This document shows positions 1 through 64,000 of a DNA stretch of 64,000 nt, piece by piece. The translations under genes were made by a program, and so were the position numbers. Origin of the DNA: Myxococcales bacterium. Lineage in GTDB: Bacteria > Myxococcota_A > UBA9042 > JABWCM01 > BTVJ01. The stretch lies in assembly GCA_045863395.1 (NCBI GenBank), contig BTVJ01000026.1, forward strand, positions 11,593 through 75,592, written 5' to 3'. The notes beneath the pieces were generated by a model that worked only from the letters and a program-made list of their open reading frames with translations, was not told the DNA's origin and did not search any database. Within the stretch, counting starts at the first letter, position 1. The number at the start of each line of letters is the position of its first letter.

Positions 1-300
1 TCTCCCTGGATAACAACACCTCGGAGAGAAGTCTCCAGATCACCGCCCTCGGACGCGACAACTTCCGCTGGGTCGGACACGACGAGGCCGGCGAACATCT
101 CGCCATCCTCCAGACCCTGGTCAGCACCTGCGTCTCCTACGGCGTCAACCCACATGCCCACCTCACCGACGTCCTCCTCCGTGTCACCACCCACCCGGCC
201 TCCAAGCTCGACGAGCTGCTCCCGATGAACTGGCAGCCCCCTGGCTGAGCCTCCGGAGCCTCGCGCCCCGCCGACCAGCGACCCCGCCACCACCGTACCT
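1..300 (+). mobile_element. IS66-family insertion sequence, 3' portion truncated by the window edge; right boundary not resolved
   Basis: Contains the C-terminal end of an IS66-type transposase (next feature). The terminal inverted repeat was not identified, so the end coordinate is approximate. Confidence 0.5.
3..248 (+). CDS. IS66-family transposase TnpC, C-terminal fragment (5' end outside window)
   Basis: Frame beginning at nt 3 reads SLDNNTSERSLQITALGRDNFRWVGHDEAGEHLAILQTLVSTCVSYGVNPHAHLTDVLLRVTTHPASKLDELLPMNWQPPG, stop TGA at 246-248. This matches the conserved IS66 transposase C-terminal pattern (DNN-x-ER, ALGR-x-N, S/T-L-I-x-T-C, G-x-N/D-P, HP-x3-L-D/E-ELLP-x-NW), recalled from memory. 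Absent from the ORF track because it has no start codon in the window. Confidence 0.7.
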   Translation, partial: SLDNNTSERSLQITALGRDNFRWVGHDEAGEHLAILQTLVSTCVSYGVNPHAHLTDVLLRVTTHPASKLDELLPMNWQPPG

Positions 301-608
301 GCAGCATGCACGCCTCCGCGCTCACTGTAGCACGGCTGTGGATGTCCGCCCGACGGGGGAGCTCGGACGAGGCCTCGGTCATCGTTTCGGCCACCCGGGT
401 CTGTGGACCGAGCGGGCCGGCCTCCTGTGGGGGCCGCAAGGTCGACCGCCGGCCGGCCGAACGGCTCGTGCGCCCCTCGGTTCTGGCCAGGCATTGGACG
501 AGACGATGACCATGGCCTCGGACGATTACGAAGTTGTCGCGTCCGGGAGTGGTGACCTGAAAGTAGCGCACCGGCTCGAGCATCTCCGCGGAGTGGTGGT
601 AGAGGTAT

Positions 609-977
609 GTGAGCGTGTTTGTCGCCCTCCTCGACTTCCTCGGGCAGCGCCTCCCCCGGGTCGCCAACGACATCGGCCGCGAAGACGTCCCAAGCACCCA
701 CAAGCTCACCGAGCGCGCTATCAAGGCATTCCAGCGCCACTACCGAAGATTGGCCGGCTTCGAGTCCATCGAGACCGCGCGAACCACGATGACCGTGCTC
801 AGCTTCTTCTATCGGATGACACCCTGGCCGAACGCCATCGCCCCGGACGACTGCGGCAAGTGCCCCGTGGAGCGGGCCGGGTGGCAAGTCCGCGGCGTCC
901 CCGTGGCCGACTCCCTCCGCGGCTTCACAAAACCGGAGGATCCCGGCGACCCTCACGGCGACTCGCCCAAAGCCTGA
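609..977 (+). other. Protein-like ORF of unknown family in otherwise non-coding-looking DNA; possibly a decayed gene or mobile-element remnant
   Basis: Translation (…LTERAIKAFQRHYRRLAGFESIETARTTMTVLSFFYRMTPWPNAIAPDDCGKCPVERAGW…) has balanced composition, unlike the Arg/Pro/Gly-rich overlapping ORFs around it. No family recognised, and an upstream frame (…DDYEVVASGSGDLKVAHRLEHLRGVVVEV) suggests possible frameshifts. Confidence 0.2.
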
Positions 978-1619
978 TCCGGCGACGCCGAACCGCGGCT
1001 CGACCCGACCGGACCCTGACGCTGCGGAGCCCCGGCGCCGGGCCTCCTGCGTCGAACCGGGCACCCGCGCGCCCTGCGCTCCCGCGCCCTTGCACCCGTC
1101 CACCGCCTCGCGCCCCAACCGCCTCAGCCGGCGCCGCCCCCGGAGAGCAACGAGGCTCTTGCGAGGGGAGCTCGCGGAACGCTCTCTCACACGGAGAGGT
1201 CACTGGCGCCGAGAATCGGTTGACAGCGCATGGGGATGGGCGCACACTGCCATCGGGAAACACTTATGAGACATTCAATGTGTGACAGTGCCCTTCGAAC
1301 CGCAGCCAGGACCCGGCAACAGCAGCCGGATGAGAGTTCGATGAGCGCCGAGACGGGCGCTGGCGTGCGACTGGATGCCCGATCACTGTTCCTCTGCGAG
1401 ACATGGGAAGGTCTGGGGGATCGACCCCGCGAGAGTGGGACAACTCCGCGGCATGGCGCGACGAGCAGGTCCAACCTCGGTCTGCACGCCAGGAGCGGAG
1501 ACCAGAGACATGCGAGTCGTACCAAATGGTCAGTCGAAGCATCGTCGCCAGAGAGGTCTGCCGCGGAGGCGGTCCCCTCGACGTTATGTGGTTCGTGGTG
1601 TTCGTCTAAGGTCCCGTGG

Positions 1620-1758
1620 AGGAATAACCTGACCCACCGAGAGCGCCGAATCGCCCCGCTGGCGGTCTGCCGAGACCGCAGGCAGGGTGGGGCCCTTCCA
1701 CGGTCTCGGCAGGCCGCCAGCGGGGATGCAGCGGCGCTCGAATGGACAGGTTATTCCT
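1620..1758 (+). ncRNA. Candidate structured RNA, or imperfect palindromic DNA element, of unknown class
   Basis: Three nested, perfectly complementary helices separated by asymmetric internal loops: 1620-1631 (AGGAATAACCTG) with 1747-1758; 1641-1648 (GAGCGCCG) with 1732-1739; 1654-1678 with 1701-1725 (25 bp including one G-U); apical loop 1679-1700. About 45 bp paired within 139 nt, in a 1.7 kb stretch without a convincing CDS. Strand is undetermined. Confidence 0.3.
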
Positions 1759-1860
1759 GTACGGGCCCTAAACACATCGGAGTGAGTTCGGCCCGCAGGT
1801 GCTATTTACAGAGGAGTAATTGAGATGAGGATGCAGTCCAGTGGCTCGACAGAGCCCCAA

Positions 1861-1870
1861 CCCCCCCCCC
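1861..1870. repeat. Homopolymeric C10 tract (preceded by CCCCAA) about 90 bp upstream of the subtilase-like gene
   Basis: Read directly: agagccccaa cccccccccc gacc. Confidence 0.9.
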
Positions 1871-1958
1871 GACCACCCGCCCCAGAGCATCTGGTTGCGC
1901 AGCGCAGCCGCCCTTCCGGCTTATCAGTGTAGCTGTTTCAGCGCTTCTCCTGTTTGAC

Positions 1959-3935
1959 GTGTCGGTCACCGTTCGAGCCGATGGATTGATGAACCCTTCC
2001 AGTTCCCCAACCCTGGAGTGGGGTGAAGGTGTGGCAAGCGACGGAGGAGGGCTCTACTCGACCTTCGATTCCTCCAGCCTGATGGACGCTCCCCCAAAAG
2101 ACGCATCCTACAATGCCTTTAAAGAGACACAGATTGAGATGGCAGGCATGGGTGAATCGCTCAATGTTCGAGTCTACGCGAAGCTTCTAGATACTCCACC
2201 CGACGAAGTCATTGGGGTCACACTTCTCCTGAAGGAAATTGACTTCGAGTGGGGTAGCTTCGCAGGGGCGGGAGCAGTTGCTCGACATGCTCTCGTCGCC
2301 TCGCGGAAAGCCCAGCTCCAGCCGAGCCAGTACTCTGTGATCAAGGAGCTCGTGAATATTGGTGCCATCGAAATTTCTCCGAACTGGCTCGTCAACCAGA
2401 TTGACGTACAGGTCCATGCGCTGGCTGCAATCGACCTGGCTGCAATCCCTGGAGTCGAAGGCACTCGCTTGAACGCCGATACGAACACCGGCCGAGCTTA
2501 CGGAGGCAGCGAGTCGCAGGACGGAACATTGATTGCCCAGTTCTACGCCCAGAGCCTGGACGGCCGATACGGAGGTCGATCAAACAGCAGGATCCGAGTA
2601 GGTGTAATTGAACCAGGGCCATTGGCGCGGTACCATGCAACCTGGGACTACTCGACAGGCACCGGCTCGCGTGTAACCCGCTACCGCGAGTGTACCGCCA
2701 GCGGGTGCATTGACTCACCCAACAACGCAACCGTGTCTTCGCATGGGACCTGGGTGTCATGGGTGGCAACCGGTAGCATCGAGGCCGGACAGGATCCCGA
2801 CTTCCCGGGAACCTATACAGTCGACCAACGCAACCGCAGTGGCCACCTCAAGGAGTCACTGCTGTACTACTATCAGGCAACCGAGAATTGTGCATCAGGG
2901 AAGCGGGCAATCGAGCAGGCGGTGCTCGACGGGATCGATGTCATCAACTTGTCGCTAGCGTGGGGCGGATCCGAGTCCAACTGCAACTCGGAATATGATT
3001 GCTCGGGACTGAATGCCGCCATTGCCACGGCCCTAGACAGCGGAATTCTGACAGTGGCCTGTGGTGGGAACGCTCCCGACACGTCCGTCTGCCACGTTTG
3101 GTACCCTGGTCTCAGGACCGAAACTGTGGCCGTTGTTGCGCTTCTCAGCGATCCCTCGACGAGCCCGTATGACAGCCTCGGTCTACGCCCCGACGCTTCC
3201 GCGGGAGGGCTTCCGATCAGAACTTTCTTGGGTGCCGGCACGACGACACCAGCCATCGACTTGGCTGCTCCCGGCACATTCACAATGTATGCAACCGTGG
3301 CTCCACACGCCAATGGCTCCAGCACGATTGGAGGATGCTCATTCGCGACGCCTGTCATCACTGCGTCTGCGGGCGCTCTTCGCAACGCGTTTGCAGTGAT
3401 TGGCTGGTCCAACACCAACGCGAAGATGCTCATGGTGAATCTATTGCTGCTCGGCGACGGCTGGAGCGGAAGCGGAGTCCCGGGGTCGTATCCGCCAACT
3501 ACAGTATCGAGCCGCAGTGGATTCGGCCGGGTCCGCGCGCACTGGCCAGACGACGAGAGCATGGCCGGCGATTGGGGCTGGGGCTGGCGTGCCTTCACGA
3601 TCTACGAGGGGCAGACGGTAACGTGGAACGTGGGTACCTCGGGCCCTGAGAGCACCAGCATCACGGAGTGGAAGTGGGCTACGCTCTGGTTCGAGCCCGA
3701 TCTGCAGAACGTCGCCGACATCGACTTCGAGGTATGGGACATGTGCGCGCCAGGAGGCCCTGTCATGCTCCACGCTGACTGGTCGCTGAGCTTGCGCTCT
3801 CGGTTCAACCTCCTCGGACCCAGCATTGGAGGGAAGTGTCTGCAAATGCGAGCATACGGCTACAGGGTTCCTGCACAAGGAAGAGTGATCTATAGTGCCG
3901 ACTACTACCATTCGGGCACTCCGTCTATGTACTAG
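1959..3935 (+). CDS. Subtilase-like (peptidase S8 family) protein without a signal peptide, with about 200 aa of N-terminal sequence of unknown function
   Basis: 658-aa ORF starting at GTG 1959 (first ATG at 1989). S8-like motifs in order: RVGVIEPG (Asp-region position, Glu in place of the usual Asp), SSHGTWVSWVATGS (His motif), INLSLAWGGS, VACGGNAPDTS (Asn motif), GGCSFATPVITASAGAL (Ser motif). No N-terminal hydrophobic signal. G+C visibly lower than the flanking genes. RBS not obvious. Confidence 0.75.
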   Translation: MSVTVRADGLMNPSSSPTLEWGEGVASDGGGLYSTFDSSSLMDAPPKDASYNAFKETQIEMAGMGESLNVRVYAKLLDTPPDEVIGVTLLLKEIDFEWGSFAGAGAVARHALVASRKAQLQPSQYSVIKELVNIGAIEISPNWLVNQIDVQVHALAAIDLAAIPGVEGTRLNADTNTGRAYGGSESQDGTLIAQFYAQSLDGRYGGRSNSRIRVGVIEPGPLARYHATWDYSTGTGSRVTRYRECTASGCIDSPNNATVSSHGTWVSWVATGSIEAGQDPDFPGTYTVDQRNRSGHLKESLLYYYQATENCASGKRAIEQAVLDGIDVINLSLAWGGSESNCNSEYDCSGLNAAIATALDSGILTVACGGNAPDTSVCHVWYPGLRTETVAVVALLSDPSTSPYDSLGLRPDASAGGLPIRTFLGAGTTTPAIDLAAPGTFTMYATVAPHANGSSTIGGCSFATPVITASAGALRNAFAVIGWSNTNAKMLMVNLLLLGDGWSGSGVPGSYPPTTVSSRSGFGRVRAHWPDDESMAGDWGWGWRAFTIYEGQTVTWNVGTSGPESTSITEWKWATLWFEPDLQNVADIDFEVWDMCAPGGPVMLHADWSLSLRSRFNLLGPSIGGKCLQMRAYGYRVPAQGRVIYSADYYHSGTPSMY

Positions 3936-4012
3936 TCTCGACTCGGTAACCCAGTGGAGAGGGACAGTTCAGGACGAGGTACGCGGCCTGGTGGTACCAG
4001 ACAGGAGAAGTC

Positions 4013-4738
4013 ATGAAGAGTGTGAGGCATCTCGTGTTGACGGTGCTGGCATTGGTCGCCTGTGACGGCGCTCCGGAGTCCAGCTCCGCCGACAAGTCCG
4101 CAGTGGCGGACGGTTTGGACGCGGGCGCCACCGGCTGCGACGTGTGTGTGGCGGCTGAGACCCTGAACCCGACTCTCGGTCCGTGCGCGTCAGGTACGCT
4201 GCCAACCACGGGAAGGTTGTACGACCAGGCTGCTGACTGCGTGTCGCCGGAGACCACCGTGCTGGCATGCTACCCCGATATAAGTCCCGACGCCTACGCT
4301 ACGCAGGGCAGTGGCTGCTACGTGCACGAGCCAACGGGCGTTGCCTTCATCGCCGTCTGGGACGGTCCGGAACTCTCCGGGGAGTACCATCGCTGCGACG
4401 AGAAGTATTGGCAGATCCGTGAGGCGGCCGCCGAGGCGGAGCCCTGCGTGGACGGTGCTCCCGCTCAAGCATGTGGGAGTCCCGACGGGGCCGGTGAGTG
4501 TGGTGCCGGCTGCACTCCGGTCTACGGCGCGCCGTGGAACGTGGGTGAGGGCTGCGCTCAGGGGAAGGTGGAGTTGGGCTGGTGTACCTATTTGTATAGC
4601 GACGCTCCTCCCCACTGGTGCGTGGTGGATGAAGCAACAGGTACTGTCTACCTAGGCGTCAACGGAGTGCCTCACGGCCACCGACAGTGCACGGAGGCGG
4701 AGCTACCGGCTGCCTCGGCGGTGCAGTGGTGTCCTTGA
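4013..4738 (+). CDS. Cys-rich lipoprotein, function unknown
   Basis: AGGAGA RBS 6 nt upstream of ATG. N-terminus MKSVRHLVLTVLALVAC has a signal peptide with lipobox L-V-A-C. Mature part has many Cys, probably disulfide-bonded. Confidence 0.7.
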   Translation: MKSVRHLVLTVLALVACDGAPESSSADKSAVADGLDAGATGCDVCVAAETLNPTLGPCASGTLPTTGRLYDQAADCVSPETTVLACYPDISPDAYATQGSGCYVHEPTGVAFIAVWDGPELSGEYHRCDEKYWQIREAAAEAEPCVDGAPAQACGSPDGAGECGAGCTPVYGAPWNVGEGCAQGKVELGWCTYLYSDAPPHWCVVDEATGTVYLGVNGVPHGHRQCTEAELPAASAVQWCP

Positions 4739-5023
4739 AGTTGCGCTGCATGCCCAGTGTCGCACCCCGTTGCACGCAAGCTGTCCGAGAACTCCGTAGT
4801 GAATCCCGGAACGGAACGTCGTCATGATCGAGCCGAGGTCCGGGCTGTCGTTCCGTTGTTCCAGTGAGCGAGAGCCAGCGCGCTGAGAGGGTGGTGCCAC
4901 CCGGGCTGTGGCGGGGGGCCGACAAGCGGCGACAACTTCGTCGACGACCCGGGGATGTCCACACGCCGATCTTGCGTCCCGTGGTGCCCCCGGCTATGGT
5001 GCCCCCCTTCCCGGAGCCGACCG

Positions 5024-7357
5024 ATGACGCCCGCGACGGACCGCACACCCTGGGTGCTCGCCAGCCTGCTCGGCGCCGTCGCCGCGGGGCTCGTGCTGGT
5101 GGTGCATGCGGTCGTGACGGGCGACGGGGCGCTCGACGTGCCGGGCGCCGGGGACACGGCCGCTGCCATCCTCTTCCTCTTCGGTACGACGTGGGCCGTC
5201 GCTCTGACCTGGGGCCTGGCCGTGGGAGTGGTGACCGGGGCCGTCCACGCGACCTTGCATGGGTGGTGGCAAGGCTTCCGCGCCCGCCTCGCCGACCCCG
5301 AGCGCGACGTCTCCACCGCCGCCGGCCTGCTCGCTGCGGCGCTGGCTGCAGCGGTCTGGATGGTGCTCTTCGTGCGCCTCTACGCGAGCCGCGACGAGGA
5401 GTTCCTCATCAAGGTGGGCACGGCGTCCCGCTTCTTCGCCGTCGGGACGGCCGCGCTCCTCGCCGTCGCCGTGGCTGCCTGGTTCCCGGTCCACCGCCTG
5501 CTCCGGTGCGCCCTCGTCTGGCGCATCGACCGCCTCCGCTCCGCCGCGTGGCCCCTGACGCGGCGCCTCACGGTGGCTGCCCTGGCGTGCGCCGCGCTCG
5601 CCGTCGCCGCCGCCGTGTGGCTCATGGAGTCCAACGAGGAGTTGGCCAATGTGCGGCGCCTCCCGCTGTACCTCCTCACGTTGGCGCTGCTCCACGGGGT
5701 GGCGACCGCCGCCCTGCGCCGCCTCCACCTGCGCCACGGGTGGGCGCTCCTCGGGGCGCCTGTCATCGTCGTGATCCTCACCGTCCTGGGCATTGACCGG
5801 GTGCCCGCCGCCCACGAGGCCGCCGAGACGCGCTCCGACGTGCAGGCCATGCTCTTGCGCTTGCTCCGAGGCCCGCTGGACCTCGACGGGGACGGCTACG
5901 CGGCGCTGCTCGGGGGCGGCGACTGCGACGACTGGGACGCGGCGGTGGGGCCGCACGCCGGTGAGGTGGCGGGCAACGGCGTCGACGACGACTGCCAGGA
6001 CGGGGACGCGGACCCGACGGCCGCCGCCGCGTGGGAGGCCGACCCGTCGCTGCTCGCCGAGGACGAGCCGCCGAGCGCCCCCGTCGACACGCCCAGGCCC
6101 ATCCACGGGACCGACGCGCCCGCCGCCCCAGTCACCGCCGACGCGCCCGCGGGGCCCGGGACCGTCGAGGCCCCCACGCCCCGCCCGGACGCGCCCCCGC
6201 CCCTGCCGCGCAAGGGCCTGAACGTGCTCTTCATCGTCGTCGATACGCTGCGCGCCGACCATGTCGGCTTCTACGGCTACGAGCGGGACACGACCCCGGC
6301 CATCGACGCGCTGGCGCGCCAGTCGGTGGTGTTCCGCTACGCCTACGCCCAGGCCAACAACACGCCCCGGTCCATGCCGTCGCTCCTGACGTCGCGCTTC
6401 CCGAGCGCCATCCGGTGGGTGCGCCTCGACCGCAACTACCCCCAGCTCAAGGACGCCGAGCACACCGTCGGGGAGTCCCTGGCGGATGGGGGCTACCGGG
6501 TCGAGGCGGAGACGTCGCACTACTACTTCGTGCCCAAGCGCAGACTCGACCAGGGCTTCCACGAGTGGAGCAACCCCGGGGCGGGCACCATCGCTGAGGC
6601 CAACGAGGCGGTGACGGCGCCCAAGCTGCTGCCCCGGGCCATGGCGCGCCTGGAGAAGCTGTCACAGCGCGAGGAGCCCTGGTTCCTGTTCGTGCACTTC
6701 TTCGAGCCCCACGCCTCGTACATCCCGCACAAGCCCCCGGCGGACTTCGGGCGCACGCTGAAGGACCGCTATGACGGCGAGATCCGGTTCACCGACGACC
6801 ACGTGGGCCAGCTCCTGGCGAAGCTGGACGCGCTGGGGCACCGGGAGGACACGCTCGTCATCCTGACCTCGGACCACGGGGAGGCCTTCCGCGAGAAGGG
6901 CTACTTCTTCCATGGCCACTCGGTCTACAACGTGGAGCTGCGGGTCCCGCTCGTCATGCGCCTGCCAGGCGTCGACCCGCGGGTCATCGACGAGCGGGTG
7001 GCGCTGCTCGACGTCGTCCCGACCATGCTGTCCGCCATCGGGCTGCCCATCGCCCCGACCATGCAAGGTGTGGACCTGGTCCCTACCATCCTGCACGGCG
7101 AGCGGCGCGGCCTGCCCATCTACGCGGAGCTGCTGCCCTACCCCAACTGGCCGGAGGACCAGCGCGCGTTGATCCTCGGCCACCACAAGGTGCTCTACAC
7201 GAAGAAGGGCAACGTCTGGGAGCTCTACGACATCCAGGCCGACCCCTTCGAGAAGGAGAACCTGTTCCGCACCCACTCGAAGGCGCAGACCTACAAGAAG
7301 GCGCTGCTCGACTGGATGGCGCTCCACGCCCACCCGAAGGCCATGCGCGGGCCGTGA
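5024..7357 (+). CDS. Polytopic membrane protein with C-terminal sulfatase-fold (alkaline-phosphatase superfamily) domain and a central DGDG/DDDC putative metal-binding motif
   Basis: ORF 4955..7357; preferred start ATG 5024 (GGAG 9 nt upstream). Several N-terminal hydrophobic helices, then DLDGDGYAALLGGGDCDDWDAAVGPHAGEVAGNGVDDDCQDGDAD, a Pro/Ala-rich linker, then sulfatase-like motifs LNVLFIVVDTLRADHVGFYGY, NNTPRSMPSLLTS, TSDHGE. The signature position normally Cys/Ser before TPxR is Asn. Confidence 0.8.
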   Translation: MTPATDRTPWVLASLLGAVAAGLVLVVHAVVTGDGALDVPGAGDTAAAILFLFGTTWAVALTWGLAVGVVTGAVHATLHGWWQGFRARLADPERDVSTAAGLLAAALAAAVWMVLFVRLYASRDEEFLIKVGTASRFFAVGTAALLAVAVAAWFPVHRLLRCALVWRIDRLRSAAWPLTRRLTVAALACAALAVAAAVWLMESNEELANVRRLPLYLLTLALLHGVATAALRRLHLRHGWALLGAPVIVVILTVLGIDRVPAAHEAAETRSDVQAMLLRLLRGPLDLDGDGYAALLGGGDCDDWDAAVGPHAGEVAGNGVDDDCQDGDADPTAAAAWEADPSLLAEDEPPSAPVDTPRPIHGTDAPAAPVTADAPAGPGTVEAPTPRPDAPPPLPRKGLNVLFIVVDTLRADHVGFYGYERDTTPAIDALARQSVVFRYAYAQANNTPRSMPSLLTSRFPSAIRWVRLDRNYPQLKDAEHTVGESLADGGYRVEAETSHYYFVPKRRLDQGFHEWSNPGAGTIAEANEAVTAPKLLPRAMARLEKLSQREEPWFLFVHFFEPHASYIPHKPPADFGRTLKDRYDGEIRFTDDHVGQLLAKLDALGHREDTLVILTSDHGEAFREKGYFFHGHSVYNVELRVPLVMRLPGVDPRVIDERVALLDVVPTMLSAIGLPIAPTMQGVDLVPTILHGERRGLPIYAELLPYPNWPEDQRALILGHHKVLYTKKGNVWELYDIQADPFEKENLFRTHSKAQTYKKALLDWMALHAHPKAMRGP

Positions 7358-7364
7358 CGCCGCC

Positions 7365-8207
7365 TCACCGCGACCCGAGCAGGAAGGGCAGGAGCCACGG
7401 CGCATAGCGCTTGATGGCGCGGCGGGCCGCGATGTTCTCGGGGCCGCGCCCACCGGCCATCAGCACTCCGGCGACGAGGCGCGCCCGGTCCTCGGGGGGA
7501 GCCATGACGCCCAACAGATCCGGCTCCACCTCGAGCTGCCCCGTGGCGTGGAACACGCCGCACGCGAGCCCCAGCGCAACTACCCAGAGGCGCGGGTCGC
7601 CGTCGTCGTCCGGGACGAGCTCCTCCGCCTGGTCGAAGAGGTCCAGCACGGTCTGGTCGGGGATGGCGTCGGGCTCGACGCCGAGGGGGTCATGCCAGAG
7701 CGCGAGCATCCACGCCTCACGGGCCGCGTCCCGCTCGCCCGCCTGGTGGTGCGCCATGCCCAGGAGCAGGCGGGACTCCGTGTCGTCGGGGCGGGCGTGG
7801 ATGGTGGCGGCCAGCGAACGCACGGCCTCGTTGGTCGCGCCGGCCTCGAGCCACAGGGAGCCCGCGGTGACGCCGTCCTGGGCGCCCCCCTCCCCGCGGG
7901 CGGTCTCCAGGGCCGCCGCCGCCCCCGCGAGGATCTTCGAGCGGAGCCACGGCTCCCCCTCGACGCCCTCCACGGCGGCGCACGCGAGCAGGTGCTCATA
8001 GGCGCCGAGCTTGCTGCGCTTGCGCGGGACCGCGGCCAGCGCCCTGGCCAGCGGCAGGACCCCCTCGTACAGCGCCCGACCCTCCAGGAGACGCACCGCG
8101 TCGGTGAACCGCAGCTCGGCCATCAGGGCCCGCGCGGCCCGGTGCACCTCGGCGTCCGCCGAGAACAGGTCGAGCTGATCGGCTTGCCTCTGCCCCGGGT
8201 CCTCCAT
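7365..8207 (-). CDS. Hypothetical protein (helical repeat-like)
   Basis: ORF 7365..8348 on minus strand; start chosen at internal ATG (MEDPGQRQADQLDLF…) because the upstream 47 residues are Arg/Ala-rich. No family recognised. Confidence 0.5.
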   Translation of the reverse strand: MEDPGQRQADQLDLFSADAEVHRAARALMAELRFTDAVRLLEGRALYEGVLPLARALAAVPRKRSKLGAYEHLLACAAVEGVEGEPWLRSKILAGAAAALETARGEGGAQDGVTAGSLWLEAGATNEAVRSLAATIHARPDDTESRLLLGMAHHQAGERDAAREAWMLALWHDPLGVEPDAIPDQTVLDLFDQAEELVPDDDGDPRLWVVALGLACGVFHATGQLEVEPDLLGVMAPPEDRARLVAGVLMAGGRGPENIAARRAIKRYAPWLLPFLLGSR

Positions 8208-8441
8208 GGCACCACCTCCACGTCCATGGTAGCACGAGCGGAGCGCCGCCGTGCGCTGCTTGTCTCTGCGCGCTGCCGCTGACAAATTGGCGCGCGCGTC
8301 TCGACGATCTGTGTCAAACTGGCGCTGCTGGTCGGCGGCGCCCTCCAAGGTGCCGCAGATTCAAGCAGATCCGCCGTGGCACCCTTCTTGCGTCGGCAAG
8401 CGCGCCCCCCGACGCTCGGAGGGGCCACCGCGGAGGAAGGC

Positions 8442-9854
8442 ATGGCGTCGAGCGCACTGGCAGAGCGGCTCCCCTGGAGCCCCGTCGAGGAGGTCATGGA
8501 GCGGAGCGGGCTCACCGGGCGACCGGTCATCCTCGTGGTCGACGACGACACGTCCAACCTGGCGTCGCTGCAGCGGGTCTTCGAGCGTGAGGAGCTGGAC
8601 GTCATCGCGGCGGAGGACGGGCGGGCGGCCCTCGACATCCTGCGGCGGCAGCGGGTGGACGTGGTCCTCACGGACGTCATGATGCCGGGCATCACGGGCA
8701 TGGACCTGCTCAAGACCGTCCGCACCGTGTCGCCGGAGGCCGAGGTGATCCTCATGACCGCCTTCGGCACCATCGAGACGGCGGTCGAGGCCATGAAGGA
8801 CGGCGCCTACGACTTCATCACCAAGCCCTTCAAGCGCATCCAGGTCGTACGCTCCGTGCGCCGCGCCCTGGAGAAGCAGTCCCTGCTGACAGAGAACCGC
8901 GCGCTCCGCGAGCGCCTGGAGACCATGCTCCAGGAGAAGGACATCATCGGCTCCAGCGTGGCCATCCGGAAGGTGGTCGACATGGTCCACCAGGTGGCGC
9001 CGAGCGCCGCCACGGTGCTGCTGCAGGGCGAGAGCGGCACGGGCAAGGAGCTGTTCGCGCGAGCCATCCACCGCCACAGCGCCCGGTCGGGCGGCCCCTT
9101 CGTCGCCATCAACTGCGCCGCCATCCCCGAGAGCATCCTGGAGAGCGAGCTGTTCGGGTATGAGCGCGGGGCGTTCACCGGGGCGGCGCAGCGCAAGGAG
9201 GGGCGGTTCAAGCTCGCCGACGGCGGCACGCTGCTCCTCGACGAGATCGGGGAGGTCGCTCCGGCGGTCCAGGTCAAGCTGCTGCGGGTGCTCCAGGAGG
9301 GCGAGATAGAGCGCCTCGGCGGGACCCAGCCGGTCAAGGTGGACGTGCGCATCGTCGCGGCGACCAACAAGAACCTGGCCGAGGAGGTGAAGCGGGGACG
9401 CTTCCGCGAGGACCTCTTCTACCGGCTGAACGTCATCGCCATCAACCTGCCGCCTCTTCGGGAGCGCCGGGACGACATCCCGCTTCTGGCCACTCACTTC
9501 CTGCGGATCTTCTGCGACAAGAACCGGAAGGAGATCCGTGGTTTCCAGCGGGACGCGCTGGAGGCGCTCGCCGGCTGGGACTGGCCGGGCAACGTGCGGG
9601 AGCTGGAGAACACCATCGAGCGGGCCGTGGTGCTGTGTCGCGGCGATACGGTGCGGCGCGAGGACCTGCCCGAGCACATCGCGGAGTCGGACAATGCCCC
9701 GCTGCCGCACATCACGGTGGCGCTGGGCACCCCCCTGGAGGACGTGGAGAAGCAGCTCATCCGGGAGACCCTGCGGATGACGAACGGCGACAAGCGCCTG
9801 GCCGCACAGCTCCTGGGCATCGCCACGCGGACCATCTACAGGAAGATCGACTGA
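8442..9854 (+). CDS. Sigma-54-dependent Fis-family response regulator (NtrC-like: receiver + AAA+ + HTH)
   Basis: GGAGGAAGG RBS before ATG 8442. Receiver (VILVVDDD…DVVLTDVMMPG), sigma54-interaction AAA+ motifs (LLQGESGTGKELFARAIH, ESELFGYERGAFTGA, GGTLLLDEIGE, FREDLFYRLNV), C-terminal HTH (LLGIATRTIYRKI). Confidence 0.9.
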   Translation: MASSALAERLPWSPVEEVMERSGLTGRPVILVVDDDTSNLASLQRVFEREELDVIAAEDGRAALDILRRQRVDVVLTDVMMPGITGMDLLKTVRTVSPEAEVILMTAFGTIETAVEAMKDGAYDFITKPFKRIQVVRSVRRALEKQSLLTENRALRERLETMLQEKDIIGSSVAIRKVVDMVHQVAPSAATVLLQGESGTGKELFARAIHRHSARSGGPFVAINCAAIPESILESELFGYERGAFTGAAQRKEGRFKLADGGTLLLDEIGEVAPAVQVKLLRVLQEGEIERLGGTQPVKVDVRIVAATNKNLAEEVKRGRFREDLFYRLNVIAINLPPLRERRDDIPLLATHFLRIFCDKNRKEIRGFQRDALEALAGWDWPGNVRELENTIERAVVLCRGDTVRREDLPEHIAESDNAPLPHITVALGTPLEDVEKQLIRETLRMTNGDKRLAAQLLGIATRTIYRKID

Positions 9855-9872
9855 GCACCGAAGCTGGTGCTC
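9853..9872 (+). terminator. Possible stem-loop overlapping the regulator stop codon (7-bp stem GAGCACC/GGTGCTC, 6-nt loop); no T-tract
   Basis: Inverted repeat read directly; weak terminator candidate only. Confidence 0.2.
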
Positions 9873-9925
9873 CACGGCGCCGCGGATGCCAGATTGGCAC
9901 CGGCGGCCGGACCCCGCGGGTTCTT

Positions 9926-9953
9926 TTGACAAAATGACCCGCTCGGCTATGAT
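9926..9953 (+). promoter_or_regulatory. Near-consensus sigma-70-type promoter candidate (TTGACA-N16-TATGAT) about 275 bp upstream of gspC
   Basis: ttcttTTGACAaaatgacccgctcggcTATGATgcg read directly. Promoter preferences of this organism are not known to me. Confidence 0.3.
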
Positions 9954-10226
9954 GCGCGCGGGCCAGGGTCCAGCCGAGCCGCGGCGGGGCGTGCAGATCG
10001 GAGCTCCCGCGAGGGTCCGGCGCTCTGCACCCCCGGGGCCGCGGTGACCATGACGCGCGACGGGCGGTCCGTGGCGCGGTTGTTGCAGTCAGGGGCTACG
10101 CCCTAGCCCTCGCCGCTCGGCATGCGGGGGGCGACTGCTGGCTTCCATCCTGGACGACGACTCCGAGCGAGTGGGTGGGGGCTCATCCACTCACGCTCCG
10201 GATCGGGCATGGTGTGACGCGGCCTC

Positions 10227-11210
10227 ATGGAGACCCTGTTCAAACGGTACTTCTGGGTGATCAACCTGCTCGCGCTGGCGGCGGCCGCGTGGATGCTGGC
10301 GACCACCATCAATGAGTACGTGAGCAGGAAGCTCCTCGCGGTGCCGGCGGCGGAGCTCTCTGCCGACAAGAGCAAGGGCGGCGCCCTGTCCCCCCGAACC
10401 CTGTGGGCGGACAACATCTCAGACGAGCTCAAGTCGCGGCGGCCGTTCAACTCCGACCCGCCCGCCGAAGAGAAGGTAGACGAGGGAGGCCCCGTCGACG
10501 AGGATCCCGTGGAGGAGGCGCCGGAGGAGGAGCAGGTCATCGAGTGCGACCAGCTCGGCGTGAACCTCATCGGCACGATGATCTCGCCGGAGCCCTCCAT
10601 GTCCATGGCGACCATCGAGGCGGAGGGCGCCACCAAGCTCATCCGCCTTGGCACGTCCGTCCTCGACAAGGCGGAGGTCAGAGAGATCTCGCGGCGCTAC
10701 ATCCGCCTCTCGCAGGGCGACAAGGACTGCGTCGTGCGCCTCTGGGGCGAGAAGGCCCCCCCGGGGATGCGCCCTGGCGCCCGCCCGGGCATGCCGCCCA
10801 TGCCCGTCGCGCGGCCCGCCCAGAACCCGGCGGCGGCAGCCCCCCGGCAGCCCACCCAGGACTACGCGGCGGGCGTCAAGCAGAAGAGCGAGACGGAGTT
10901 CGAGATCAGCCGCGCCATGATCGACCAGAACCTGGAGGACCTGAGCACGCTCGGAATGCAGGCCCGCATCGTGCCCAACTACCGCAACGGCAAGTACGAG
11001 GGGTTCAAGCTGGTCGGGGTGCGCCCGAACAGCCTCTACCGGGCCATCGGGATCCGCAGCGGCGACGTCATCAAGAGGATCAACGGGCGTGAGATCAACA
11101 GCCCGAACAAGGCCATCGAGCTCTTCGAGAGCCTCAAGAACTCGAGCAACATCGCCCTCGACATCGAGCGCCGGGGGCAGCTCTCGACGATGCAGTACAC
11201 GATCAAGTAG
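10227..11210 (+). CDS. gspC: Type II secretion system protein GspC-like (N-terminal membrane anchor, C-terminal PDZ)
   Basis: N-terminal hydrophobic helix (YFWVINLLALAAAAWMLATTI), Pro/Ala-rich linker, C-terminal PDZ-like segment (GIRSGDVIKRINGREINSPNKAIELFESL). First gene of the gsp operon. Confidence 0.75.
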   Translation: METLFKRYFWVINLLALAAAAWMLATTINEYVSRKLLAVPAAELSADKSKGGALSPRTLWADNISDELKSRRPFNSDPPAEEKVDEGGPVDEDPVEEAPEEEQVIECDQLGVNLIGTMISPEPSMSMATIEAEGATKLIRLGTSVLDKAEVREISRRYIRLSQGDKDCVVRLWGEKAPPGMRPGARPGMPPMPVARPAQNPAAAAPRQPTQDYAAGVKQKSETEFEISRAMIDQNLEDLSTLGMQARIVPNYRNGKYEGFKLVGVRPNSLYRAIGIRSGDVIKRINGREINSPNKAIELFESLKNSSNIALDIERRGQLSTMQYTIK

Positions 11211-11274
11211 ATGCACGTGGCCCGGCCGCGGCCCGCTCCGGCGCGGCCCGCCTCAACACGAACTCGGAGTCCCT

Positions 11275-14031
11275 GTGCGCGTCTCACTGTCCAACATCTC
11301 GGCGTCTGCCCGCTCAGTCGCACGCCTGCTTGCGGCGCTGATCGTCCTGGCCGCGTCCGTCGCCCAAGGGCAGCAGCCGGTGCCCGTGCGGCCCGCGCCC
11401 GTCAACCCCCCGGTCGATCCCGGCGGGGGCGCGGGGGTGATCAACAAGGGCGGGGCCCAGCCGCTGCCCTTCGACCCCAAGCAGCTCGGGCAGCCCGGCG
11501 TCGGTGAGGCGCCCATCGCGGGAGAGGCCGGCTCGGACGTCTCCCCCACGCCCGTCGATGACATGATCACGTTCAAGTCCAACTACGAGAAGGACGTGAA
11601 GTGCATCAAGCTGCCGCTGAACGCCAAGATCAACATCGACTTCGAGGACGCGGACCTGCTCTCCGTCGCCAAGTTCATCGGGTGCATCACGGAGCAGAAC
11701 TTCATCCTGGCGGGTGGCCTGAAGGGCAAGACGATCACGATCATGAGCCCCAAGCCGGTGACCGCCTATGAGGCGTACCGGGCGTTCCTGGCGGCCCTCG
11801 AGATCAACCAGATGACGATCGTTCCGACGGGCAAGTTCCTCAAGATCGAGGACGTCGGCAAGGCCAAGCAGGACACCCTGCCCATCTACGGGCCGCGCCA
11901 GAGCGTGCCCGGGGACGAGCGCTTCGTCACGCGGCTCGTCCAGCTCGAGCACATCGGCGCCGACGAGATGTCGCAGGTGCTGATGAAGTTCAAGACCGCC
12001 CAGGGCGACATCTCCACCTACCCGCCGACCAACACGCTCATCGTCACGGACACGGGCGTGAACATCAAGCGCATGCTCGGGCTGCTCAAGGAGCTGGACG
12101 TCCCGACGGGCAAGGAGCGGGTGTGGATCCGCCAGGTCGAGTACGCCCAGGCGACGGAGCTGGTCGACAAGCTCATGCAGGTGTTCGGCGAGCAGCAGGG
12201 GGCAGCGGCGAAGGCGTCGGCGGCGGAGGCAGCCCGGCGGCGCCTCGAGGCGCGGCGGGCGGCCCAGGCGCGCGGGGCGCAGCAGCCAGCAGCGGCGAGC
12301 GCCCCGATGGCGGGCGAGCAGGGGCTGGAGCCCGGCGCCGTGTCCGTGTCGAAGATCCTGGCCGACGAGCGCACGAACCAGCTCATCATCGTGGCCAACC
12401 GCACCAGCTACTTCAAGCTCGACAAGCTGATCCGCAAGCTGGACGTGCCGATCCCCGGGGAGGGGCAGATCCACATCCACTACCTGGAGAACGCCGACGC
12501 CGACGAGATCTCCAGCACCCTGTCCTCGCTCACGCAAGGGGGGGCGGCCGGTGGCGCGCGAGGCGCAGGTGCCCGCCCGCGGACGGGCGCCCCCGCGGCG
12601 GCGGGCGCTCCCGCGGGCGCAGCGGGCGGCGCGGGCGGCTCGGCCGCGCTCTTCGAGGGCGAGGTGAAGATCACGGCCCACAAGGAGACCAACTCCCTCG
12701 TCATCGAGGCGTCGCTCAAGGACTACCTGAACCTGAAGAAGGTCATCCAGCGCCTGGACGTGCGCCGCAAGCAGGTCTACGTGGAGGCGGTGATCATGGA
12801 GATCACGTCGTCCAAGGACCAGAAGCTCGGCATCAGCGGGTCGGCGGGGACCACGTTCGACATCGACGGCAACGAGGTGCCGCTGCTGTTCGGGCTCGGC
12901 GGCCTGGGCATCTCGTCCTTCGACCTGCAGCAGCTCCAGAAGGGCGGCATCGCGGCCGGCATGCAGGGGCCGCTGGTCGATGTGGATCCGGGCTCGGCCG
13001 CGCGCTCCGGCGCCCTGTCGCTGCCGACCTTCGGGTTCCTGATCCAGGCGCTGCACTCGAACTCCGACGTCAACATCCTGTCGACGCCGCACATCCTGAC
13101 CACGGACAACGAGGAGGCGGAGATCCAGGTGGGCAAGCAGATCCCGTACCGTGCCTCCGGGGTTGGGGGCGGGCTCGGCTCCCTGGCGTCGCTGGCCGGC
13201 CTCGGCGGCGGCCTGACCCAGAACGCGGGCAGCGCCTTGGGCGGCCTCGGCGGCCTCGGCGGGCTGGGGGCCCTCGGCGCCCTGGGCGGCCTCGGTACGA
13301 CCCAGTACGTGGACGTGGACCTGACCCTGAAGATCACCCCGCACATCAACGAGAGCGACTTCGTGCGGCTGGAGATCGACCAGGAGATCGAAGACGTCGA
13401 GAGCATCCAGGCGGATCTGGGGCCGACGACCAGCCGCCGGAAGGTCAAGAACACCGTGGTGGTGAAGGACCAGCAGCCCGTGGTCATCGGTGGCCTGATC
13501 CGCGACACCGAGACCGAGGGCGTGGACAAGGTGCCCTTCCTCGGCGACATCCCCGTGCTCGGCTACCTGTTCCGCAAGAACGTGCGGACGACGGAGAAGA
13601 AGAACCTGCTGATGATCATCGTGCCGACCATCATCAGCGATCCGAGCGACCTCAAGCGCATCCACGAGAACCGCATGCAGGAGATGCGGGACTTCGGCGA
13701 CCAGCTCGCAACCAAGAAGAAGGAGTACATGGGCCAGGTGGACTACCGCAAGAAGAGCGGAATCCTGCAGCACATGAACTCGGTTGTCTCCAGAGCGCGC
13801 ACGGATCGCGAGCTGTTGGAGAAGACCACCTTCGACCAGTCGGAGCTGGACCTCATCGGGCCGCCGGAGACCCACGACATCGAGTACGACCCCTACGAGG
13901 CGGAGAAGGAGCGCCGGGCCCGCGCCCGTGGGGCGGCGAAGCCCGCCGCGACGGAGCCTGCCGCGCCTGCGCCTGCCACCGTCCGGCCCGAGACGGACTC
14001 CATCGAGATCGATCCGGACGACGGGCCATGA
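11275..14031 (+). CDS. gspD: Type II secretion system secretin GspD
   Basis: Start set at in-frame GTG 11275 (GGAG 8 nt upstream), giving signal peptide VRVSLSNISASARSVARLLAALIVLAASVAQG. The ORF-track start 11089 would overlap gspC by 120 nt with an Arg/Ser-rich N-terminus. N-domains, a Gly/Ala-rich insert and the secretin domain (IPVLGYLFRKNVRTTEKKNLLMIIVPTII) are present. Confidence 0.85.
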   Translation: MRVSLSNISASARSVARLLAALIVLAASVAQGQQPVPVRPAPVNPPVDPGGGAGVINKGGAQPLPFDPKQLGQPGVGEAPIAGEAGSDVSPTPVDDMITFKSNYEKDVKCIKLPLNAKINIDFEDADLLSVAKFIGCITEQNFILAGGLKGKTITIMSPKPVTAYEAYRAFLAALEINQMTIVPTGKFLKIEDVGKAKQDTLPIYGPRQSVPGDERFVTRLVQLEHIGADEMSQVLMKFKTAQGDISTYPPTNTLIVTDTGVNIKRMLGLLKELDVPTGKERVWIRQVEYAQATELVDKLMQVFGEQQGAAAKASAAEAARRRLEARRAAQARGAQQPAAASAPMAGEQGLEPGAVSVSKILADERTNQLIIVANRTSYFKLDKLIRKLDVPIPGEGQIHIHYLENADADEISSTLSSLTQGGAAGGARGAGARPRTGAPAAAGAPAGAAGGAGGSAALFEGEVKITAHKETNSLVIEASLKDYLNLKKVIQRLDVRRKQVYVEAVIMEITSSKDQKLGISGSAGTTFDIDGNEVPLLFGLGGLGISSFDLQQLQKGGIAAGMQGPLVDVDPGSAARSGALSLPTFGFLIQALHSNSDVNILSTPHILTTDNEEAEIQVGKQIPYRASGVGGGLGSLASLAGLGGGLTQNAGSALGGLGGLGGLGALGALGGLGTTQYVDVDLTLKITPHINESDFVRLEIDQEIEDVESIQADLGPTTSRRKVKNTVVVKDQQPVVIGGLIRDTETEGVDKVPFLGDIPVLGYLFRKNVRTTEKKNLLMIIVPTIISDPSDLKRIHENRMQEMRDFGDQLATKKKEYMGQVDYRKKSGILQHMNSVVSRARTDRELLEKTTFDQSELDLIGPPETHDIEYDPYEAEKERRARARGAAKPAATEPAAPAPATVRPETDSIEIDPDDGP

Positions 14032-14049
14032 CCAGCGGCTTCAGCAGAC

Positions 14050-15834
14050 GTGAGGATGGGTGACGTGGTGCTGTCCGCGCACATGGACATGGCCCCGAGG
14101 CGCCTCGGCGAGATCCTTCTCGAGCGCGGCAAGGTGACCCGCTCGCAGCTCGACGCGGCGCTCCAGTCCCAGGCCGACAAGGGGGGGCGCCTCGGCGAGG
14201 TGCTGATCGCGATGCGCTCCTGCCAGGAGGAGGACGTCCTGGAGGCCCTGTCCGTGCAGCTCGGGATCCCCATGATCACGGGCATCCAGCTCGACCAGAT
14301 GGACCCGGCCATCGTCGCGCCGCTGTCGATCACCTACGCCAAGCAGCACGTCTTCCTGCCGATCGAGCGCACGGACGACGCGCTGATCGTCGCGGTCAAC
14401 GATCCCCTCGAGATCTACGCCCTCGACGATCTGCGCACCATCTACGACCGTCCCGTGGAGCCGCGCATCGCCTCGTCGACCGTCATCCTGGAGGCCATCA
14501 ACAAGATCTTCGACCGGCGCGCCGGCGCCGATCAGGTCATGGACGAGCTCGAGACCCAGGACCTGGACAAGGTCGCCCACGATCTGGAGGCCGAGGCCCA
14601 GGACATCCTCGACGCCGACGACGAGGCGCCGATCATCCGGCTCGTCAACTCGGTCCTGAACCAGGCGGTCAAGGAGAAGGCCAGCGACATCCACATCGAG
14701 CCCTTCGAGAAGTTCGTCAGCGTGCGGTTCAGAAAGGACGGCGTGCTCCACGACATCATCCACGCGCCGAAGCGCTTCCAGTCCTCCATCACGAGCCGCA
14801 TCAAGATCATGGGGGACTTGAACATCGCCGAGAAGCGGCTTCCCCAGGACGGCCGCATCCGCATCAAGGTGGCCGGGCGCGACATCGACATCCGCCTCTC
14901 CACCGTCCCGACCAGCCACGGCGAGCGGCTCGTGCTCCGGCTCCTCGACAAGACCAACACGGTGCTCGATCTGCGCCGCCTCGGGTTCTCGAAGGAGAAC
15001 TTCGAGAAGATGGAGCAGCTCCTCAAGCGACCGCACGGCATCCTGCTCGTGACCGGCCCGACGGGAAGCGGCAAGACGACCACCCTGTACGCCGCGCTGA
15101 CCAGCATCAACTCGCCGGACAAGAACATCCTGACCGTCGAGGATCCGGTGGAGTACCAGATCCACGGCATCGGGCAGATGCAGGTCAACCCGAAGATCAA
15201 CTTCACCTTCGCCTCGGGGCTCCGCGCCATCTTGCGCCAGGACCCGGACGTGGTGCTCGTCGGCGAGATCCGCGACCTGGAGACGGCGGAGATCGCCGTC
15301 CAGGCGTCGCTGACCGGCCACCTCGTGTTCTCGACGGTCCACACCAACGACTCGGCGAGCACGTTCACGCGGCTCATCGACATGGGGGTCGAGCCGTTCC
15401 TCATCGCGTCGTCCGTGGCCGCCTGCGTGGCCCAGCGCCTCGTGCGGCGCATCTGCAAGCACTGTCGCGAGCCATACACGCCCGCCGACGCGGAGCTGGA
15501 TCAGCTCGGGCTGCTGGGGCCCACGGCGAGGTTCGCGCCGCTCCTGCGGGAGCGCTTCGGGGCCGAGCGGCCCATGTTCTTCCGCACGGTGGGCTGCAAG
15601 GAGTGCGCGGGCACGGGGTACTCGGGGCGCGCCGCCATCTATGAGATGCTGGTCGTCAGCGACGAGATCCGCACGCTGGTCATGCAGAACGTCTCGTCCA
15701 CGGAGATCAAGAAGAAGGCCGTGGCCTTGGGCATGTTGTCGCTCCTCGACGACGGGGCGCTCAAGGTCATCGACGGGGAGACCACCGCCGAGGAGGTCTT
15801 CCGCGTGGCCAGCGTTCGGGACGAGGTGTTCTAG
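14050..15834 (+). CDS. gspE: Type II secretion system ATPase GspE
   Basis: Walker A GPTGSGKTT, Asp box, Walker B VVLVGEIRD, His box, tetracysteine CKHC…CKEC. Start ambiguous between GTG 14050 and ATG 14056 or 14083. Confidence 0.95.
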   Translation: MRMGDVVLSAHMDMAPRRLGEILLERGKVTRSQLDAALQSQADKGGRLGEVLIAMRSCQEEDVLEALSVQLGIPMITGIQLDQMDPAIVAPLSITYAKQHVFLPIERTDDALIVAVNDPLEIYALDDLRTIYDRPVEPRIASSTVILEAINKIFDRRAGADQVMDELETQDLDKVAHDLEAEAQDILDADDEAPIIRLVNSVLNQAVKEKASDIHIEPFEKFVSVRFRKDGVLHDIIHAPKRFQSSITSRIKIMGDLNIAEKRLPQDGRIRIKVAGRDIDIRLSTVPTSHGERLVLRLLDKTNTVLDLRRLGFSKENFEKMEQLLKRPHGILLVTGPTGSGKTTTLYAALTSINSPDKNILTVEDPVEYQIHGIGQMQVNPKINFTFASGLRAILRQDPDVVLVGEIRDLETAEIAVQASLTGHLVFSTVHTNDSASTFTRLIDMGVEPFLIASSVAACVAQRLVRRICKHCREPYTPADAELDQLGLLGPTARFAPLLRERFGAERPMFFRTVGCKECAGTGYSGRAAIYEMLVVSDEIRTLVMQNVSSTEIKKKAVALGMLSLLDDGALKVIDGETTAEEVFRVASVRDEVF

Positions 15835-15900
15835 TCCGCGCCCGTGTGCCTCCGCTGACCCACGCACGTACAAGGCGACCGCCGGAGATCGGGAGAGAGC

Positions 15901-17163
15901 ATGGCTGTCTTCGAGTACAAGGGGCTGAACGCGAAGGGGAAGCCCGTCACGGGCGTCCTGGATGCGGACAACCCGCGCGTGCTGAAGATGAACCTCCGCA
16001 AGGACGGCATCTTCCTCACGGAGTACGCGGAGACCGACAAGGGGGGGGCGAAGAAGGCGGTCGTCAAGGGCACCCTCAAGACGGCCGGGTCCAAGGACGT
16101 CGAGCTCGGGCGCATGTTCCAGCGCGTCAAGCTCATGGACGTCGCCATCGTGACCCGCCAGCTCGCAACGCTGATCAAGGCGGGCATCCCGGTGGTTGAC
16201 TCTTTGTCAGCGACCATCGACCAGACGGAGAACCCCAAGCTCAAGTCCGTGCTGACCGCGGTGCGGCAGCAGATCAACGAGGGCTCCTCGCTGGCCAACG
16301 CGCTGGCCCAGCACCCCAAGACGTTCAGCGAGATGTTCGTGAACATGGTCCGCGCCGGCGAGTCGTCGGGCACCCTGGACCTGGTGTTCCTGCGCCTGGC
16401 GGACTTCATCGAGGGCCAGGTCAAGCTCCGCACCAAGCTCATCGGGTCCATGATGTACCCGGTGATCATGGTCGTGCTCGGCTTTGTCATTGTGTCACTG
16501 ATGATGGTCTTCGTGATCCCGAAGATCACCGAGATGTTCGCCGAGATGGGCGCGACGCTGCCCTGGCAGACCCGCATGCTCATCGGGGCCAGCGACTTCT
16601 TCCGCTCCTGGTGGTTCCTGATCTTCGGCGCAATGGGCGGCGCGGCCTGGTGGTTTCGCAAGTGGAAGGCCGGTGAGGCGGGGCGCGCGCGCTGGGACGG
16701 GATGATCCTCAAGTTCCCGATCTTCGGCGAGCTCAACCGGATGATCGCCATCACCCGCTTCTCGACGACCTTTGGCACGCTTCTGGCTAGTGGAGTCCAG
16801 CTCCTCGTGGCGCTCGACATCGTCAAGAGCGTGCTCAACAACGTGGTGCTCGCCCAGGTCATCGACGACGCGCGCACCGGGATCCGCGAGGGAGAGAGCA
16901 TCGCCGGCCCGCTGAAGCGGTCCGGGCAGTTCCCGCCGATGGTCACGCACATGATCGCCATCGGAGAGAAGTCCGGGCAGCTCACGGAGATGCTGACCAA
17001 CGTGTCGAGCGCCTACGAGGCCCAGGTGGAGAGCCGTGTGGGCCAGCTCACCGCCGTCCTGGAGCCGGTGATGCTCGTGCTGATGGGTATCGGCGTCGCG
17101 TTCCTCGTGTTCGCGATCCTCATGCCCATGCTCCAGATGAACGAGGCGATCTCGGGCGGCTGA
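15901..17163 (+). CDS. gspF: Type II secretion system inner-membrane platform protein GspF
   Basis: 420 aa with two GspF-type repeats and three TM segments; GGGAGAGAGC RBS before ATG. Confidence 0.9.
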   Translation: MAVFEYKGLNAKGKPVTGVLDADNPRVLKMNLRKDGIFLTEYAETDKGGAKKAVVKGTLKTAGSKDVELGRMFQRVKLMDVAIVTRQLATLIKAGIPVVDSLSATIDQTENPKLKSVLTAVRQQINEGSSLANALAQHPKTFSEMFVNMVRAGESSGTLDLVFLRLADFIEGQVKLRTKLIGSMMYPVIMVVLGFVIVSLMMVFVIPKITEMFAEMGATLPWQTRMLIGASDFFRSWWFLIFGAMGGAAWWFRKWKAGEAGRARWDGMILKFPIFGELNRMIAITRFSTTFGTLLASGVQLLVALDIVKSVLNNVVLAQVIDDARTGIREGESIAGPLKRSGQFPPMVTHMIAIGEKSGQLTEMLTNVSSAYEAQVESRVGQLTAVLEPVMLVLMGIGVAFLVFAILMPMLQMNEAISGG

Positions 17164-17220
17164 GCCGCCCACGGCACTTGGGTCCACATTGGCAGGCCCC
17201 CGGGCGGGGCGGAGGAGAGC

Positions 17221-17628
17221 ATGAGGAAGTTCTGGGATCGGACGGCGGCGCGCACGCTCCGCAATCAGCGCGGCATGACGCTCATCGAGATCATGGTGGT
17301 CATCGCGATCATCGGAATCCTGTCGACGGCCATCGGCTACGGCGTCGTGACCTACCTGCAGAAGGCGAAGATCGACTCCTGCAAAGCGCAGCTCCGCACC
17401 ATCGCCAACGCCATCGACATGTACGCCGCGTCGGATGACTACCCCAATGACCTGGGGTCGCTGACCGAGGGGAACAACGCCCCGCTCAAGGAGAGTCAGC
17501 TCAAGGACCCGTGGAAGCAGGAGATCACCTACAACCACCCGGCGCAGCGCGGGGGGGGGGAGTTCGACCTGTGCTCCAAGGGGCCCGACAAGAAGCAGAA
17601 CACCGACGACGACATCTGCCACGAGTAG
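17221..17628 (+). CDS. gspG: Type II secretion major pseudopilin GspG
   Basis: Prepilin leader and cleavage site RNQRG|MTLIEIMVVIAIIGIL, GspG core; GGAGGAGAGC RBS. Confidence 0.9.
   Translation: MRKFWDRTAARTLRNQRGMTLIEIMVVIAIIGILSTAIGYGVVTYLQKAKIDSCKAQLRTIANAIDMYAASDDYPNDLGSLTEGNNAPLKESQLKDPWKQEITYNHPAQRGGGEFDLCSKGPDKKQNTDDDICHE
17551..17560 (+). repeat. G10 homopolymeric tract inside gspG (encodes GGG in AQRGGGEF)
   Basis: gcgc gggggggggg agttc read directly; longest G-run noticed in the window. Confidence 0.9.
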
Positions 17629-17637
17629 GGCGACGGC

Positions 17638-18303
17638 ATGGTTCACGAGGCGCGCGCGCGGTCCACATCGAGGGGCTTCACGCTCATCGAGCTGCTCGCG
17701 ACCATCGTGATCATCCTGGTGATCACCGTCGCCGTCACCATCGCCATCGGCAACATCCAGCGAGCGGACCTGCCGGCCCAGTCGGGAAAGCTGGCCGCTG
17801 CCGTGCGGTACCTCTACAACCTGGCCGTGATCAACAACCAGAGCTACCGGCTGGTCATCGATCTCGGTGCCCGGGAGTACTGGGGTGAGGAGCTGCCCGC
17901 CGAGTCGCCGTGCGACGTGTTCCTGCTGGAGTCGGAGGGGGACCCGAAGGCCGCGGCCAAGCTGCAGACGCAGAAGGGCAAGAAGCGCAAGAAGGGGGAC
18001 GGGGACGAGGAGGCGGCCGCGCAGACAGCGGCCTTCGACGCGGTGAAGGACAACCTGCTCACCAAGCGCACCCTGGACACGAAGATCGAGTTCCGGGGGG
18101 TGATCACGTCGCACCACGCCGAGCTCCAGGAGGACGGACGGGTGGAGGTCAACTTCTTCCCGTCGGGCTACGTGGAGAAGGCGTACATCTATGTCGGGAC
18201 CGGCGAGCAGACCTTCACCATCGAGACGCGGCCCCTGCTCGGGACGGTGAGGATCCACAAGGAGAAGCTCAACCCCTCGAACCTGTTCAAGAAGGAGACC
18301 TGA
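17638..18303 (+). CDS. gspH: Type II secretion minor pseudopilin GspH-like
   Basis: Prepilin-type N-terminus SRG|FTLIELLATIVIILVI; position after gspG. Confidence 0.75.
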   Translation: MVHEARARSTSRGFTLIELLATIVIILVITVAVTIAIGNIQRADLPAQSGKLAAAVRYLYNLAVINNQSYRLVIDLGAREYWGEELPAESPCDVFLLESEGDPKAAAKLQTQKGKKRKKGDGDEEAAAQTAAFDAVKDNLLTKRTLDTKIEFRGVITSHHAELQEDGRVEVNFFPSGYVEKAYIYVGTGEQTFTIETRPLLGTVRIHKEKLNPSNLFKKET

Positions 18304-19127
18304 TGAGGCGCCCCTCGTCGGGCGGCTTCACGCTGCTCGAGGTGATGATCGCGATGGGGATCCTGGCCATGGCCTTCGTCGCCATCGGGACCACCACGTC
18401 GACGTCCGTCGTCGGGTCGGCCAAGGTCTATCGCATGACGACGGCCGCGCTGCTGCTGCGCGGCATCGTGCTGGACATCGAGGAGGAGTACAAGATCGAG
18501 GGGTTCCCCACCAACGACCTGACCGGGCGTGACTGCGACCTGCCGTCACCCTTCGACCGTGACTTCCAGTGCGAGTACGACCTGGAGGGCATGCTGTTCG
18601 AGGAGGGCCAACTGGAGATGGTCGCGCAGGAGGCGCTCGCACAGCTCACCGGCGGGCAGGACCCCATGCAGTACATGCAGTCGCTCAAGCAGCAGGGCGG
18701 CCGCGGCGGCGCGGAGGGGGGCCTCCCGGGCATGGAGGCGGTCCAGAGCCAGTTCTCGTCGTTCTCCGCGCTGGCCATGCTGATGACGCCGGAGGGGCAG
18801 CAGCTCGGCGAGATCTGCGGCGTGAACCTGGCCGGGATCATCATGGGCGTGGTGGGAGTGACCCAGTTCTTCCCCGTGATCGTGCAGAAGGCGGCGGAGC
18901 AGACCCGAAAGCTGACCGTGCGGCTCACGTGGAAGGAGGGGCGCCGCAAGGACCGGAAGCTCGAGATCGAGACGTTCATCGTCGTGACCCCCGAGGAGCA
19001 GGACGAGCTGATGAAGGCGCTCGGCCGCGCGGAGGAGGGGGGGATGCTCGACGGCCAGGCGCTGCCGGGTGACGGGCGGGGAGGCCAGCCCGCGCAGCCT
19101 GTCCAGCCTGCCGGCGGGGGGCGCTGA
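18303..19127 (+). CDS. gspI: Type II secretion minor pseudopilin GspI-like (long, low-complexity C-terminus)
   Basis: ATG 18303 overlaps the gspH stop (ATGA). N-terminus MRRPSSGG|FTLLEVMIAMGILAMAFVAI is prepilin-like. The ORF-track start 17910 gives an implausible Gly/Arg-rich extension. Confidence 0.65.
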   Translation: MRRPSSGGFTLLEVMIAMGILAMAFVAIGTTTSTSVVGSAKVYRMTTAALLLRGIVLDIEEEYKIEGFPTNDLTGRDCDLPSPFDRDFQCEYDLEGMLFEEGQLEMVAQEALAQLTGGQDPMQYMQSLKQQGGRGGAEGGLPGMEAVQSQFSSFSALAMLMTPEGQQLGEICGVNLAGIIMGVVGVTQFFPVIVQKAAEQTRKLTVRLTWKEGRRKDRKLEIETFIVVTPEEQDELMKALGRAEEGGMLDGQALPGDGRGGQPAQPVQPAGGGR

Positions 19128-20023
19128 TGGTCCCCCGCTTTGGCCGGCGCGGCTTCACGATGATCGAGATCCTGGTGGCGGTGGGCCTGCTCGCCGTCAT
19201 GACGGCGATCATCTACCAGGCCTACCGCATCACCATCCGTGCGCAGACGGAGACGGACAAGCTCCAGGAGCGCTACCACACGGCGCGGGTCGCGCTGATG
19301 CACATGACCCGTGAGATCTCCATGGCCTTCCTGTCCAAGCACATCAACGCCGACGAGGGGCGCAGCAAGACGCTGTTCGATGGGGGGCGAGAGAAGCTGA
19401 CGTTCACCTACCTCGGGCACCAGCGACGGGTGAAGGACGTCAAGGAGAGCGATCAGGGGGTCGTCGAGTACTACTTGCGCTCGTGCAAGGACAGCGCGCG
19501 GCCCGGCAAGTGCCTGTTCCGGCGGGGGAAGCCCATCGTCGACGCAGACCCGGAGAAGGGCGGCACGGTGGACGTGCTCGCCGAGGGGGTCAAGAGCCTC
19601 AAGTTCGAGTACTGGGACCGCGAGAAGGAGGACTGGAAGAGCGAGTGGGAGGTCAGCAGCGACGACTTCGAGGTGGCGCCCGGGCAGATGCTCGACGAGG
19701 AGATCACCGACGAAGAGAAGTCCATGCAGCTCCCGTGGAGGGTGAAGATCCGACTCGTGCTGGTCGACGACGACAAGGATGAGCACACCTTCGAGACGCA
19801 GACCGCGCTCATGCTGCGGGAGCCTCTGGACTTCACGCTCGGTGGGGTGGTCACCAACCTTCGCGGGGCCCTCGGTGGCCGCGACGGAGGCGCGCAGCCT
19901 GCCGGCGCCGGGTTTGGGATCCCCGGGCAGCCCGGAGTGCCCGGGCAGCCCGTCCAACCGGCTGGCGGTCATGGCGGAGGCGCTCAGCCCCTGGCGGCGC
20001 CCAACCCGGGTGGGGGGCGGTGA
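19127..20023 (+). CDS. gspJ: Type II secretion minor pseudopilin GspJ-like
   Basis: ATG 19127 overlaps the gspI stop. N-terminus GRRG|FTMIEILVAVGLLAVMTAI. Confidence 0.7.
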   Translation: MVPRFGRRGFTMIEILVAVGLLAVMTAIIYQAYRITIRAQTETDKLQERYHTARVALMHMTREISMAFLSKHINADEGRSKTLFDGGREKLTFTYLGHQRRVKDVKESDQGVVEYYLRSCKDSARPGKCLFRRGKPIVDADPEKGGTVDVLAEGVKSLKFEYWDREKEDWKSEWEVSSDDFEVAPGQMLDEEITDEEKSMQLPWRVKIRLVLVDDDKDEHTFETQTALMLREPLDFTLGGVVTNLRGALGGRDGGAQPAGAGFGIPGQPGVPGQPVQPAGGHGGGAQPLAAPNPGGGR

Positions 20024-21270
20024 TGGGTGGGCGCACCAGGGACGAGCGTCCCCTGCGCGACGGGTGGGACCGGATCCGACCGCTGCTCGCCGCGGACGTG
20101 GCGCGCCGCGGGCGAGGCGTGGCGCTGCTCATCGTCATGGTCATGGTGGCGGTGCTCGCGGCCTTCAGCGCGGAGTTCAGCTACAACACCCGGGTCAACC
20201 TGCGCATGGCGTCGAACCTGGAGCGCGACGTCCAGGCCTACTACCACGCTCGCAGCGCCATCGAGGTGGCGCGCATGGTCATCCGCGGGCAGGCGATGCT
20301 CAACCAGGTGCTCAGCCTGATGGCCGCCGGGGGCGGCGGCGCGCAGAACATCGAGCTGTGGAGCTACGCCTGCAAGTTCGCAGAGATCTACAACACCGGC
20401 AAGGTGGACCTCTTCGGCAAGGAGATGTTCGACCTGTCGGGTCAGGCGGGCATCGGCGTGAAGAACGGGAGCTTCACGTGCACGGCCGACGCGGAGGACG
20501 GTCGGGTCAACGTGAACTTTGGCGAGACGGTCGAGGCGAAGAAGGCCATGTTCGCGGAGCTGTTCGGGTTCCTGCGGGGCCCGCGCATCGAGGGCCATGG
20601 CCTGACGGACGACGACGAGGAGATCATCGACACCCTGCTCAACATCATGGACTGGGTCGACCCGGACGAGGTGAGGACGGACTTCAACCCCCTCGATGGA
20701 TCGTTCCAGGAGGGTGGCGGCTCGGGGGAGGACTTCGACTACTCGAAGTACGACTATGGGGCCAAGAACGCCAAGTTCGATTCGGTGGAGGAGCTGCGCC
20801 TCGTGGAGGGCATGGACGACGAGATGTTCTGCAAGCTGCGGGACAAGGTGACCGTCTACTCCACGGAGAAGCTCAACGTGAACACGGCGGACATGGGGCT
20901 GATCAATGCGGTGCTGTGCCAGTCGCTGCCGACGGACCAGCAGCTCACCATGTGCCTGCCGAACGCGGCGCTCGGGGGCATCACGCCCATGGACGCCGTG
21001 GGCGCCGTCGTGGACCAGTGCCGCGAGATCAAGAAGATGCTGATGATGACGCCCTTCAACAACACGCAGAAGTTCCAGCAGGTGGTCAATGGGGTGTCCG
21101 CGTACCTGCAGGCGCCCATCCAGGTGCCGGCGACGGCGCTCCAGCACTTCGGGACCAAGAGCCGCGTCATCCGCATCTCTGCGTCGGGCACCGTCGGGCA
21201 CACCACCAAGACCTTGACCGGCGTGATCGACACTGGGAGCGGCAAGTATGTATATTGGCGCGAAGACTGA
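20023..21270 (+). CDS. gspK: Type II secretion protein GspK-like
   Basis: ATG 20023 overlaps the gspJ stop (GTG 20020 also possible). N-terminal TM helix GVALLIVMVMVAVLAAFSAEF and GspK-like length (about 415 aa). Confidence 0.75.
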   Translation: MGGRTRDERPLRDGWDRIRPLLAADVARRGRGVALLIVMVMVAVLAAFSAEFSYNTRVNLRMASNLERDVQAYYHARSAIEVARMVIRGQAMLNQVLSLMAAGGGGAQNIELWSYACKFAEIYNTGKVDLFGKEMFDLSGQAGIGVKNGSFTCTADAEDGRVNVNFGETVEAKKAMFAELFGFLRGPRIEGHGLTDDDEEIIDTLLNIMDWVDPDEVRTDFNPLDGSFQEGGGSGEDFDYSKYDYGAKNAKFDSVEELRLVEGMDDEMFCKLRDKVTVYSTEKLNVNTADMGLINAVLCQSLPTDQQLTMCLPNAALGGITPMDAVGAVVDQCREIKKMLMMTPFNNTQKFQQVVNGVSAYLQAPIQVPATALQHFGTKSRVIRISASGTVGHTTKTLTGVIDTGSGKYVYWRED

Positions 21271-21324
21271 CGGTCAGGCATGCTCGGGCGGGTGCGTGGC
21301 CACGGGCAGCAGGCAGGGCAGGGC

Positions 21325-23502
21325 ATGAGTCAGAGGATCCTCGGGCTGGACATCGGTTCCTCCTCGGTCAAGGCCGTGGTGCTGGAGACGTCGTTCCGGT
21401 CGTTCCAGCTCGTCAGCTTCGCCGAGCGGAGCGTCCGCGACGTCCCGGACGAATCGGAGCGGGACGCACGCAAGGAGGTGCTGCGGCAGATGGTCGCCAC
21501 GGGCGAGGCGCGGGCCGAGGTGGTCATGTGCGCGCTCCCCGGCGACAAGGTCATGAGCCGCATCCTGACGTTGCCGTTCGGTGAGCCCAAGCGCATCGAG
21601 GCGGTGCTCGGCTTCGAGCTGGAGTCCTTCCTGCCCATGGGCGTGGACCAGATGGTCTACGATTACCAGATCCTTCATCGGGGGGAGGACAAGACCACGG
21701 TTCTGGCTGCGGCGGTCCAGCGGACCTTCCTGTCCGAGTTCTTGGAAGACCTGAAGGAGATCGGCCTCGATCCGAAGATCGTCAGCCTGGACTCACTGAG
21801 CTACCTGAACCTCTGGGAGCACCTCAAGCGGACCGCTCCGGGCCCCGTTGCCATCGTCGACGTCGGGGCTCGCACGACGCAGGTGTGCGTCTTGGAGGAC
21901 GGCCGCGCCCAGCTCGTGCGCACCATGCGCGTCGCGGGGGACGCCGTCACGGCGGCGCTCGCGCGGAGCCTGGAGGTGGAGTGGGCCGAGGCGGAGCGCA
22001 TCAAGTGCGACCGGGGGCTGCTGCCGGCGAGCGGCATGGCCCTGTCCCCCGACGACCGGCGCATCGCCGACGCCTGTGCGGAGGGGGTGAAGCCGCTGCT
22101 CCGCGATCTGCGCCAGACGTTCCAGGCGTACCTTGCCCAGTCGGGGCGAGAGGGCATCGGGCGGGTCCTGCTGTGCGGCGGGAGCTCGCGCCTGTTGGGG
22201 GTCCAGGAGCACCTGGAGGAGCAGCTCGGCGTCGACGTGGAGCTGCTCGACGTAGCCTCCACGGACTTCAACAAGCTCGCCGACCCCACGGCGGGCGCCG
22301 GTATCATCCAGAAGGCGTTGGCGCTGTCACTGCGGGCCGTGGGCGGGCGCTCGCACTCGGATCTCAACTTCCGGCAGGGGCCCTACGCCTACCAGGGCGA
22401 CTTCCAGTTCCTGCGGGACAAGACCTTCTACCTGATCGCCCTCGCCTTGATGCTGATGGGCGTCGCGGGCTTCAAGGCATACGCGCGCTATCGCGTCCTC
22501 GATGACCGCCGCCAGGCGCAGGTGGTGGAGCTGGCGAAGTTCTCGAAGGAGGTGCTCGGCAAGGAGCGCGACGACTACGACGCGGTCTTGCGGACCCTCG
22601 GTGACGTGCCGGACGTGGAGGACCTGCGCATCTTCCCCGAGGTGTCTGCGACGCAGGTGTTCTACGACATCACGTCGGCGCTCCAGAGCGTCAACTATAC
22701 GTCGAAGGCGGACCTGGCGCAGGCGGTGGTCGGCGGGAAGGCTGCCTCGCGCCCGGCTGCTGGCGCGCTCCCGGGCGCCGAGGGAGACGAAGGGAGGGCG
22801 CCTGCCCCCATTCGGCCTCCCGGTCCAGCCCAGGCGGACCTGCCGATCAGCGTGGAGGACCGCGCGGCGCGCCTGGAGCGGCTGCGGGAGGCCCGGGATG
22901 CGGCCGAGGCGACGGGGCGCCTCCACACGACGCGTGGGCCGGACCTGGAGCGGCTGCGCGCCGAGCGTCTCCAGCAGCTCCGCGGTGGTCAGGTCGGGAC
23001 CGGGGTCGGCGGCATGGCGGCGCCCGCGCGGGGCGTGGTGCTCCCCCCGACGCCGACGGTGCTTCCGCCCGCTCCGGCGATCCCTGGGGCGAGCGTCCGA
23101 GCCAACCGCGACGCGGTCCGCGTAGCGGAGGAGCCCCGGGGTGCCCTTGCCGCGCCGGGCGCCATGCCGCGCGATGGTGAGGTGCGTCCCGAGGGGGAGG
23201 CGCCGCCGGCAGAGGGCGGCGCGCCTGCGAATGACAACCTCCAGGTGGAGCTGGAGGAGGTCCGCATCGAGGAGTCCTCCGCCTACGTCAAGGGCCAGGC
23301 CAACACCATCGAGGCGCTGGAGCTCTTTGCGCAGCGGCTCGAGGCGCACCGGTGCTTGCGGGACGTGGTGACGGCGGACACGGACAAGGTGACCTTCGCG
23401 CGGCACCAGGGCTGGCTGATGTTCAAGCTGGAGATGGCGCTCGACTGCCGAGACCCGAAGAAGGCAGCGAAGAAGGACAAGAAGACCGGGGAGGCGGAGT
23501 GA
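21325..23502 (+). CDS. gspL: Type II secretion protein GspL-like (actin-like cytoplasmic domain, TM helix, long Pro/Ala-rich periplasmic region)
   Basis: Start at ATG 21325 (MSQRILGLDIGSSSVKAVVLE, an actin/PilM-like fold motif); TM segment FYLIALALMLMGVAGF. Confidence 0.75.
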   Translation: MSQRILGLDIGSSSVKAVVLETSFRSFQLVSFAERSVRDVPDESERDARKEVLRQMVATGEARAEVVMCALPGDKVMSRILTLPFGEPKRIEAVLGFELESFLPMGVDQMVYDYQILHRGEDKTTVLAAAVQRTFLSEFLEDLKEIGLDPKIVSLDSLSYLNLWEHLKRTAPGPVAIVDVGARTTQVCVLEDGRAQLVRTMRVAGDAVTAALARSLEVEWAEAERIKCDRGLLPASGMALSPDDRRIADACAEGVKPLLRDLRQTFQAYLAQSGREGIGRVLLCGGSSRLLGVQEHLEEQLGVDVELLDVASTDFNKLADPTAGAGIIQKALALSLRAVGGRSHSDLNFRQGPYAYQGDFQFLRDKTFYLIALALMLMGVAGFKAYARYRVLDDRRQAQVVELAKFSKEVLGKERDDYDAVLRTLGDVPDVEDLRIFPEVSATQVFYDITSALQSVNYTSKADLAQAVVGGKAASRPAAGALPGAEGDEGRAPAPIRPPGPAQADLPISVEDRAARLERLREARDAAEATGRLHTTRGPDLERLRAERLQQLRGGQVGTGVGGMAAPARGVVLPPTPTVLPPAPAIPGASVRANRDAVRVAEEPRGALAAPGAMPRDGEVRPEGEAPPAEGGAPANDNLQVELEEVRIEESSAYVKGQANTIEALELFAQRLEAHRCLRDVVTADTDKVTFARHQGWLMFKLEMALDCRDPKKAAKKDKKTGEAE

Positions 23503-24146
23503 TGGCGTCCGAGGGAAGGTTCGCCGCATTTGATCGCCTGTCGACCCGCGAGAAGCTGATGGTCGGCGGACTCGGGGCCTTCTTCCTGGTCGGGGTCGTC
23601 CTCGTCGTCGTGTTGGTAGTGAGCAGCTACCTGTCGGGGATCGAGGAGGAGATTGCGGACGCCGAGGAGAAATCCAAGAAGCTCCAGGCGGCGGCCTCGA
23701 CCTACCTGGAGGTGAAGTCCAAGGAGGAGGCCCTGCTCGACCTGCTGCAGAACAACCCCATCGTCAGCCTCCGGATCCCCATCAACAACCTGGCCAAGAG
23801 CGTCACGCTGCCGGACAACACGACCCTGAGCGACGTCATCCGCTTCGAGGGCAAGACGGTGGAGACGCCCATCGCCGCGTTCGGAGACAAGAAGGGCAAG
23901 AAGAAGCCCAAGAAGAAGGGCAAGGGCGAGGAGGACACGGGGCCCCAGACCTTGAAGATCGAGCAGGACTTCGAGTTCCGGGACGTCCCGATCGCGTCGC
24001 TGTTCGACTTTCTGGAGAACATCGAGAAGAGCCCCGACCTGCTGTTCGTGACGAAGCTGGAGATCCGCCGGAAGTTCGGCGACTACGACAAGGCCCAGTC
24101 CGCCTTCGTAACGGTCTCCACGTACAAGCGGACGGGGACGCCATGA
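23502..24146 (+). CDS. gspM: Type II secretion protein GspM-like
   Basis: ATG 23502 overlaps the gspL stop (ATGA). Single N-terminal TM helix (LMVGGLGAFFLVGVVLVVVLVV), about 214 aa, position after gspL. Confidence 0.65.
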   Translation: MASEGRFAAFDRLSTREKLMVGGLGAFFLVGVVLVVVLVVSSYLSGIEEEIADAEEKSKKLQAAASTYLEVKSKEEALLDLLQNNPIVSLRIPINNLAKSVTLPDNTTLSDVIRFEGKTVETPIAAFGDKKGKKKPKKKGKGEEDTGPQTLKIEQDFEFRDVPIASLFDFLENIEKSPDLLFVTKLEIRRKFGDYDKAQSAFVTVSTYKRTGTP

Positions 24147-25879
24147 GCAGCATCTGGAAGACCATCGCCAGGGGCTTCGGCTACCTGATCTTCTTCGTCG
24201 TGGCGCTGGTCTTCTTCGTCTACGTCACCTTCCCCATGGAGCAGGTGCGCGGCTACGTGGAGTACCAGGCGCAGAAGCGCCTGAAGATGGACGTCCGAAT
24301 CGGCGAGCTGGCGCTGAAGGGCCTCGGTGGGGTGGAGCTCTGGGACGTCGTCGTCGTGCTCCCCGAGAAGCCGAAGGAGCCGTCGGCGGCGGAGGAGGCG
24401 GGTGTGACGCGCCCCGGCGGCCCGGCGACCGAGGCGCCGCCAGCCGCTCCGAGGGCGCCGGCCGCGGCGAAGCCGGTCGATGCCGCCAAGGCGGGCGCTA
24501 CGCCCAAGGCGCCCCCCAAGGCGCTCCCCAAGGATGCCGCCGCTTCCGAGGGAGACGCCAAGACGGACAAGAAGCCCAAGGGCCTGCGGGTGAAGATCGA
24601 CCACGTGGACGTCAGCGTCAGTCTCCTCGACGTGCTCTTCGGCAAGGAGCCGGACGTGCGCATCGACGCGGAGCTGCTGGGCGGGTCCATCTCGGACGCT
24701 CACGTCAGGAAGGATGGAAAGAAGATCCGCATCGAGGCCAAGGAGGTGAGCGGCCTCGATCTCACCGCGACGCCGCTGCTCGGCTACGTCGGTCCCTTCG
24801 ACGTGCGGGGCAAGCTGTCCGGGAGCATCGACTTCACCTGGGGCGGGAGCCTGTGGGACAGCGCAGGCACCATCGAGCTGGCCCTGGCCCAGTCGTCCAT
24901 CCGCCAGCCGGAGCTCAAGTCCAAGGCGTACGGGGACTTCAAGCTCACGGACGTCAAGACCGGCGCCCTCGCCGTGAAGGTGGCGGTCGGGAAGAAGGCG
25001 GACATCGCGACGCTGCGCGCGGCCCCCGGCCCCAAGGACGCCACGGTCGTTCACCTGGAGAAGGTGGAGTCGAGCGGCGAAGACGCGGAGCTGGTCACCG
25101 AGGAGCGGAGCGTGTTCGTGCTGCGCAAGGGCAAGCCGTTTGGAGACGCGTCCATGACCGTGGAGATCGCCTTCGCCCTGTCGGAGCCCTTCTTCGAGCG
25201 GGAGGTGGTGCGCCAGGGGGAGAAGGAGAAGCCCAACAAGTTCCTGAAGTACCTCCTCGAGCACGACGCCAAGTGGAAGAAGGCAGAGAAGAACGGGTTC
25301 TATGGCCTCCGGTGCACCGGCGTGGTCAAGCGGCCCGAGTGCCTCCCGGTGCGGCCCACGATGCGCGTGGGCTTTGCGAAGGCGCGCACCGATGGCGGAG
25401 AGGAGCCCGCCAAGGACGCCCCCGAGAAGGGCGACGCGTTGGACACGAAGCGTCCCGAGACGCCGGCGCCGAGCGCCCGCGGGGACCAGCGGGAGCCGGG
25501 GGCGCGACCGACGCTGGGGACGGTGCAGGACCTGCCGCGGGAGCGCCCGACCCAGGTCGAGGCGGAGCCCGTGGATGAAGGGCCGCAGCCGAAGGTGCCG
25601 CGCATCCGCACGCCGGCGACCGGCGTCGACCCCAAGGTGCGCATCGAGCAGCTCAAGGCGGAGCGGGAGCAGCGGCTGCAGGAGATGCGCGCCGCCCGGG
25701 GGCTGCCCCCGGAGCCCGTAGCCGAGCCTCTGCCCGAGGACGCGCCGCTGCCTCTGGACGAGGAGCTGGTCGACGAGGTGCCACTGGACGAAGTGCCTCT
25801 GGATGACGCTCCCCACGTGGAGGGAGCCATCGACGAGCTGCCCTTGGACGAAGACCCCAACTTCGACCCGGACCGCTGA
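24143..25879 (+). CDS. gspN: Type II secretion protein GspN-like with long Pro/Ala/Lys/Glu-rich insert
   Basis: ATG 24143 overlaps the gspM stop. N-terminal TM helix (GYLIFFVVALVFFVYVTF); last gene of the operon. Confidence 0.6.
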   Translation: MSSIWKTIARGFGYLIFFVVALVFFVYVTFPMEQVRGYVEYQAQKRLKMDVRIGELALKGLGGVELWDVVVVLPEKPKEPSAAEEAGVTRPGGPATEAPPAAPRAPAAAKPVDAAKAGATPKAPPKALPKDAAASEGDAKTDKKPKGLRVKIDHVDVSVSLLDVLFGKEPDVRIDAELLGGSISDAHVRKDGKKIRIEAKEVSGLDLTATPLLGYVGPFDVRGKLSGSIDFTWGGSLWDSAGTIELALAQSSIRQPELKSKAYGDFKLTDVKTGALAVKVAVGKKADIATLRAAPGPKDATVVHLEKVESSGEDAELVTEERSVFVLRKGKPFGDASMTVEIAFALSEPFFEREVVRQGEKEKPNKFLKYLLEHDAKWKKAEKNGFYGLRCTGVVKRPECLPVRPTMRVGFAKARTDGGEEPAKDAPEKGDALDTKRPETPAPSARGDQREPGARPTLGTVQDLPRERPTQVEAEPVDEGPQPKVPRIRTPATGVDPKVRIEQLKAEREQRLQEMRAARGLPPEPVAEPLPEDAPLPLDEELVDEVPLDEVPLDDAPHVEGAIDELPLDEDPNFDPDR

Positions 25880-25888
25880 TCAGGGTCC

Positions 25889-26653
25889 TCAGGGCTTGCG
25901 GTCGTGCCGCACTGTCCCGTCTGTCTCCGTCGCGCCTTGACCCGAGCGGGCGAACTCCCGGCGGTGCACTGCCTCCACCTCCACCGTCCCCGTCTCCAGA
26001 TCGAAGTGGAGCTGACGCACCGCGTGTGACGCGATGGCGAGCAGCGGGGTGCCGTCCAGCGCCTCGGTGCGCGTCGTCGAGCGCACGTCGGCCTCGATGA
26101 CGCCCAGCGTGCGCTCGCCTGCGTTGAGCGTGCCCAGGAAGGTGACCGTCTCCGACTGCTTGCCGGTCGTCTTCGTGCCGTCTCCGCCCAGCCGGACGAC
26201 GGGGTTCTCGCTCGACCAGCTCTCGCCCGGAGCGAGCGCCCGCTTGGGCGCGTCGAGGGCCGTCTTGTCCAGGCGGTAGTCCTGGAGCAGGGCCCGCTTC
26301 GCGTCGTCGGCGAGAGGCTGAGGCTTGCCGTCGAGGGTGGCCTTCGCATCCATGGACACGACCTTCCAGGACAGCGAGCCGTCGGGCCCCTTGGCGATCT
26401 CGGAGGTGGCGTTCGCCGTGACCGCCCACACCTGGTGGGACGGCTGGAGGCGCGTGACCGTGCCCGTGAGCTGTGTCGCGTAGCTGCCGTGCAGTGGGAA
26501 CCGAGGGGACGGGACCACGAGCGGGGAGCCGGAGGTGACCAGGCCGGCGGGGGGCGGGAGCGACGCGTCCAGCTCGGAAGGGGAGGGCACCTTCAGGGTC
26601 GCGCAGGCGCCCAGAAGCGCGCACGCGACGAGCGCCGGGAGTGCGCGAAGCAT
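25889..26653 (-). CDS. Lipoprotein, function unknown
   Basis: AAGGAG RBS; N-terminus MLRALPALVACALLGAC (lipobox L-G-A-C). Downstream of the Cys-rich lipoprotein gene on the same strand. Confidence 0.6.
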   Translation of the reverse strand: MLRALPALVACALLGACATLKVPSPSELDASLPPPAGLVTSGSPLVVPSPRFPLHGSYATQLTGTVTRLQPSHQVWAVTANATSEIAKGPDGSLSWKVVSMDAKATLDGKPQPLADDAKRALLQDYRLDKTALDAPKRALAPGESWSSENPVVRLGGDGTKTTGKQSETVTFLGTLNAGERTLGVIEADVRSTTRTEALDGTPLLAIASHAVRQLHFDLETGTVEVEAVHRREFARSGQGATETDGTVRHDRKP

Positions 26654-26674
26654 CGGGGGCTCCTTGGTGGCGAC

Positions 26675-27625
26675 CTACTGGCCGCCGCAGTACTTCTTGC
26701 CGGCGTTGTTTTCGTTGCAGCTCGTGTAGTCGGGCGAGATGGTCTTGCAGCCGTCCAGGCCGCCAAGTCCGGTGGAGCTGTCGCAGCGGATTGCGCAGTG
26801 GTCGATCTGGCCCTTGCTGCCCTCCGGCTTCACGCACGTGAAGTACAGCTTGGCGGCCGGGTCGTCGTCCTTGGAGCACTCGGGCGTGAATCCCGGACAG
26901 CCTCCGCACCGCTTCGCGCACACCTTGAACTTGCCACCGGTGACGTTGGGGTTGGTGTCCGTGCACAGCCCGTGGATGCAGTCACCGTTCTCCTGGCAAG
27001 GCTCGCCCGGGAGCAGGCCGTCAGGGTTCGGCGCGTCTTCGGTGTTGTAGCAGCCCGCGCCCGGGTTCACGGGCGTGACGCCGCCGTCGCCCCCGGACGC
27101 ATCGGACCCACCCCCGCCCGACCCGTCCCCTCCTCCGCTGCCGCTGCCGTCCGCGCCGCCCCCGTTGAGCGCGCTGTTCACGCAGATCTTGCTGGCTCCG
27201 ATCCCGACGTTCTTGCACGCGTCGTAGCCGAGCTGCGCCTTGGTGCAATCTGAATCGGAGGTGCAGGAGATGACGCACCGCCGGAGCTGCTGCCCCAGGT
27301 CGTTCTTGTAGGGCAGGCACGTGTAGAACACCCCCTCCGCCTCGAGATCCAGGGTCTTGCACTCGATGGGCAGGGGGCACACGCCGGAGCACGAGCGGAT
27401 GCAGATCTTCTTCGTCGGAGACGCGAACTTGTCGGTGCCGCAGACATTGCTCTGGCACTCCTCGTTCTTCTCGCACGGCACGCCGGCGACCTTGCCCGAC
27501 TCCTGGGGGGCGGGTGAGTCGCAGTAGTCGGCCGTCCCCCCGCCCGACGAGCTGTCACACGCAGCGCTCGGCCCGAGCAGCGCGAAGGCGGCCACGGCGA
27601 GGGCCCAGGTGCAGGTTGGCTTCAT
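26675..27625 (-). CDS. Cys-rich lipoprotein with two tandem Cys-rich domains separated by a Gly/Ser/Asp linker
   Basis: True start is the ATG at 27625 (GGAGAT RBS; MKPTCTWALAVAAFALLGPSAAC, lipobox S-A-A-C). The 824-aa track ORF 26675..29149 is real only in this 3' third; the rest is antisense to the CorC gene. Confidence 0.7.
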   Translation of the reverse strand: MKPTCTWALAVAAFALLGPSAACDSSSGGGTADYCDSPAPQESGKVAGVPCEKNEECQSNVCGTDKFASPTKKICIRSCSGVCPLPIECKTLDLEAEGVFYTCLPYKNDLGQQLRRCVISCTSDSDCTKAQLGYDACKNVGIGASKICVNSALNGGGADGSGSGGGDGSGGGGSDASGGDGGVTPVNPGAGCYNTEDAPNPDGLLPGEPCQENGDCIHGLCTDTNPNVTGGKFKVCAKRCGGCPGFTPECSKDDDPAAKLYFTCVKPEGSKGQIDHCAIRCDSSTGLGGLDGCKTISPDYTSCNENNAGKKYCGGQ

Positions 27626-27754
27626 GATGATCTCCTCTTCGTTCGGGGGTGCCACGGCGTCGTGGTGCGGGAGTATAGCCCACGGGTCCGCTCCACGACA
27701 ATCGCCGCGTAGGCCCACGCCGCGGAACGCTCCCGCCGGCCCCCATTTTCCTTT

Positions 27755-29140
27755 GTGCGAGCGAACGACCTGCGCTATCATCGCGGCTCGCGTGCCTCGA
27801 AGGTCCTCAGGAGTGCATCGGGCTTGGAGCCTCCCAACGAAGCCATACTGATCGCCATTCTGATCGTCCTCTCGTCCCTCTTCTCCGGCTCGGAGACGGC
27901 GCTCACCTCGTTTGGGGAGACGCGCATCGCCCGCATGTTGGAGACGCTCAAGGCGAAGGGACGCCGGCACCGCATCCTGGAGCTGTGGCACACGAACCCG
28001 AACCGCGTGCTCACCGCCGTCCTCGTCGGCAACAACCTCGTGAACATCGCCGCGTCCGCCCTCGCGACGGACCTCAGCTACCAGCTCGTGACCGGGGGCG
28101 ACCCGGGGCACGGGGGGGAGGCCGCCCTCGCCCTCGCCGTGGGCGTCATGACCTTTGTCACGCTGGTGTTCGGCGAGATCGTCCCCAAGACCTTCGCCAA
28201 GCACAACCCGGAGCGCTTCGTGGGGCTCCTGCACGTCCTGACCTTCTTCTACTGGCTCCTCTACGTGCCGACCGTGATCCTGGAGCGCCTCTCGCGCTTC
28301 ATGGTGCACATGGTCGGCGGGTCGGTGGCGAAGGAGGGGCCGTCCGTCACCGACGAGGACATCGAGGACCTGATCAAGCTCGGCGGGCGCGAGGGCGCCT
28401 TCGACGAGCACAAGGGGGAGCTGCTCAACAGCGTGCTCGACTTCGCGGACACCCTCGTCCGGGAGGTGCTCGTCCCGCGCACCGACGTCATCGGCTTCGA
28501 GGTCAACGACCCCTTCGAGAAGGTGGTCGCCGTCACCAAGGAGCAGCAGTTCTCGCGCTACCCCGTCTACGAGGAGACCGTGGATCACATCGTCGGGGTG
28601 TTCCACGTCAAGGACATGCTGGACAAGCTCGAGGGCGACCAGATTACGCAGTTCAACCTGCGGGACCTGATGCGGGCCCCCATCTACGTGCCGGAGACGA
28701 AGCGCATCAGCGAGCTGATGCGGGAGCTCCAGCGTAACAAGGTCCACCTGGCGGTCGTGGTGGACGAGTTTGGAGGGACCGCGGGCATCGTGACCATCGA
28801 GGACATCATCGAGGAGATCTTCGGAGAGATCTACGATGAGACCGACGACGAGGAGGAGCCCGAGATCCAGGAGATGCCCGACGGGACGTGGGTCGCGGAC
28901 GCGCGCATGAGCATCAAGGACCTGGAAGACATGATGGGCCTCGACTTCCCGGACGAGTCGGACTACGAGACACTCGGTGGCTTCATCATCATGCACGCGG
29001 GCAAGGTGCCGGAGGTCAGCGAGGTGGTGCGCTGGAATGGGCTCCTCTTCACCGTGGCCGATGGTGACAGCACCAGGGTGTCCCGCGTCGTGATCTCTCG
29101 CTACGAGGGCGAGGGCAGCGGAGCCGATCCTACCGTTTGA
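27755..29140 (+). CDS. CNNM/CorC/HlyC-family membrane protein (DUF21 transmembrane + CBS pair + CorC_HlyC)
   Basis: N-terminal TM region (NEAILIAILIVLSSLFSGSETALTS), CBS-pair region, C-terminal transporter-associated domain (IEEIFGEIYDETDDEE…). Exact start uncertain. Confidence 0.9.
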   Translation: MRANDLRYHRGSRASKVLRSASGLEPPNEAILIAILIVLSSLFSGSETALTSFGETRIARMLETLKAKGRRHRILELWHTNPNRVLTAVLVGNNLVNIAASALATDLSYQLVTGGDPGHGGEAALALAVGVMTFVTLVFGEIVPKTFAKHNPERFVGLLHVLTFFYWLLYVPTVILERLSRFMVHMVGGSVAKEGPSVTDEDIEDLIKLGGREGAFDEHKGELLNSVLDFADTLVREVLVPRTDVIGFEVNDPFEKVVAVTKEQQFSRYPVYEETVDHIVGVFHVKDMLDKLEGDQITQFNLRDLMRAPIYVPETKRISELMRELQRNKVHLAVVVDEFGGTAGIVTIEDIIEEIFGEIYDETDDEEEPEIQEMPDGTWVADARMSIKDLEDMMGLDFPDESDYETLGGFIIMHAGKVPEVSEVVRWNGLLFTVADGDSTRVSRVVISRYEGEGSGADPTV

Positions 29141-29277
29141 CAGGTCCACGGCTCAAGGGTAACATCGCGCGCCGGCTTTCCGGAAGGGCCCGATCCGTCA
29201 AGAGCAGCGCCGGTCTTCGGCGCGCGGAGCGGCACGGGACAGCAAGGCCGGAAAGCACACCCGAGATGGAGGCTCTC

Positions 29278-31218
29278 ATGAAGGCGATGACGAAAAGGAG
29301 CGTGGTGCGTTGGTGCCTCGCGGCCCTTCTGACCGCGGCATTGGCGGTCGGTGGATGCAAGAAGGACCCGCCCGCCGCGCCTGCCGAGGCGCCCAAGGCG
29401 GGGGAGACCAAGGCGCCTGAGAAGGGCGGTGAGGCCAAGGCCCCCGAGAAGGGCGGCGAGGCCAAGGCCCCCGAGAAGGGCGGCGAGGCCAAGGCCCCCG
29501 AGAAGGCCCCTGACAAGGCCGGCGACGAGCGCCCCGCGGTGCCCGCCACGGTGTCGGTCCCCGATGGAGTGATCCTCTACGGTGGCATCAAGAGCCTCGA
29601 CGATCTGACCGCCCGCATCTCATCCGTCGTCGACAAGGTCAAGCCCATGCCCGGTCTGGGCATGGTGATCACCGGCGCCCTGAGCAAGGAGCTCGGCCTG
29701 TCGAGCATGGACTGGCTCGACACGTCCAAGCCCGCGCGCTTCGCGGTGTGGAACCCGAAGGAGGGCGGCCAGCCGCTGGTGATGGCCTTCCCCATGAAGT
29801 CACGGGAGGCTTTCGAGAAGGCGCTCCCGGAGGCGCGCGAGTCGGGAGCCGAGGGCAACGCGTTCAAGTACCAGGCTGGCATGAAGGACGCCTTCGTGAA
29901 CTTCGCCGGGGACTACGCGCTCCTGGCCCGGGACGCCAAGGCGTATGACCGCCTCAAGGGCTTCGCCGAGGGTGGCCTTGCGGCCTACAAGCCCAACGAC
30001 GCCTTCGAGATCACCATCGCGGTGGGCAACCTGACCCGCATCTTCAGCGACGAGCTCAAGCAGGCTCGCGGCGAGATGGCGAAGCTGATGGCCAGCGACA
30101 TGGCCATGTCACCCTTCGCCGGCTCGGCGGCGAGCATGAACACGCAGATCGATCTGATGTTCGACCTGCTCGACCAGCTCGACCAGGCGACCATCTCTGC
30201 CCGCATCGACGGTGACCACGTCAAGATGCCGTTCGCGCTGAAGGCGAAGGACGGCTCCTCCATGGCGAAGTTCTTCGACGCGACCCGCGACCGCAAGCTG
30301 ACGCTGCTCGACTACGTGCCTGCCGGCTCCTACCTGGTGGTCGGGGCGAGCATGGACCCCGCGGGCTTCGGCGAGTGGAACGAGCTCGGCATGAAGATGA
30401 TCGCGGAGATGTTCAAGCTGACCGGCGAGGAGAAGGCCAAGCTCGACACGCTCATGAAGGGCGCCATGGCGGCGCAGACGGGCGAGTCGGTCTTCGCGCT
30501 CTACAAGGACGGCGCCCTGGCCCTGTCCATGCTCGCGGTCGGCGGTGCGACGGACGGCAAGAAGCTCCGTGACCTGTCCTACGAGATGTATGGCATGCTC
30601 TGGACCAAGGTCGTCGACCTGATCAAGGCCGAGGCCGGCGCCGAGCTGCCCCCGGAGTTCGACCTGTCGAGCTTCAGCAAGGCCATCGAGAGCCTGGCCG
30701 CCGTCGCGGAGCCCCTCGGCGTCACCGTGAAGGTGGCGACCGAGGAGTACAACGGCGCCACCATCGACAGCATCGCGATCACTATCGACTATGCGCGGTT
30801 CCCCCTGGCTCAGGAGGACGCCGAGGCTGCCGCGGTCATGAAGGCCATCGTCGGCGACAAGATCGTGCTTGCGGCAGGCTACGGCAAGGAGCGCTACGGC
30901 ATGGCCATGGGCCCCGACGCGGTCGCGCGGGTCAAGGACGTCGTCGACGGCAAGAAGGGCGCCACGCCGGTCGCCATCAAAACCGCCGTGGAGCACGGGG
31001 TGCCCGGGGCGTCCATGCTGTTCTACCTGTCCGCGGTGGACGGCCTCAAGGCGTTCGCGGCCCTGCCCCAGCTCCAGCCCATGAGCGACACCATCCGCGG
31101 CATGTCTGCGGCGAGCGGCGCGGCGTTCAGCTTCGGCTCGGCGAGCGGCGGTGGCCTGTCCGCGGTCATCGACGTGCCGATGAGCCACGTGCAAGAGGTC
31201 CTGAAGCTCCAGCGCTAG
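29278..31218 (+). CDS. Lipoprotein with KAPEKGGEA tandem repeats, function unknown
   Basis: GGAGG 8 nt before ATG 29278; MKAMTKRSVVRWCLAALLTAALAVGGC (lipobox V-G-G-C). Confidence 0.65.
   Translation: MKAMTKRSVVRWCLAALLTAALAVGGCKKDPPAAPAEAPKAGETKAPEKGGEAKAPEKGGEAKAPEKGGEAKAPEKAPDKAGDERPAVPATVSVPDGVILYGGIKSLDDLTARISSVVDKVKPMPGLGMVITGALSKELGLSSMDWLDTSKPARFAVWNPKEGGQPLVMAFPMKSREAFEKALPEARESGAEGNAFKYQAGMKDAFVNFAGDYALLARDAKAYDRLKGFAEGGLAAYKPNDAFEITIAVGNLTRIFSDELKQARGEMAKLMASDMAMSPFAGSAASMNTQIDLMFDLLDQLDQATISARIDGDHVKMPFALKAKDGSSMAKFFDATRDRKLTLLDYVPAGSYLVVGASMDPAGFGEWNELGMKMIAEMFKLTGEEKAKLDTLMKGAMAAQTGESVFALYKDGALALSMLAVGGATDGKKLRDLSYEMYGMLWTKVVDLIKAEAGAELPPEFDLSSFSKAIESLAAVAEPLGVTVKVATEEYNGATIDSIAITIDYARFPLAQEDAEAAAVMKAIVGDKIVLAAGYGKERYGMAMGPDAVARVKDVVDGKKGATPVAIKTAVEHGVPGASMLFYLSAVDGLKAFAALPQLQPMSDTIRGMSAASGAAFSFGSASGGGLSAVIDVPMSHVQEVLKLQR
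29410..29508 (+). repeat. 27-bp tandem repeat, 3 full copies plus 1 partial, in frame (KAPEKGGEA) inside the lipoprotein gene
   Basis: aaggcgcctgagaagggcggtgaggcc followed by two near-identical copies and a truncated copy. Confidence 0.9.
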
Positions 31219-32074
31219 CCCGCCCCGCCCACCAGACGACCCCCGCCCCGACCAGGGCGGCCAGCGCCACCCACTGGGAGGTCGAGAGCGGCCCCCAGTG
31301 ACCCCGCTGGGCATCCCCCCGAAGCAGCTCGATGAGAAACCGGGCCGTCGCGTACAGGGCGACCCACGCCGCGAGCACCTCGCCGTGGAAGCGCTTGTTC
31401 GCGCGCACGCGCAGGAGCAGGCCGAACAGCAGCAGCTCCACGGCCGCCTCGTAGAGCTGTGTCGGGTGGATCGGGCCTCCGAGGAGCCAGGCCTCCGAGC
31501 CAGGCGGGAACGTCACGCCCCAGGGGAGGTCGGTCCTACAGCCGTAGCAGCAGCCCGCCAGGTAGCACCCGATGCGTCCGAAGACGTGGGCGAGGGCGAC
31601 GCTCGGGACGAGGGTGTCCGAGAGCAGCCCGAAGCCTGCCCGGTGCCGCAGTGAGAAGCGCCACAGGACCAGGGCAGCCGCCGCGACCCCGCCGTAGAAC
31701 ACGAAGCCGCCTCGCCACAGCTCCAGGGCAGCAGTGCAGTTCCGGACGGTCGCGCAGGTGCCGGCGTCGCAGACCTGCAGGTCGGGGCATGCCCCGAGCG
31801 GCGTGCATGGGATTGAGGGCAGCGCATCTTGCGGGTCGAAGCACAGGTCGTAGAAGAACTCCCATCGAACGGCCAGGAACGCGAGGCGCGAGCCGACGAT
31901 GGCGGCCATCATCAGCCAGAACATCAGGTCGATGACCGCCCCGCGGTCGAGGCCGACGCGCGGCGCCTCCCGGCCCGCCACGGAGAGGGCCGCCAGGTAG
32001 CCGAGAGCGATCATCACGCCGTAGGCGGGGAGGACGATCCCGATGCCCGTACCCGCAAGCAGGTCAGGGTGCAT
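31166..32074 (-). CDS. lgt: Prolipoprotein diacylglyceryl transferase Lgt
   Basis: Lgt signature motifs GRIGCYLAGCCYG and HPTQLYEA. Start taken at ATG 32074 (MHPDLLAGTGIGIVLPAYG). Carries a Cys-rich insert (CFDPQDALPSIPCTPLGACPDLQVCDAGTCATVRNC). 3' end overlaps the convergent lipoprotein gene by about 50 nt. Confidence 0.85.
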   Translation of the reverse strand: MHPDLLAGTGIGIVLPAYGVMIALGYLAALSVAGREAPRVGLDRGAVIDLMFWLMMAAIVGSRLAFLAVRWEFFYDLCFDPQDALPSIPCTPLGACPDLQVCDAGTCATVRNCTAALELWRGGFVFYGGVAAAALVLWRFSLRHRAGFGLLSDTLVPSVALAHVFGRIGCYLAGCCYGCRTDLPWGVTFPPGSEAWLLGGPIHPTQLYEAAVELLLFGLLLRVRANKRFHGEVLAAWVALYATARFLIELLRGDAQRGHWGPLSTSQWVALAALVGAGVVWWAGRASAGASGPLARGSSARR

Positions 32075-32193
32075 GGGGGCGACCGGGGGGCCCGGACACG
32101 TCGGGGTGGGAGACGGGGCGGACACTCCGGGCCAGGCGCATGTGCCATGGGTTGGGCAGGTGTCTCACGCCGGGAGAGGACAGCATCTGCGGC

Positions 32194-33231
32194 TCACACG
32201 CCCGTGCGCGCCACCTCGGGCTTCTCGGCCTCGCGGAACAAGGTGCTGTTCTTCTTCAAGAGCATCTCGTAGAGGAGGAAGCCGACCCCGACGGTGATGC
32301 CGATGTCCGCGATGTTGTAGGTGGGCCAGTGGGTGTTGCCCACGTAGTTGTCGATGAAGTCGATGACGTAGTTGAAGCGCATGCGGTCGATGAAGTTGCC
32401 GATGGCTCCCCCGAGGATCGCCGAGAAGGCGACGGTCGCCAGGCGCTGGTTGGGCTCCAGCCGCACCACGACGACGAGGATCACGACCGCCGCAATGAGG
32501 GAGACCAGGCCGAAGAACGTCTGGCGGAAGGTCCCATGGGCCTGGGCGAGGAAGCTCCATGCTGCGCCCGGATTCTCCGCGTAGATGAGCTGGAAGAAGC
32601 CGGGGATCACGGTGAGCTTCCGCTGCGCGAGCAGGTACAGGTCGCCCTCGTTCACCTGACGATCCGCGGTGAGGCCCTGGTTGCGCGGCGGGACGGGGTA
32701 CGTGAACTCGGCCGCCACTCGCCCGGCGTCCGATGCGGAGAGGTAGGGGACCCGATCCACTAGGAAGTCCGCCAGCTTCACGTCGGACAGCACCGCCGCC
32801 ACCGCCGCCTGGCGGTCGGAGTCTGCCACGTCCGGCCGGGCAAAGGCGAGCCAGCGCTCGGCGAGGACGTGGTCCTGTCGCAGCACGCGGCGTGGCGGCA
32901 GCTCCAGGGACGAGCGAGCGAAGACGTAGTAGCCGGGCGCCCGCGCCGCGGGGTCGGTGAACACCTTGGTCTCCCCGGTCAGGCCCTTCGGGGCTGTCAG
33001 GAGCAGGACGTCCTCTGCGATGGCGGCAGACAGCGCCTCGCCGGTCAGCTCCGGGAACCGCGCCGACAGGACCGCGCCGAGCGTGCTGCCTGCCTCGCCG
33101 CTCGAGATGACGATGGGAAGAGGGTGCTCGCCGTTGGCCAGGCTCGTCTCGGCCCAGACCTTCGTCCATTGATCCAGGCCGACGGTCACTGCGACGACGA
33201 GGACCAGGGTGACGTACTTCTTTGTGTTCAT
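32194..33231 (-). CDS. lspA: Lipoprotein signal peptidase II (LspA) with a roughly 165-aa insertion after TM1
   Basis: N-terminus MNTKKYVTLVLVVAVTVGLDQWTKVW, then core motifs FFQLIYAENPGAAWSFL, GGAIGNFIDR, VIDFID, WPTYNIADIGITVG. Total 345 aa versus roughly 160-200 aa typical (from memory). Confidence 0.8.
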   Translation of the reverse strand: MNTKKYVTLVLVVAVTVGLDQWTKVWAETSLANGEHPLPIVISSGEAGSTLGAVLSARFPELTGEALSAAIAEDVLLLTAPKGLTGETKVFTDPAARAPGYYVFARSSLELPPRRVLRQDHVLAERWLAFARPDVADSDRQAAVAAVLSDVKLADFLVDRVPYLSASDAGRVAAEFTYPVPPRNQGLTADRQVNEGDLYLLAQRKLTVIPGFFQLIYAENPGAAWSFLAQAHGTFRQTFFGLVSLIAAVVILVVVVRLEPNQRLATVAFSAILGGAIGNFIDRMRFNYVIDFIDNYVGNTHWPTYNIADIGITVGVGFLLYEMLLKKNSTLFREAEKPEVARTGV

Positions 33232-33312
33232 CGCGGGTGCGTCCTCGCGGCGTCGGGAGGGCGGTACGTTACCCGGTGAGGGCGCGGATGTCCAACGGCG
33301 GTAGGCCCCAGC

Positions 33313-33927
33313 TCACCGCGGCGGCGAGGTCTCGGCGCGGATCCTCTCCATGAGCTCCGAGTAGGACGTGTTCTCGACGATGGTGGCGATCTGGATCTGG
33401 TAGCGCTCCAGCAGGTCGGACCGCCCGCGGCGCCGGGCGTCGTCGAGCGCCTTGTGGAGCGTGATGAAGGCGCGCTCCGTGTTCACGAAGTACTCCACTC
33501 CCATCAGGGTCACGATCATGGCGCTGCCCGTGATGCTGCGCGACGAGTGGCTGAACTCGAAGGTCCGGCCCCGGGAGTTCTGCAGGCCCAGCACGACGGC
33601 GCCCACGGCATCGCTGCCCGCCCTCTCACGACGGGTGTCCAGCCGCGCCTCCACACGGAAGGTCGAGAACTGGATGCTGTTCAGCGAAGGGTACCGCTTG
33701 CCCAGCTCCTTCTGGAGGGCGTGGAAGACGGCATCGACGAAGCCCACGCCTTCTCCCCTGATCTCCAGCTGCGTCTTGGTCGGGTGCTTGTGCAGGGAGC
33801 AGGAGACGGTGCACTTGCCCGTGTCCACGTCCTCCTCCAGCACGAAGCGGTCGACGCGCAGGTCGAGGTACTGGTCTCCCAGCACCTCGCGGACGAGCTG
33901 CACTGTGGCCTCCATGGCTTGGTTCAT
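33313..33927 (-). CDS. Hypothetical cytoplasmic protein (possible small regulatory alpha/beta domain)
   Basis: AGGAGG RBS before ATG 33927 (MNQAMEATVQLVREVL…); balanced composition; no confident family. Confidence 0.55.
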   Translation of the reverse strand: MNQAMEATVQLVREVLGDQYLDLRVDRFVLEEDVDTGKCTVSCSLHKHPTKTQLEIRGEGVGFVDAVFHALQKELGKRYPSLNSIQFSTFRVEARLDTRRERAGSDAVGAVVLGLQNSRGRTFEFSHSSRSITGSAMIVTLMGVEYFVNTERAFITLHKALDDARRRGRSDLLERYQIQIATIVENTSYSELMERIRAETSPPR

Positions 33928-34279
33928 GGGGTGTTCCTCCTGGCTGTCAGGGATGCGAGAGCGAGCTGGGTGGCACCCGCCGTGGGGGGTGCCTGGTGCC
34001 CGTCGCGGAGTCGGCACAGTCACGCGGGCACGAGCCCGCACCGATCAACAGTAGCACAACGGTGGAGCGCCGGCTGTGAATTCCTGGTTCGTAAATGAGG
34101 CCACGCGCTGGCCGCCCAGACGTGGGGGAGGGCGCTCCCGACCAGCAACCACGGCGTTTTGTTGACGATTCTGGGGGATTCTGCTAGAGCGAGGGGCGCA
34201 CGTCGTGTTCCGTGCAGTTCCCGGCAATGCCTGCGCGAGCCCTCGGGTACCGGTTGCGGCAGGCGCCACAGGAGATCGC

Positions 34280-34627
34280 ATGCTGAGGTCCACGCCGATC
34301 CGTCTTCTCCGCGCTGCCCTGGTGGGTTGCCTGCTGGCCTTGGCGGCCTGCGGCCCCATCCAGTCGGCGCAGGCGATCCGGGAGGGGCAGAAGTCGCTCG
34401 AGACGGCGCGCCTCGCCGAGGCGGAGCAGCTTGCTCCCTACCACTTCCATCGGGCACTCGCGTACCTGGAGATGGCCAAGCGGAAGTCGGGCTTCTCGGA
34501 GTTCGAGGTCTCACAGGAGTACGCCAAGGTCGCCAAGGTGGCGGCTGACCAGGCGGTGGTCAACGCCAGGAAGCGCCAGGCGCTCAAGCTCATCCTGGAG
34601 CAGCGTCGCCTCAAGGGGGCCCCATGA
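34280..34627 (+). CDS. Small lipoprotein (DUF4398-like; this family is often found upstream of OmpA-family genes)
   Basis: GGAGA RBS; MLRSTPIRLLRAALVGCLLALAAC (lipobox L-A-A-C); stop overlaps the ATG of the next gene (ATGA). Confidence 0.55.
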   Translation: MLRSTPIRLLRAALVGCLLALAACGPIQSAQAIREGQKSLETARLAEAEQLAPYHFHRALAYLEMAKRKSGFSEFEVSQEYAKVAKVAADQAVVNARKRQALKLILEQRRLKGAP

Positions 34628-35679
34628 GCCGCAAGCTCATTGCCTGCGCAGTGGTGTGCGTCGTTGGCGCGCTCTCCCTCGCCGGCTGTGCGACGACCGG
34701 TGACGTCCGGGCCCGCACCGACGAGATCGAGACCTTGCTGCACAAGATCCACGGGCCTGCCTCGGTGTGCATGCCCAAGCAGCTCGCCTGGTCCGAGCTG
34801 ATGGTCGACGTCTCGCGCTACGAGTCGGATCGGGGCGAGACCGTGCTGGCTGACATCCACATGCGCGAGGCATCGGACCTCGCCGCCGAGGCATGGAAGG
34901 GGTCGCGTGGCCCCGAGTGCGAGGTGGACACGGACTTCGACGGCATCGTGGACTCGAAGGACGAGTGCATCAACGACCCAGAAGACTATGACGGCATGGA
35001 GGACGAGGACGGCTGCCCGGAGGAGGACCGCGACGGCGACGGCATCTCGGATCGGCGCGACCGCTGCCCCGATCAGCCCGAGGACCGGGACGGCTGGCAG
35101 GACGAGGACGGCTGCCCCGACCCGGACAACGACGGCGACGGCATCCTCGACGGGAAGGACCAGTGCCCCAACGAGCCCGAGGACAAGGACGGCTGGCAGG
35201 ACGAGGACGGCTGCCCCGACCCGGACAACGATGGGGACGGGATCCCGGACCTCCAGGACCAGTGCCCGAATGAGGCGGGCGACAAGGCCAACAACGGGTG
35301 CCCGAACCGGTACAAGGACATCGAGATCGAGGGCGACCAGATCAAGCTGAAGAAGAAGGTCTTCTTCGCGACGAACAAGGCGACCATCATGCCCCAGTCC
35401 TTTGACATGCTGGGCGAGATCGCCGACGTCCTGATCAAGAACCCCAAGTGGGTCGTGCGGGTCGAGGGGCACACGGACAGCCGAGGCAATGACTCGTACA
35501 ACAAGAAGCTGTCGCAGAAGCGCTCCGAGTCCGTGCGCGCGCACCTCATCGGGCGCGGGGTCAACCCGCAGGCCATGATCGCCATCGGCTACGGCGAGGA
35601 GCAGCCCATCGGTGACAACAACACCGAGGAGGGCCGCGACATCAACCGCCGCGTCGAGTTCCACATCATCGCGAAGTAA
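34624..35679 (+). CDS. OmpA-family lipoprotein with thrombospondin type-3 calcium-binding repeats
   Basis: Lipobox L-A-G-C; repeated DxDGDGIxD / DEDGCPD motifs; C-terminal OmpA domain (KVFFATNKATIMPQSFDMLGEIADVL…GHTDSRGNDSYNKKLSQKRSESV). Confidence 0.9.
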   Translation: MSRKLIACAVVCVVGALSLAGCATTGDVRARTDEIETLLHKIHGPASVCMPKQLAWSELMVDVSRYESDRGETVLADIHMREASDLAAEAWKGSRGPECEVDTDFDGIVDSKDECINDPEDYDGMEDEDGCPEEDRDGDGISDRRDRCPDQPEDRDGWQDEDGCPDPDNDGDGILDGKDQCPNEPEDKDGWQDEDGCPDPDNDGDGIPDLQDQCPNEAGDKANNGCPNRYKDIEIEGDQIKLKKKVFFATNKATIMPQSFDMLGEIADVLIKNPKWVVRVEGHTDSRGNDSYNKKLSQKRSESVRAHLIGRGVNPQAMIAIGYGEEQPIGDNNTEEGRDINRRVEFHIIAK

Positions 35680-35747
35680 GACCGCGCGCCTCTTCGGGGC
35701 CTCCCGGCTCGAAGCAGTCCCCGGCGGAGTGGCCCCGAGGTGAGTCC

Positions 35748-36860
35748 ATGGAGACCGTCGGTCTCGGCAACATCTATCCCGTGATCATGGCTGGCGGCGC
35801 TGGGACGCGCTTCTGGCCCGTCAGCCGCCAGCTCCGGCCCAAGCAGCTCCTGCGGTTGTTTGGGGAGCGCACGCTGCTGGAGGATACGGTCGAGCGGGTG
35901 CTCCCCCTGGCCGTGCCTGAGCGTGTCGTCGTCGTTACCAGTGAGGGGATCGGGGACGAGGTGCGGCGGCTGCTGCCCGCCATCCCCGCGCAGAACGTGC
36001 TCTGTGAGCCCGCCGCGCGCAACACGGCGGCTGCGATCGGGTTCGCCGCGAGCTTCGTCGCGCGCCAGGACCCCGCGGGACTCCTCGCGGTCATGCCCAG
36101 CGACCACTTCGTGGTGGATATCCCGGCCTTCCTTCACGTCGCGCGGTCTGCGGCGATCTACGCTCAGGACGGGGCCATCGTGACCCTCGGGATCACTCCT
36201 ACGCGCCCGGAGACCGGGTACGGCTATATCCGCTTCGGAGACTATGTGCCGCCGCCCGAGGGCGATTTGCCCGAGGGGCCGGTGCAGGTGGCGCGGAGCA
36301 TCGGCGCGTTCGTGGAGAAGCCGACCCAGGCCGTGGCCCTCGGTTACCTGAAGGAGGGGCGCTATCTGTGGAACGCGGGGGTGTTCTTCTTCAGGGCCGA
36401 CGTGATCCTGGGCGAGATCGCCCGGTTTCTGCCTGAGCTGGACGAGGGCCTGAAGGCCGTGCGTGCGGCGTTGGACGCCCCAGACCCGACCGAGGCGCTC
36501 CGCGGCGTCTACCCGCGCCTGTTGTCGACGTCCATCGACTATGGGGTGATGGAGCACACGGACCGCATCGTGGTCATCCCCTCGAGCTTCGGCTGGAGCG
36601 ACGTGGGGAGCTGGCAGAGCCTGGACGACTTCCGGGAGCCGGGCGCGCCCAACGCGGTGCAGGGAGAGGTCATCGCCATCGACGCCACGGACAACGTCCT
36701 CTACGGGCACGACGGGATGGTGGTCTCAGCCGTCGGCATCGAGGGCCTGGTGGTCGCTGCTTCGAGGGACGCGGTGCTCGTGTGCCCGAAGGAGCGCTCC
36801 CAGGACGTGCGCCGCGTCGTCGAGGAGCTGCGACGCCGCGGGCTCGACAGGCTGCTGTGA
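35748..36860 (+). CDS. manC: Mannose-1-phosphate guanylyltransferase (GDP-mannose pyrophosphorylase)
   Basis: N-terminal nucleotidyltransferase motif VIMAGGAGTRFWPVSR, EPAARNTAAAI, left-handed beta-helix-like C-terminus. Confidence 0.85.
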   Translation: METVGLGNIYPVIMAGGAGTRFWPVSRQLRPKQLLRLFGERTLLEDTVERVLPLAVPERVVVVTSEGIGDEVRRLLPAIPAQNVLCEPAARNTAAAIGFAASFVARQDPAGLLAVMPSDHFVVDIPAFLHVARSAAIYAQDGAIVTLGITPTRPETGYGYIRFGDYVPPPEGDLPEGPVQVARSIGAFVEKPTQAVALGYLKEGRYLWNAGVFFFRADVILGEIARFLPELDEGLKAVRAALDAPDPTEALRGVYPRLLSTSIDYGVMEHTDRIVVIPSSFGWSDVGSWQSLDDFREPGAPNAVQGEVIAIDATDNVLYGHDGMVVSAVGIEGLVVAASRDAVLVCPKERSQDVRRVVEELRRRGLDRLL

Positions 36861-36868
36861 GGGACACC

Positions 36869-39055
36869 TCAGGCGAAGGCGGCGTGGATGGCGTCCAGGG
36901 CCGGGGACGCTGAGCCCGCGGCCCTCTGCTCCTGCACCCAGGCGCGCATGGCTGGCGCGATGAGGCCGCGGGGGTCCTTTCCATACGGGGCGAGGCGTGC
37001 CTCGATCCACTCGACGAGGGCTGGCCCCGAGTGGTCCTGTGCCGCCGCGACCAGCTCCGGCACGAAGGCGTCGACCAGGTCCTGCTTGTGGGCGAGGCCG
37101 AGCAGCGGGCTCGTGCGCAGGGCCCAGGCCGGCATGGTGACCCCGAGGAAGGCGTAGGCCTGGGTCGCCACCGCGTCGGCGATGCGCTGCACCTCGGTGG
37201 CCGCTCGAGCTCGGGACGCGTCCAGCGCCTCGTCCGTCGCGCCCAGGCCGAGGGGCGGCTCGGTGACCTCCACGTACAGCTTGATCTTCGGCTCCGTGCC
37301 CGACGGGCGCACGCTGAACCGGGCCCCGCCAACAAGGCGGAACGTCAGGAAGTTGCGCGCCGAGCGGTCCGTGCCGCTCTTGTAGGCGCCGTGGGTGGAC
37401 TCGTCGAGGAAGTCGTCCTTGTGCGTGACGCCCAGGCCGGCGAACAGCCCCCCGACCTCCTGCGCTCGGAAGCCGCGCTGGATGCGAGCGATGCTCTCCA
37501 TGCCCGCGGTGCCTTCGATGACGATGGAGACCTGCGCCGTCTGGTGGACGCCTGCCTTGCGGTGGGCGTCGTCGAGGGCGTGATACAGGGTGCGACCGCG
37601 CGCCTTCTCTCTTGACGCCAACTCTGCCAGGGTCAGCGCCGCCCCCGCGGCGTCCTTGTCCCGGATGTTCGGGGTGATCAGGACGCCGTGGCTCTCCTCC
37701 ATGCCGGCGACGTAGTCGGCGAGGGTCGCTTGGAGGGGGCCGAAGTGGCCGCGCTCCTCCACGTTCGCCATTACGTCCGCGATGTACTTGCAGCCCACCA
37801 GGAGGCCATCGACGACCCGTGCGCCGTGGTACGTTGCGATGGCTGCGGGGAGCATGCTCGTGACCTCGGTCTTGACGACGAAGGCGCCGGCGGGCATGCG
37901 GCCGTCCTCCGCGAGGCACGTCAGGCGGTGGTCGAAGACCAGGGAGCCCAGCTCGTTGCCCGTGATGAAGCGCCACGTCCCTTGACGATCCGGGGCCATC
38001 ATGCCCAGGCGGTCTGCATCGGGGTCCGTCGCCATCACCAGGTCCGCGCCGACGCGCTTCGCCAGGTCGACGGCCATGCCCATGGACTCGGGCACCTCCG
38101 GGTTTGCGATGCGGAAGGGGACGTGCGTGAACTGGCCGTCGTGGGGGCGCTGCTCGGGGACGTAGTCCACGCGGAAGCCCGCGCGCTCCAGCACCTCGCC
38201 CACGTTGGTGTCGCCTGTGCCGTGGAGGTTGCTCAGGACGATGTGCGCGCCGCGTGCCGCCGGACGCAGGGTCAGGCTCAGGTTCTCCTGGACGTATGCC
38301 TCGTGAATGACCGCCGCGTCGAGGAGAGTGATCAGGCCCTGCGCGCGCCCCTCGTCCCACGGCATTCGCCCGAAGCCCTCGACCTGCTCCACGAGCTCGC
38401 TGAACAGCTCGTCGTTCGGGGGGACCTCCTGGCCGCCCCGCTCCTCATAGAACTTGCCGCCGTTGTCGTCCGGGTGGTTGTGGCTCGCGCTCACGTTCAG
38501 GCCGCCGTTGGCGCGGAGCGTCCTGATTGCGAAAGAGAGCTCCGGCGTGGACACGAACCAGTCGCCCGCCGGGTCGGGCAGGTGCACCGCGACCCCGTTG
38601 GCTGCGTAGACCTCGGCGGCCATGCGGGCGAAGTCCCGCGACGTGATGCCGTGGAGCGGACTCTGGACCCCGACGTAGCGGCCCTTCATGTCCTTGAAGA
38701 CGCGGACGTCGAAGGCGATGACCACGGACAGCGGCGCGCCCTGGCCGAACTTCTTGCGCATCCACGCGACGTGCCCCTGCACGCTGGTCGCCAGCGTCCA
38801 CGGGTTCATGGTGTTGGGGCCGACGCCGACGGGGCCCCGGCGACCACCGGTCCCGAAGGGGATGGTCTGGAAGAAGTTGTAGGCGAGGAGATCCCACGCC
38901 CCCCGCTCTGCGAGGGCGTCGATGGAGGGCCGGTAATCGGCGAACGTCTCCTCCGTGAGCCAGCGTCGAAGGTTGGCGAGGGCGCGCTCCTTCTTGTCGG
39001 GGTCGATGTCGAGGCTGGCGAAGCCGCCCTCGATGCGGCGGTAGGTCTGGTCCAT
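36869..39055 (-). CDS. Alpha-D-phosphohexomutase superfamily protein (phosphoglucomutase/phosphomannomutase-like, long form)
   Basis: Active-site Ser motif SASHNHPDDNGGKF, metal-binding loop DPDADR, sugar-binding GNELG; start at ATG 39055 (MDQTYRRIEGG). Confidence 0.85.
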   Translation of the reverse strand: MDQTYRRIEGGFASLDIDPDKKERALANLRRWLTEETFADYRPSIDALAERGAWDLLAYNFFQTIPFGTGGRRGPVGVGPNTMNPWTLATSVQGHVAWMRKKFGQGAPLSVVIAFDVRVFKDMKGRYVGVQSPLHGITSRDFARMAAEVYAANGVAVHLPDPAGDWFVSTPELSFAIRTLRANGGLNVSASHNHPDDNGGKFYEERGGQEVPPNDELFSELVEQVEGFGRMPWDEGRAQGLITLLDAAVIHEAYVQENLSLTLRPAARGAHIVLSNLHGTGDTNVGEVLERAGFRVDYVPEQRPHDGQFTHVPFRIANPEVPESMGMAVDLAKRVGADLVMATDPDADRLGMMAPDRQGTWRFITGNELGSLVFDHRLTCLAEDGRMPAGAFVVKTEVTSMLPAAIATYHGARVVDGLLVGCKYIADVMANVEERGHFGPLQATLADYVAGMEESHGVLITPNIRDKDAAGAALTLAELASREKARGRTLYHALDDAHRKAGVHQTAQVSIVIEGTAGMESIARIQRGFRAQEVGGLFAGLGVTHKDDFLDESTHGAYKSGTDRSARNFLTFRLVGGARFSVRPSGTEPKIKLYVEVTEPPLGLGATDEALDASRARAATEVQRIADAVATQAYAFLGVTMPAWALRTSPLLGLAHKQDLVDAFVPELVAAAQDHSGPALVEWIEARLAPYGKDPRGLIAPAMRAWVQEQRAAGSASPALDAIHAAFA

Positions 39056-39165
39056 GTGCGTCTCCAAGGTCAGGGGGCCACGTCCGGGCGAGCATAGCCG
39101 CTCGGGCGCCTGGCTGGAAGTGCAGTCGGGCGTCCTCGGTGCTACCATCCGCACCGGAGGTACGC

Positions 39166-40392
39166 ATGGCTGGTCTGAAGGTGGTGGCCATCGGCGGCGG
39201 GACAGGGCTGCCGGTCATCTTGCGGGGGCTGCGGGAGCTGATCCGGCGGGGCGAGCCGGAGGCGGCGCGCCTGAGCCCGGACGACATCACCGCCATCGTC
39301 AGCGTGGCAGATGACGGCGGCTCCAGCGGGCGGCTCGTCGACACCTTCGAGACCCTCCCGCCGGGGGACCTGCGCAACTGCCTGCTGGCCCTCGCGGATG
39401 AAGACGCAGCGCCCGTGCTGCACAAGTTCTTCGGGTATCGCTTCTCCGAGGGAGAGGACGGCGAGCTGGCGGGCCACTCCGTCGGCAACCTGATCATCAC
39501 GGCGCTCACGCGGCTGAACGGGAACGACTTCCGCCAGGCGATCCTGGACGTGGCGCGCATGTTGAGCCTGCGGGGGCGCATCCTGTTCCCGACCCTCGCC
39601 CGGGTCGTGCTGTGTGCCCGCCTCCTGGACGGGCAGGTGGTGTGCGGCGAGTCGCGCATCGGCCGCCGGAACAGCGCGGCGCGCATCGAGAGCGTGTACC
39701 TCGGTGCTCGGATGGCCGGTGACTTTCGGTGTGTACCACCGCCGTTCCTGCCGCCCGCGTTCCCGGAGGCGGTCGAGGCGGTCCGCGCGGCGGACGTGAT
39801 CATCCTCGGGCCGGGGAGCCTGTTCTCCAGCGTCGTGCCGAACCTGCTCGTGCCGGAGCTGGCGCAGGCGGTCGCCGAGCGCGCCGCAGAGCGCCCGCTG
39901 TTCTATGTGTGCAACATCATGACCGAGCCTGGGGAGACGGACGGCTTCAGCGTCGGAGACCACGTGCGGGCCATCCGGCGCCACGCCAACATCCCGATCC
40001 CCTGGTGCATCGCCAACCGGCAGCGGATCCCGGACGAGCTGGTGCAGCGGTACGCGCGGGCGAGCCTCCTGGCGGGCTACAGGGCGGTACGCCAGTCGCT
40101 GGACGACGTCGCCGTCAGCGCCGAGGCGGGGAGCCTGGAGCCCGGGGCACTCATCGAGCACGCGGAGTCTCAGGGGGTCCGCCTCCAGCGCCTGGCGCAG
40201 CTCATGCGTGAGGCCATGAACCTGCAGATCCAGGTGCTGCCGAGCCCCGAGCGGGACGCCAACCTCAACGGGACGGAGGTCGTCGAGGTGGACGCCGTGC
40301 AGGAGGCCGAGGTCAGCGACCAGGGGCGGCTGAAGCGGGTGATCCGGCATGATGCGCTCGCGGTGTTGCGCGCGGTGCTTGCGCGCGTCTGA
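39166..40392 (+). CDS. YvcK/CofD-like protein (gluconeogenesis-factor / UPF0052 family)
   Basis: GGAGG RBS; VVAIGGGTGL, DDGGSSGRL, LGPGSLFSSV motifs. Confidence 0.8.
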   Translation: MAGLKVVAIGGGTGLPVILRGLRELIRRGEPEAARLSPDDITAIVSVADDGGSSGRLVDTFETLPPGDLRNCLLALADEDAAPVLHKFFGYRFSEGEDGELAGHSVGNLIITALTRLNGNDFRQAILDVARMLSLRGRILFPTLARVVLCARLLDGQVVCGESRIGRRNSAARIESVYLGARMAGDFRCVPPPFLPPAFPEAVEAVRAADVIILGPGSLFSSVVPNLLVPELAQAVAERAAERPLFYVCNIMTEPGETDGFSVGDHVRAIRRHANIPIPWCIANRQRIPDELVQRYARASLLAGYRAVRQSLDDVAVSAEAGSLEPGALIEHAESQGVRLQRLAQLMREAMNLQIQVLPSPERDANLNGTEVVEVDAVQEAEVSDQGRLKRVIRHDALAVLRAVLARV

Positions 40393-40678
40393 GCGGTGGC
40401 TGGCTCACGAGGAGTCGCGCGCCCGCAGGAGCAACCCTGCTTCAGGTCGACGCAGCCGTCCGGGCAGCGGTGCGCCCACCGTTGCAGAAACGGAGGAGAT
40501 CGCGCCCTCGTCAGGCTCGCGTCGCTCCTCGCGCACAGCTACATCGCCCGTAACGCCAACGTACCTCGGGGTCCGATTGCTGTTGACGGCCTGACGAGGG
40601 GCTTGGTAGCTTTTGCCGCGCACGTGGCGGTCTTGCCGCGTCGCGTCATGGCCGGAGAAGCCAGCCCCGGAGGACATC

Positions 40679-41836
40679 ATGGACGACGTCATTTTCCAGG
40701 TCACCCAGAAGCATCTCAACACCGGGCTCCGCGGCTACCCCGTCGGCACGTGCCGGACGAGCTCCGTGGATCCGTACAAGGGCCTCCACTATGTGGGGTA
40801 CCCCATCCGGGAGCTGGCGTTCCTCGACCCGGAGGCCGTCATCTACCTCCTCTTGAACAAGAGCCTGCCCACGGCCGCCCAGGACAAGGAGTTCCGGGCC
40901 GAGCTGGCGGAGCGGTCCGCGAAGTTCCCGAAGGGGGTCTTCGACATTCTCCGCGCGCTGCCGAAGGAGGGCCACCCCATGGAGTGGTTCATGACGGGGC
41001 TCATCGGCCTCGGCATGCTCGGCAAGACCGAGAACTTCCTGGAGGACGGCAAGAACCTCATCGCGTGGGCTCCTCAGGTCGTGGCGGCGGTGTACCGCCT
41101 GCGCTCTGGCTGGGGTGAGCCCATTCCGCCGGACCCGAAGCTCGGCTACGTGGAGAACTTCGTCCACATGCTGGGCGTGCCCGGCGCCGACGAGGCCAAG
41201 CTGACGAAGCTGCTGCGGGTGTTCGACATCCTCCACTTCGACCACGGCGGTGGCAACCTGTCCACCTTCACGGGCAAGGCCATCGCATCGGGCCTCGCCG
41301 ACCAGTTCGCGTCGATGGCGGGCGCCATGGCGGGGCTGTACGGGCCGCGCCACGGTCGGGCCAACCAGGACTGCCTGAACTTCGTGCGCGAGGTGGGCAA
41401 CCCGGACCCGACGCACATCGAGAGCTACGTTCGCAACCTGCTCGCCAACGGCGGCTTGGTGTTCGGGTTCGGGCACGCAGTGCTGCGCGTCGAGGACCCG
41501 CGGGCGGACATCCAGTACGAGCTCGGCAAGCAGCTCTGCCCCGACAACCTGGAGTTCAAGACCGCCCTCGCCATGCGCGACGTGATCCCCCGCGTGCTCA
41601 AGGAGAACGAGAAGATCTCCGACCCGTACCCCAACGTGGACGCGGTCAGCGGCTCGCTGCTCAACGCCCTCGGGCTCACGGACTCCAACTTCTACACGGT
41701 GCTGTTCGGGTGGTCCCGGTGCGTGGGCATCGCCGCCCAGATCATCGACGAGCGGCTCAACCTGCGGGACGGCAAGGGCGTCGCCATCTACCGCTGCAAG
41801 TACGTGCCCGAGAACCAGCCGGAGCGCCACCTGTAG
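40679..41836 (+). CDS. Citrate synthase family protein
   Basis: GGAGGA RBS before ATG 40679; conserved GFGHAVLRVEDPRA and HGGGN motifs. Confidence 0.85.
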   Translation: MDDVIFQVTQKHLNTGLRGYPVGTCRTSSVDPYKGLHYVGYPIRELAFLDPEAVIYLLLNKSLPTAAQDKEFRAELAERSAKFPKGVFDILRALPKEGHPMEWFMTGLIGLGMLGKTENFLEDGKNLIAWAPQVVAAVYRLRSGWGEPIPPDPKLGYVENFVHMLGVPGADEAKLTKLLRVFDILHFDHGGGNLSTFTGKAIASGLADQFASMAGAMAGLYGPRHGRANQDCLNFVREVGNPDPTHIESYVRNLLANGGLVFGFGHAVLRVEDPRADIQYELGKQLCPDNLEFKTALAMRDVIPRVLKENEKISDPYPNVDAVSGSLLNALGLTDSNFYTVLFGWSRCVGIAAQIIDERLNLRDGKGVAIYRCKYVPENQPERHL

Positions 41837-41837
41837 G

Positions 41838-42194
41838 GTGCGCCGCGCCGTCGTTGCCCTCCTCGTCGCCACCGTGTCCCTCGGCGCCGGCTGCTCAGCC
41901 GCGCGCCGAGGCGCAGATCCCTGGTGGGGCCCAGACAAAGCGCAGCACCTTGCGTTGAGCACGTTCGCGGGAGCCGCGGGTGTCGGAGCGGCGACCGCCG
42001 CTTGGGGCGAGGAGCCGCTCTGGGCGCGAGGTCTGGGCGGCGCGGGCCTTGGGCTTGGCGTCGGCCTGCTCAAGGAGGCCGCCGACGCGGCGGGGCTCGG
42101 CACGCCGTCGATGCGGGACGTGGTCTGGGATCTGGTGGGCGCTGTCACCGGGGCTGCGGTCACCGCCGCGGTGCTGTGGGCGCTGGAGCCCGTG
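41838..42194 (+). CDS. Possible small YfiM/DUF2279-like lipoprotein; 3' end undetermined because no in-frame stop occurs before the frame runs antisense through the DAHP synthase gene
   Basis: N-terminus MRRAVVALLVATVSLGAGC (lipobox) followed by WWGPDKAQHLALSTFAGAAGVGAATAAWG. The frame stays open to 43247. End coordinate is nominal. Confidence 0.3.
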
Positions 42195-43226
42195 TCACTG
42201 GGGGGCGGCGCCGAGGCTCTGGCCCACGATGGGCAGGATGGCCCGCAGCTCGCCCATCATCTGGCTGAACATCTCGGGCGTGAGGGACTGGGCGCCGTCG
42301 CTCAGGGCGCGATCCGGATCGGGGTGGACCTCGACGATCAGGCCGTCGCAGCCGACCGCCGCAGCGGCGCGGGCCATGGCGGGCACGTGCCGCCGGATGC
42401 CGATGCCGTGGCTCGGGTCCACGATGACCGGCAGGTGGCTCAGGTGGCGCAGCACGGCGACCGCGTTGAGGTCGAGGGTGTTGCGGGTCATGGTCTCGAA
42501 GGTGCGGATGCCGCGCTCGCAGAGCATGATCGCCTGGTTTCCCGCGCTGAAGATGTACTCGGCCGCCATCAGCAGCTCCTTGATGGTGGCGGCCAGGCCG
42601 CGCTTGAGCAGGACTGGCACGCGCCGCTGTCCGATGGCCTCCAGAAGCGAGTAGTTCTGCATGTTTCGCGCGCCGACCTGGAGGACGTCGGTGTACTCGC
42701 AGACCATGTCCAGGGTCTCGGTGTCCTTGACCTCGGTCACGATGCGCAGGCCGGTCTCCGCCCGCGCCTTTGCGAGCAGCTCCAGGCCCTCCTTGCGGAG
42801 CCCCTGGAACTCGTAGGGGCTCGTGCGAGGCTTGAACGCGCCGCCGCGGAGGAAGGTGGCGCCGGCGGCCTTGACCGCGTGGGCGGCCGCGAGGATCTGG
42901 GCCTGGCTCTCGACGGAGCACGGGCCCGCCATGACGTGGAAGGTGCCGCCGCCGATGATGACGCCGTCGCCGAAGTCGATGCGCGTCGGCTCGGGCTGCA
43001 TCTCGCGGCTGACGAGCTTGAAGGGCTGCGACACGGGGACGCACTGGGCGATGCCGTCGAGGGAGGCGAAGACCTCCTCGGGGACCGGGCCCTTGTTGCC
43101 GGTGATGCCGATGGCGGTGCGCTGGCTGCCGGGCATGGGGTGGGCGCGGTAGCCCAGGAGCTCGATGCGCTCGACGACCTGCTGGACCTGCGCCTCGGTG
43201 GCGGATGGCTTCATGACGATGAGCAT
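42195..43226 (-). CDS. 3-deoxy-7-phosphoheptulonate (DAHP) synthase, type I-beta-like, with short N-terminal regulatory extension
   Basis: GGAFKPRTSPYEFQGL, KDTETLDMVCEYTDVLQVGARNMQN, VIVDPSHG motifs; start at ATG 43226 (MLIVMKPSATEAQVQQVVERIELLGY…). Confidence 0.9.
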   Translation of the reverse strand: MLIVMKPSATEAQVQQVVERIELLGYRAHPMPGSQRTAIGITGNKGPVPEEVFASLDGIAQCVPVSQPFKLVSREMQPEPTRIDFGDGVIIGGGTFHVMAGPCSVESQAQILAAAHAVKAAGATFLRGGAFKPRTSPYEFQGLRKEGLELLAKARAETGLRIVTEVKDTETLDMVCEYTDVLQVGARNMQNYSLLEAIGQRRVPVLLKRGLAATIKELLMAAEYIFSAGNQAIMLCERGIRTFETMTRNTLDLNAVAVLRHLSHLPVIVDPSHGIGIRRHVPAMARAAAAVGCDGLIVEVHPDPDRALSDGAQSLTPEMFSQMMGELRAILPIVGQSLGAAPQ

Positions 43227-43315
43227 GGGCGACTCTGCTCCTGGTGAGGGGCACGCCATTGTAGGCGCGGCCATCCGACCTTTCAATGGCGAGGGGGGCA
43301 TGGTAGAACGCGCGG

Positions 43316-43843
43316 GTGGGACGCCTCCTCCTCGCACTCGGCCTCGTGTGTTGTCAGGAGGCGCCCGATCCGGCGGGGTGTCGCAGCGACGGTACCCTGG
43401 GCGCGTGCTGCGATGTGGCGCCGTGTCTGGCCCCCCTTGTGTGCCGGCCGGTGGGTGACCGCGAAGCCTGCACCGTCGCTTGCGACGCGGAGAGCGGGGC
43501 GGGCTGCCCGGGCGGTAGCGTGTGCGTCGCCCAAGCGGAGGGGGCGGCCTGTGTCCCCGCTGGGGGTGTCGTCGGCCAGGGCTGCTCGTTCACGGACGAC
43601 TGCCGGCCGGGTCTGATCTGTGAGAACCGCTTCCCCGGAGGCTACTGCACCGCGCCCTGCGAGAAGGGGACGCCGTGCCCGTCCGGAGTGGGGGACGCTC
43701 GCTGCGTGCGCCTCTCGGGCGACTTCGGGGCCTTCTGCCTGGCGCCGTGCACCACGAGTGCGGACTGTGCGCCCGGCGCGGAGTGCACGGCCGTCGGGGG
43801 CTCCGGCGTCTCCGTGTGCTTTCCGAACTTCGAGGACGGCTGA
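43316..43843 (+). CDS. Cys-rich protein, probably secreted; start uncertain
   Basis: GTG 43316; short hydrophobic N-terminus (GRLLLALGLVCC), about 30 Cys in 175 aa with CxxxC-type spacing; stop overlaps the ATG of the next gene. Confidence 0.4.
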   Translation: MGRLLLALGLVCCQEAPDPAGCRSDGTLGACCDVAPCLAPLVCRPVGDREACTVACDAESGAGCPGGSVCVAQAEGAACVPAGGVVGQGCSFTDDCRPGLICENRFPGGYCTAPCEKGTPCPSGVGDARCVRLSGDFGAFCLAPCTTSADCAPGAECTAVGGSGVSVCFPNFEDG

Positions 43844-44469
43844 TGGACGGACAGAAGGACCAAGGCGCGGCGAGGACCCGCAAGCTGTTCGCGCTGGGCG
43901 TGTTCATGGTGCTCGTCGTGTTTGCGCTGTGGCGCATCCGCGCGTCCCTGGAGGAGCGCGGAGTCGACTCCAAGCTGCGGGCCCTGGCACCCCAGGTCGG
44001 CGCGGATCTGGTGCTCACGGACTTCGAGCCCGCGAAGCATGATCGCGCTCTGGAGCCTGCTCCCTGGGTCGAGGGTGGGCCGGTGCGGCTCTCGGACCAC
44101 GCGGGGAAGGTGCTCTTCCTCAACTTCTGGGCCTCCTACTGCGAGCCGTGCAAGCGGGAGCTGCCGTCCATGGCGCGCCTCGCCAAGGAGCTGGCCGGTG
44201 ACCGCTTCGTCATGGTGGCGGTGAGCTACGACGAGTCCTGGGACGCGGTGTCGAAGTTCCTCGAGCAGATCGGCGGTGTGCCCCAGAACATCGTGTTCGT
44301 GCGGGACCCCGCGGCGCAGGCGGACCCGCTTGGGACCCACTATGGCACCCAGAAGATCCCGGAGACCTACGTGATCCGGGACGGGCGCATCCTGTTTCGC
44401 TTCGTGAACGAGCGCAACTGGATCGACATGGCCATGGTCCGCTTCTTCCGCGCCCTGATCGATGGCTGA
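43843..44469 (+). CDS. TlpA-like thiol:disulfide oxidoreductase (thioredoxin fold, membrane-anchored)
   Basis: Start ATG 43843 (MDGQKD…); TM anchor LFALGVFMVLVVFALW; redox motif WASYCEPC. Confidence 0.8.
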   Translation: MDGQKDQGAARTRKLFALGVFMVLVVFALWRIRASLEERGVDSKLRALAPQVGADLVLTDFEPAKHDRALEPAPWVEGGPVRLSDHAGKVLFLNFWASYCEPCKRELPSMARLAKELAGDRFVMVAVSYDESWDAVSKFLEQIGGVPQNIVFVRDPAAQADPLGTHYGTQKIPETYVIRDGRILFRFVNERNWIDMAMVRFFRALIDG

Positions 44470-45367
44470 GTCTCCGCGGTGGCCGGTGCTTCTGGCCGGC
44501 GTCGTGTTTCTGGCGCTTGGCGGCGTCGCCGTCTGGGCGCTGTTCGACCGGCCACTGCCCGCCCCGGACTTCTCGACGACAGGGTGGCGGCCGGCGAGCG
44601 ATGAGGTCGCTGCGCAGGCTGCGGCGGACCGGGCGCTGCTCGCCCAGGGCGCCGAGGACCCGGAGCTGGATCGGGCCGTCGAGGAGTGGAACGTGGAGGA
44701 GCTGCGCACGGGGGGGCGCGGCATCGACGAGGGGATTCGCCGGGCCCAGACGCGCGTCGAGGAGGCGGCCTTGAGGGCGCTGTCCCGGGTGGGGCGGGAC
44801 GGCTACCGGGCGCTCGGGCTGGCGCACCGGGAGCGCTTTCTCGCTGCGATGGACGCGTACCTGGCGGCGGTGCGCGCGTCGGGGGAGCCGCTCACCGGCT
44901 GGGATGTCAGACACCCAGATCTCGCAGAGACTGGTGCGATGCGTCGCCTGCTCGGGACCTTCCTGCTCGACGCCCGTCGGACCGGCGTCGTCCGGGAGTC
45001 GGGCGAGGTCACCGAGGACGCGGCGACGGTCGTGCCGCTCCTGTTCATGATGCGGTGGGGGCTCTTCGTGGCGCAGGCCATGCCGGCCGAGGAGCTGCTG
45101 AGCACGTTCGAGCGCAAGACCTTGCTTGCGTGGAAGGCCTGGGCCAACCCGACGCTGAACATCAGCCGGCGCAGGGAGGTGCTCGCCCGCCTCGCCGCCA
45201 TGGACGCGCGCGCGCCGGTCCACCGCGTCCTTGCGCTGCACTACATCCGGGCGCAGGACTGGCCGTCCGCGGCGCGGGAGACGGTGCTCGCCATCCTGGA
45301 CGCCCCCGAGGACCGGACCTTGGCGGCCAACCTGGCGTGGCTCAATGAGCGACTGGAGGGGCGCTGA
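44462..45367 (+). CDS. Hypothetical membrane-anchored protein
   Basis: ATG 44462 overlaps the TlpA-like gene end; N-terminal TM (WPVLLAGVVFLALGGVAVWALF); no family recognised. Confidence 0.5.
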   Translation: MAESPRWPVLLAGVVFLALGGVAVWALFDRPLPAPDFSTTGWRPASDEVAAQAAADRALLAQGAEDPELDRAVEEWNVEELRTGGRGIDEGIRRAQTRVEEAALRALSRVGRDGYRALGLAHRERFLAAMDAYLAAVRASGEPLTGWDVRHPDLAETGAMRRLLGTFLLDARRTGVVRESGEVTEDAATVVPLLFMMRWGLFVAQAMPAEELLSTFERKTLLAWKAWANPTLNISRRREVLARLAAMDARAPVHRVLALHYIRAQDWPSAARETVLAILDAPEDRTLAANLAWLNERLEGR

Positions 45368-45454
45368 CCTCGTGAGGCGGGGGGCATGCGGGTGCGAGGG
45401 CTGAGCGGCGGGCGAGCGGCGGGCGTACCGGGCCTGCGAGATGAGATGAGAGCT

Positions 45455-45488
45455 GAGTATACCTGACCCCTAGAACGACCCCTAGAAC
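45455..45488 (+). repeat. GAGTAT-N3-TGACCCC motif followed by a 12-bp direct repeat x2 (GACCCCTAGAAC); the second copy contains the OMP gene stop codon
   Basis: agctGAGTATaccTGACCCCtagaacGACCCCTAGAACttcac; compare the related element at 55501-55603. Confidence 0.85.
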
Positions 45489-47059
45489 TTCACGCTCGCG
45501 AGCAGGCTCACTCCGAGACGGCTCGGATCCACGAACACGCGGGTGCCGATGCCGTTCTCGTCCTTGCGGATCTGGGCGCGGTCCGGGTCGTAGGTGTAGT
45601 CGACCTGGACCAGCGCCGCGAAGGTGCTCTCGTAGGTCCAGCGCAGGCCGCCGAGCGCGCTGATGATCGGCAGCGCGTCCTCTCCCTCCGGCAGGATGTC
45701 CCAGTCGCCGGGCTCCGTGCCGCGCACCACGACCTTCTGGATGCCCTGGCTTACCTTGGAGTTGTTCTGGCCGGCGGGCATGACGCCCCGGTAGGTGGCG
45801 GGGAGCTGGACCCCGATGCCCACGTAGGGGGTCAGGCCCAGCTCCGTGAACAGGTGGTCGACGGCGATGGTGCCCGAGACCTCGGGGGTGACCTCCGCAG
45901 CCTCCGGGAGCGCCGAGTAGGGGAAGTAGCCGGGCACGTTCGCCGTGATCCAGGTCATGTCGCGGAAGCCGCCGTCCAGGTGGATGCGGGTCTCCTTGAC
46001 CTTGACGCCCACCGACGCGAAGCTCGCCATGGCCAGCTCGGTCTTGGTCGAGCCGGTGAAGTCGAAGTCGGCGAGGGTCTGGGTCTGGAAGCCGAACTCC
46101 GCGGCGATGCGGTAGCTGACGTCGCCATCGTAGGGCTCCGACTCCGTCAGGTCGAAGCGGACGGGGTCCTCGCGGAACAGGTTGAGGTCGAGCCGCCGCC
46201 CCACGGGCGCCCCTCGCGAGAAGGACAACATGGCGCTGGCCCCACCGGCGACAATCGGCTTGCCGAGGACCTCCGCCTTGTTGTTGGTGCCCTTCTCGAA
46301 GACCCCGCCGTTGGCCTCGAGCCACAGGCCGTCCACGCCCAGCTCCACGCCCGCCCCGAAGAGGCCGCCGTAGAAGGTGCGCTCGACGAAGAGGGTCTCG
46401 TTGCCCTCCGAGTTGGCGAGCTTCACCTCGACCGCGCTCTTGATCAGCGCGGTCTTGAGGCCCGCGAAGGCGTAGAAGCCGCCGATGTCCACGCCCACCC
46501 GCGCCGCCGGCGCCGACGTGGTGCGGAAGTTGCGGGGGAACACGTCCGTGCCGCCCCAGGACAGCTCGTAGTGGAAGCCCATGCGCAGGCGGTCCGCGTC
46601 GACGGGGAACAGCTCGATGAAGGCGCTGTCGCCGATGCCTCGCTTGACCTTCTGGCCCGAGAGCAGCTCGCCCGTGGACCCCTGGTGCCGGTCCGGGTCG
46701 CGGTTCCAGAGGAAGTTGAGGCGCATGTATGACGCGTCGTCTCGGATCGTGCCCTTGGCGATGTCGATCTTCAGGTTGATCGCGGCCTCCGGAAGGAAGG
46801 CCTCCGTCAGGTCCAGGGCTTTGTAGAGGCCGATGTGCATGAAGGTGTCGTAGCGGTCCGGCAGCAGACGGTCGATGCTCGGGTCCGGCGTGCCACCGAT
46901 GTAGATGTCCGGGCTCGACTTGCGGTCCTCGCCGGCTCCCCGCAGCACGTTGTCGTCGGAGAACGGGAAGCTGATCTTCGCGTCCAGGTACTCGCCCGCC
47001 ATCGCGGGGGTGGCCATCGCGCCGAGGAGCAGGGCCAGGGTCGTCACGCTACGCTTCAT
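45482..47059 (-). CDS. Outer-membrane beta-barrel protein, function unknown
   Basis: Start ATG 47059 with signal peptide MKRSVTTLALLLGAMATPAMAGE; alternating amphipathic strands; C-terminal …LLASVKF (terminal Phe typical of OMPs). Confidence 0.7.
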   Translation of the reverse strand: MKRSVTTLALLLGAMATPAMAGEYLDAKISFPFSDDNVLRGAGEDRKSSPDIYIGGTPDPSIDRLLPDRYDTFMHIGLYKALDLTEAFLPEAAINLKIDIAKGTIRDDASYMRLNFLWNRDPDRHQGSTGELLSGQKVKRGIGDSAFIELFPVDADRLRMGFHYELSWGGTDVFPRNFRTTSAPAARVGVDIGGFYAFAGLKTALIKSAVEVKLANSEGNETLFVERTFYGGLFGAGVELGVDGLWLEANGGVFEKGTNNKAEVLGKPIVAGGASAMLSFSRGAPVGRRLDLNLFREDPVRFDLTESEPYDGDVSYRIAAEFGFQTQTLADFDFTGSTKTELAMASFASVGVKVKETRIHLDGGFRDMTWITANVPGYFPYSALPEAAEVTPEVSGTIAVDHLFTELGLTPYVGIGVQLPATYRGVMPAGQNNSKVSQGIQKVVVRGTEPGDWDILPEGEDALPIISALGGLRWTYESTFAALVQVDYTYDPDRAQIRKDENGIGTRVFVDPSRLGVSLLASVKF

Positions 47060-48686
47060 CGGTGGTCCCGTCACAGTCGTCGTCCACGCCATTGCCCGGC
47101 TTCTCCGCCGCGCCGGGGTGGACGCCCGGGTTGTTGTCGTTGCAGTCGCCCTGGTCGCCGGTCACGCCGTCGCCGTCGTTGTCGAGGGTCGGGTCCAGCA
47201 CGACGTCGCCGTCGTAGCGTGGGTCCACCACCCAGAACTGGAGGTCGCACTTGGTCTCGTCGGAGCTCTCTCCGCACAGGTAGATGTGCCGCAGCGAGCC
47301 GGTCATCGAGGAGACGCGGCGCGGGGGGCACACGTACTGGAGGAAGCCCTGCTCGGTCGTCTCCTTGGTGCACACGCCGTTCTTGTCCGGCTGCCCCAGG
47401 TAGTCCATGGACAGCGGCAGGAACTTCTCGGCGAGGCCCGTGGAGCCGTAGATCTTCTTCTTTCCGCCGGTCACGCCCGACCACTGGGAGTACTCGAAGT
47501 AGCCCTCCAGGTCGGCGCAATAGGGGTCGTCCTGGCACTCGCCCCGGCAGGTGTTCTCGTCGCCCTTGTCGATGAGGCCGTTGTTGTTGCGGTCGCAGGC
47601 GATGAACCGGGTCGCGACCTCCACGTCGCTGAACCGCACCAGGTTGGACTCCAGGGCCTCCAGATAGCGGCTGTTGGCGTACACGTTGGTCAGGTACTCG
47701 ACCTGGTTCGCCACCAGCTCGCTCTTCAGGTCGGCCGTGACGGCAATCGGGGCTGGAGGCTCCGCGTCGACGTCGATGCCCGGGGTCTTCGGGTTGCAGG
47801 TGTCGCTTCCCTCCCAGAGGTCGTCGTAGCTCGGGAAGGTGAGCTGCGTCATGCCCACGTGCTCGTCCACGGCTCCCGAGACCTGGCAGATGATGTCGCC
47901 GTACTCGATGAAGCGGGGCTTGGAGTAGGTGAACACGAACAGGCCGTTGAAGTAGCGGTCCTGTGCCTGATCGTCCAGGTCCACCACGTAGAAGCCGTTG
48001 GCCACCACGTTCACCACGACGAGGCGCCCCGCGTCCACGACGACCTGCTGGCCCTCCAGCGGGGAGGTGTGCAGCTTGCTCGTGAGCTGGATGTCGCGGA
48101 TGCGCGGGTTCTGGAACCACAGGGTCTCGGTCGTCCCGGTGGCGAACGTCGCCTTGGCCTCCTGGTCGTCGTCCACCGACAGGCAGCCCGGGTCTGCGAG
48201 GTCCACGAGGCCGTTTCCGTCGTTGTCCAGCCCGTCGTTGCACTGGCCGTACTTCGCCGCCTTGGGGAAGAAGCCGTCCTGCTCGATCCAGACGTGGGAC
48301 TCGCCGATGGCGCGGTTCACGAAGATCTCCAGGCCCTTGGCCTTGCCGCCCTTCACGAGGTGCCAGGACGTGGACGGCGCCACCCGCCCCGGGGTGATCC
48401 GCGCCCGCACCATGCCAGTGAACGGGAAGTGCTTGCCGTCGCGCCCCATGGCCGCCACGTCGACCACGACCCTCACGTGGCACTCGCCGTCGACACAGAC
48501 CTCGCCGTCCTCGCAGTCCGGGTCGCCGCTGCAGGGCTTGCCGCTGACGAACGGGAGGCGGTCCTTGGCGGTGCCGGCGGTGCCGGGAGTCAGGGACACC
48601 TGAAAGGACTGGAGCCCCTGGTCCAGGGCGTACTCGCTGGTGCACCCGGCGAGCAGCGCGAGCGCGACGGTGATGGAGCGTGCCAC
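47049..48686 (-). CDS. Lipoprotein with C-terminal DGDG/DDDC putative metal-binding motif
   Basis: GTG start 48686, 1 nt after the upstream gene stop; MARSITVALALLAGC (lipobox L-A-G-C); C-terminus DGDGVTGDQGDCNDNNPGVHPGAAEKPGNGVDDDCDGTTDEA. 3' end overlaps the OMP gene start by about 11 nt. Confidence 0.7.
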   Translation of the reverse strand: MARSITVALALLAGCTSEYALDQGLQSFQVSLTPGTAGTAKDRLPFVSGKPCSGDPDCEDGEVCVDGECHVRVVVDVAAMGRDGKHFPFTGMVRARITPGRVAPSTSWHLVKGGKAKGLEIFVNRAIGESHVWIEQDGFFPKAAKYGQCNDGLDNDGNGLVDLADPGCLSVDDDQEAKATFATGTTETLWFQNPRIRDIQLTSKLHTSPLEGQQVVVDAGRLVVVNVVANGFYVVDLDDQAQDRYFNGLFVFTYSKPRFIEYGDIICQVSGAVDEHVGMTQLTFPSYDDLWEGSDTCNPKTPGIDVDAEPPAPIAVTADLKSELVANQVEYLTNVYANSRYLEALESNLVRFSDVEVATRFIACDRNNNGLIDKGDENTCRGECQDDPYCADLEGYFEYSQWSGVTGGKKKIYGSTGLAEKFLPLSMDYLGQPDKNGVCTKETTEQGFLQYVCPPRRVSSMTGSLRHIYLCGESSDETKCDLQFWVVDPRYDGDVVLDPTLDNDGDGVTGDQGDCNDNNPGVHPGAAEKPGNGVDDDCDGTTDEA

Positions 48687-48687
48687 G

Positions 48688-51318
48688 TCAGCCCTCCGGC
48701 TCGTCCGGGTCGAGGTCGGGAGGCAGGTCCTCCAGGTTGGGCGGGAGGATGCGGCTGATCCGCGCGTCCGACTCGGCGCGCGGGCAGGGGAGCGTCGTGC
48801 ACTCGGTGTGCGCCTGCCACTCCACGTCCAGGTAGCACGCGGTCTCCCGGTCCGTCAGCGTGTAGCAGTCCCGGGGCATGCACCTCCCCTCGAAGCAGAG
48901 GCTGTAGGCGGGGCAGTCCTCGTTGCCGTCGCACAGCGCCCGGCAGCGCCCCTGCACGCACTGGGAGACCGGCGCGACGCAGAGGCCCCTTGCGCACACG
49001 TCGCCGCCTCCACAGTGCGCGTCCTCGCTGCACGGAGCGCAGCGCCCCTTGGCGCCCGGCTCGGCGCACCAGCCGTGGACGCACGCCTGCCCCGCGCCGC
49101 AGCCCTTCGTGGTGGTGCACTTGGTGCGCTTCGGCTCGCAGAAGCCGTTCCTGCACAGGGCGTCGAGCCCCTTGGCCACGCAGTCGGCGTTCTGCTTGCA
49201 GGTCGGCAGCGTGCCGAAGCAGGCGCGCACGCTGTCGGTACACTCGCCGTCCGCCTCACACGGGGTGGCGGTCGCCGGCAGACAGAACCCGCTGGAGTCG
49301 GTCTCGGCGAGCTTCACGCAGGCGTTCTGGCCCTTGGCGGCCTTGCTGGCGTGGCAGTCGCCGTCGCCCTGGCAGCGGTTGCGGCACCGGCCGAGCACAC
49401 AGGTGTAGGCGGGGGTCACGCAGACGCCCTGAAAACACTCCTGGCCGTCGCCGCACTCGAGGGAGTGGGTGCACGCCTTGCACTTGCCCCCGGCGCAGGC
49501 CGCGTCGAGGCGGTAGCAGTCCCCGTCGCCCTTGCACTGGCCGTCGTCCACCGCGCAGTGGTAGGGCGTCGTCAGCTCGCCGGGCGTCGTCTCGGCGATG
49601 TGCTCGCAGAACTGCCCCCGGTACTTGACCAGCGACTCCATGCAGGCGCCGTAGGTCGTACACCCCTCGAGCTGCACCTGGCCGTCCACGCGGCAGTCGT
49701 CGATGCAGCGCTGGGAGCGGATGATCTCCTCCTGCACCGCGTCGCGCAGCGGCACCCCCGAGTCCACCTGGGTGTTGTTGATCTTGAGCACCGTGAAGCC
49801 CGACCCGCCCCCGGCGATGTAGTTGTTGGTGGCCATCTCGTAGACGCCGTAGGGGTTGATGGGCGTCTCCTGGCACAGCGTCTTGTCCTTGATGTTGGAG
49901 TCACCGCAGTTGGTGATCACGACGTTCTCGGCGCGTGGCGGGCACTCGTCGCCGCAGTTGTCGCCCTCCTTCGGGAAGGTGCAGTTCATGGTGAAGCGCA
50001 GGCCCGCCACCTGGACCTGCGTGATGCAGCCGCGCCCCGCGCTGCGCCGCGTGGTGTAGTCCAGCAGGTCCTGGATGTCCTTGCCGCTCATGTACATGGT
50101 CGTGATCGTGTTCTCGAAGGGGAACACGTTGAAGAGGTCGTCCATGGTGATGGGGCCGGGGAAGATGTCGGTGCGGATTCCGAGCGTGTTCGTCAGCCCG
50201 AAGTCGGCCCAGGCGTGCTTGCGGATGGCCTCGGCCACGAAGTTGCCGAGGGGGGCGTCTCCGCCGTCGAAGCCGAAGCGGCGGATGTGGCGGTCCGCGA
50301 AGCCGTAGACGCTGGTCAGGTCGAAGATCTGGTTCATCTTCAGCCGGTACGGCTCCAGGAGGTCGAGCATGACCGGATCCTCGGGCACCGAGCTGTCGAT
50401 GGGGAAGATGGCGTAGTCGTGGTTGACCACCTCGCCGTCCCGGACGACGACGTCCAGGCGCGCGACGAACTTGGCGAAGGCGCCCGGGTGGGTCAGGATC
50501 ACGCTGCGGCCGGCCTTGTCCTTGATGACCTTCGGCGGGTTGAGGACGATGTGCAGGTGTCCGCCGAGGATGATGTCGAGGCCCTCGGTGTGCTGGATGA
50601 TCTCCTCGTCCTCGCCGAGGCCCGCGTGGCTGACGGCGACGATCAGATCCACCTGGGGGCGGAGCACGTTGATCCAGTCCTGCACGGTCTGGACGATGTC
50701 CAGCGGGACGATCTTGAGGCTGTTGCCGACTTCGGTCACCGACGAGATGGACGAAAAGTTGGCGATGCCGATGATCGCGATCTTCAGGCCGTCCTTGTTG
50801 ACGATCTCGACCGGGCGCACCAGGTCGTTCAGGGGGTTCCCCTTGATGAACAAGTAGTTGGCGGCGATCACCGGGTACGTGGCCCACGCCTTGAGCTGCT
50901 TCGCGTAGTTCGTGAGCCCCTCGTCGAACTCGTGGTTGCCGATGACCACGGCGTCCGGTTGGAGCTGGCTCATGACCCGCTGCTCCACCTCGCCCTTGAA
51001 GGCATTGAAGATCGGTGCGCCCTGGAAACAGTCGCCGCTGTCGACGAGGACGACGCGGCCCCCCCGCGCGCGCTCCCGCTTGATGACGTGCGCCATGCGC
51101 GCCGCCCCGCCGAAGGGCTCGTTGTCCTGGAGCAGGCCCATGCCCTCGTCACCAGCGCCGACCTGAGCGCGGTAGGGAATCAGGCGAGAGTGGATGTCGG
51201 AGGTGTGCAGGAAGGTGACGCGGATATCCTGGCCCGCGAGGGTCGGGTTCTCGTGTCGCTCCGTACAGGCCGCGAGAAGGGTTGTGATGGCTATAACCAG
51301 GCGAAACCATTGAGTCAT
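48688..51318 (-). CDS. Bifunctional metallophosphatase/5'-nucleotidase-like lipoprotein with long C-terminal Cys-rich domain
   Basis: GAGGGA RBS before ATG 51318; MTQWFRLVIAITTLLAAC (lipobox); metallophosphatase motifs FLHTSDIHSRL, VDSGDCFQGAP, GNHEFD, SHAGLGEDEE, GGHLH; 5'-nucleotidase C-domain; then about 350 aa with more than 50 Cys. Confidence 0.85.
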   Translation of the reverse strand: MTQWFRLVIAITTLLAACTERHENPTLAGQDIRVTFLHTSDIHSRLIPYRAQVGAGDEGMGLLQDNEPFGGAARMAHVIKRERARGGRVVLVDSGDCFQGAPIFNAFKGEVEQRVMSQLQPDAVVIGNHEFDEGLTNYAKQLKAWATYPVIAANYLFIKGNPLNDLVRPVEIVNKDGLKIAIIGIANFSSISSVTEVGNSLKIVPLDIVQTVQDWINVLRPQVDLIVAVSHAGLGEDEEIIQHTEGLDIILGGHLHIVLNPPKVIKDKAGRSVILTHPGAFAKFVARLDVVVRDGEVVNHDYAIFPIDSSVPEDPVMLDLLEPYRLKMNQIFDLTSVYGFADRHIRRFGFDGGDAPLGNFVAEAIRKHAWADFGLTNTLGIRTDIFPGPITMDDLFNVFPFENTITTMYMSGKDIQDLLDYTTRRSAGRGCITQVQVAGLRFTMNCTFPKEGDNCGDECPPRAENVVITNCGDSNIKDKTLCQETPINPYGVYEMATNNYIAGGGSGFTVLKINNTQVDSGVPLRDAVQEEIIRSQRCIDDCRVDGQVQLEGCTTYGACMESLVKYRGQFCEHIAETTPGELTTPYHCAVDDGQCKGDGDCYRLDAACAGGKCKACTHSLECGDGQECFQGVCVTPAYTCVLGRCRNRCQGDGDCHASKAAKGQNACVKLAETDSSGFCLPATATPCEADGECTDSVRACFGTLPTCKQNADCVAKGLDALCRNGFCEPKRTKCTTTKGCGAGQACVHGWCAEPGAKGRCAPCSEDAHCGGGDVCARGLCVAPVSQCVQGRCRALCDGNEDCPAYSLCFEGRCMPRDCYTLTDRETACYLDVEWQAHTECTTLPCPRAESDARISRILPPNLEDLPPDLDPDEPEG

Positions 51319-51541
51319 CGCGCACCGTCCCTCGTTGGCCCGCCGGCCCGGCGCAACAGGTATCACACGCCCACCCCCCGATCAAGCCGTGGCGCCCAAG
51401 GGGGTGAACGTAACCCGCGCGCAGATCGCGGGATGTGGGGCCGGGCGACGTGGGTTGAACCGGCGTTCGCGCTCTGGAATACTGTCGCGCGGTCCCGCGC
51501 GGGGACCTGCCGCCCACGCCCCAACTCTCCTCGGAGGCCTC

Positions 51542-52123
51542 ATGCTCCCCCGCAGAGCCATACTCTTGATGCTGCTGCTGCTTGCAGCGCCCGCGCGCGC
51601 CACCGTCGTCCTCGAGGTAGGCCTCGACGACATGAGCCGCACCTCGGACGTGATCTTCCACGGCGTCGTGACCCGGACCGACGTCGTTGCCGTCGGCGGG
51701 GACGCCACGCGACTCGTAACCGACGTCACCTTCTCGCTGACCGAGGTGCTCAAGGGGCGGGCGCTCGTGCCGGAGCCGAGCTTCACGCTCCGGCTGATCG
51801 GGGGGCAACGGGGCGGGCTCGAGCTGCGCATCCCTGGGATGCCGCGCTTCAGTGAAGGGGACGAGGTCGTCATGTTCCTGGAGCGCACCGAGGGAGGCTT
51901 CGCCATCACGGGTCTGTCCCAGGGGCGCTTCGAGGTGCGCGTCGATGCTGAGACCGGCGAGCGGGTGGTCGACCGGTCGCTCGGAAGCGTGGGGGTGGCG
52001 CGGTTCGGTGCGGGCGGCGAGTTCGAGATGACAGAGGCGCCGGCCAGCCTGGTGCGCTACCCCCTTGCGAACCTGCTCGACGAGGTGCGCCACTGGATCG
52101 CCGAGGACGGGGTGGCCCGATGA
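51542..52123 (+). CDS. Secreted hypothetical protein
   Basis: GGAGG RBS before ATG 51542; signal peptide MLPRRAILLMLLLLAAPARA; stop overlaps the next ATG. Confidence 0.5.
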   Translation: MLPRRAILLMLLLLAAPARATVVLEVGLDDMSRTSDVIFHGVVTRTDVVAVGGDATRLVTDVTFSLTEVLKGRALVPEPSFTLRLIGGQRGGLELRIPGMPRFSEGDEVVMFLERTEGGFAITGLSQGRFEVRVDAETGERVVDRSLGSVGVARFGAGGEFEMTEAPASLVRYPLANLLDEVRHWIAEDGVAR

Positions 52124-54222
52124 AGCGCGCCCTCCTGATCGTGTCGGGCCTGCTGCTCTGGGCGCCTGCTGCCTCCGCGTCCAGCATCGCCCTGTCGGAC
52201 TACTACAACAAGCTCGTCCGGTGGACCATCTCGACGGTCCCGTACCACCTGAACCCCGCCGGCTCCGACGACATCGGGGACGGCAGCGACATCCAGGCCA
52301 TCAAGGAGTCGTTCAACGACTGGATCACGCTCCCGTGCTCGTCGCTGAAGATCAACCACCTGGGGGCCGCCGGCAACACGAGCCTGCTGACGGGTGCTCA
52401 GGCCAACGGCAAGAACGAGCTCCACTTCGTGGAGAACTCGGCCTGGACCTATGGCAAGTACGTGCTGGGCGTGACCGCGCCGCTCTACGACTACAACGGC
52501 AAGATCTGGGAGTCGGACATCGCGTTCAACGGCTACCTCCAGTCCTGGTCCACGACGGGCGGGTGGGGCAAGACCGACGTGAAGGCCATCGCGATCCACG
52601 AGATCGGGCACTTCTTCGGGATCCAGCACAACCTGGGCGGCTACTCCTCCTCGTCGCCGCCGACCATGGCGCCGTCGTGGGACGGGACGCTGAAGCAGCG
52701 GACCCTGGAGCAGGACGACAAGAACTCGTTCTGCTTCCTCTACAACAACGCCAACTACACCTGCGGCACCGACGCGGACTGTCCCTACGTGGTGGGCCAC
52801 AAGTCCAACGGGCAGGAGTACTACACAGGGAAGTACGTGTGCAGCGGGGGCAAGTGCCAGCTCGGGTCGGGCTCGGGGACGGCCGGCGGCACCAAGGGGC
52901 TCGGCGAGAAGTGCAGCACGAACCAGGACTGCAAGTCACCCTACTTCTGTCAGCCCGTGTGGGGGCAGGGGAGCATGTGCTCGCAGGTGTGCAACCCGAG
53001 CTCCAGCACGAGCTGCCCGGGCGGCTTCGTGTGCGTCCCCTACGAGGGTCAGAGCTCGGGGGCGTGCATCCCCGGCGGGCCGACCACCAAGAGCGACGGG
53101 GCCGCATGTGAGGCGTCGAGCGAGTGCAAGTCGGGTTACTGCGGGACCAACCCCGTGGACGGCTCGTTGGAGTGCCGCCAGACCTGCACCGTCGGCGAGG
53201 CGGGGCACTGCACCAAGAGCCAGGTGTGCGTACCGTCCCACGGCAGCGCGTCCTCGGCGGGAGCCTGCTGGGGTGTGGATGACGTGGGGGCGGTCAACCG
53301 CGCTGACACGGATGGCTGCGACTTCGACTGGCAGTGCAAGAGCGGGCGATGCGTGCTCGACCAGGCGAGCGGGGAGCAGTTCTGCCGCGCGGCGTGCAGC
53401 CCGGCGCACCCGAGCTGCGCCGCCGGGACGTGGTGCGTCGAGCTGTCGCCGCAGGTGGGCGCCTGCATCCCTGGTTCTCCGCCTCCGCCCCCCGAGAAGC
53501 TCGAGGACGGGGCGATCTGCGCTACGAACGAGGAGTGCAAGAGCGGCGTCTGCGCCAAGCCCGCCGGGGGCACACGCACCGTGTGCGTCACGCCTTGCGC
53601 GCTCGCGGACGACGCGTGCCCCGCAGGTCAGGTGTGCGTCGGCTCTGGCGACGCGGTCTGGGGCGCTTGCCTGCCGGCGGCGCTCCCCGCGGGCGCGTCC
53701 TGTGGGGGACCTCAGGACTGCAGCAGCGGGCTGTGTCTCGATTCGGGCAGCGGGTCCGTCTGCGTCCAGGCCTGCTCGGAAGGGGGTGTCTGCCCCTGCG
53801 GGACGAGCTGCCAGTTCGCGGTAGGTGGCGACGTCTGCGTGCCCGACGCCACGGCGCCGACCTGCGCGGCGGCGGGCGTGCAGTGCGCGAGCAACCTGGA
53901 GTGCGGGAGCGGGCGGTGCCAGGGCGGGGAGTGCAGCGGCGAGGCTGGTGGCTCGGGTGGCTCGGGTGGGTCGGGTGGGTCGGATGCTGCGAGTGGCCCT
54001 GGCGGCGGCTCCGGCAGTGGCTCCGGTGATGCCGCGGGCGGAGCAGGCGGCGACGCAGCGGGCGGCGGAGTCGAGGCGCCAGGAGGCGTCGGCGGGGAGG
54101 CAGACCTCAGCGGCAGCGCAGCCGGCGGCGGCTGCGGGGCGACCAGCGGCCCGGGCGGCGGCCTGCTGGCGATGCTCGCGTTGCTCGGTTGGCTGACCGT
54201 TCGCCGGCGCGTGGCCGCCTGA
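52120..54222 (+). CDS. Secreted matrixin-like zinc metalloprotease (M10 family) with Cys-rich repeat region and MYXO-CTERM-like sorting tail
   Basis: Signal peptide MKRALLIVSGLLLWAPAASA; zinc motif HEIGHFFGIQH (HExxHxxGxxH); repeated Cys-rich units (CxSGxC…); Gly/Ser-rich spacer; C-terminus GGGCGATSGPGGGLLAMLALLGWLTVRRRVAA. Confidence 0.85.
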   Translation: MKRALLIVSGLLLWAPAASASSIALSDYYNKLVRWTISTVPYHLNPAGSDDIGDGSDIQAIKESFNDWITLPCSSLKINHLGAAGNTSLLTGAQANGKNELHFVENSAWTYGKYVLGVTAPLYDYNGKIWESDIAFNGYLQSWSTTGGWGKTDVKAIAIHEIGHFFGIQHNLGGYSSSSPPTMAPSWDGTLKQRTLEQDDKNSFCFLYNNANYTCGTDADCPYVVGHKSNGQEYYTGKYVCSGGKCQLGSGSGTAGGTKGLGEKCSTNQDCKSPYFCQPVWGQGSMCSQVCNPSSSTSCPGGFVCVPYEGQSSGACIPGGPTTKSDGAACEASSECKSGYCGTNPVDGSLECRQTCTVGEAGHCTKSQVCVPSHGSASSAGACWGVDDVGAVNRADTDGCDFDWQCKSGRCVLDQASGEQFCRAACSPAHPSCAAGTWCVELSPQVGACIPGSPPPPPEKLEDGAICATNEECKSGVCAKPAGGTRTVCVTPCALADDACPAGQVCVGSGDAVWGACLPAALPAGASCGGPQDCSSGLCLDSGSGSVCVQACSEGGVCPCGTSCQFAVGGDVCVPDATAPTCAAAGVQCASNLECGSGRCQGGECSGEAGGSGGSGGSGGSDAASGPGGGSGSGSGDAAGGAGGDAAGGGVEAPGGVGGEADLSGSAAGGGCGATSGPGGGLLAMLALLGWLTVRRRVAA

Positions 54223-54368
54223 CCTCCGTGTGAGCGCCGGGGGGGGCGCGGGGGGAGAGCTTCACCCTGGACTTGGGGCGGCATGGACTTCGACGCTCGA
54301 CCGCGGTAAGACTGGGGCGCCCGCTGGCGCTCCACCCTTACCGGGGCGCGGCGCGGCGGAGGTCCTTC

Positions 54369-55382
54369 ATGCAGAGCGCGTCCGAGCGAGACAGTATCCT
54401 CCGGTGGTCGCCAGGGTCGCCTCGTGGCCACGTGGAGTCCACCTTCCTCAAGCTGAACCTGGTGTCGCGGCGGCAGGCGCTCTGGCTCAAGTTCACCGTC
54501 TTGGAGCCACCTCCTGGTCACGGCGACGCGCAGGCCGCCGTGTGGGCGATCTTCTTCGACGTGGACCACCCGGAGCGCCGGCGCGCCGTCAAGCGCGTGA
54601 TGCCCGCGTCCGACATCTCCTGGCAGGCTGACCGATTCCTGCTGCGCTTCGGCGACTGCGAGATGGCCCGCGGTCGCAGCCATGGGAGCGTCTCTGGGGC
54701 GGGGAGCATCGCCTGGGACCTGACGTGGACCACGGGCGAGGAGAGCTTCCGGCACTTTCCTCACGACCGCATGTACGAGCTGCCCCTCCCTCGCTCCAAG
54801 GCTCTCAGCCCCACCATCGACGCGCGCTTCCAGGGCACGGTGACCGTCGACGGTGAGCGCATCGAGGTGGTCGAGGCGCCCGGGATGCACGGCCACAACT
54901 GGGGGGAGAACCACGCGCGGGAGTGGGTCTGGGCCCACTGCAACGCGTTCGCGGAGGACGGCGTCGTCTTCGAGGGACTCAGCGCGCGCGTCGCGCTGGG
55001 TCCCATCACGACACCAGCGCTGACCATACTGCACCTCAGGACCCCAGTGGAGACGGTGACGTTCAACCGGCTGCGGGATCTCGTAGCCAGCGCGAGCCGC
55101 CAGCACGGGCTGTACTGGAGCTTCGAGGCGACCGGGGGGCCCTGGCGCCTTCGTGGCGTCGTCCACGGGAGCCCTGACCGCTTCGTGGGCGTCGACTACC
55201 ACGACCCGGACGGCACAGTGCACCACTGCCTGAACTCCAAGGTCGCCGTCGCGGAGCTGACCCTGCTGCGTCGTCACGGCGCGACATGGTCCCCTTACGG
55301 CCAGTGGCGCAGCGACGACTCCTGCGCGCTGGAGATCGGGACCTGCGGCGACACCCACGGCGTCCCCATCCTGCTCCCCTGA
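54369..55382 (+). CDS. Hypothetical protein
   Basis: ATG 54369 (MQSASERDSILRW…); balanced composition; no family recognised with confidence. Confidence 0.5.
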   Translation: MQSASERDSILRWSPGSPRGHVESTFLKLNLVSRRQALWLKFTVLEPPPGHGDAQAAVWAIFFDVDHPERRRAVKRVMPASDISWQADRFLLRFGDCEMARGRSHGSVSGAGSIAWDLTWTTGEESFRHFPHDRMYELPLPRSKALSPTIDARFQGTVTVDGERIEVVEAPGMHGHNWGENHAREWVWAHCNAFAEDGVVFEGLSARVALGPITTPALTILHLRTPVETVTFNRLRDLVASASRQHGLYWSFEATGGPWRLRGVVHGSPDRFVGVDYHDPDGTVHHCLNSKVAVAELTLLRRHGATWSPYGQWRSDDSCALEIGTCGDTHGVPILLP

Positions 55383-55500
55383 ACGGTCGGCGCTGTGAGA
55401 ACCGGTGAGCGCGGCGCACTCGGCTCCGCAGGGAGGCCGCGGAGTGCGCGGTGGTCGGGGCTTGCCCAGCGGGGTCCCTGCTCGCGAGGATAGGAAATAT

Positions 55501-55603
55501 GAGTATGCTTGACCCCCAGTTTTGACCCCCAGTTTTGACCCCCAGTTTGACCCCCAGTTTGACCCCCAGTTTGACCCCCGGTTCAGTTTTCGACCCCCAT
55601 TTT
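55501..55603 (+). repeat. GAGTAT-N3-TGACCCC motif followed by short tandem repeats: GACCCCCAGTTTT x2, GACCCCCAGTTT x3, then 2 degenerate copies, in a lower-G+C intergenic region
   Basis: Units at 55511-55523, 55524-55536, 55537-55548, 55549-55560, 55561-55572, degenerate 55573-55603. Confidence 0.9.
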
Positions 55604-55857
55604 GGCGTTGCGTCACATGGTAGGTGTATTCGCGAGCTCGAACTGCATGGTCAGGTGTTACCCAATGTCTGGAATATTGGTCGTATCTTCGGTTGTGCCT
55701 TCGGCGTAGTGGAAGCGCCCGGTGGGCTCGCGGACTGAATTGGTCCTTGTTTGGCCCGCGATGTGGCGGTACGCTTCGAAGAGCAGCGCCACGTCGGCGA
55801 GGACGTGAGCCGAGCGGCGCCCCGACTGTCCTCGGAAGGGACATTCAAGGAGGTTGC

Positions 55858-56757
55858 ATGAGCCGGACCTCGGTAGCGCTCGCTCTCGTCGCCTTCGTGT
55901 CGAGCACCGCGCGTGCAGACGACCCTCCGTTCGTCCCCTGGACCTCGCTTCTGCCGGGCCTCTCCGCGGGCTACGACCCGTCGAGCGAGAACCTCTGCAA
56001 GAAGGGGCACCCGCAGTGTGTCAGCTCGGTGATCCACGAGATGGACAAGCGGTTCACCAAGCTGGCGAAGGTGTGCGACCACGACGCCCTGTTCGCCCTC
56101 GTCTATCTGCGGACCACGGAGGAGTACCAGCGGGCGAGCCTGGAGCCCGGCTTCTTCTCGGACCCGGCCTTCCTCAACCACGAGGCCGCGGTCTTCGCTG
56201 CATACTACTTCGACGCGTGGGACGCCTGGCACGGCGGCTTCAAGAGCGCCGTGCCGGCAGCCTGGAGCATCGCCTTCGACGCAGCCGGCAAGAAGCAGGT
56301 GAAGGGGCTCGGGAACATCTTCCTCGGCATGAACGCGCACATCCAGCGTGACCTCCCGTTCGTGCTCGACGCCATCGGGCTCGTGAAGCCGGACGGGAGC
56401 AGCCGCAAGCCGGACCACGACAAGGTGAACGAGTTCCTCAACCGAGTCGCCGACGAGGCCCTGCCCGAGGCCGCACGCCGCTTCGACCCGAGCATCCAAG
56501 GCACCTCCGCCCCGGGAATCCTCCTCGACGACTTCCTGAACTTTCAGGTGGTTGCCGCGTGGAGGGAGCTTGCCTGGCGACACGCCGAGCTGCTGGCCGA
56601 GGCGCCGACCCCGGCCGCCCGGGCCCTGGTGGCAGCGGAGATCGAGGCGTACGCCGCCAGCCAGGCCACCCTGCTGCGCCTGGCCTTCGGCTACGGCCTG
56701 CTGGGAGGCAGCACGTCACGGGACGCGTGGTGCGCGGTGCACAACTTTGACCCCTGA
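55858..56757 (+). CDS. Secreted hypothetical protein
   Basis: AAGGAGG RBS before ATG 55858; signal peptide MSRTSVALALVAFVSSTARA; the ORF-track start 55624 lies in the repeat-containing intergenic region. Confidence 0.6.
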   Translation: MSRTSVALALVAFVSSTARADDPPFVPWTSLLPGLSAGYDPSSENLCKKGHPQCVSSVIHEMDKRFTKLAKVCDHDALFALVYLRTTEEYQRASLEPGFFSDPAFLNHEAAVFAAYYFDAWDAWHGGFKSAVPAAWSIAFDAAGKKQVKGLGNIFLGMNAHIQRDLPFVLDAIGLVKPDGSSRKPDHDKVNEFLNRVADEALPEAARRFDPSIQGTSAPGILLDDFLNFQVVAAWRELAWRHAELLAEAPTPAARALVAAEIEAYAASQATLLRLAFGYGLLGGSTSRDAWCAVHNFDP

Positions 56758-56772
56758 CTCCGGGAGGTGGCG

Positions 56773-57453
56773 ATGGAGGCCGACGCAGAGGGGAGGGCAA
56801 AGGCGCTGGACGCGCTGCGTAACCGGGTGCTGCACGTCGTCGGCCACGCGCTCCGCTCCCCGGTGTGCACGGCCCGGGGACTCGCCCACGCCATCGATGG
56901 CGCATCGGATGCCCAGGTCCGCGCCGTCATCGCGCCCTCCCTCGTCCGCGCCCTCGACGGCTTGAGCGCGCTGGTCGACGACCTGCTGGTCGCCAGCGAG
57001 GTGACGACCGCGCTGCCCACGGGTGGATTGGTCCCGCGGAGCGTTGCTGCCACGGCCCGGGAGGCGTGGTCCGCCCGTCGGCTTGGTGGGGAGCTCCAGA
57101 TCGAGGGGGAGTGCGACGCCTGCGCCCACGATGGGGCGCTTGAGCGCATCCTGGGTCACCTCCTGACGAACGCGGCCTTCTACTGCGGGCGGCCGGTCCG
57201 CGTCGTCGCCTGTGCAGACGATGGGGTGGCTCGGGTCGTGGTCGAGGCCCCCGGGCCAGAGCCGACGGACAGCGAGCTCGAGCACGCCTTCGAGCCCTTC
57301 TATCGAAGCGAGATGGCCGTGATGTCCTCGCCTGGGCTCGGGCTTGGGCTCACGGTCGCCCGCGCGCTGGCGGAGCACGCCGGCGGCGAGCTGCGCCTGG
57401 AGCGGGTTCCGGGGTACGGAGCCCGCGCCACCCTGACCCTGCCACACTCGTGA
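56773..57453 (+). CDS. Histidine kinase (HisKA + HATPase_c, no obvious sensor domain)
   Basis: H-box LHVVGHALRSPV; G-box SPGLGLGLTVARAL; GGAGG before ATG 56773 (GTG 56767 also possible). Confidence 0.75.
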   Translation: MEADAEGRAKALDALRNRVLHVVGHALRSPVCTARGLAHAIDGASDAQVRAVIAPSLVRALDGLSALVDDLLVASEVTTALPTGGLVPRSVAATAREAWSARRLGGELQIEGECDACAHDGALERILGHLLTNAAFYCGRPVRVVACADDGVARVVVEAPGPEPTDSELEHAFEPFYRSEMAVMSSPGLGLGLTVARALAEHAGGELRLERVPGYGARATLTLPHS

Positions 57454-57460
57454 GGTGCCC

Positions 57461-57841
57461 ATGGGTGACGCACTCCGCGTCGTGATCGCCGACGACGACA
57501 GCGACCTCCTCCTCCTGCTGGGTCTACAGCTCAGCCGGGTCGACGGGATCGAGGTCGTCGGAGAGGCACGCGACGGGCAAGCCGTCCTTCAGCTCTGCGA
57601 CGAGGCGCACCCCGACGTCCTCGTCCTCGACCTGCTGATGCCGGTGATGTCCGGCGTGGAGGCCCTCCCAAAGCTCCGCGAGCGGTTCCCGGCCCTGGCC
57701 ATCGTGGCCTGCTCAGCGGTCGCCGGTCAGATGGTCCGCGAGCTGACGGACAGGCTCGGCGTTCCCCTCGTGCTGAAGTCCGGGCGCATCGAGCCCATCC
57801 TTGACGCCATCCGGGCTGCGGTGGACTCGAAGGCCGCCTGA
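57461..57841 (+). CDS. Single-domain response regulator (CheY-like receiver)
   Basis: LRVVIADDDSDL…DVLVLDLLMPVMSG…; immediately downstream of the kinase gene. Confidence 0.8.
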   Translation: MGDALRVVIADDDSDLLLLLGLQLSRVDGIEVVGEARDGQAVLQLCDEAHPDVLVLDLLMPVMSGVEALPKLRERFPALAIVACSAVAGQMVRELTDRLGVPLVLKSGRIEPILDAIRAAVDSKAA

Positions 57842-57987
57842 TCACGGCACCGCCCGCATCCCCGCCCCGCGACGGTTACATCCCTGGCGCTCGCGGTGAC
57901 GTTTGCGCTACAGTGGCGCTCTGCCGAACCGTTGTGTCGGGCGCCTTGGGAGCGGGGAGGCGGTGTGTCTCGTGACGAGGGAGCGTG

Positions 57988-59538
57988 ATGGTCGGGCTGC
58001 GAGCGAGGGTGCTGGTCGTCGACGACGAGGCGGAGGTGCGCGATATGCTGGCCCGCTCGTTGGCTTCCGACGGGTTCGAGGTAGAGACGGCGGATGGTGG
58101 GCGCGCCGCCCTGGAGGCCGCCCGAAGGCGCGCGTTCGATCTGGTAATCACTGATTTGATGATGCCGGGGATGGATGGCGCGGAGACCGCGGAGGCCCTC
58201 AGGGCGCACGATCCGTCCATTGAGGTCATCGTCGGGACCGGCTATGCGACGGTAGAGACCGCCGTCAGGTGTATGAAGAGCGGCGCCTACGACTATCTGG
58301 AGAAGCCCTACGATCTGCAGCGCCTCGCTCTCACCATGCACCGGGCCCTCGAGAAGCGCCAGCTCCAGGGTGCGGTGGCGCTCTTCGGGGCCAGCCGGGC
58401 GCTCCTGTCGGCGAGGAGCCAGATCGAGGTGAAGTCGCTCGCCGTGGAGCTCGGCAGCCGGGTCCTGCGGGCAGACAAGGCTTGCCTCCTCCTCGACGGT
58501 GCGGCCCTGTCCGATCCGCTGCCACCTGGCGCAGCCGAGGTCCTTGGCCGCGAGCTTCGAGCCGCCGCCGGCGCGTTCATCCTGCCATCCGCCGCCCGCC
58601 CGCTGCCCATCGAGTTCGCCGAGTGCGGCTTCGTCGGTGCCCTGGTCCTTCCGCTGCAGTCTGGCGAGCGATCCCTTGGGGCGCTGGTCGTGCTGCGCTC
58701 CGGCCCTCAGGGCTCATTCACCCGAGCGGAGCTGCAGCAGGGCGCCGTCCTGGCCGCGCAGGTGGCCCTCTCCCTGGAGAACGCGCGCCTCAACGAGGAG
58801 GTGGCCCAGCGAGTGGACGAGCTGGTGTCGACCCGCGAGCAGCTCGTGCGCGCAGAGAAGGTGAGCCTCGCCGCGCGTCTGGCGGGTCACGTCGCCCACG
58901 AGATCAACAACCCACTCTCGGTCGTGCTGGCGAACCTGGGCGTGCTGCAAGAGAGCCTCGGCGACCGCGGCCTGGACGGCGGCGACATCGGAGAGATCCT
59001 CGCCGACATCCAGGACGCCGTGAAGCGCGTCGCCGGCCTGGTGACCGGCTTTCGGCGCCTCACTCAGACCGCAGACCGCTCCGCACCGCGGCCCGTGCCC
59101 GTCGAACCGCTCCTCCGACGCTGTGTGGAGTCCGTCTCGGCAGAGTCCGGGCCGTCCGTGGTGCTGGACGTGGTCGGCGAGCCGACCGTCTCAACCGCAG
59201 AGGATGACGCGCGCACCGCGGTCGCCAGCGTGCTGTCCTACCTGTCGCGTTCGCACGACGGGAGGCCGCCCAGCCGCAGCATCACGGTCTTTGCGAGGCA
59301 GCCACCCAAGGCCGGCCACGTCCTCATCGACGTCACTGCGCCGGGGCTCCACCTGTCGCCCGAGGAGCGGCTGGAGGTCCTCGACCCGAAGGTCCACGGC
59401 GCCGACGGGGGGACCATGCGCATGGATCTGACCATGTCGCTGGCGTGGCAGCTCATCAGGCGCAACGCGGGCGAGCTGACCCTCGTCGACTCGCCAGCCG
59501 GCGGCACGTCGCTGCGCATCGCGCTGCCGGTGGGCTGA
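57988..59538 (+). CDS. Hybrid sensor kinase: receiver + GAF-like + HisKA + HATPase_c
   Basis: Receiver (RVLVVDDEAEVRD…DLVITDLMMPGMDG), H-box HVAHEINNPLSVV, C-terminal ATPase; GAGGGA RBS. Confidence 0.85.
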   Translation: MVGLRARVLVVDDEAEVRDMLARSLASDGFEVETADGGRAALEAARRRAFDLVITDLMMPGMDGAETAEALRAHDPSIEVIVGTGYATVETAVRCMKSGAYDYLEKPYDLQRLALTMHRALEKRQLQGAVALFGASRALLSARSQIEVKSLAVELGSRVLRADKACLLLDGAALSDPLPPGAAEVLGRELRAAAGAFILPSAARPLPIEFAECGFVGALVLPLQSGERSLGALVVLRSGPQGSFTRAELQQGAVLAAQVALSLENARLNEEVAQRVDELVSTREQLVRAEKVSLAARLAGHVAHEINNPLSVVLANLGVLQESLGDRGLDGGDIGEILADIQDAVKRVAGLVTGFRRLTQTADRSAPRPVPVEPLLRRCVESVSAESGPSVVLDVVGEPTVSTAEDDARTAVASVLSYLSRSHDGRPPSRSITVFARQPPKAGHVLIDVTAPGLHLSPEERLEVLDPKVHGADGGTMRMDLTMSLAWQLIRRNAGELTLVDSPAGGTSLRIALPVG

Positions 59539-59541
59539 CCC

Positions 59542-61470
59542 TCATCCGATACGGGCGCTGACGGCGGACCGCAGCACCTCCGGGACATAGGGCTTGTCCA
59601 CGAAGAGGTTCTTGACCTCGCTCCGAAACGTCAGGGCCCGCGGGGTGAAGGCGCCCCCGGTCAGGAAGATCATGCGGTCCGTGGCCTCCGGGTGGGTGCG
59701 GGCGAGCTCCGCGTGGAGGTCCATCCCGGTCATCTCCGGCATCATCAGGTCGCAGAGGATCACGTCGAAACGCTCGCCTCCCCGGAGCCGCTCGAGGGCC
59801 TCGGCCGCGGTGCTGACGGCGACGACCTCGTGGTGGCGTGACAGGGTGCGGGACAGCGCCCGGATCACCATGGCGTCGTCGTCCACCACGAGCACGCGCC
59901 CCCGCCGCGGCTGCTCCACGACGGTCGGGACGGGCGCCGGGTCGGGGGTGAGCGGAGCGTGGGCCGGGCGCTCGCTGGCGGCCGGCAGCAGCACGCGGAA
60001 GGTGCTCCCGTGCCCCGGGCGGCTGTCCACCAGGATCTCCCCCCCGAAGGAGCTGACGATGCGGTGGCAGATGGAGAGCCCCAGGCCGGTCCCCACCCCT
60101 GACGCCTTCGTGGTGAAGAAGGGCGTGAACAGGCGCTTGATGACCGCCGGCGACATGCCCGCGCCGGTGTCGCGGACGGAGATCTGCACCCGTCCGTCTT
60201 GCCACGGCCCGGTGGCCACCTCGATGAGGTGGTCGTCGAAGCGCCCCTCCGGGATTGCCTGGGCGGCGTTGATCAGCAGGTTGATCAGCACCTGCCCGAG
60301 CCGCGCCTCGGTCGCCAGCGCGGAAGGCGCATCCGCGTGGGTGACCATGAGGCGCCCCCGATGACGCAGCTCGCTGGCGCACATGCGCAGGGCCCCCTCG
60401 ACGACGCGGCGGAGGTCCACGGGCCTTGGCTCTGGCTCGTCGTCGCCCCGAGACAGGAGCTTCAGGTCGCGGACGATGTGTCGCACCCGATCTGCGGCCA
60501 GGCGTGCGTCGAGGAGCTGCTCCCGGAGCCTCGACACAGGCACGCTGCCGGGGCCATCTGCTTCAAGGGTCGCCAGATCGTCGAGGCTCAACGACAGGTT
60601 CCCGATCAGCCCGCTCAACGGGTTGTTGATCTCGTGCGCGACGCCCGCCGCCAGCGTCCCCATGGAGGCCATGCGGTCCGAGACGATGACCTGGGTCTGG
60701 AGCTGGCGATGCTCCGTGACGTCCGTGACCATGACCAGGGCGCCTGAGCCCTGCTCGTCGTCGACGACCAGGGCCGCGGAGAGGGTGGCCCAGAACTCTG
60801 TTCCATCGCGCCGCACGAACCGGCACTCGTGCAGAGAGTGGGCGCCGTCGCCGCACATGGCCACACAGTGTCGGAGGACGCGCCTCGACTCGTCGTCGGT
60901 GAAGTCGTCCATCAGGGCGCCGAGGAGGTCGGCTGGAGACTCCAGGCCCAGCATCTCGGCCATTCGCCGATTGGCAAACGTGGTGCGGAGGTCATGGCCC
61001 ACGACCCAGATCCCCTCCTGGGTCACCTCCACGATGGTGCGATACTTGAGCTCGCTGCGACGCAGCGCGGCCTCGGCCTCCGATTTCTCACGGCGTGCGC
61101 TTGCCTCCCGCAGCTCCCGCTGGATCGCCGGGATGAGGCGGGTCAGCCGGCCCTTGACGAAGAAGTCGTGGGCCCCCGCCCGGAGGGCCTCGACGGCAGT
61201 CTCCTCCCCGATGGTCCCCGAGATGATGAGGAACGGGATGTGCAGGCCCGTGCTGTTGAGCACCCGCAGCGCCGCGAGGCCGCTGAAGTCCGGCAGGCAG
61301 TAGTCGGAGAGGATGAGGTCCCACGGTTCGGCCAGGGCCGCGCGCATCTCCAGCTCTGTCTGCACGGTGCGATGGACGATCTGGTACGGACCCCGCCGAA
61401 GCTCCAGGAGGAGCAGCTCCTCGTCGTCGGCGGAGTCCTCGACGATCAACACGCGGAGTGGAGTCTTCAT
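59542..61470 (-). CDS. Hybrid sensor histidine kinase: REC-PAS-HisKA-HATPase_c-REC
   Basis: N-terminal receiver (RVLIVEDSADDEE…LILSDYCLPDFSG), PAS-like segment, H-box GVAHEINNPLSGL, G-box GTGLGLSICHRIV, C-terminal receiver (RVLVVDDDAMV…VILCDLMMPEMTG). Confidence 0.9.
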   Translation of the reverse strand: MKTPLRVLIVEDSADDEELLLLELRRGPYQIVHRTVQTELEMRAALAEPWDLILSDYCLPDFSGLAALRVLNSTGLHIPFLIISGTIGEETAVEALRAGAHDFFVKGRLTRLIPAIQRELREASARREKSEAEAALRRSELKYRTIVEVTQEGIWVVGHDLRTTFANRRMAEMLGLESPADLLGALMDDFTDDESRRVLRHCVAMCGDGAHSLHECRFVRRDGTEFWATLSAALVVDDEQGSGALVMVTDVTEHRQLQTQVIVSDRMASMGTLAAGVAHEINNPLSGLIGNLSLSLDDLATLEADGPGSVPVSRLREQLLDARLAADRVRHIVRDLKLLSRGDDEPEPRPVDLRRVVEGALRMCASELRHRGRLMVTHADAPSALATEARLGQVLINLLINAAQAIPEGRFDDHLIEVATGPWQDGRVQISVRDTGAGMSPAVIKRLFTPFFTTKASGVGTGLGLSICHRIVSSFGGEILVDSRPGHGSTFRVLLPAASERPAHAPLTPDPAPVPTVVEQPRRGRVLVVDDDAMVIRALSRTLSRHHEVVAVSTAAEALERLRGGERFDVILCDLMMPEMTGMDLHAELARTHPEATDRMIFLTGGAFTPRALTFRSEVKNLFVDKPYVPEVLRSAVSARIG

Positions 61471-61922
61471 CGGGTCTCGCTCGCAGGGTTGGCAGGTGGA
61501 ACCTGATTGAGCACCAGCCAGTAGAGCCCGAGCTGGCGTGCGGACTCGACGAACTCCTCGAAGGCCACGGGCTTGCGCACGAAGCTGTTCGCGCCCCGGT
61601 CGTAGGCCAGCACCAGGTCTCGTGCCTCCTGGCTGGACGTGAGGATGACCACGGGCAGGCGACGGGTCCGCTCATCGGCGCGAATCCTCCGAAGGACCTC
61701 GTGCCCGTCGATACGCGGCAGGTTCAGATCGAGCAGGACCACCTCGGGCAGATCCGGGACGCGCTCCGCATAGGGACCCGCGCAGTGGAGATAGTCGAGC
61801 GCCTTCTCGCCGTCCTCCATGACGACGATCTGGTTCGCGACGCGGCATCTCTCGAAGGCACGGAGGGTCAGCTCCACATCGTCGGGGTTGTCGTCGATGA
61901 GCAGGATCGTGCGGCCTCTCAT
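61467..61922 (-). CDS. Single-domain response regulator (receiver)
   Basis: TILLIDDNPDDVEL…VVLLDLNLPRIDG…; start ambiguous (ATG 61922 overlapping the upstream stop, or 61934 / 61961); stop overlaps the start of the downstream hybrid kinase (ATGA). Confidence 0.8.
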   Translation of the reverse strand: MRGRTILLIDDNPDDVELTLRAFERCRVANQIVVMEDGEKALDYLHCAGPYAERVPDLPEVVLLDLNLPRIDGHEVLRRIRADERTRRLPVVILTSSQEARDLVLAYDRGANSFVRKPVAFEEFVESARQLGLYWLVLNQVPPANPASETR

Positions 61923-63886
61923 GGGGGGCTCCATGGTGCGGTTGGTGGCAGTGTGAAGCAAACGGTGGCGCCGCGCCCGGGCTCGCCTTCGGCCCAGACG
62001 CGTCCCCCGTGCAGCTCGATGACCCGGTGGACGGTCGCGAGGCCTATGCCGGTCCCTGGGAAGTCCGCCATAGCGTGGAGTCTCTGGAACGGGCGAAACA
62101 GCTTGTCAGCATACTGCATGTTGAATCCGACGCCATTGTCACGGATCTGGTAGGTGGGGGAACCCTCGGATCTCTCAGAGACGAACTCAATCATCGCATC
62201 AGACTTGCGCTGTGTGAACTTCCACGAGTTGCCAAGCAGGTTCTCGAGGACGACGCGGAGCAGTCCGCGGTCTCCTCTTGCGGTCAGTCCGCGCTGCACG
62301 CGGCTCTCCACCGTCCGACCCGGGTCCCTGCGGCGCAGATCGTCGAAGACCGCCTCGGCGAGCCCCGTCAGGTCGACCTCGGTGATGCTCAGCTCCGTGC
62401 GGCCGACTCGCGACAGCTCGAGCAGATCGTCGATCAGCTCTCCCATGCGCTGCGCCGCCGCCCGTACCCGCTTGAGATGCCCGAGCCCCCTGGCATCGAG
62501 CTGGTCGCCGCAGTCCTCGGCCAGGGCCTGGCTGAACCCGTCGATGGCCCGCAGCGGGGCTCGGAGGTCGTGGGACACCGTGTAGCTGAACGCCTCCAGC
62601 TCTCTGTTCTTGCGTTCGAGCTGGGCGATCAGCGCCGCGCGGGTGTCCGCCAGCGCGCGGGCCGCGCGGGCTTCGGCTGCCTGCCGCTCTCGCTGCGCGA
62701 GCTGCTGATGCACTCTCCTCGTCTCGTCCTCCAGGTGTCTGCGCCGCACCTGGGCGCGCAGTCGCGCCTTGAGCACCTCCAGGTCGCTCCCCTTGCAGAC
62801 GTAGTCGTCGGCGCCCGCCGCGAGACCTGCGATCATGGAGTCTCGGTCTTCGAGCGCCGTCAGCATGATCAGCGGGATGTCTCTCACCTGCGGGGCGAGC
62901 TTGATCCGGCGGCAGGTCTCCGTGCCACCCAGGCCGGGCATCACCAGATCGAGGAGGATGCAGTCCACGGGCTGCACGGCGAGGAGCTCCAGGGCCTCCT
63001 CCCCGGACCGGGCGAGGACGACGTCGTAGCCGTCGCTTCTGAGGGCTGCGCCGAGGACGTCGAGGTAGGTAGGGCTGTCGTCGACCGCCAGGACGCGCTT
63101 CGGGCCGAGGGTGGTGCCCTCGCCGTCCCGCTCGTCCCACGGTGCCGGGCTCCGCAGCGCCGCGGAGATGCGCGCGAGGATGATGTCCGTGTCCTCCACC
63201 TTGCGCACGAAGGCGTCGGCGCCGGCATCCAGGGCCCGCAGCTCCGCTCCGTCGTCGTCCGATGCGGTCAGCAAGACGCAGCGAGTTCGCCAGAGCGCCG
63301 TGTCCAGGCGGACCCGCCGGATCACCGTCTGGCCGTCGATGCCTGGGAGCACGCCATCGACCAGGATGGCCGCCGGCCTGAGCTCCGCCGCCAGTCGCAG
63401 CCCGTCCTCGCCGGTCCCCGTCGTCACTACGCGGAAGCCCGCCCCCTCCAGCAGCTCCGCAAGCAGAGCCGTGAACGTCGGGCTGTCGTCGATGACCAGC
63501 ACGGAGGCGCCCGGCACCCTCACCGGACCCACGAGCTCTCGCGCCCGCGCCACCACGTAGCCCAGGTCGTAGGGCTTCCCCACGTACTCGTCGGCCCCGG
63601 TCGTGAGGCCGCGGATGCGGTCCCGGACCTCCGCGTCGCTGGACAACATGAGGACCGGGATGCGCTCACGGTTCGCGTCGCTCCGGAGCTCCGTGAGCAG
63701 GTCGGTGCCCTCCCCATCGGGGAGCATCTGGTCCAGCACGACGAGGCCGACAGGGCCCGCGCCGAGCGCCCGTCGCGCCTCGGCCAGGCTCGCGCACGGG
63801 ACCGCTCGGAGGCCTGCCCCGCCCAGGGCCTCGGCCAGGTCCATGCGGACGGTCAGGCTGTCGTCCACGACCAGCACCGTCTTCAT
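61919..63886 (-). CDS. Hybrid histidine kinase with three N-terminal receiver domains + HisKA + HATPase_c
   Basis: Three DD…D receiver signatures (VLVVDDS…, VLVIDDSPTF…, VLAVDDSPTY…), H-box VSHDLRAPLRAI, G-box GTGIGLATVHRVI. Confidence 0.85.
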   Translation of the reverse strand: MKTVLVVDDSLTVRMDLAEALGGAGLRAVPCASLAEARRALGAGPVGLVVLDQMLPDGEGTDLLTELRSDANRERIPVLMLSSDAEVRDRIRGLTTGADEYVGKPYDLGYVVARARELVGPVRVPGASVLVIDDSPTFTALLAELLEGAGFRVVTTGTGEDGLRLAAELRPAAILVDGVLPGIDGQTVIRRVRLDTALWRTRCVLLTASDDDGAELRALDAGADAFVRKVEDTDIILARISAALRSPAPWDERDGEGTTLGPKRVLAVDDSPTYLDVLGAALRSDGYDVVLARSGEEALELLAVQPVDCILLDLVMPGLGGTETCRRIKLAPQVRDIPLIMLTALEDRDSMIAGLAAGADDYVCKGSDLEVLKARLRAQVRRRHLEDETRRVHQQLAQRERQAAEARAARALADTRAALIAQLERKNRELEAFSYTVSHDLRAPLRAIDGFSQALAEDCGDQLDARGLGHLKRVRAAAQRMGELIDDLLELSRVGRTELSITEVDLTGLAEAVFDDLRRRDPGRTVESRVQRGLTARGDRGLLRVVLENLLGNSWKFTQRKSDAMIEFVSERSEGSPTYQIRDNGVGFNMQYADKLFRPFQRLHAMADFPGTGIGLATVHRVIELHGGRVWAEGEPGRGATVCFTLPPTAPWSPP

Positions 63887-64000
63887 CGTCTGCTCCCGGC
63901 GATGCGATCCCCGACGAGGCGCCCGATGTCCGCCAGGGGGACTACGCGCCGGGCTGCCCCCAGCGCTACTGCCTCCCGCGGCATCCCGTAGACCGTAGAG
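63883..64000 (-). CDS. cheB: Chemotaxis methylesterase CheB-like, C-terminal fragment (5' end outside window)
   Basis: Minus-strand frame reads …STVYGMPREAVALGAARRVVPLADIGRLVGDRIAGSRR*, resembling the conserved CheB C-terminus (VYGMPREA…LGAA…VVPL); stop overlaps the ATG of the downstream 3xREC kinase. Only about 38 codons are visible. Confidence 0.5.
   Translation of the reverse strand, partial: STVYGMPREAVALGAARRVVPLADIGRLVGDRIAGSRR

Follow-up and report, generated by a model that had tools for sequence, protein, structure and literature searches.

Layered, truncated mobile elements as the probable content of a gene-poor stretch beside a low-GC S8-peptidase island

The 64-kb stretch of Myxococcales DNA analysed here, which we call the window, opens with the end of a transposase gene followed by about 1.7 kb of apparently gene-free sequence, and it raises the question of what this DNA is and whether it encodes a system of its own. 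We consider it likely that the DNA from 1 to ~1770 consists of truncated mobile elements, some nested within others, which border a low-GC (56-62%) S8-peptidase island on its left, and that no working system is encoded there. A sequence-only reading had suggested an insertion boundary or decayed mobile DNA, and all assignable pieces of 1-1770 are indeed derived from mobile elements. It had also found no convincing coding sequence over these ~1.7 kb, which agrees well with base composition. Nowhere else in the 64 kb does codon-position GC contrast stay low for as long as at 841-2220 (1380 nt), codon-phase GC is flat (0.60-0.67) from ~1140 to 1980, and a coding-type pattern is confined to 1-240 and ~540-960. 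Pfam searches with 17 ORFs in 137-1969 gave no match except two non-significant ones to one 35-aa ORF, and a check of 250-1950 for an intact conserved gene recovered none. The features that we assign are as follows.

Positions 3 to 247, plus strand: 3' end of an IS66-family transposase gene (TnpC), 81 codons and a stop, the gene being cut by the window edge.
Positions 248 to 370, plus strand: IS66 3' non-coding tail and inner right terminal inverted repeat (GCCCGACGGGGGAGCTCGGACGA), from alignment with the tail of a relative, L004 (...GCCCGACGGGGGACTTCGGACGCGTAC).
Positions 363 to 370: left copy of an 8-bp target-site duplication, TCGGACGA, identical to 518-525.
Positions 371 to 517: 147-bp non-coding MITE-like element within the IS66 right repeat, with 19-nt terminal inverted repeats (TIRs) GGCCTCGGTCATCGTTTCG / GGCCATGGTCATCGTCTCG.
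Positions 518 to 529, plus strand: right copy of the duplication (518-525) and 4-nt tip of the IS66 right end, TTAC (526-529).
Positions 530 to 559, minus strand: inverted 30-nt copy (26/30) of the IS66 transposase codons at 36-65 (...QITALGRDNF), blastn E 7e-4.
Positions 621 to 977, plus strand: 5'-truncated C-terminal fragment of a large DDE transposase-like gene, ~115 codons and a stop, in a frame open from 609.
Positions 978 to 1609: featureless non-coding DNA, 79% GC over 978-1150 and ~63% GC in the remainder, without codon periodicity.
Positions 1610 to 1767: 158-nt near-perfect palindrome, MITE-like, with terminal repeats GG(T/G)CCCGYRSAGGAATAACCTG and flanks TAA/TA.
Positions 1768 to 1988, plus strand: upstream region of the S8 peptidase gene, with a 35-codon ORF (1825-1932) preceded by the Shine-Dalgarno-like motif GAGGAG, and with a C10 tract at 1861-1870.
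Positions 1989 to 3935: S8 peptidase gene (Pfam Peptidase_S8).

This layout, from 307 rightwards, is not an artefact of the assembly of one record, because independent Logan contigs reproduce it: L003 equals window 307-4853 at 100% identity, and L001 and L002 equal the window from 414 rightwards at 99.9% identity. Contig L002 stops at 1872, 2 nt beyond the C10 tract.

The window begins, as had been proposed, within the 3' end of an IS66-family transposase gene. Read in frame +3, 3-247 encodes 81 aa, with all 81 codons intact, a TGA stop at 245-247 and a GC3 of 0.85-0.90. The product matches Pfam DDE_Tnp_IS66_C (PF13817) with an E value of 9e-10 and 39 bits against a cutoff of 30, the final 30 profile positions of PF03050 (DDE_Tnp_IS66), and positions 328-386 of the 387 in NCBIfam transpos_IS66; at the nucleotide level, 139-237 matches annotated IS66 transposase genes on two plasmids. 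Its nearest relative in the databases is the TnpC C-terminus encoded on L004 (80% amino acid identity over 80 aa), and the closest relatives of the fragment are all short, frameshifted or fragment genes. The C-terminal domain of TnpC is thus common to this copy and to the family as defined in ISfinder (IS66, IS679, ISPpa5a/ISPpa7), with only the last 81 aa lying within the window. The L004 relative also has a TnpB_IS66 ORF; such accessory genes, upstream of tnpC, would fall outside the window.

Where the element ends is a separate matter from where its gene ends. The gene stops at 247, whereas the end of the element, ~250 on the sequence-only reading, has to be moved to 529. Three independent right ends of relatives (L004, L005 and L024) all read ...CGGACGCGTAC at 69-134 nt past the stop codon, and their flanks diverge directly after ...GTAC. 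One of them, L005, is a derivative that has lost internal sequence and measures 718 bp; its bounds are GTACGCGTCCGAG.../...CTCGGACGCGTAC (left bound GTACGCGTCCGAGACTCCCCGTCGGG, right bound ...GGCTCGGACGCGTAC), and the 8-bp duplication AGCAGCAG flanks it. Because of these bounds and this repeat, the ends and the target duplication of this IS66 clade are fixed, and the size of the duplication agrees with the 8-bp duplications reported for IS66-family elements of 2.7-2.8 kb (PMC3281130, Table 2).

In the window, the matching tail GCCCGACGGGGGAGCTCGGACGA breaks off at 370, and the missing tip, TTAC, is found at 526-529. The IS66 terminal repeat ...GAGCTCGGACGATTAC is split by the 147-bp element at 371-517, which leaves no more than the outer 12 nt of the IS66 end in one piece. 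Conceptual removal of 371-517 and of one TCGGACGA gives ...GCCCGACGGGGGAGCTCGGACGATTAC, which ends 129 nt past the stop (134 nt in L004) and is identical to L004 at 23 of 27 positions. The reverse complement of 503-529 with the insert removed, GTAATCGTCCGAGCTCCCCCGTCGGGC, shows homology with the ends in L004, L005 and L024; within the window, GTAATCGTCCGAG has a single exact match, on the minus strand at 517-529. Terminal inverted repeats of IS66 elements are ~20-30 bp long and start 5'-GTAA in the ISfinder description; the reverse complement of the right end seen here begins GTAA(T)CG, the left end lying beyond the window. An end at ~370, with the last 5 nt missing, was rejected on the TIR and target-duplication structure of 371-517. 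These comparisons consistently place the end of the plus-strand IS66-family element at 529 and not at ~247-250. The window thus holds only the last ~530 bp of the element, with a terminal repeat that, unlike the family standard, is interrupted by a 147-bp insertion.

Because its terminal repeat is split, this IS66 copy is probably crippled and immobile now. The reconstruction also predicts what should be found beyond the window: the 8-bp duplication GAAGTTGT would be expected beside the left end of IS66, the left end itself would read GTAATCGTCCGAGC..., and other IS66 copies in the same genome would be expected to carry the uninterrupted ...GAGCTCGGACGATTAC end.

The element responsible for the interruption has the hallmarks of a MITE, being short, non-coding, bounded by TIRs and flanked by a target-site duplication. 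Its TIRs, at 371-389 on the plus strand and 499-517 on the minus strand, are complementary at 16 of 19 positions (chance expectation 0.2 matches), and the predicted DNA fold pairs both ends. Perfect copies of the 8-bp TCGGACGA flank it on both sides, and its conceptual excision restores the IS66 end. On this sequence structure, we conclude that a miniature TIR element inserted into the IS66 right terminal repeat and duplicated 8 bp (TCGGACGA). We call it MITE-like, its mobility being read from one configuration of TIRs and target duplication. No second copy was found in the 64-kb window, in 25 further loci or in viral contigs; contigs L001 and L002 break at 414, inside the element, which is a weak hint of repetition.

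A shorter scrap adjoins the IS66 end. The inverted 30-nt copy at 530-559 has a local alignment score of 40, compared with 20.5 +/- 2.5 (maximum 30) for shuffles. Its minus-strand peptide has no Pfam match, the similarity does not extend, and composition-corrected tblastn yields only an E value of 0.33. The simplest reading would be that IS66 inserted into another IS66-like transposase gene on the opposite strand, of which 530-559 would be the scrap; we give this reading slightly less than even weight.

The protein-like ORF noted earlier at 609-977 is a real fragment, and the present analysis refines its assignment, as it belongs to a second, different transposase family. The plus-strand frame has a coding-type GC3 of 0.85-0.88. 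A word-indexed protein search with this ORF found only itself. Its homologues emerged from an exhaustive HMMER search, a phmmer run over 1.84 billion representatives, which returned 91 matches including its own cluster (90 others), the best non-self match having an E value of 2.6e-32 and ~50-51% identity. It aligns to the last ~105 residues (~690-800) of proteins of 820-860 aa, for example to 691-794 of 822. When eight large homologues were compared with the window by tblastn, homology started sharply at 621-627 and ended at 920-968, and no homology was found upstream of 621 in any frame. Because homology begins so sharply, with nothing upstream, we read the ORF as what is left of the 3' end of a large DDE transposase-like gene whose first ~690 codons are gone, an assignment that the alignments support firmly.

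The large homologues (P0024, P0030, P0034, P0109 and others) are unclassified DDE transposase-like proteins of ~820-860 aa. Over their C-terminal ~105 residues they are 43-53% identical to window 621-953, which shares with the P0024-like proteins the ...TER.IK.F..HY....G.ESIETAR... region and KCP.E.AG; the window, however, keeps only the last ~14% of such a gene. The homologues contain DEKW..., ...VTD... and TNN.TER motifs. Both Asp regions (DEKW... and ...VTD...) are absent from ORF 609-977, which in place of a full-length DDE core retains a fragment and is not a member gene. The TNN beside the catalytic Glu reads THK here, whereas NN is present in 39 of the 44 homologues with the motif and HK in none, a change that is consistent with relaxed constraint. 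Affiliation with ISL3, considered from a motif resemblance, was rejected, as the homologues are weak and below cutoff on ISL3, IS256, IS6 and IS66 alike.

In the full-length proteins, a long N-terminal half of hydrophobic appearance is combined with an HTH and a DDE core; the core matches IS66, Mutator/IS256, IS240/IS6 and ISL3 weakly and falls below the curated cutoffs of all named IS family models. At 100-145 nt upstream of P0024-like genes lies a conserved GTTCGTCCGCCTC motif similar to an IS66 left end, and no terminal inverted repeats were found around full-length family members. It is conceivable, although we regard it as rather unlikely, that the P0024-like proteins constitute an undescribed IS family, an IS66-related subgroup or a domesticated transposase, and that the 158-bp palindrome described below represents a new MITE family across uncultured Myxococcota-like bacteria. 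Were this so, the window would hold only a dead fragment of the former and one copy of the latter.

Alternatively, ORF 609-977 might be a functional small protein, a retained C-terminal transposase domain acting, for example, as a regulator or inhibitor of transposition. The frame is open over 122 codons with coding-type GC3, it is ~50% identical to its homologues over 111 aligned residues without an internal stop or frameshift, three independent assemblies call it as a gene, and short proteins are frequent among its matches (56 of 90 are <=300 aa). However, these short matches are probably partial genes on short contigs. The homology, moreover, sets in right at the opening of the frame, with no match further upstream, both catalytic Asp regions are missing, the conserved TNN is altered to THK, and no convincing ribosome-binding site precedes the ORF. 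A functional small protein is therefore improbable in our estimation, and we retain the reading of a truncated transposase gene.

The second miniature element lies at 1610-1767. The palindrome has a predicted RNA fold of -128.5 kcal/mol (z -11.6), and no similar palindrome exists elsewhere in the window. A metagenome scan with its sub-terminal repeats, allowing a variable gap, found a second family member at L017 2466-2624, which has the same 22-nt ends around an unrelated interior and likewise forms a hairpin (z -9.9). The ends are GGGCCCGCGCAGGAATAACCTG / CAGGTTATTCCTGCGCGGGCCC in L017 and GGTCCCGTGGAGGAATAACCTG / CAGGTTATTCCTGTACGGGCC(C) in the window. Common terminal repeats enclosing a variable interior are what is expected of a MITE, here in a family of two members only, and on these shared ends 1610-1767 looks like one. 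MITEs that target TA are flanked by TA/TAA. The palindrome is flanked by TAA/TAA (or CTAA/CTAA) in the window and its relative by TTA/TAA, with only TA in common, so that the target duplication is ambiguous and fits either TA or TWA. A reading as an integron attC site or retron msd was set aside, the R'/R'' cores being a misfit by eye; Pfam matches to integrases or reverse transcriptases were absent from the S8 gene and from the tested ORFs up to ~17 kb.

The position of the hairpin, ~220 nt upstream of the S8 start, could also suggest that the S8 peptidase gene is controlled by a long structured 5' leader or non-coding RNA spanning 1250-1990, with 1610-1767 as its regulatory or terminator structure. 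The extreme stability of the fold would fit such a role, as would a TTGACA hexamer at 1219-1224 (read by eye). Yet a sigma-70 promoter scan found nothing relevant, and Rfam 15 over 978-1990 returned only generic hairpin-type miRNA-precursor models at 36 bits, far under the 82-bit threshold. The other 456 nt (1150-1605) are no more stably folded than shuffled sequence (z 0.07 on one strand and 0.04 on the other), which rejects a structured RNA there. Finally, the same 22-nt ends enclose an unrelated interior in a different context in L017, as fits a transposable element. Because the ends are shared across different interiors and contexts, a MITE family is favoured over a gene-specific regulatory hairpin, and we regard a leader RNA as quite improbable.

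Known bacterial MITEs include the Correia elements of Neisseria, RUP and Nezha. The elements at 371-517 and 1610-1767 are likewise small (147 and 158 bp), non-coding and TIR-bounded; the former has a perfect 8-bp target duplication, and the latter folds into one long hairpin with TA/TAA flanks, like TA-targeting MITEs. No autonomous parent has been identified for either, and the ends of the IS66 element in the region are not matched by the ends of either. The first is known from one copy so far, the second from two family members in different organisms.

Between the transposase fragment and the palindrome, the stretch at 978-1609, about a third of the region, would be leftover spacer or decayed sequence. 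Its ORFs have no Pfam matches, and neither tRNA/tmRNA genes nor tandem repeats were found in it. A candidate right end of the large-transposase element at 1410-1444, proposed from similarity to the reverse complement of the motif upstream of large-transposase genes, was rejected as non-significant, since scores as high came from 4 of the 166 control segments and from 12 of the 300 shuffled sequences. Least credible of all, and very improbable in our view, is that a single long, decayed IS66 transposase gene occupies the minus strand from ~380 to 1560, tail to tail with the plus-strand copy: six weak collinear minus-strand tblastx HSPs against the L004 transposase region (summed E 3.5e-6) and the inverted match at 530-559 point that way, but several of these HSPs lie outside the transposase frame and minus-strand ORFs have no Pfam matches, and the reading is rejected by composition-corrected tblastn of the whole window, which leaves one weak HSP in that stretch (E 0.33), and by the homology of 621-977 to a gene of another family clearly on the plus strand.

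The debris gives way to DNA of a different kind at its right-hand side. From ~1770 to 4850 the GC content is 56-62%, compared with 70-77% beyond. Besides the S8 peptidase gene, this low-GC block holds a 241-aa ORF without domains, and the 35-codon ORF at 1825-1932 has no meaningful Pfam match. Defence-system models had no match to the S8 gene and its neighbour. Beyond the block lie a sulfatase gene, a sigma-54 response regulator and a type II secretion operon. The nearest genome match to the neighbouring sulfatase in the GTDB representative set is 45% identical, with matches in Bradymonadales and Myxococcales MAGs; at that best level, the collections contain no close relative genome for a synteny comparison. 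The mobile-element debris lies along the left border of this low-GC S8-peptidase island, which was probably acquired horizontally.

A possible order of events may be read from the nesting of these pieces. Truncation of the large transposase gene would have come first. Beside the truncated gene, an IS66-like copy would then have landed, followed by the present IS66, and the miniature elements would have been inserted last.

In summary, the region is ordinary, layered mobile-element wreckage and not a new system. What is new in it comes down to further representatives of known kinds, namely an IS66 clade, a pair of MITE-like elements and a fragment from a DDE transposase-like family that is poorly characterised. 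The nested insertion in the IS66 terminal repeat is a clean textbook example that introduces no new principle. The main value of the analysis lies in annotation, in that the largest gene-free stretch of the window is explained as nested mobile-element debris and the IS66 boundary is moved from ~250 to 529. Three public-assembly gene calls are flagged, with 609-977 marked as a transposase fragment, and the minus-strand ORF across 137-724 and the 197-aa ORF through the palindrome marked as spurious. Moreover, the left edge of what is probably a horizontally acquired low-GC S8-peptidase island is now marked on this genome.

The window falls to a GC content of 0.56-0.62 between 1770 and 4850, against 0.70-0.77 in the rest, and this low-GC block, which carries an S8 peptidase gene and an orphan ORF, is probably a horizontally acquired island. 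The features here and farther to the right are as follows.

1825-1932, 35-codon ORF MRMQSSGSTEPQPPPRPPAPEHLVAQRSRPSGLSV, close 5' neighbour of the S8 peptidase gene
1989-3935, S8 peptidase gene, within the low-GC block
4013-4738, orphan ORF of 241 aa, within the low-GC block
11089-14031, GspD secretin
14050-15834, GspE ATPase
15901-17163, GspF

The N-terminal ~250 aa of the S8 peptidase carry no domains, and no obvious signal peptide was seen by eye. A PADLOC search of the block (1770-4850) returned zero matches. The right end of L003, a Logan contig identical to the window from 307 onwards, lies at 4853, and the second longest low-periodicity run spans 4261-5130. The last three listed genes belong to a type II secretion gene set that follows a sigma-54-dependent response regulator at 8376-9854 (region 8376-17163). 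No close relative of the source genome was found among GTDB species representatives, the best being Bradymonadales/Myxococcales MAGs at 45% identity.

The 35-codon ORF is preceded, 8 nt upstream, by a GAGGAG Shine-Dalgarno-like motif and contains a C10 homopolymer (1861-1870). A second Logan contig, L002, stops 2 nt past this tract, perhaps because the tract varies in length or is hard to sequence. Gene callers run on Logan assemblies place a 197/195-aa protein at 1230-1823 (+) and an 88-aa partial protein at 137-724 (-). Both calls look spurious: the first crosses the 158-nt palindromic element and is flat in codon-position GC, and the second extends across the IS66 tail with its 147-bp insert.

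Relatives of the IS66 element also occur as truncated pieces. Contig L005 holds an internally deleted 718-bp derivative (352-1069) in which the left end is followed by the deletion, the last ~100 tnpC codons and the right end, all flanked by a perfect 8-bp target duplication, AGCAGCAG. On metagenome contig L024 (143-1791), an IS66 3' fragment adjoins an opposite-strand rve-type integrase gene, a further case of this clade surviving as pieces amid other mobile genes. The second member of the palindromic family, on L017, is followed directly on its right (2626-2640) by TAAGGGCCCGTCC. This flank repeats the GGGCCCG start of the element itself; it may be what is left of a neighbouring copy, or a palindromic site that the element prefers as its target.

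The five contigs on which large DDE transposase-like genes (~755-857 aa) are full-length all carry a motif beginning GTTCGTCCGCCTC... 100-145 nt 5' of the start codon (L018 3857, L019 502, L021 502, L022 509 and L023 646). The motif is similar to the IS66 left end (GTAMKCGTCCG), and the flanks upstream of it diverge among the five contigs; a search downstream turned up no right-end repeat to match it. In six large DDE transposase-like proteins (P0020, P0024, P0030, P0031, P0034 and P0036), the N-terminal ~450 residues have no Pfam domain and, by eye, look hydrophobic or membrane-like. A Pfam-less N-terminal half of this character is unusual in transposases.

Follow-up and report, generated by a model that had tools for sequence, protein, structure and literature searches.

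In the AprA/AprI pair of Pseudomonas and the PrtA/Inh pairs of Serratia, Erwinia and Photorhabdus, the gene of an exported protease lies beside the gene of a small exported partner that has its own signal peptide; AprA and PrtA belong to the serralysin metalloproteases, and the inhibitors are all homologous, making up a single family. Sedolisins (S53) have the subtilisin fold with Glu in the catalytic machinery, where it replaces His as the general base (Ser-Glu-Asp). ERIC/IRU and Correia elements are imperfect palindromes of 100-160 bp that have inverted repeats at their ends and create short target duplications, found in intergenic regions near gene starts. Myxobacterial type XIII retrons have msDNA hairpins of about 160 nt. 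The subtilase PopC of M. xanthus (50.8 kDa, without the C-terminal domain described below) has no signal peptide, yet it is periplasmic and then secreted (PMC6434023).

The locus considered here lies in a 64-kb stretch of DNA from a Myxococcales bacterium (the window; Table 1) and comprises a gene for an S8-type subtilase followed by a gene for a Cys-rich lipoprotein. As a whole, it is best explained as a conserved cassette of a protease and a non-catalytic partner, with the window's protease gene probably disabled or frameshift-dependent and a MITE-type hairpin upstream, a composite reading to which we would give about even chances; the function that we infer for the pair is a proposal. Unlike the partners of AprA and PrtA, window-type partners are non-homologous and Cys-rich, and inhibition is only hypothesised for them. 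Unlike sedolisins, the window family keeps His, and Glu stands for Asp. The likeness to PopC-PopD would be that of a myxobacterial subtilase controlled by a partner in a complex (PMC6434023), but PopD is not described there as a Cys-rich lipoprotein, and the two systems are compared by description only.

Table 1. Features of the locus, in positions of the 64-kb window.
Feature	Position	Strand	Evidence or details
IS66-family transposase, C-terminal end	3..245	+	DDE_Tnp_IS66_C (PF13817) E 9e-10; DDE_Tnp_IS66 E 0.0047; stop 246-248
Short inverted IS66-like fragment ("GRDNF" region)	530..568	-	inverted repeat and tblastn
Small ORF, 120-125 aa	603..977	+	GC3 0.86, host-like codon usage; 56% identical homolog P0010
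Imperfect palindrome (long hairpin), 159 bp	1610..1768	.	fold and inverted-repeat arms
Shine-Dalgarno GAGGAG (1811-1816) and ATG (1825-1827)	1811..1827	+	read from sequence
Subtilase open reading frame, 703 codons	1824..3935	+	open from 1824
Run of ten C	1861..1870	+	read from sequence
S8 catalytic domain	2571..3458	+	Pfam PF00082; hhalign vs subtilisin BPN'
Family-specific C-terminal domain, about 150 aa	3471..3932	+	conserved columns (WKWA...W.E.DL.NV.DID...YYHSG)
AGGAG ribosome-binding site of the lipoprotein gene	4003..4007	+	5 nt before ATG 4013
Cys-rich lipoprotein gene, 241 aa	4013..4738	+	signal peptide and lipobox, 17 Cys
Weak hairpin after the lipoprotein gene	4808..4856	+	9-bp stem 4810-4818/4848-4856

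As judged from its sequences, the clade of the window's protease is an uncharacterised group of normally lipoprotein-type S8 subtilases that comprises 414 clusters at E<=1e-30; Glu usually replaces the catalytic Asp. The open reading frame called mechanically at 1959-3935 of the + strand (658 aa, GTG 1959 being the first in-frame canonical start), reported as a subtilase in the initial annotation, indeed has a Peptidase_S8 Pfam match above the cut-off (E 9.3e-14, aa 255-495). As in subtilisin BPN', sphericase and mycosins, PF00082 is matched and the His, Asn and Ser motifs follow in canonical order. The putative triad consists of Glu218 (2610-2612), His262 (2742-2744) and Ser461 (3339-3341), with Asn371 (3069-3071) as the oxyanion residue; hhalign against BPN' (probability 98%) aligns E218/D32, H262/H64, N371/N155 and S461/S221. 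The best PDB sequence matches are sphericase and subtilisins, and the best NCBIfam match, a T7SS mycosin, is far below the cut-off.

One difference from these S8 peptidases is the acid of the triad, which is Glu in most members of the window family: it is invariant in the 15 locus-derived relatives covering the site, and among 57 sampled family sequences (read by eye) Glu prevails, with a minority having Asp. Moreover, the window family has about 200 additional aa at the N-terminus and, at the C-terminus, a domain of 150 aa without a Pfam match, is lipoprotein-anchored, and has an obligate-looking Cys-rich lipoprotein as neighbour. The N-terminal region is family-specific, with an alternating strand/helix pattern, and may be a prodomain. 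The C-terminal domain gave no Pfam match at E up to 10 in the five members searched; it is predicted to be rich in beta strands (low-confidence model), and the two AlphaFold models made (pLDDT 47.6 and 43.2) were too poor for use. Six Cys are invariant across the relatives, and thus an extracytoplasmic enzyme fits.

The initial annotation proposed the subtilase and the lipoprotein as parts of one candidate module, and comparison of gene neighbourhoods supports a functional-looking unit of the two. A subtilase relative followed by a Cys-rich lipoprotein was found in 14 loci, about ten of them distinct after merging near-identical contigs. The pairing is seen in the window and in L002, L003/L004, L005/L013, L006, L007, L015, L016, L017, L019/L020, L022/L024, L023 and L025/L026, and it holds down to 25-28% subtilase identity. 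Since almost every relative with readable downstream DNA has such a gene next to it, the two genes do not occur separately without co-occurrence. The gap between the subtilase and the partner gene ranges from a few bases to tens of bases (1-77 nt, except 407 nt in L007), and the partner gene is often translationally coupled with the subtilase. There are also family members organized in another way: L014 has a subtilase relative without a partner, the proteases of L018, P0032 and P0085 carry Cys-rich repeats as C-terminal fusions (L018 having no separate partner gene), and some other members have LamG-like C-terminal extensions.

The partners themselves vary greatly. Those of L002, L003 and L004 are lipoproteins with the FGE-sulfatase domain (PF03781), as are GldK/PorK, GldJ and PvdO, and their best NCBIfam matches are GldK/PorK and PvdO, all far below the family cut-offs; the others contain unnamed domains, as in the window, whose partner has no PF03781 match. 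GldK/PorK, GldJ and PvdO belong to the cell envelope, as scaffold proteins of a non-catalytic or redox kind. Sequence similarity among the partners was not detectable across most loci, an HMM linking only a subset, and therefore grouping them as one kind of partner relies on features that they have in common rather than on homology. For example, the Cys that follow the lipobox Cys are even in number in 16 of the 16 partner sequences. All this argues that the subtilase and the disulfide-rich lipoprotein, as far as gene order and sequence can tell, are a genuine, recurrent and conserved two-gene cassette of Myxococcota.

The partner in the window is adjacent to the subtilase on the same strand and has its own ribosome-binding site (Table 1), as had been noticed before. 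Its lipobox LVAC ends in Cys17 (4061-4063), with 16 further Cys downstream, and a disulfide-rich domain of roughly 70 residues occurs twice in the protein (aa 55-121, 4175-4375, and aa 154-226, 4472-4690). Repeat 1, kept outside the training set, was found by an HMM of the other units (i-E 3e-5), and a leave-one-out HMM recovers the lipoprotein at E 9e-6; a search for family matches in Pfam, NCBIfam and PADLOC returned none. Comparison with a 59% identical ortholog, also with 17 Cys, yields dN/dS of 0.21, so that the gene appears intact and under purifying selection. In L061, the closest homolog of this partner, no subtilase is visible upstream within 220 nt, and thus the partner can exist alone.

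The subtilase gene of the window is in a different state. Its frame is open from 1824, with no in-frame start between 1824 and 1959 on reading the sequence, and a hydrophobic signal-like segment, LISVAVSALLLF, is encoded in frame at 1920-1955, upstream of GTG 1959. The strong Shine-Dalgarno sequence and ATG 1825 lie one base out of frame (+1 relative to the subtilase frame), and the frame opened by this ATG terminates at TAG 1930-1932; one extra C in the run of ten C, or a -1 slip there, would link ATG 1825 to the 703-codon frame. The relatives are 686-704 aa long, with N-terminal LxGC lipoboxes. In the positional alignment with one of them (P0017), the ancestral Met falls within the run of C, and Phe appears to occupy the place of the lipobox Cys. 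The subtilase had been called intracellular, which holds only for the mechanically called reading frame: the frame is open from 1824, and the relatives carry lipoprotein signals. From these alignments, the window's gene is a decapitated member of a lipoprotein family that has lost its own start codon and its lipobox/export signal, and this copy is probably recently disabled or frameshift-dependent. For export of the product, a -1 shift would be required at the C run downstream of ATG 1825; starts at GTG 1959 or ATG 1989 would instead give a protein without a signal.

In the mechanism that we propose for the cassette, the first gene would encode a lipoprotein-type subtilase with Glu-His-Ser and an oxyanion Asn, and the second one a hypervariable, fully disulfide-bonded lipoprotein. 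Both would be exported by Sec and lipidated, and would therefore encounter each other in the periplasm or at the surface of the cell, where the Cys-rich protein would bind the protease as its non-catalytic partner, most likely as an adaptor or targeting subunit choosing the target of the protease, a latency or inhibitor role being a close second. Were the lipoprotein a cognate inhibitor or latency factor, which is possible though rather unlikely, the two proteins would be co-exported stoichiometrically, with the active site blocked, or the enzyme held, until release, and the envelope of the producer would be protected. Such stoichiometric co-expression is suggested by the tight, often overlapping gene spacing, and the partners are small and disulfide-rich, sometimes with tandemly repeated domains, as canonical serine-protease inhibitors typically are. 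The protease-inhibitor operons AprA/AprI and PrtA/Inh are precedents, as is the restraint of PopC by PopD, which complexes it in M. xanthus (PMC6434023). Several observations speak against inhibition. The partners are non-homologous, comprising the FGE-sulfatase fold and no fewer than three further types, whereas the surface of the protease is conserved; Cys-rich repeats or LamG-like domains permanently fused to the C-terminus, as in some family members, are typical of binding modules more than of inhibitors; and the partners have no match to known inhibitor families. Conserved adjacency would also fit a dedicated substrate, a pro-protein (toxin, signal or adhesin) matured or shed by the subtilase on the model of PopC with p25/CsgA or of LanP-type leader peptidases; PopC cuts a surface protein to make the C-signal (PMC6434023), and the hypervariable partner would be consistent with diversifying selection on a secreted effector. 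We consider this improbable, as no conserved cleavage motif or linker was seen across the partners, the partner is kept under purifying selection in the window, where the protease gene is damaged, it persists in L061 without a visible upstream protease gene, and Cys-rich repeats fused to the enzyme would be unusual for a substrate.

That the window's subtilase is undamaged seems unlikely to us. In this case it would be either a signal-less product started at GTG 1959 or ATG 1989, cytoplasmic or exported non-classically as PopC is, or else the C run would be an expression switch, with a programmed -1 frameshift, transcriptional slippage or phase variation deciding if the exported form is made. 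The reading frame continues for 2 kb without an internal stop or frameshift and retains all catalytic residues, so the enzyme may still be functional, and PopC is a precedent for a protease that is exported without a signal peptide (PMC6434023). A switch would agree with the strong start placed exactly one base off frame ahead of a slippery homopolymer, with the signal-like segment retained in frame upstream of the first canonical start, and with two Logan contigs that start right at the run. However, the run is C10 in four of four independent assemblies (the window, L001, L008 and L009; L063, being 100% identical to the window here, is not independent evidence), the sequence after it shows no stimulatory RNA structure (z -1.3), Phe appears to stand for the lipobox Cys, strain polymorphisms are 5 nonsynonymous to 1 synonymous (six sites only, four of them on one haplotype), and the six invariant Cys argue against a cytoplasmic enzyme. 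The relatives, unlike PopC, bear classical lipoprotein signals. The long hairpin upstream could have a function linked to the genes, as RNA or as DNA: it could be the msd of an orphan retron, a 5'-UTR that regulates or stabilises the subtilase mRNA, or a U-less terminator insulating the subtilase, all of which we regard as very unlikely. Its length (about 160 nt) and near-perfect stem recall the Mx162 and Sa163 msd, in L002 the homologous cassette has a type XIII retron at a distance of 1 kb, such retrons being myxobacterial (PMC7736814), and the hairpin ends 42 nt ahead of the Shine-Dalgarno sequence at 1811. Nevertheless, there is no reverse transcriptase within the 64 kb, the folds show no a1/a2-type flanking complementarity, Rfam yields neither a retron nor anything else beyond generic hairpin models, the mismatch pattern favours neither strand, and the available copies provide no covariation support, as they show no sequence variation. 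None of the four other loci checked has the hairpin upstream of its homologous genes, and thus the structured element that the initial annotation counted as part of the module is not a component of the conserved cassette.

The hairpin looks rather like a lineage-specific palindromic insertion of the MITE type, seen in one copy. It folds at -134 kcal/mol over a 201-nt stretch (z -10.1 on the + strand, with 0 of 200 shuffles as good, and z -11.7 on the - strand), its arms 1654-1678/1701-1725 are 96% complementary, and it has terminal inverted repeats GG[T/G]CCCGT. TAA is present on both sides (1607-1609 and 1769-1771), though a 3-bp flank match is expected by chance in roughly 5-10% of cases. 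No other inverted repeat of such size is found in the 64 kb; in contrast to ERIC/IRU and Correia elements, a single copy was seen, and no parent IS was found. Of the structured region proposed earlier, the hairpin (1609-1769) stands. The remainder of 1230-1600 shows no more structure than expected by chance (z -0.8 for 1440-1585) and carries no coding signature.

The subtilase/lipoprotein copy sits in a foreign-looking, low-GC3 island beside insertion-sequence debris. The composition shift noticed before is confirmed, with GC of 0.55-0.62 over about 1800-4200 versus 0.68-0.80 in the flanks, and GC3 of 0.66 in the subtilase and 0.74 in the lipoprotein versus 0.82-0.98 in other genes of the window. 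The IS66 flank is likewise present, as the end of a transposase gene cut by the window edge. An inverted repeat (36-65/530-559, arms 87% complementary) and a weak tblastn match of the IS66 C-terminus (568-530, 62% identity over 13 aa) mark the second, inverted fragment. The left flank also holds the transposase-like ORF 603-977, probably the C-terminal part of a second transposase; its homolog P0010 has a weak IS6-transposase C-terminal match below the cut-off (E 0.033) and adjoins a group II intron in L064. The module is about 10-fold less polymorphic between strains than the right flank (in L008 versus the window, 6/3009 differences inside the module and 17/645 to the right), and, together with the low GC3, this supports the accessory character ascribed to it.

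At the right edge, the hairpin proposed to close the module has its 9-bp stem, but its fold does not stand out from those of shuffled sequences (z -1.0, equalled by 28 of 200 shuffles), and no U-tract is present. Its position coincides with recurrent ends of Logan contigs, at 4853 (L009, L012, L063) and 4861 (L001), and with a jump in SNP density, the first flank SNP being at 4881 and the difference rate rising from about 0.2% to about 2.6%.

The left 5 kb of the window contain a two-gene cassette, comprised of a subtilase gene and the gene of a Cys-rich lipoprotein (the partner). The cassette is real, and pairs of an S8 protease and an exported partner protein are already known as a kind. Consistent with the initial annotation, the two genes lie on the same strand with a ribosome-binding site in front of the partner, and the left flank holds the end of an IS66 transposase, identified by its domain match (PF13817) and cut by the left window end. 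The composition shift described there is also observed: the GC content, about 70% in the window, is down to 0.55-0.62 over the subtilase and partner genes, and their GC3 is 0.66 and 0.74, respectively, compared with 0.82-0.98 in the remaining window genes. The structured element proposed upstream is present as a strong hairpin, but does not extend over the stretch 1230-1600, which folds with z -0.8 and has no coding signature. The hairpin proposed as the 3' edge does not stand out from shuffled sequence in its fold (z -1.0; 28/200 shuffles fold as well), is absent from the terminator scan and has no T-run behind it, as regards an intrinsic terminator. Apart from this 3' hairpin and the stretch 1230-1600, the earlier description is largely accurate.

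Features of the left part of the window
Feature	Coordinates	Remarks
IS66-family transposase, last 81 codons	3-245	PF13817 E 9e-10
Inverted short IS66-like scrap	~530-568	
ORF, 120-125 codons	603-977	GC3 0.86, codon usage host-like
Stretch of ~630 bases without coding signature	between ORF 603-977 and hairpin	
Very strong hairpin	1609-1769	
S8 subtilase ORF, 658 codons	1959-3935	+ strand; PF00082 E 9.3e-14
Partner gene, 241 codons	4013-4738	+ strand; lipoprotein signal LVAC (Cys17), 16 further Cys, AGGAG before start
Weak hairpin	4808-4856	
Membrane-anchored sulfatase gene	4955-7357	right of cassette

A word-indexed protein search yielded six relatives of the subtilase, suggesting extreme rarity; this impression was corrected by an exhaustive profile search, which produced 414 clusters at E<=1e-30. 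Of the best 150, most are close to full length and a minority are shorter fragments. Exact-protein searches with the subtilase and the sulfatase of the window identified no record of either. Gene context was taken from Polyangiales and Myxococcales MAGs and from metagenomes. The partner gene immediately follows the subtilase, in the same orientation, in 14 loci (about ten different ones, once near-identical contigs are merged), it is fused to the subtilase in one locus, and in one more (L014) the subtilase relative has no partner at all. The loci with a partner are the window and the retrieved loci L002, L003/L004, L005/L013, L006, L007, L015, L016, L017, L019/L020, L022/L024, L023 and L025/L026. 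The partner carries a signal peptide with a lipobox in all paired loci, its cysteine content being 5-9.5%, and the distance between the subtilase stop and the partner start is 1-77 nt, the exception being L007 with 407 nt. The pairing persists at subtilase identity as low as 25-28%. As the genes around the pair vary between loci, the unit consists of the subtilase and partner genes alone; its same-strand adjacency is kept across divergent genomes, which upholds the pair suggested initially.

In the fused locus, L018 (7900-8283), three Cys-rich repeats are joined to the C-terminus of the subtilase, and there is no separate partner. These repeats have no NCBIfam match, and similar C-terminal repeats are fused to two individual homologs, P0032 and P0085. 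There are two or three of them per protein, ~42 aa each, with the pattern C..G.GDCD.D.DC..G..C....G..YG....DVC. The homologs P0086 and P0129 have C-terminal extensions of a LamG-like type. The partner gene occurs in tandem duplicate at L016:3354-4282 and L007:9502-10298. An anti-phage defence system was considered and rejected, since neither the subtilase nor any of the partners tested matches PADLOC models. The searchable literature yielded nothing relevant on myxobacterial subtilases accompanied by Cys-rich lipoproteins.

The enzyme matches PF00082 with 51.8 bits (cut-off 21.8). Its alignment with subtilisin BPN' (hhalign, probability 98%) places His262, Asn371 and Ser461 at H64, N155 and S221, respectively, while the counterpart of the catalytic D32 is Glu218 in the motif RVGVIEPG, and hence the canonical Asp-His-Ser triad is altered at its acid position. 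Glu is invariant across the 15 locus-derived relatives covering this site, and in the wider family (57 sampled sequences, judged by eye) Glu is found in most and Asp in a minority, such interchange being the pattern expected of the triad acid. The enzyme is filed here as an S8 variant with a predicted Glu-His-Ser triad, and no report of a subtilase of this type was found in the searchable literature. Six Cys residues are invariant in the subtilase relatives. Neither the N-terminal 200 nor the C-terminal 150 residues give a match to a named family, and the AlphaFold model (7 sequences, pLDDT 47.6) is too poor for fold search.

The N-terminus of the window's partner, MKSVRHLVLTVLALVAC/DG, comprises a signal peptide and a lipobox with Cys17, recognized by pattern match only ([LVI][ASTVI][GAS]C). 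The number of cysteines following the lipobox Cys is even in 16/16 partner sequences (range 6-20), as expected of fully disulfide-bonded extracytoplasmic proteins. Three partners (L002, L003, L004) contain the FGE-sulfatase domain (PF03781), their nearest named relatives being GldK/PorK and PvdO, with scores far below the cut-off. The window's partner has neither PF03781 nor any Pfam family at E up to 5, and for the partners other than the FGE-type ones, searches of Pfam, NCBIfam and PADLOC gave no family. No similarity beyond trivial pairs is seen in BLASTP among the partners. The partner from the window, which contains two copies of a ~70-residue domain (related HMM), is recovered with E 9e-6 by a domain HMM built by hand from four other loci; matches to L006 and L019 are marginal (E 0.004), and L015 and L016/17 are not linked in leave-one-out analysis. 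The AlphaFold model of the partner (3 sequences) is of too poor quality for fold searching. Compared with a 59% identical ortholog, the partner shows dN/dS of 0.21, with 17 Cys in each protein. The closest homolog of the window's partner is found on a 1003-nt contig from ERR13669120 (L061; 59% identity, 71% GC), where the visible 220 nt upstream contain no subtilase gene.

The subtilase of the window was initially described as intracellular, which is at odds with its relatives, proteins of 686-704 aa with lipoprotein signals at the N-terminus, and with the window itself, where the open frame reaches back to 1824 (703 codons) and includes, at 1920-1955, the coding sequence of a hydrophobic signal-like segment, LISVAVSALLLF. 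Between 1824 and 1959 this frame contains no ATG, GTG or TTG. A strong GAGGAG is located 8 nt upstream of an ATG at 1825 that is one base out of frame, and in the C10 run at 1861-1870 one added C or a -1 slip would unite both frames. According to the positions in the alignment with the homolog P0017, the ancestral Met falls within the C run, and Phe (TTT) is found near the position of the lipobox Cys. Considered as a bacterial lipoprotein, the window's subtilase thus retains the hydrophobic core and lacks the in-frame start and the lipobox Cys. All four independent assemblies (the window and three from Logan) have C10 at this place, with no length variation seen, so that the run is not an assembly error; no stimulatory structure is found downstream of it. 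Two Logan contigs from different samples start 2 and 9 bases ahead of the run, and contig starts at this place (1852-1870) could reflect a homopolymer/hairpin coverage artefact or a structural variant. The subtilase differences among near-identical strains are five nonsynonymous and one synonymous, which a binomial estimate makes unlikely under purifying selection at dN/dS 0.2 (p about 0.03), with only six sites. Our reading is that the window's subtilase is probably a recently decapitated copy, disabled or slippage-dependent, with the caveat that the remainder of the ORF is intact. PopC from Myxococcus xanthus, a signal-less subtilase that yet reaches the periplasm, provides a precedent that the window's signal-less subtilase could still do so (PMC6434023).

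Both the protease and the partner have the make-up of exported, lipid-anchored proteins, and translational coupling of their genes is common. According to the proposed mechanism, the partner would serve as a non-catalytic adaptor or targeting subunit of the protease. Occasional fusion of the Cys-rich module to the enzyme argues for a physical association of the two. The main rival is that the partner might be a cognate inhibitor or latency factor, resembling PopD, which complexes PopC, or AprI, the inhibitor of the Pseudomonas protease AprA; a third reading would make the partner a dedicated substrate of the protease. The adaptor or targeting role is favoured, as the partner slot holds unrelated binding-type scaffolds (the FGE-type fold and various disulfide-rich domains), the fused forms are permanent C-terminal modules, and selection on the partner persists in places with a damaged or missing enzyme.

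Myxobacteria are predatory and social, and rely on exported proteases; to our knowledge, few of their protease-partner systems have been worked out, PopC/PopD being the main one. The family defined here consists of several hundred lipoprotein-subtilase clusters with two unusual traits, Glu replacing the catalytic Asp, and a neighbouring gene, near-constant and translationally coupled, for a hypervariable disulfide-rich lipoprotein that is sometimes fused to the enzyme. The Glu-His-Ser triad would be a helpful example for the enzymology of subtilases, and, should specificity or latency prove to be set by the partner, the family would offer a natural collection of exchangeable adaptors or inhibitors of proteases. 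A bolder suggestion, which we regard as improbable, is an unrecognised two-component envelope proteolysis system of Myxococcota, where a disulfide-rich lipoprotein subunit, exchangeable and fast-diversifying, would determine the target range or activation of the Glu-His-Ser subtilase (e.g. prey/kin-surface recognition), and where export in this lineage would be switched by C10 slippage between the out-of-frame start and the signal-peptide frame.

The block is present at 99-100% identity in seven Logan contigs from different samples. Between L008, a retrieved contig, and the window there are 6/3009 differences in 1852-4860, compared with 17 in the next 645 bases rightward. The contigs of three samples break off at 4853 and that of a fourth at 4861, and another contig, L011, departs from the window sequence ~100 bases further right. 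The low divergence of the block, the contig ends and GC3 support either a more recent origin of the block than of its right flank or its separate exchange, the edge lying near 4853-4881. The accessory character initially ascribed to this region is corroborated by the low GC3 together with the low strain divergence of 1852-4860 relative to the right flank, and the copy in the window is probably a horizontally acquired, decaying cassette in an IS-rich patch. About 170 bases past its departure point, right of the cassette, L011 carries an inverted 111-nt copy (L011:1136-1246, 77% identical) of window 262-371; the latter lies just past the IS66 transposase stop and could represent the terminus of an IS or a short repeat.

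For the hairpin at 1609-1769, the z-scores of the fold are -10 (+ strand) and -11.7 (- strand). The subtilase genes of L002, L003, L004 and L005 have no such hairpin in front of them, so it is not part of the cassette; it is likely an unrelated palindromic insertion. The element is an imperfect palindrome of 159 bp (1610-1768) whose terminal repeats read GG[T/G]CCCGT (TIR GGKCCCGTNNAGGAATAACCTG). It is flanked by TAA at 1607-1609 and 1769-1771, a 3-bp repeat being weak evidence, and the palindrome mismatches show no bias to either strand. It is unique within the 64 kb, and no further copies have been identified in the other fetched loci or viral contigs. Our best guess, a tentative one, is a MITE-type insertion.

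A retron (type XIII, Mx162-like) was also considered for the hairpin, because a retron lies near the cassette in L002 and a homolog of ORF 603-977 is found beside a reverse transcriptase (RT). It was rejected as the main reading, as the window contains no RT, no group II intron and no retron RNA signal, and the RT beside the homolog was identified as a group II intron maturase. In particular, tblastn of the type XIII RT and its SWIM partner against all of the window yields no match below E 0.1, no a1/a2-type long-range complementarity flanks the hairpin when 1400-1830 is folded (both strands), and the hairpin has no retron or group II intron signal in Rfam. A group II intron remnant at 1200-1820 was likewise dismissed, with no Rfam D1-D4 or D5 match. 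The type XIII retron gene set of L002 (L002:13044-22061; GCA_964564815.1, CAZMEE010000145.1) is located 1 kb downstream of the subtilase/FGE pair and comprises RT_XIII (E 2.8e-162), SWIM_XIII (E 1.2e-195) and a protein of >1990 aa. The same locus contains an irregular 290-nt hairpin upstream of an HU gene (L002:1998-2284, z -7.2), which has no Rfam match and does not resemble the hairpin of the window in sequence.

ORF 603-977 may be a C-terminal transposase fragment, judging by a weak IS6 match; neither this ORF nor the stretch 248-1960 has matches in plasmid searches. Its 56% identical homolog (L064:542-1066) adjoins a complete group II intron (D1-D4-6 E 1.6e-41) and lies after a perfect 32-nt palindrome (L064:422-453). 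On the other side of the cassette, the sulfatase-family protein combines a weak MopE-like Cys motif with a long hydrophobic N-terminus; the presence of a sulfatase beside a cassette whose partner has relatives with the FGE-sulfatase domain may be a coincidence.

Follow-up and report, generated by a model that had tools for sequence, protein, structure and literature searches.

We propose that the gene at 1959..3935 of the 64-kb window (the whole stretch of DNA analysed) encodes the body of an exported-type pro-subtilase of the Glu-His-Ser (E-H-S) class, that it arrived horizontally in a two-gene cassette, and that its leader is split by a frame break within a tract of ten cytosines (C10), so that this copy is either off or recently inactivated. 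We consider this reading reasonably probable. The gene had been described in the first-pass annotation as a cytoplasmic-looking subtilase; the corrected annotation is that of an exported-type pro-subtilase of a known class, with a 5' end split by a homopolymer frame break. All features of the subtilase and partner genes given below lie on the + strand.

The S8-family reading frame (GTG start, 658 aa plus stop codon) was recovered exactly as first listed, and its product matches the Pfam profile Peptidase_S8 (PF00082) with an E-value of 9.3e-14 and 51.8 bits, for a cut-off of 21.8. The Asp motif falls outside of this match, which is confined to profile positions 49-272 (aa 255-495). The Pfam check proposed in the first-pass annotation therefore confirmed the family with the Asp motif left uncovered, and the second profile proposed, Inhibitor_I9 (PF05922), had no match at E ≤ 1 in the Pfam search of the subtilase. 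NCBIfam provided no specific model for the subtilase, with weak mycosin and PatA matches below their cut-offs, and neither Pfam nor NCBIfam matched the N-terminal 200 aa or the C-terminal domain. No PADLOC defence-system model was matched by the subtilase or by the partner protein encoded downstream.

The catalytic residues were assigned by an hhalign comparison of a 120-sequence family profile with subtilisin BPN' (probability 99.5%), which pairs RIRVGVIEPG of the subtilase with NVKVAVIDSG of BPN'. Glu218 (GAA codon, 2610..2612) is thereby placed on Asp32, His262 (2742..2744) on His64, Asn371 (3069..3071) on the oxyanion-hole Asn155 and Ser461 (3339..3341) on the nucleophile Ser221. The family alignment gives the same four positions, and the Glu is again paired with Asp in a profile alignment with Vpr (PDB 8jmw). 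A Glu at the Asp position and recognisable His, Asn and Ser motifs, as the first-pass annotation had claimed, are both borne out. In a MAFFT alignment of 153 family sequences, H262 (147/153), N371 (147/153) and S461 (152/153) are near-invariant, and the acid column contains E in 109 sequences and D in 27. Since D is scattered among the E lineages of the family, the two residues appear to be interchangeable at this position, and these counts in scattered lineages lead us to take the Glu as the catalytic acid. The protein thus departs from the classical Asp-His-Ser definition of S8 by Glu218, found in place of the Asp, with His, Ser and the oxyanion Asn kept; the combination of a Glu at the Asp position with retained His and Ser motifs is that of the E-H-S subtilases, a class attributed to the Prokaryotic Subtilase Database of Siezen, Renckens and Boekhorst (2007; PMID 17348030, as cited in PMC3937732). 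By its sequence, and as far as the class is defined in PMC3937732, the subtilase is a member of this already known class and its Glu variant is not new.

A characterised E-H-S enzyme, SprP (PA1242) of Pseudomonas aeruginosa, has the predicted triad E262/H299/S499; it cleaves Suc-AAPF-pNA, and the S499A substitution abolishes this activity (PMC3937732). Compared by description, SprP and the window's subtilase both have ordinary His and Ser motifs but a Glu where the catalytic Asp would be; in both, about 200-230 aa without family match separate the leader from the S8 domain, and both carry a C-terminal extension, with a His-Ser spacing of 199 here and 200 in SprP. SprP differs by its type I signal peptide, its length of 590 aa and its C-terminal extension of about 60 aa, whereas the window's family has lipoprotein leaders and a β-barrel of about 125-160 aa; moreover, the SprP DUF is reported as restricted to Pseudomonas and Halomonas. 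A word-indexed homologue search with the family profile retrieved generic S8 proteins only (PatA/PatG, AprX), with no link to SprP.

An AlphaFold (AF2) model was built from the 120-sequence alignment and reached a pLDDT of 91.1 and a pTM of 0.84 (an earlier input of seven homologues was unusable, with a pLDDT of 47.6). The predicted model contains the subtilisin α/β fold, and its best Foldseek matches are ProN-Tk-SP, KP-43, SubHal and pro-subtilisin E. The N-terminal 200 aa, which had been described as unknown, indeed lack a Pfam match, but their structure is resolved by AF2 and Foldseek into an extension followed by an I9-like propeptide. The extension (aa 1-80; 1959..2198) is predicted to form a small β/α sub-domain that is conserved in the family alignment and corresponds to no known family. 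The propeptide (aa 84-173; 2208..2477) has a β-α-β-β-α-β layout in the model (E84-91, H106-133, E137-141, E147-153, H154-157 and E166-171). The Foldseek alignments with ProN-Tk-SP (635 columns) and with pro-subtilisin E cover the propeptides of both, the Vpr propeptide is taken in by the HMM alignment, and hhalign aligns the region with the BPN' propeptide weakly (E = 0.0016) in the correct register. The first-pass annotation had reasoned that a normal Asp in the triad, together with a cleavable signal or propeptide, would make the protein an ordinary secreted protease; the propeptide was found, but the normal Asp was not. The S8 catalytic domain (aa ~205-500; 2571..3458) is followed by a β-sandwich/jelly-roll domain (aa ~535-658; 3561..3932) with the conserved C596 and C627 and a terminal SADYYHSG motif, which is, in the predicted model, a KP-43/Tk-SP-like β-barrel packed on the catalytic domain. 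KP-43 (PDB 1wmd) and Tk-SP (PDB 3afg, 9ues) are likewise subtilases with a C-terminal β-jelly-roll domain; they differ in being Asp-His-Ser enzymes of only 15-19% identity, without the extra N-terminal extension or the conserved Cys set, and are not lipoproteins.

The subtilase belongs to a family of at least 414 representatives of 50%-identity clusters (E ≤ 1e-30, end-to-end match), for which there is no curated model beyond generic S8. The few named sources are all Myxococcota (MAGs). A lipobox is present in at least 64 of 105 full-length members, and in more if visibly truncated gene calls are counted; leaders with the motif L-x-[GA]-C are found in all of the close homologues (P0002-P0006). 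Six Cys are each conserved in at least 138 of the 153 family sequences and probably form three disulfides. Altogether, this is predicted to be a large family of exported subtilases, whose members would comprise a lipoprotein or secretory leader, an extension of about 60 aa, an I9-like propeptide, an S8 domain with Glu-His-Ser and the oxyanion Asn, and a C-terminal KP-43/Tk-SP-like β-barrel. The window's enzyme would then be expected to act like any pro-subtilase, i.e., to be exported, fold on its propeptide and cleave itself, and to hydrolyse peptide bonds with Ser461 as the nucleophile and His262 as the base, Glu218 orienting His262 as Asp32 does in subtilisin. We infer proteolytic activity from the sequence.

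No signal peptide is present in the frame as listed, in agreement with the first-pass annotation: the most hydrophobic 12-residue window of its first 45 aa has a mean Kyte-Doolittle (KD) value of 0.37. The subtilase frame, however, extends upstream without stop or start codon (1824..1958) and there encodes, at 1920-1955, a signal-peptide-like h-region (LISVAVSALLLF) followed by DVSVTVRA|DG. The best 12-mer of this h-region has a mean KD of 2.74, a value matched by only 1.2% of the stop-free 45-aa windows in the six frames of the whole window. It is placed where the relatives have their signal peptide, and its distance from the conserved DGGG motif resembles that in the homologues. Unlike in most relatives, no lipobox Cys follows, which counts against the split-leader reading; if the hidden leader works at all, it would be either an anchor or a type I signal. 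We also weighed a non-canonical start in frame 5' of the h-region, but rejected it because the only codon available there is ATC.

A start for this leader can be read directly from the sequence in another frame. An AGGAG Shine-Dalgarno motif (1812..1816), a motif that also serves the partner gene at 4013, lies 8 nt 5' of ATG 1825, which opens a short ORF of 35 codons (1825..1932; MRMQSSGSTEPQPPPRPP...) in the -1 frame relative to the subtilase; neither GTG 1959 nor ATG 1989 has a comparable Shine-Dalgarno. We propose this short ORF as the original start and the n-region of the leader. Between ATG 1825 and the subtilase frame lies the C10 homopolymer (1861..1870), most likely the site of the 1-nt frame break, and a single C added to it fuses the short ORF in frame to the subtilase ORF, with an N-terminus that reads MRMQSSGSTEPQPPPPTTRPRASGCAAQPPFRLISVAVSALLLFDVSVTVRADG... 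after correction. The 5' coding region thus contains a homopolymer of at least 9 nt that sets the reading frame. The original start (AGGAG-N8-ATG 1825) would now be one base out of frame with the remaining gene, and the cytoplasmic look of the protein would arise only because this break cuts the ORF from its probable start and leader. The lipoboxes and conserved Cys of the relatives, the lipoprotein partner and the frame break with its hidden h-region all speak against a cytoplasmic location as a biological property of the protein.

The tract was read through in the window and in the metagenome contigs L001 and L008, while L009 and L010 start at the run or 2 nt before it. Every contig that reaches the run (the window, L001, L008, L009 and L010) has C10, with no length variant, and represents one of two haplotypes that come from different samples. 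These haplotypes are separated by four non-synonymous and no synonymous SNPs, too few changes for a usable dN/dS selection test. Only two runs of at least 10 nt are present in the 64 kb; since the other one, a G10 at 17551, is in frame within an intact gspG-like gene, systematic homopolymer miscalls are disfavoured.

As sequenced, the gene cannot yield a full pre-pro-enzyme without slippage. Rather than an adaptation to the cytoplasm, we therefore see in this copy most likely a gene that is switched off or has recently been inactivated. Its catalytic body is undecayed, with no stops and all conserved residues kept, which is unexpected for an old pseudogene and counts against this reading. The same intactness over 658 aa would suit a gene that simply starts at GTG 1959 or ATG 1989, the latter chosen by a gene caller for P0001, and produces a signal-less zymogen, either active within the cytoplasm or taken across the inner membrane by non-classical export; the C10 shared by two haplotypes of different samples agrees with such a start. 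Myxococcus xanthus offers a possible model in PopC, a myxobacterial subtilase with an N-terminal part devoid of recognisable domains and no predicted signal peptide, yet periplasmic and secreted, and controlled in its secretion by PopD, with which it forms a complex (PMC6434023). This likeness is one of description; in the window's subtilase a frame break accounts for the absent leader, and the relatives have leaders. The partner also carries a lipoprotein signal and is itself exported, unlike PopD, described only as complexing PopC and blocking its secretion. Since both downstream starts lack the Shine-Dalgarno that ATG 1825 has, the relatives are lipoproteins with six conserved Cys and an h-region encoded in frame upstream would be purposeless, we regard a leaderless enzyme as unlikely. 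A pseudo-protease, with a triad put out of action by the Glu and some non-catalytic task such as binding, is in our view highly improbable: the canonical Asp is missing and inactive subtilase homologues exist (e.g., CspC, PDB 6mw4), but the His, the Ser and the oxyanion Asn hardly vary in the 153 relatives, which interchange E and D at the acid position, and the E-H-S enzyme SprP is proteolytically active. Ser-His-Glu triads are functional in other hydrolase folds.

An undecayed gene body could also mean that the break is reversible, the C10 being either a contingency tract, in which slipped-strand mispairing would give C10 and C11 sub-populations, or a place at which the ribosome or the transcript slips by -1, so that some cells or transcripts make the exported pre-pro-enzyme. 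The run contains C CCC CCC, a perfect -1 slippery heptamer for tRNA-Pro, and a -1 shift would link ATG 1825 to the ORF, but no stimulatory RNA structure was found, the 90 nt downstream folding no better than shuffled sequences (z = 0.33). Two of the four metagenome contigs that reach the tract begin at it or within 2 nt of it, as would fit length heterogeneity; homopolymers commonly break contigs as an assembly artefact, however, and no length variant was seen. Runs of this length are scarce in the window, and a second family member (L005, 42% identical) carries a T7-C14 tract immediately 5' of its ATG, which hints that such control recurs in the family, although this coincidence between two loci was spotted after the fact. 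We know of no description of homopolymer phase variation in Myxococcota. We thus hold a reversible switch or recoding to be improbable, and it is rather doubtful that the C10 is a working on/off switch for the leader of a horizontally acquired E-H-S protease alongside a Cys-rich lipoprotein partner or inhibitor. The reading of an exported-type pro-subtilase with a split leader, off or recently inactivated, remains the one that we favour.

The second gene of the proposed cassette (4013..4738; GC3 0.74) encodes a 241-aa Cys-rich lipoprotein (17 Cys; MKSVRHLVLTVLALVAC|DG) with two copies of a Cys module of about 90 aa, and is probably co-transcribed with the subtilase gene. The protein is identical in five metagenome contigs. 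A Cys-rich lipoprotein gene is located 3' of the protease gene at about 11 of 13 distinct family loci, and the partners across the family are of three or more unrelated types, among them FGE-sulfatase-domain proteins. Pfam and NCBIfam searches of the partner proteins gave no match, and a PDB sequence search with the window's partner returned nothing significant. A precedent for this linkage is found in the KLIKK peptidases and potempins of Tannerella forsythia (PMC9890683; mirolase-PotC, PDB 8ehe), in which the gene of a secreted protease, in the case of mirolase a subtilase, is tightly linked to the gene of a small lipoprotein that binds the protease; the ASP/ORF2 chaperone pair of Aeromonas (PDB 3wqb) is a further one. 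By analogy with the KLIKK/potempin linkage, we infer that the Cys-rich lipoprotein may be a cognate inhibitor or partner of the protease. The two systems differ in that the potempin genes are upstream of the peptidase genes whereas the window's partner gene is downstream, and no similarity was detected between them (the partners lack a Pfam match and the window's partner lacks a significant PDB sequence match).

Both genes lie in a lower-G+C block (~1200..4900; G+C 0.53-0.66, against 0.70-0.76 in the flanks). The subtilase gene itself has a G+C of 0.593 and a GC3 of 0.67, versus 0.82-0.98 for the typical genes of the window, so that the lower G+C noted in the first-pass annotation stands and the foreign composition of the block is consistent with horizontal acquisition. 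The G+C of the family genes is below that of their own locus at nine of 11 loci. Both genes would have arrived together on this block of about 3.7 kb. Neither a tRNA gene nor flanking direct repeats marking an integration site were found, and the few ORFs checked in 1-1958 included no recognisable integrase or transposase. An exact look-up of flanking proteins for island-free strains yielded no record for the sulfatase (two candidate starts) or GspE, and the left-flank ORF was found on contig L008 only. The region 1000-5000 showed neither a sigma-70 promoter nor an intrinsic terminator, and Rfam gave only sub-threshold chance matches over 1-5000, the miRNA-like ones reflecting a long hairpin.

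The natural alternation of Glu and Asp at the catalytic acid makes this family a useful data set on the tolerance of subtilases for either residue. The family is also almost always accompanied by a Cys-rich lipoprotein gene. Should the C run be a switch, or the partner an inhibitor, the locus would give new insight into the control of surface proteolysis in predatory or social bacteria. If the switch proves true, the locus would define a protease-lipoprotein cassette and, to our knowledge, be the first example of a homopolymer contingency locus from the Myxococcota.

The subtilase gene is listed among the ORFs of the window as a 658-aa frame on the plus strand (1959..3935) with a GTG start. 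The Pfam Peptidase_S8 model matches it with E=9.3e-14, and since the match spans only profile positions 49-272 (aa 255-495), the Asp motif lies outside what Pfam can speak to; NCBIfam contains no specific model for it, giving only mycosin and PatA matches below threshold. A family alignment of 120 sequences (A2) was built and compared by hhalign with a subtilisin BPN′ sequence whose subtilisin-like behaviour was borne out by the alignment. With a probability of 99.5%, RIRVGVIEPG pairs with NVKVAVIDSG, and E218, H262, N371 and S461 are equivalent to D32, H64, N155 and S221 of BPN′. An independent HMM alignment with the protease Vpr (PDB 8jmw) places the same Glu opposite Vpr's Asp. The first-pass annotation had thus correctly read a Glu at the Asp-motif position and recognisable His, Asn and Ser motifs.

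A word-indexed search found six close relatives only, and a profile search run exhaustively over 1.84 billion representatives gave 414 proteins at E<=1e-30, all matching the subtilase from its N-terminal region through to the C-terminus. Sources that carry a name are few, and each is a Myxococcota MAG (Polyangiaceae, Polyangiales, Myxococcales); the window is likewise assigned to an uncultured “Myxococcales bacterium”, its citrate synthase being 100% identical to one on record (P0237). When the window protein and 152 of these relatives are aligned with MAFFT (n=153), the acid position is Glu in 109 sequences and Asp in 27, with H262 (147), N371 (147) and S461 (152) nearly invariant. Asp-bearing sequences are dispersed among Glu-bearing neighbours, and the two residues have therefore interchanged repeatedly. 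Judged from these alignments, Glu218 is a family trait and not a lesion, an interchange of Glu and Asp being expected for a catalytic acid and not for a dead site. The Siezen 2007 abstract reportedly describes a subset with an equivalent Glu in place of the catalytic Asp. Such subtilases are an established class, according to the citation of that work in Pelzer et al. (PMC3937732), and the Glu variant, a named class since 2007, is not new. SprP (PA1242) of Pseudomonas aeruginosa, with the predicted triad E262/H299/S499, degrades skim milk and Suc-AAPF-pNA, and S499A removes this activity (PMC3937732). Its general layout is alike (leader, ~230-aa region without known family, S8 domain, C-terminal extension), as is the His-Ser spacing (200 residues in SprP, 199 in the window subtilase), a likeness of architecture.

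A confident AlphaFold2 model of the subtilase based on the 120-sequence alignment (pLDDT 91.1, pTM 0.84) has ProN-Tk-SP as its top Foldseek match in the PDB (E=2e-22), over 635 alignment columns and thus with the propeptide covered; the next matches are KP-43, SubHal and unprocessed pro-subtilisin E. In the model, aa 84-171 form a beta-alpha-beta-beta-alpha-beta unit, with which the family HMM aligns the Vpr propeptide, and hhalign sets aa 129-173 opposite the second half of the BPN′ propeptide, weakly (E=0.0016) but in the correct register. The N-terminal 200 aa, previously described as unknown, are, by model and alignments, a family-specific extension (aa ~20-80) followed by a normal I9-like propeptide and a linker; the propeptide fold is present in the predicted structure, although the Pfam Inhibitor_I9 model has no match in the subtilase. 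Six cysteines (245, 250, 342, 378, 596 and 627), each kept in at least 138 of the 153 family sequences, probably form three disulfides, typical of extracytoplasmic proteins.

The partner gene (4013-4738, plus strand) starts 77 nt after the subtilase gene and encodes a 241-aa lipoprotein with 17 Cys, in which a ~90-aa Cys module occurs twice. A gene for a Cys-rich lipoprotein lies directly downstream on the same strand at about 11 of the 13 distinct family loci, which come from genomes and metagenomes. These partners belong to at least three unrelated types. One has the ~90-aa Cys module, single or doubled, weakly related to that of the window (loci L006, 7818-8291; L014, 2102-2671; L015, 3354-3857; L018, 2117-2980; perhaps L005, 7908-8600). 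Another consists of FGE-sulfatase-domain proteins (L002, 12081-12938; L003, 2642-3526; L004), and the third is a distinct small family with the signature CPEVFP...CGTWP (L007, 7774-8064, three tandem copies; L021, 2257-2709; L022, 5773-6237). The L007 copies (7774-9000) are near-identical ~96-aa Cys-rich lipoprotein genes (MKPLAL[IV]LVLLGSGC...) in tandem downstream of the protease. Pfam matched none of the partner proteins, and a PDB sequence search with the window partner gave nothing significant. Tannerella potempins are lipoprotein inhibitors, one of which inhibits the subtilase mirolase (PMC9890683; PDB 8ehe), and a second precedent for a protease-linked small protein is ORF2, the chaperone of Aeromonas ASP (PDB 3wqb). 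By analogy, we favour the view that the lipoprotein may be a cognate inhibitor or partner of the subtilase.

The lower G+C noted in the first-pass annotation was confirmed: the subtilase gene has a G+C of 0.593 and a GC3 of 0.67, against 0.82-0.98 for typical window genes, in a lower-G+C block (~1200 to ~4900) that takes in the partner gene (GC3 0.74). Family genes are lower in G+C than their loci in nine of 11 loci examined, which, with the low GC3, supports the proposed horizontal acquisition and fits a cassette moving between genomes; no tRNA gene or flanking repeats that would show a mode of transfer were found at the window locus, nor an integrase among the few ORFs inspected in 1-1958. 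A near-perfect nested hairpin of ~160 nt (1609-1769; arms 1609-1644/1734-1769 and 1654-1678/1701-1725) ends 55 nt before an ATG at 1825. It has an MFE of -128.5 kcal/mol (z=-11.6 vs shuffles), is unique in the window and belongs to no Rfam family; a MITE/REP-like element, a terminator or an insertion scar would each fit. To the left of the island, the only ORF of host-like GC3 (603-977, 122 aa, GC3 0.86) has no Pfam match and lies near inverted repeats (36-65/530-559 and 363-393/495-525). The island is bordered by an 800-aa sulfatase (4955-7357), hydrophobic over a long stretch of its N-terminal part and bearing a weak metal-binding motif that is MopE-like; that the partners at other loci have an FGE-sulfatase domain may be coincidence. 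A sigma-54-type activator ORF, NtrC-like by sequence (8376-9854), is followed, ~6 kb downstream of the island, by a type II secretion cluster (10218-23502) with GspD secretin, GspE, GspF, GspG-like pseudopilin, GspK and PilM/GspL-like genes. At L002, in a Polyangiales-type MAG, the protease/FGE pair is adjoined by a minus-strand region (13538-22061) with a reverse-transcriptase (RVT_1) gene and very large ORFs (631 aa, >1990 aa), which may be a defence or retroelement module.

As listed from 1959, the subtilase ORF has no hydrophobic N-terminus, in agreement with the lack of a signal peptide noted before. All five close homologues with complete N-termini have lipoprotein leaders ending in L-x-[GA]-C. 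A lipobox behind a hydrophobic segment is present in at least 64 of 105 full-length family members, and another 13 are hydrophobic at the N-terminus; the other 28 include many gene calls that are visibly cut short and start inside the leader (e.g., MFVFVGC, MALALTAC, MVLGAC). That the ORF looks leaderless while its relatives have leaders is explained by the sequence upstream of 1959. The frame is open to 1824 without any ATG, GTG or TTG, and its stretch 5′ of 1959 encodes ...PPFR-LISVAVSALLLF-DVSVTVRA then DG. The 12-residue core of this stretch has a mean Kyte-Doolittle hydropathy of 2.74, a value attained by only 1.2% of the 45-aa windows without stops in the six reading frames of the window, and lies ~30 residues before the conserved DGGG motif, the place of the signal peptide in relatives. 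The ATG at 1825 has AGGAG 8 nt upstream, the same SD as the partner gene, and no SD sequence precedes GTG 1959 or ATG 1989. Relative to the subtilase ORF this ATG has a -1 frame, and a C10 run (1861-1870) separates the two; one added C in the run would yield, by translation, MRMQSSGSTEPQPPPPTTRPRASGCAAQPPFRLISVAVSALLLFDVSVTVRADGLMNPSS... Given an SD-preceded ATG out of frame and a hidden h-region, we think that the gene truly begins at ATG 1825 and that a one-base frame break, most probably at the C10 run, has severed the leader. The “cytoplasmic” character ascribed to the protein would then be an artefact of this break. Taken as a whole, the first-pass interpretation is half right.

An assembly error seems an unlikely source of the frame break. 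Two independent Logan contigs, one (L008) 100% identical to the window and the other (L001) a second haplotype with 7 SNPs, both span the run as C10, and the one further 10-nt run of the window (G10, 17551-17560) keeps the frame of a gspG-like gene that is intact. Two of the four metagenome contigs reaching C10, L009 (1-10) and L010 (1-12), have their first base at the run or 2 nt ahead of it (window 1859-1870), which fits either length heterogeneity or a homopolymer assembly problem. The two haplotypes, from public metagenomes, differ at 2079, 2574, 2847 and 3027 in the subtilase (L41M, G206R, L297I and T357A, all non-synonymous) and downstream of it at 4739, 4787 and 4831, whereas the 241-aa partner protein is identical in five contigs; this contrast is suggestive of relaxed constraint, the changes being too few for a test.

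A fixed frameshift in a recently inactivated gene is one of three readings of these data. Internal starts without SD and a protein built for export speak for it or for a reversible homopolymer switch or -1 slippage at C10, which we consider improbable. In favour of such a switch, the run offers an ideal slippery sequence (C CCC CCC), the body of the gene shows no decay, metagenome contig breaks coincide with the tract and a relative of 42% identity (L005) has a T7-C14 tract directly before its ATG; however, no tract length variant occurs among the contigs reaching C10, and no RNA structure was found downstream of the run (z=0.33). The L005 tract (5717-5737 of the Polyangiaceae MAG contig WQYL01000074.1) ends one base before the ATG of the family member, at the expected place of the SD, and is thus another long poly-C tract at a 5′ gene end in this family. 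The third reading, translation from an internal start to give a protein without leader, is likewise improbable but has a precedent in PopC of M. xanthus, a subtilase without leader that nevertheless gets to the periplasm (PMC6434023). The window gene is a further member of the known Glu-His-Ser kind, in an uncharacterised partner-linked subfamily, and the C-run switch is the only part that could turn out surprising, if true.
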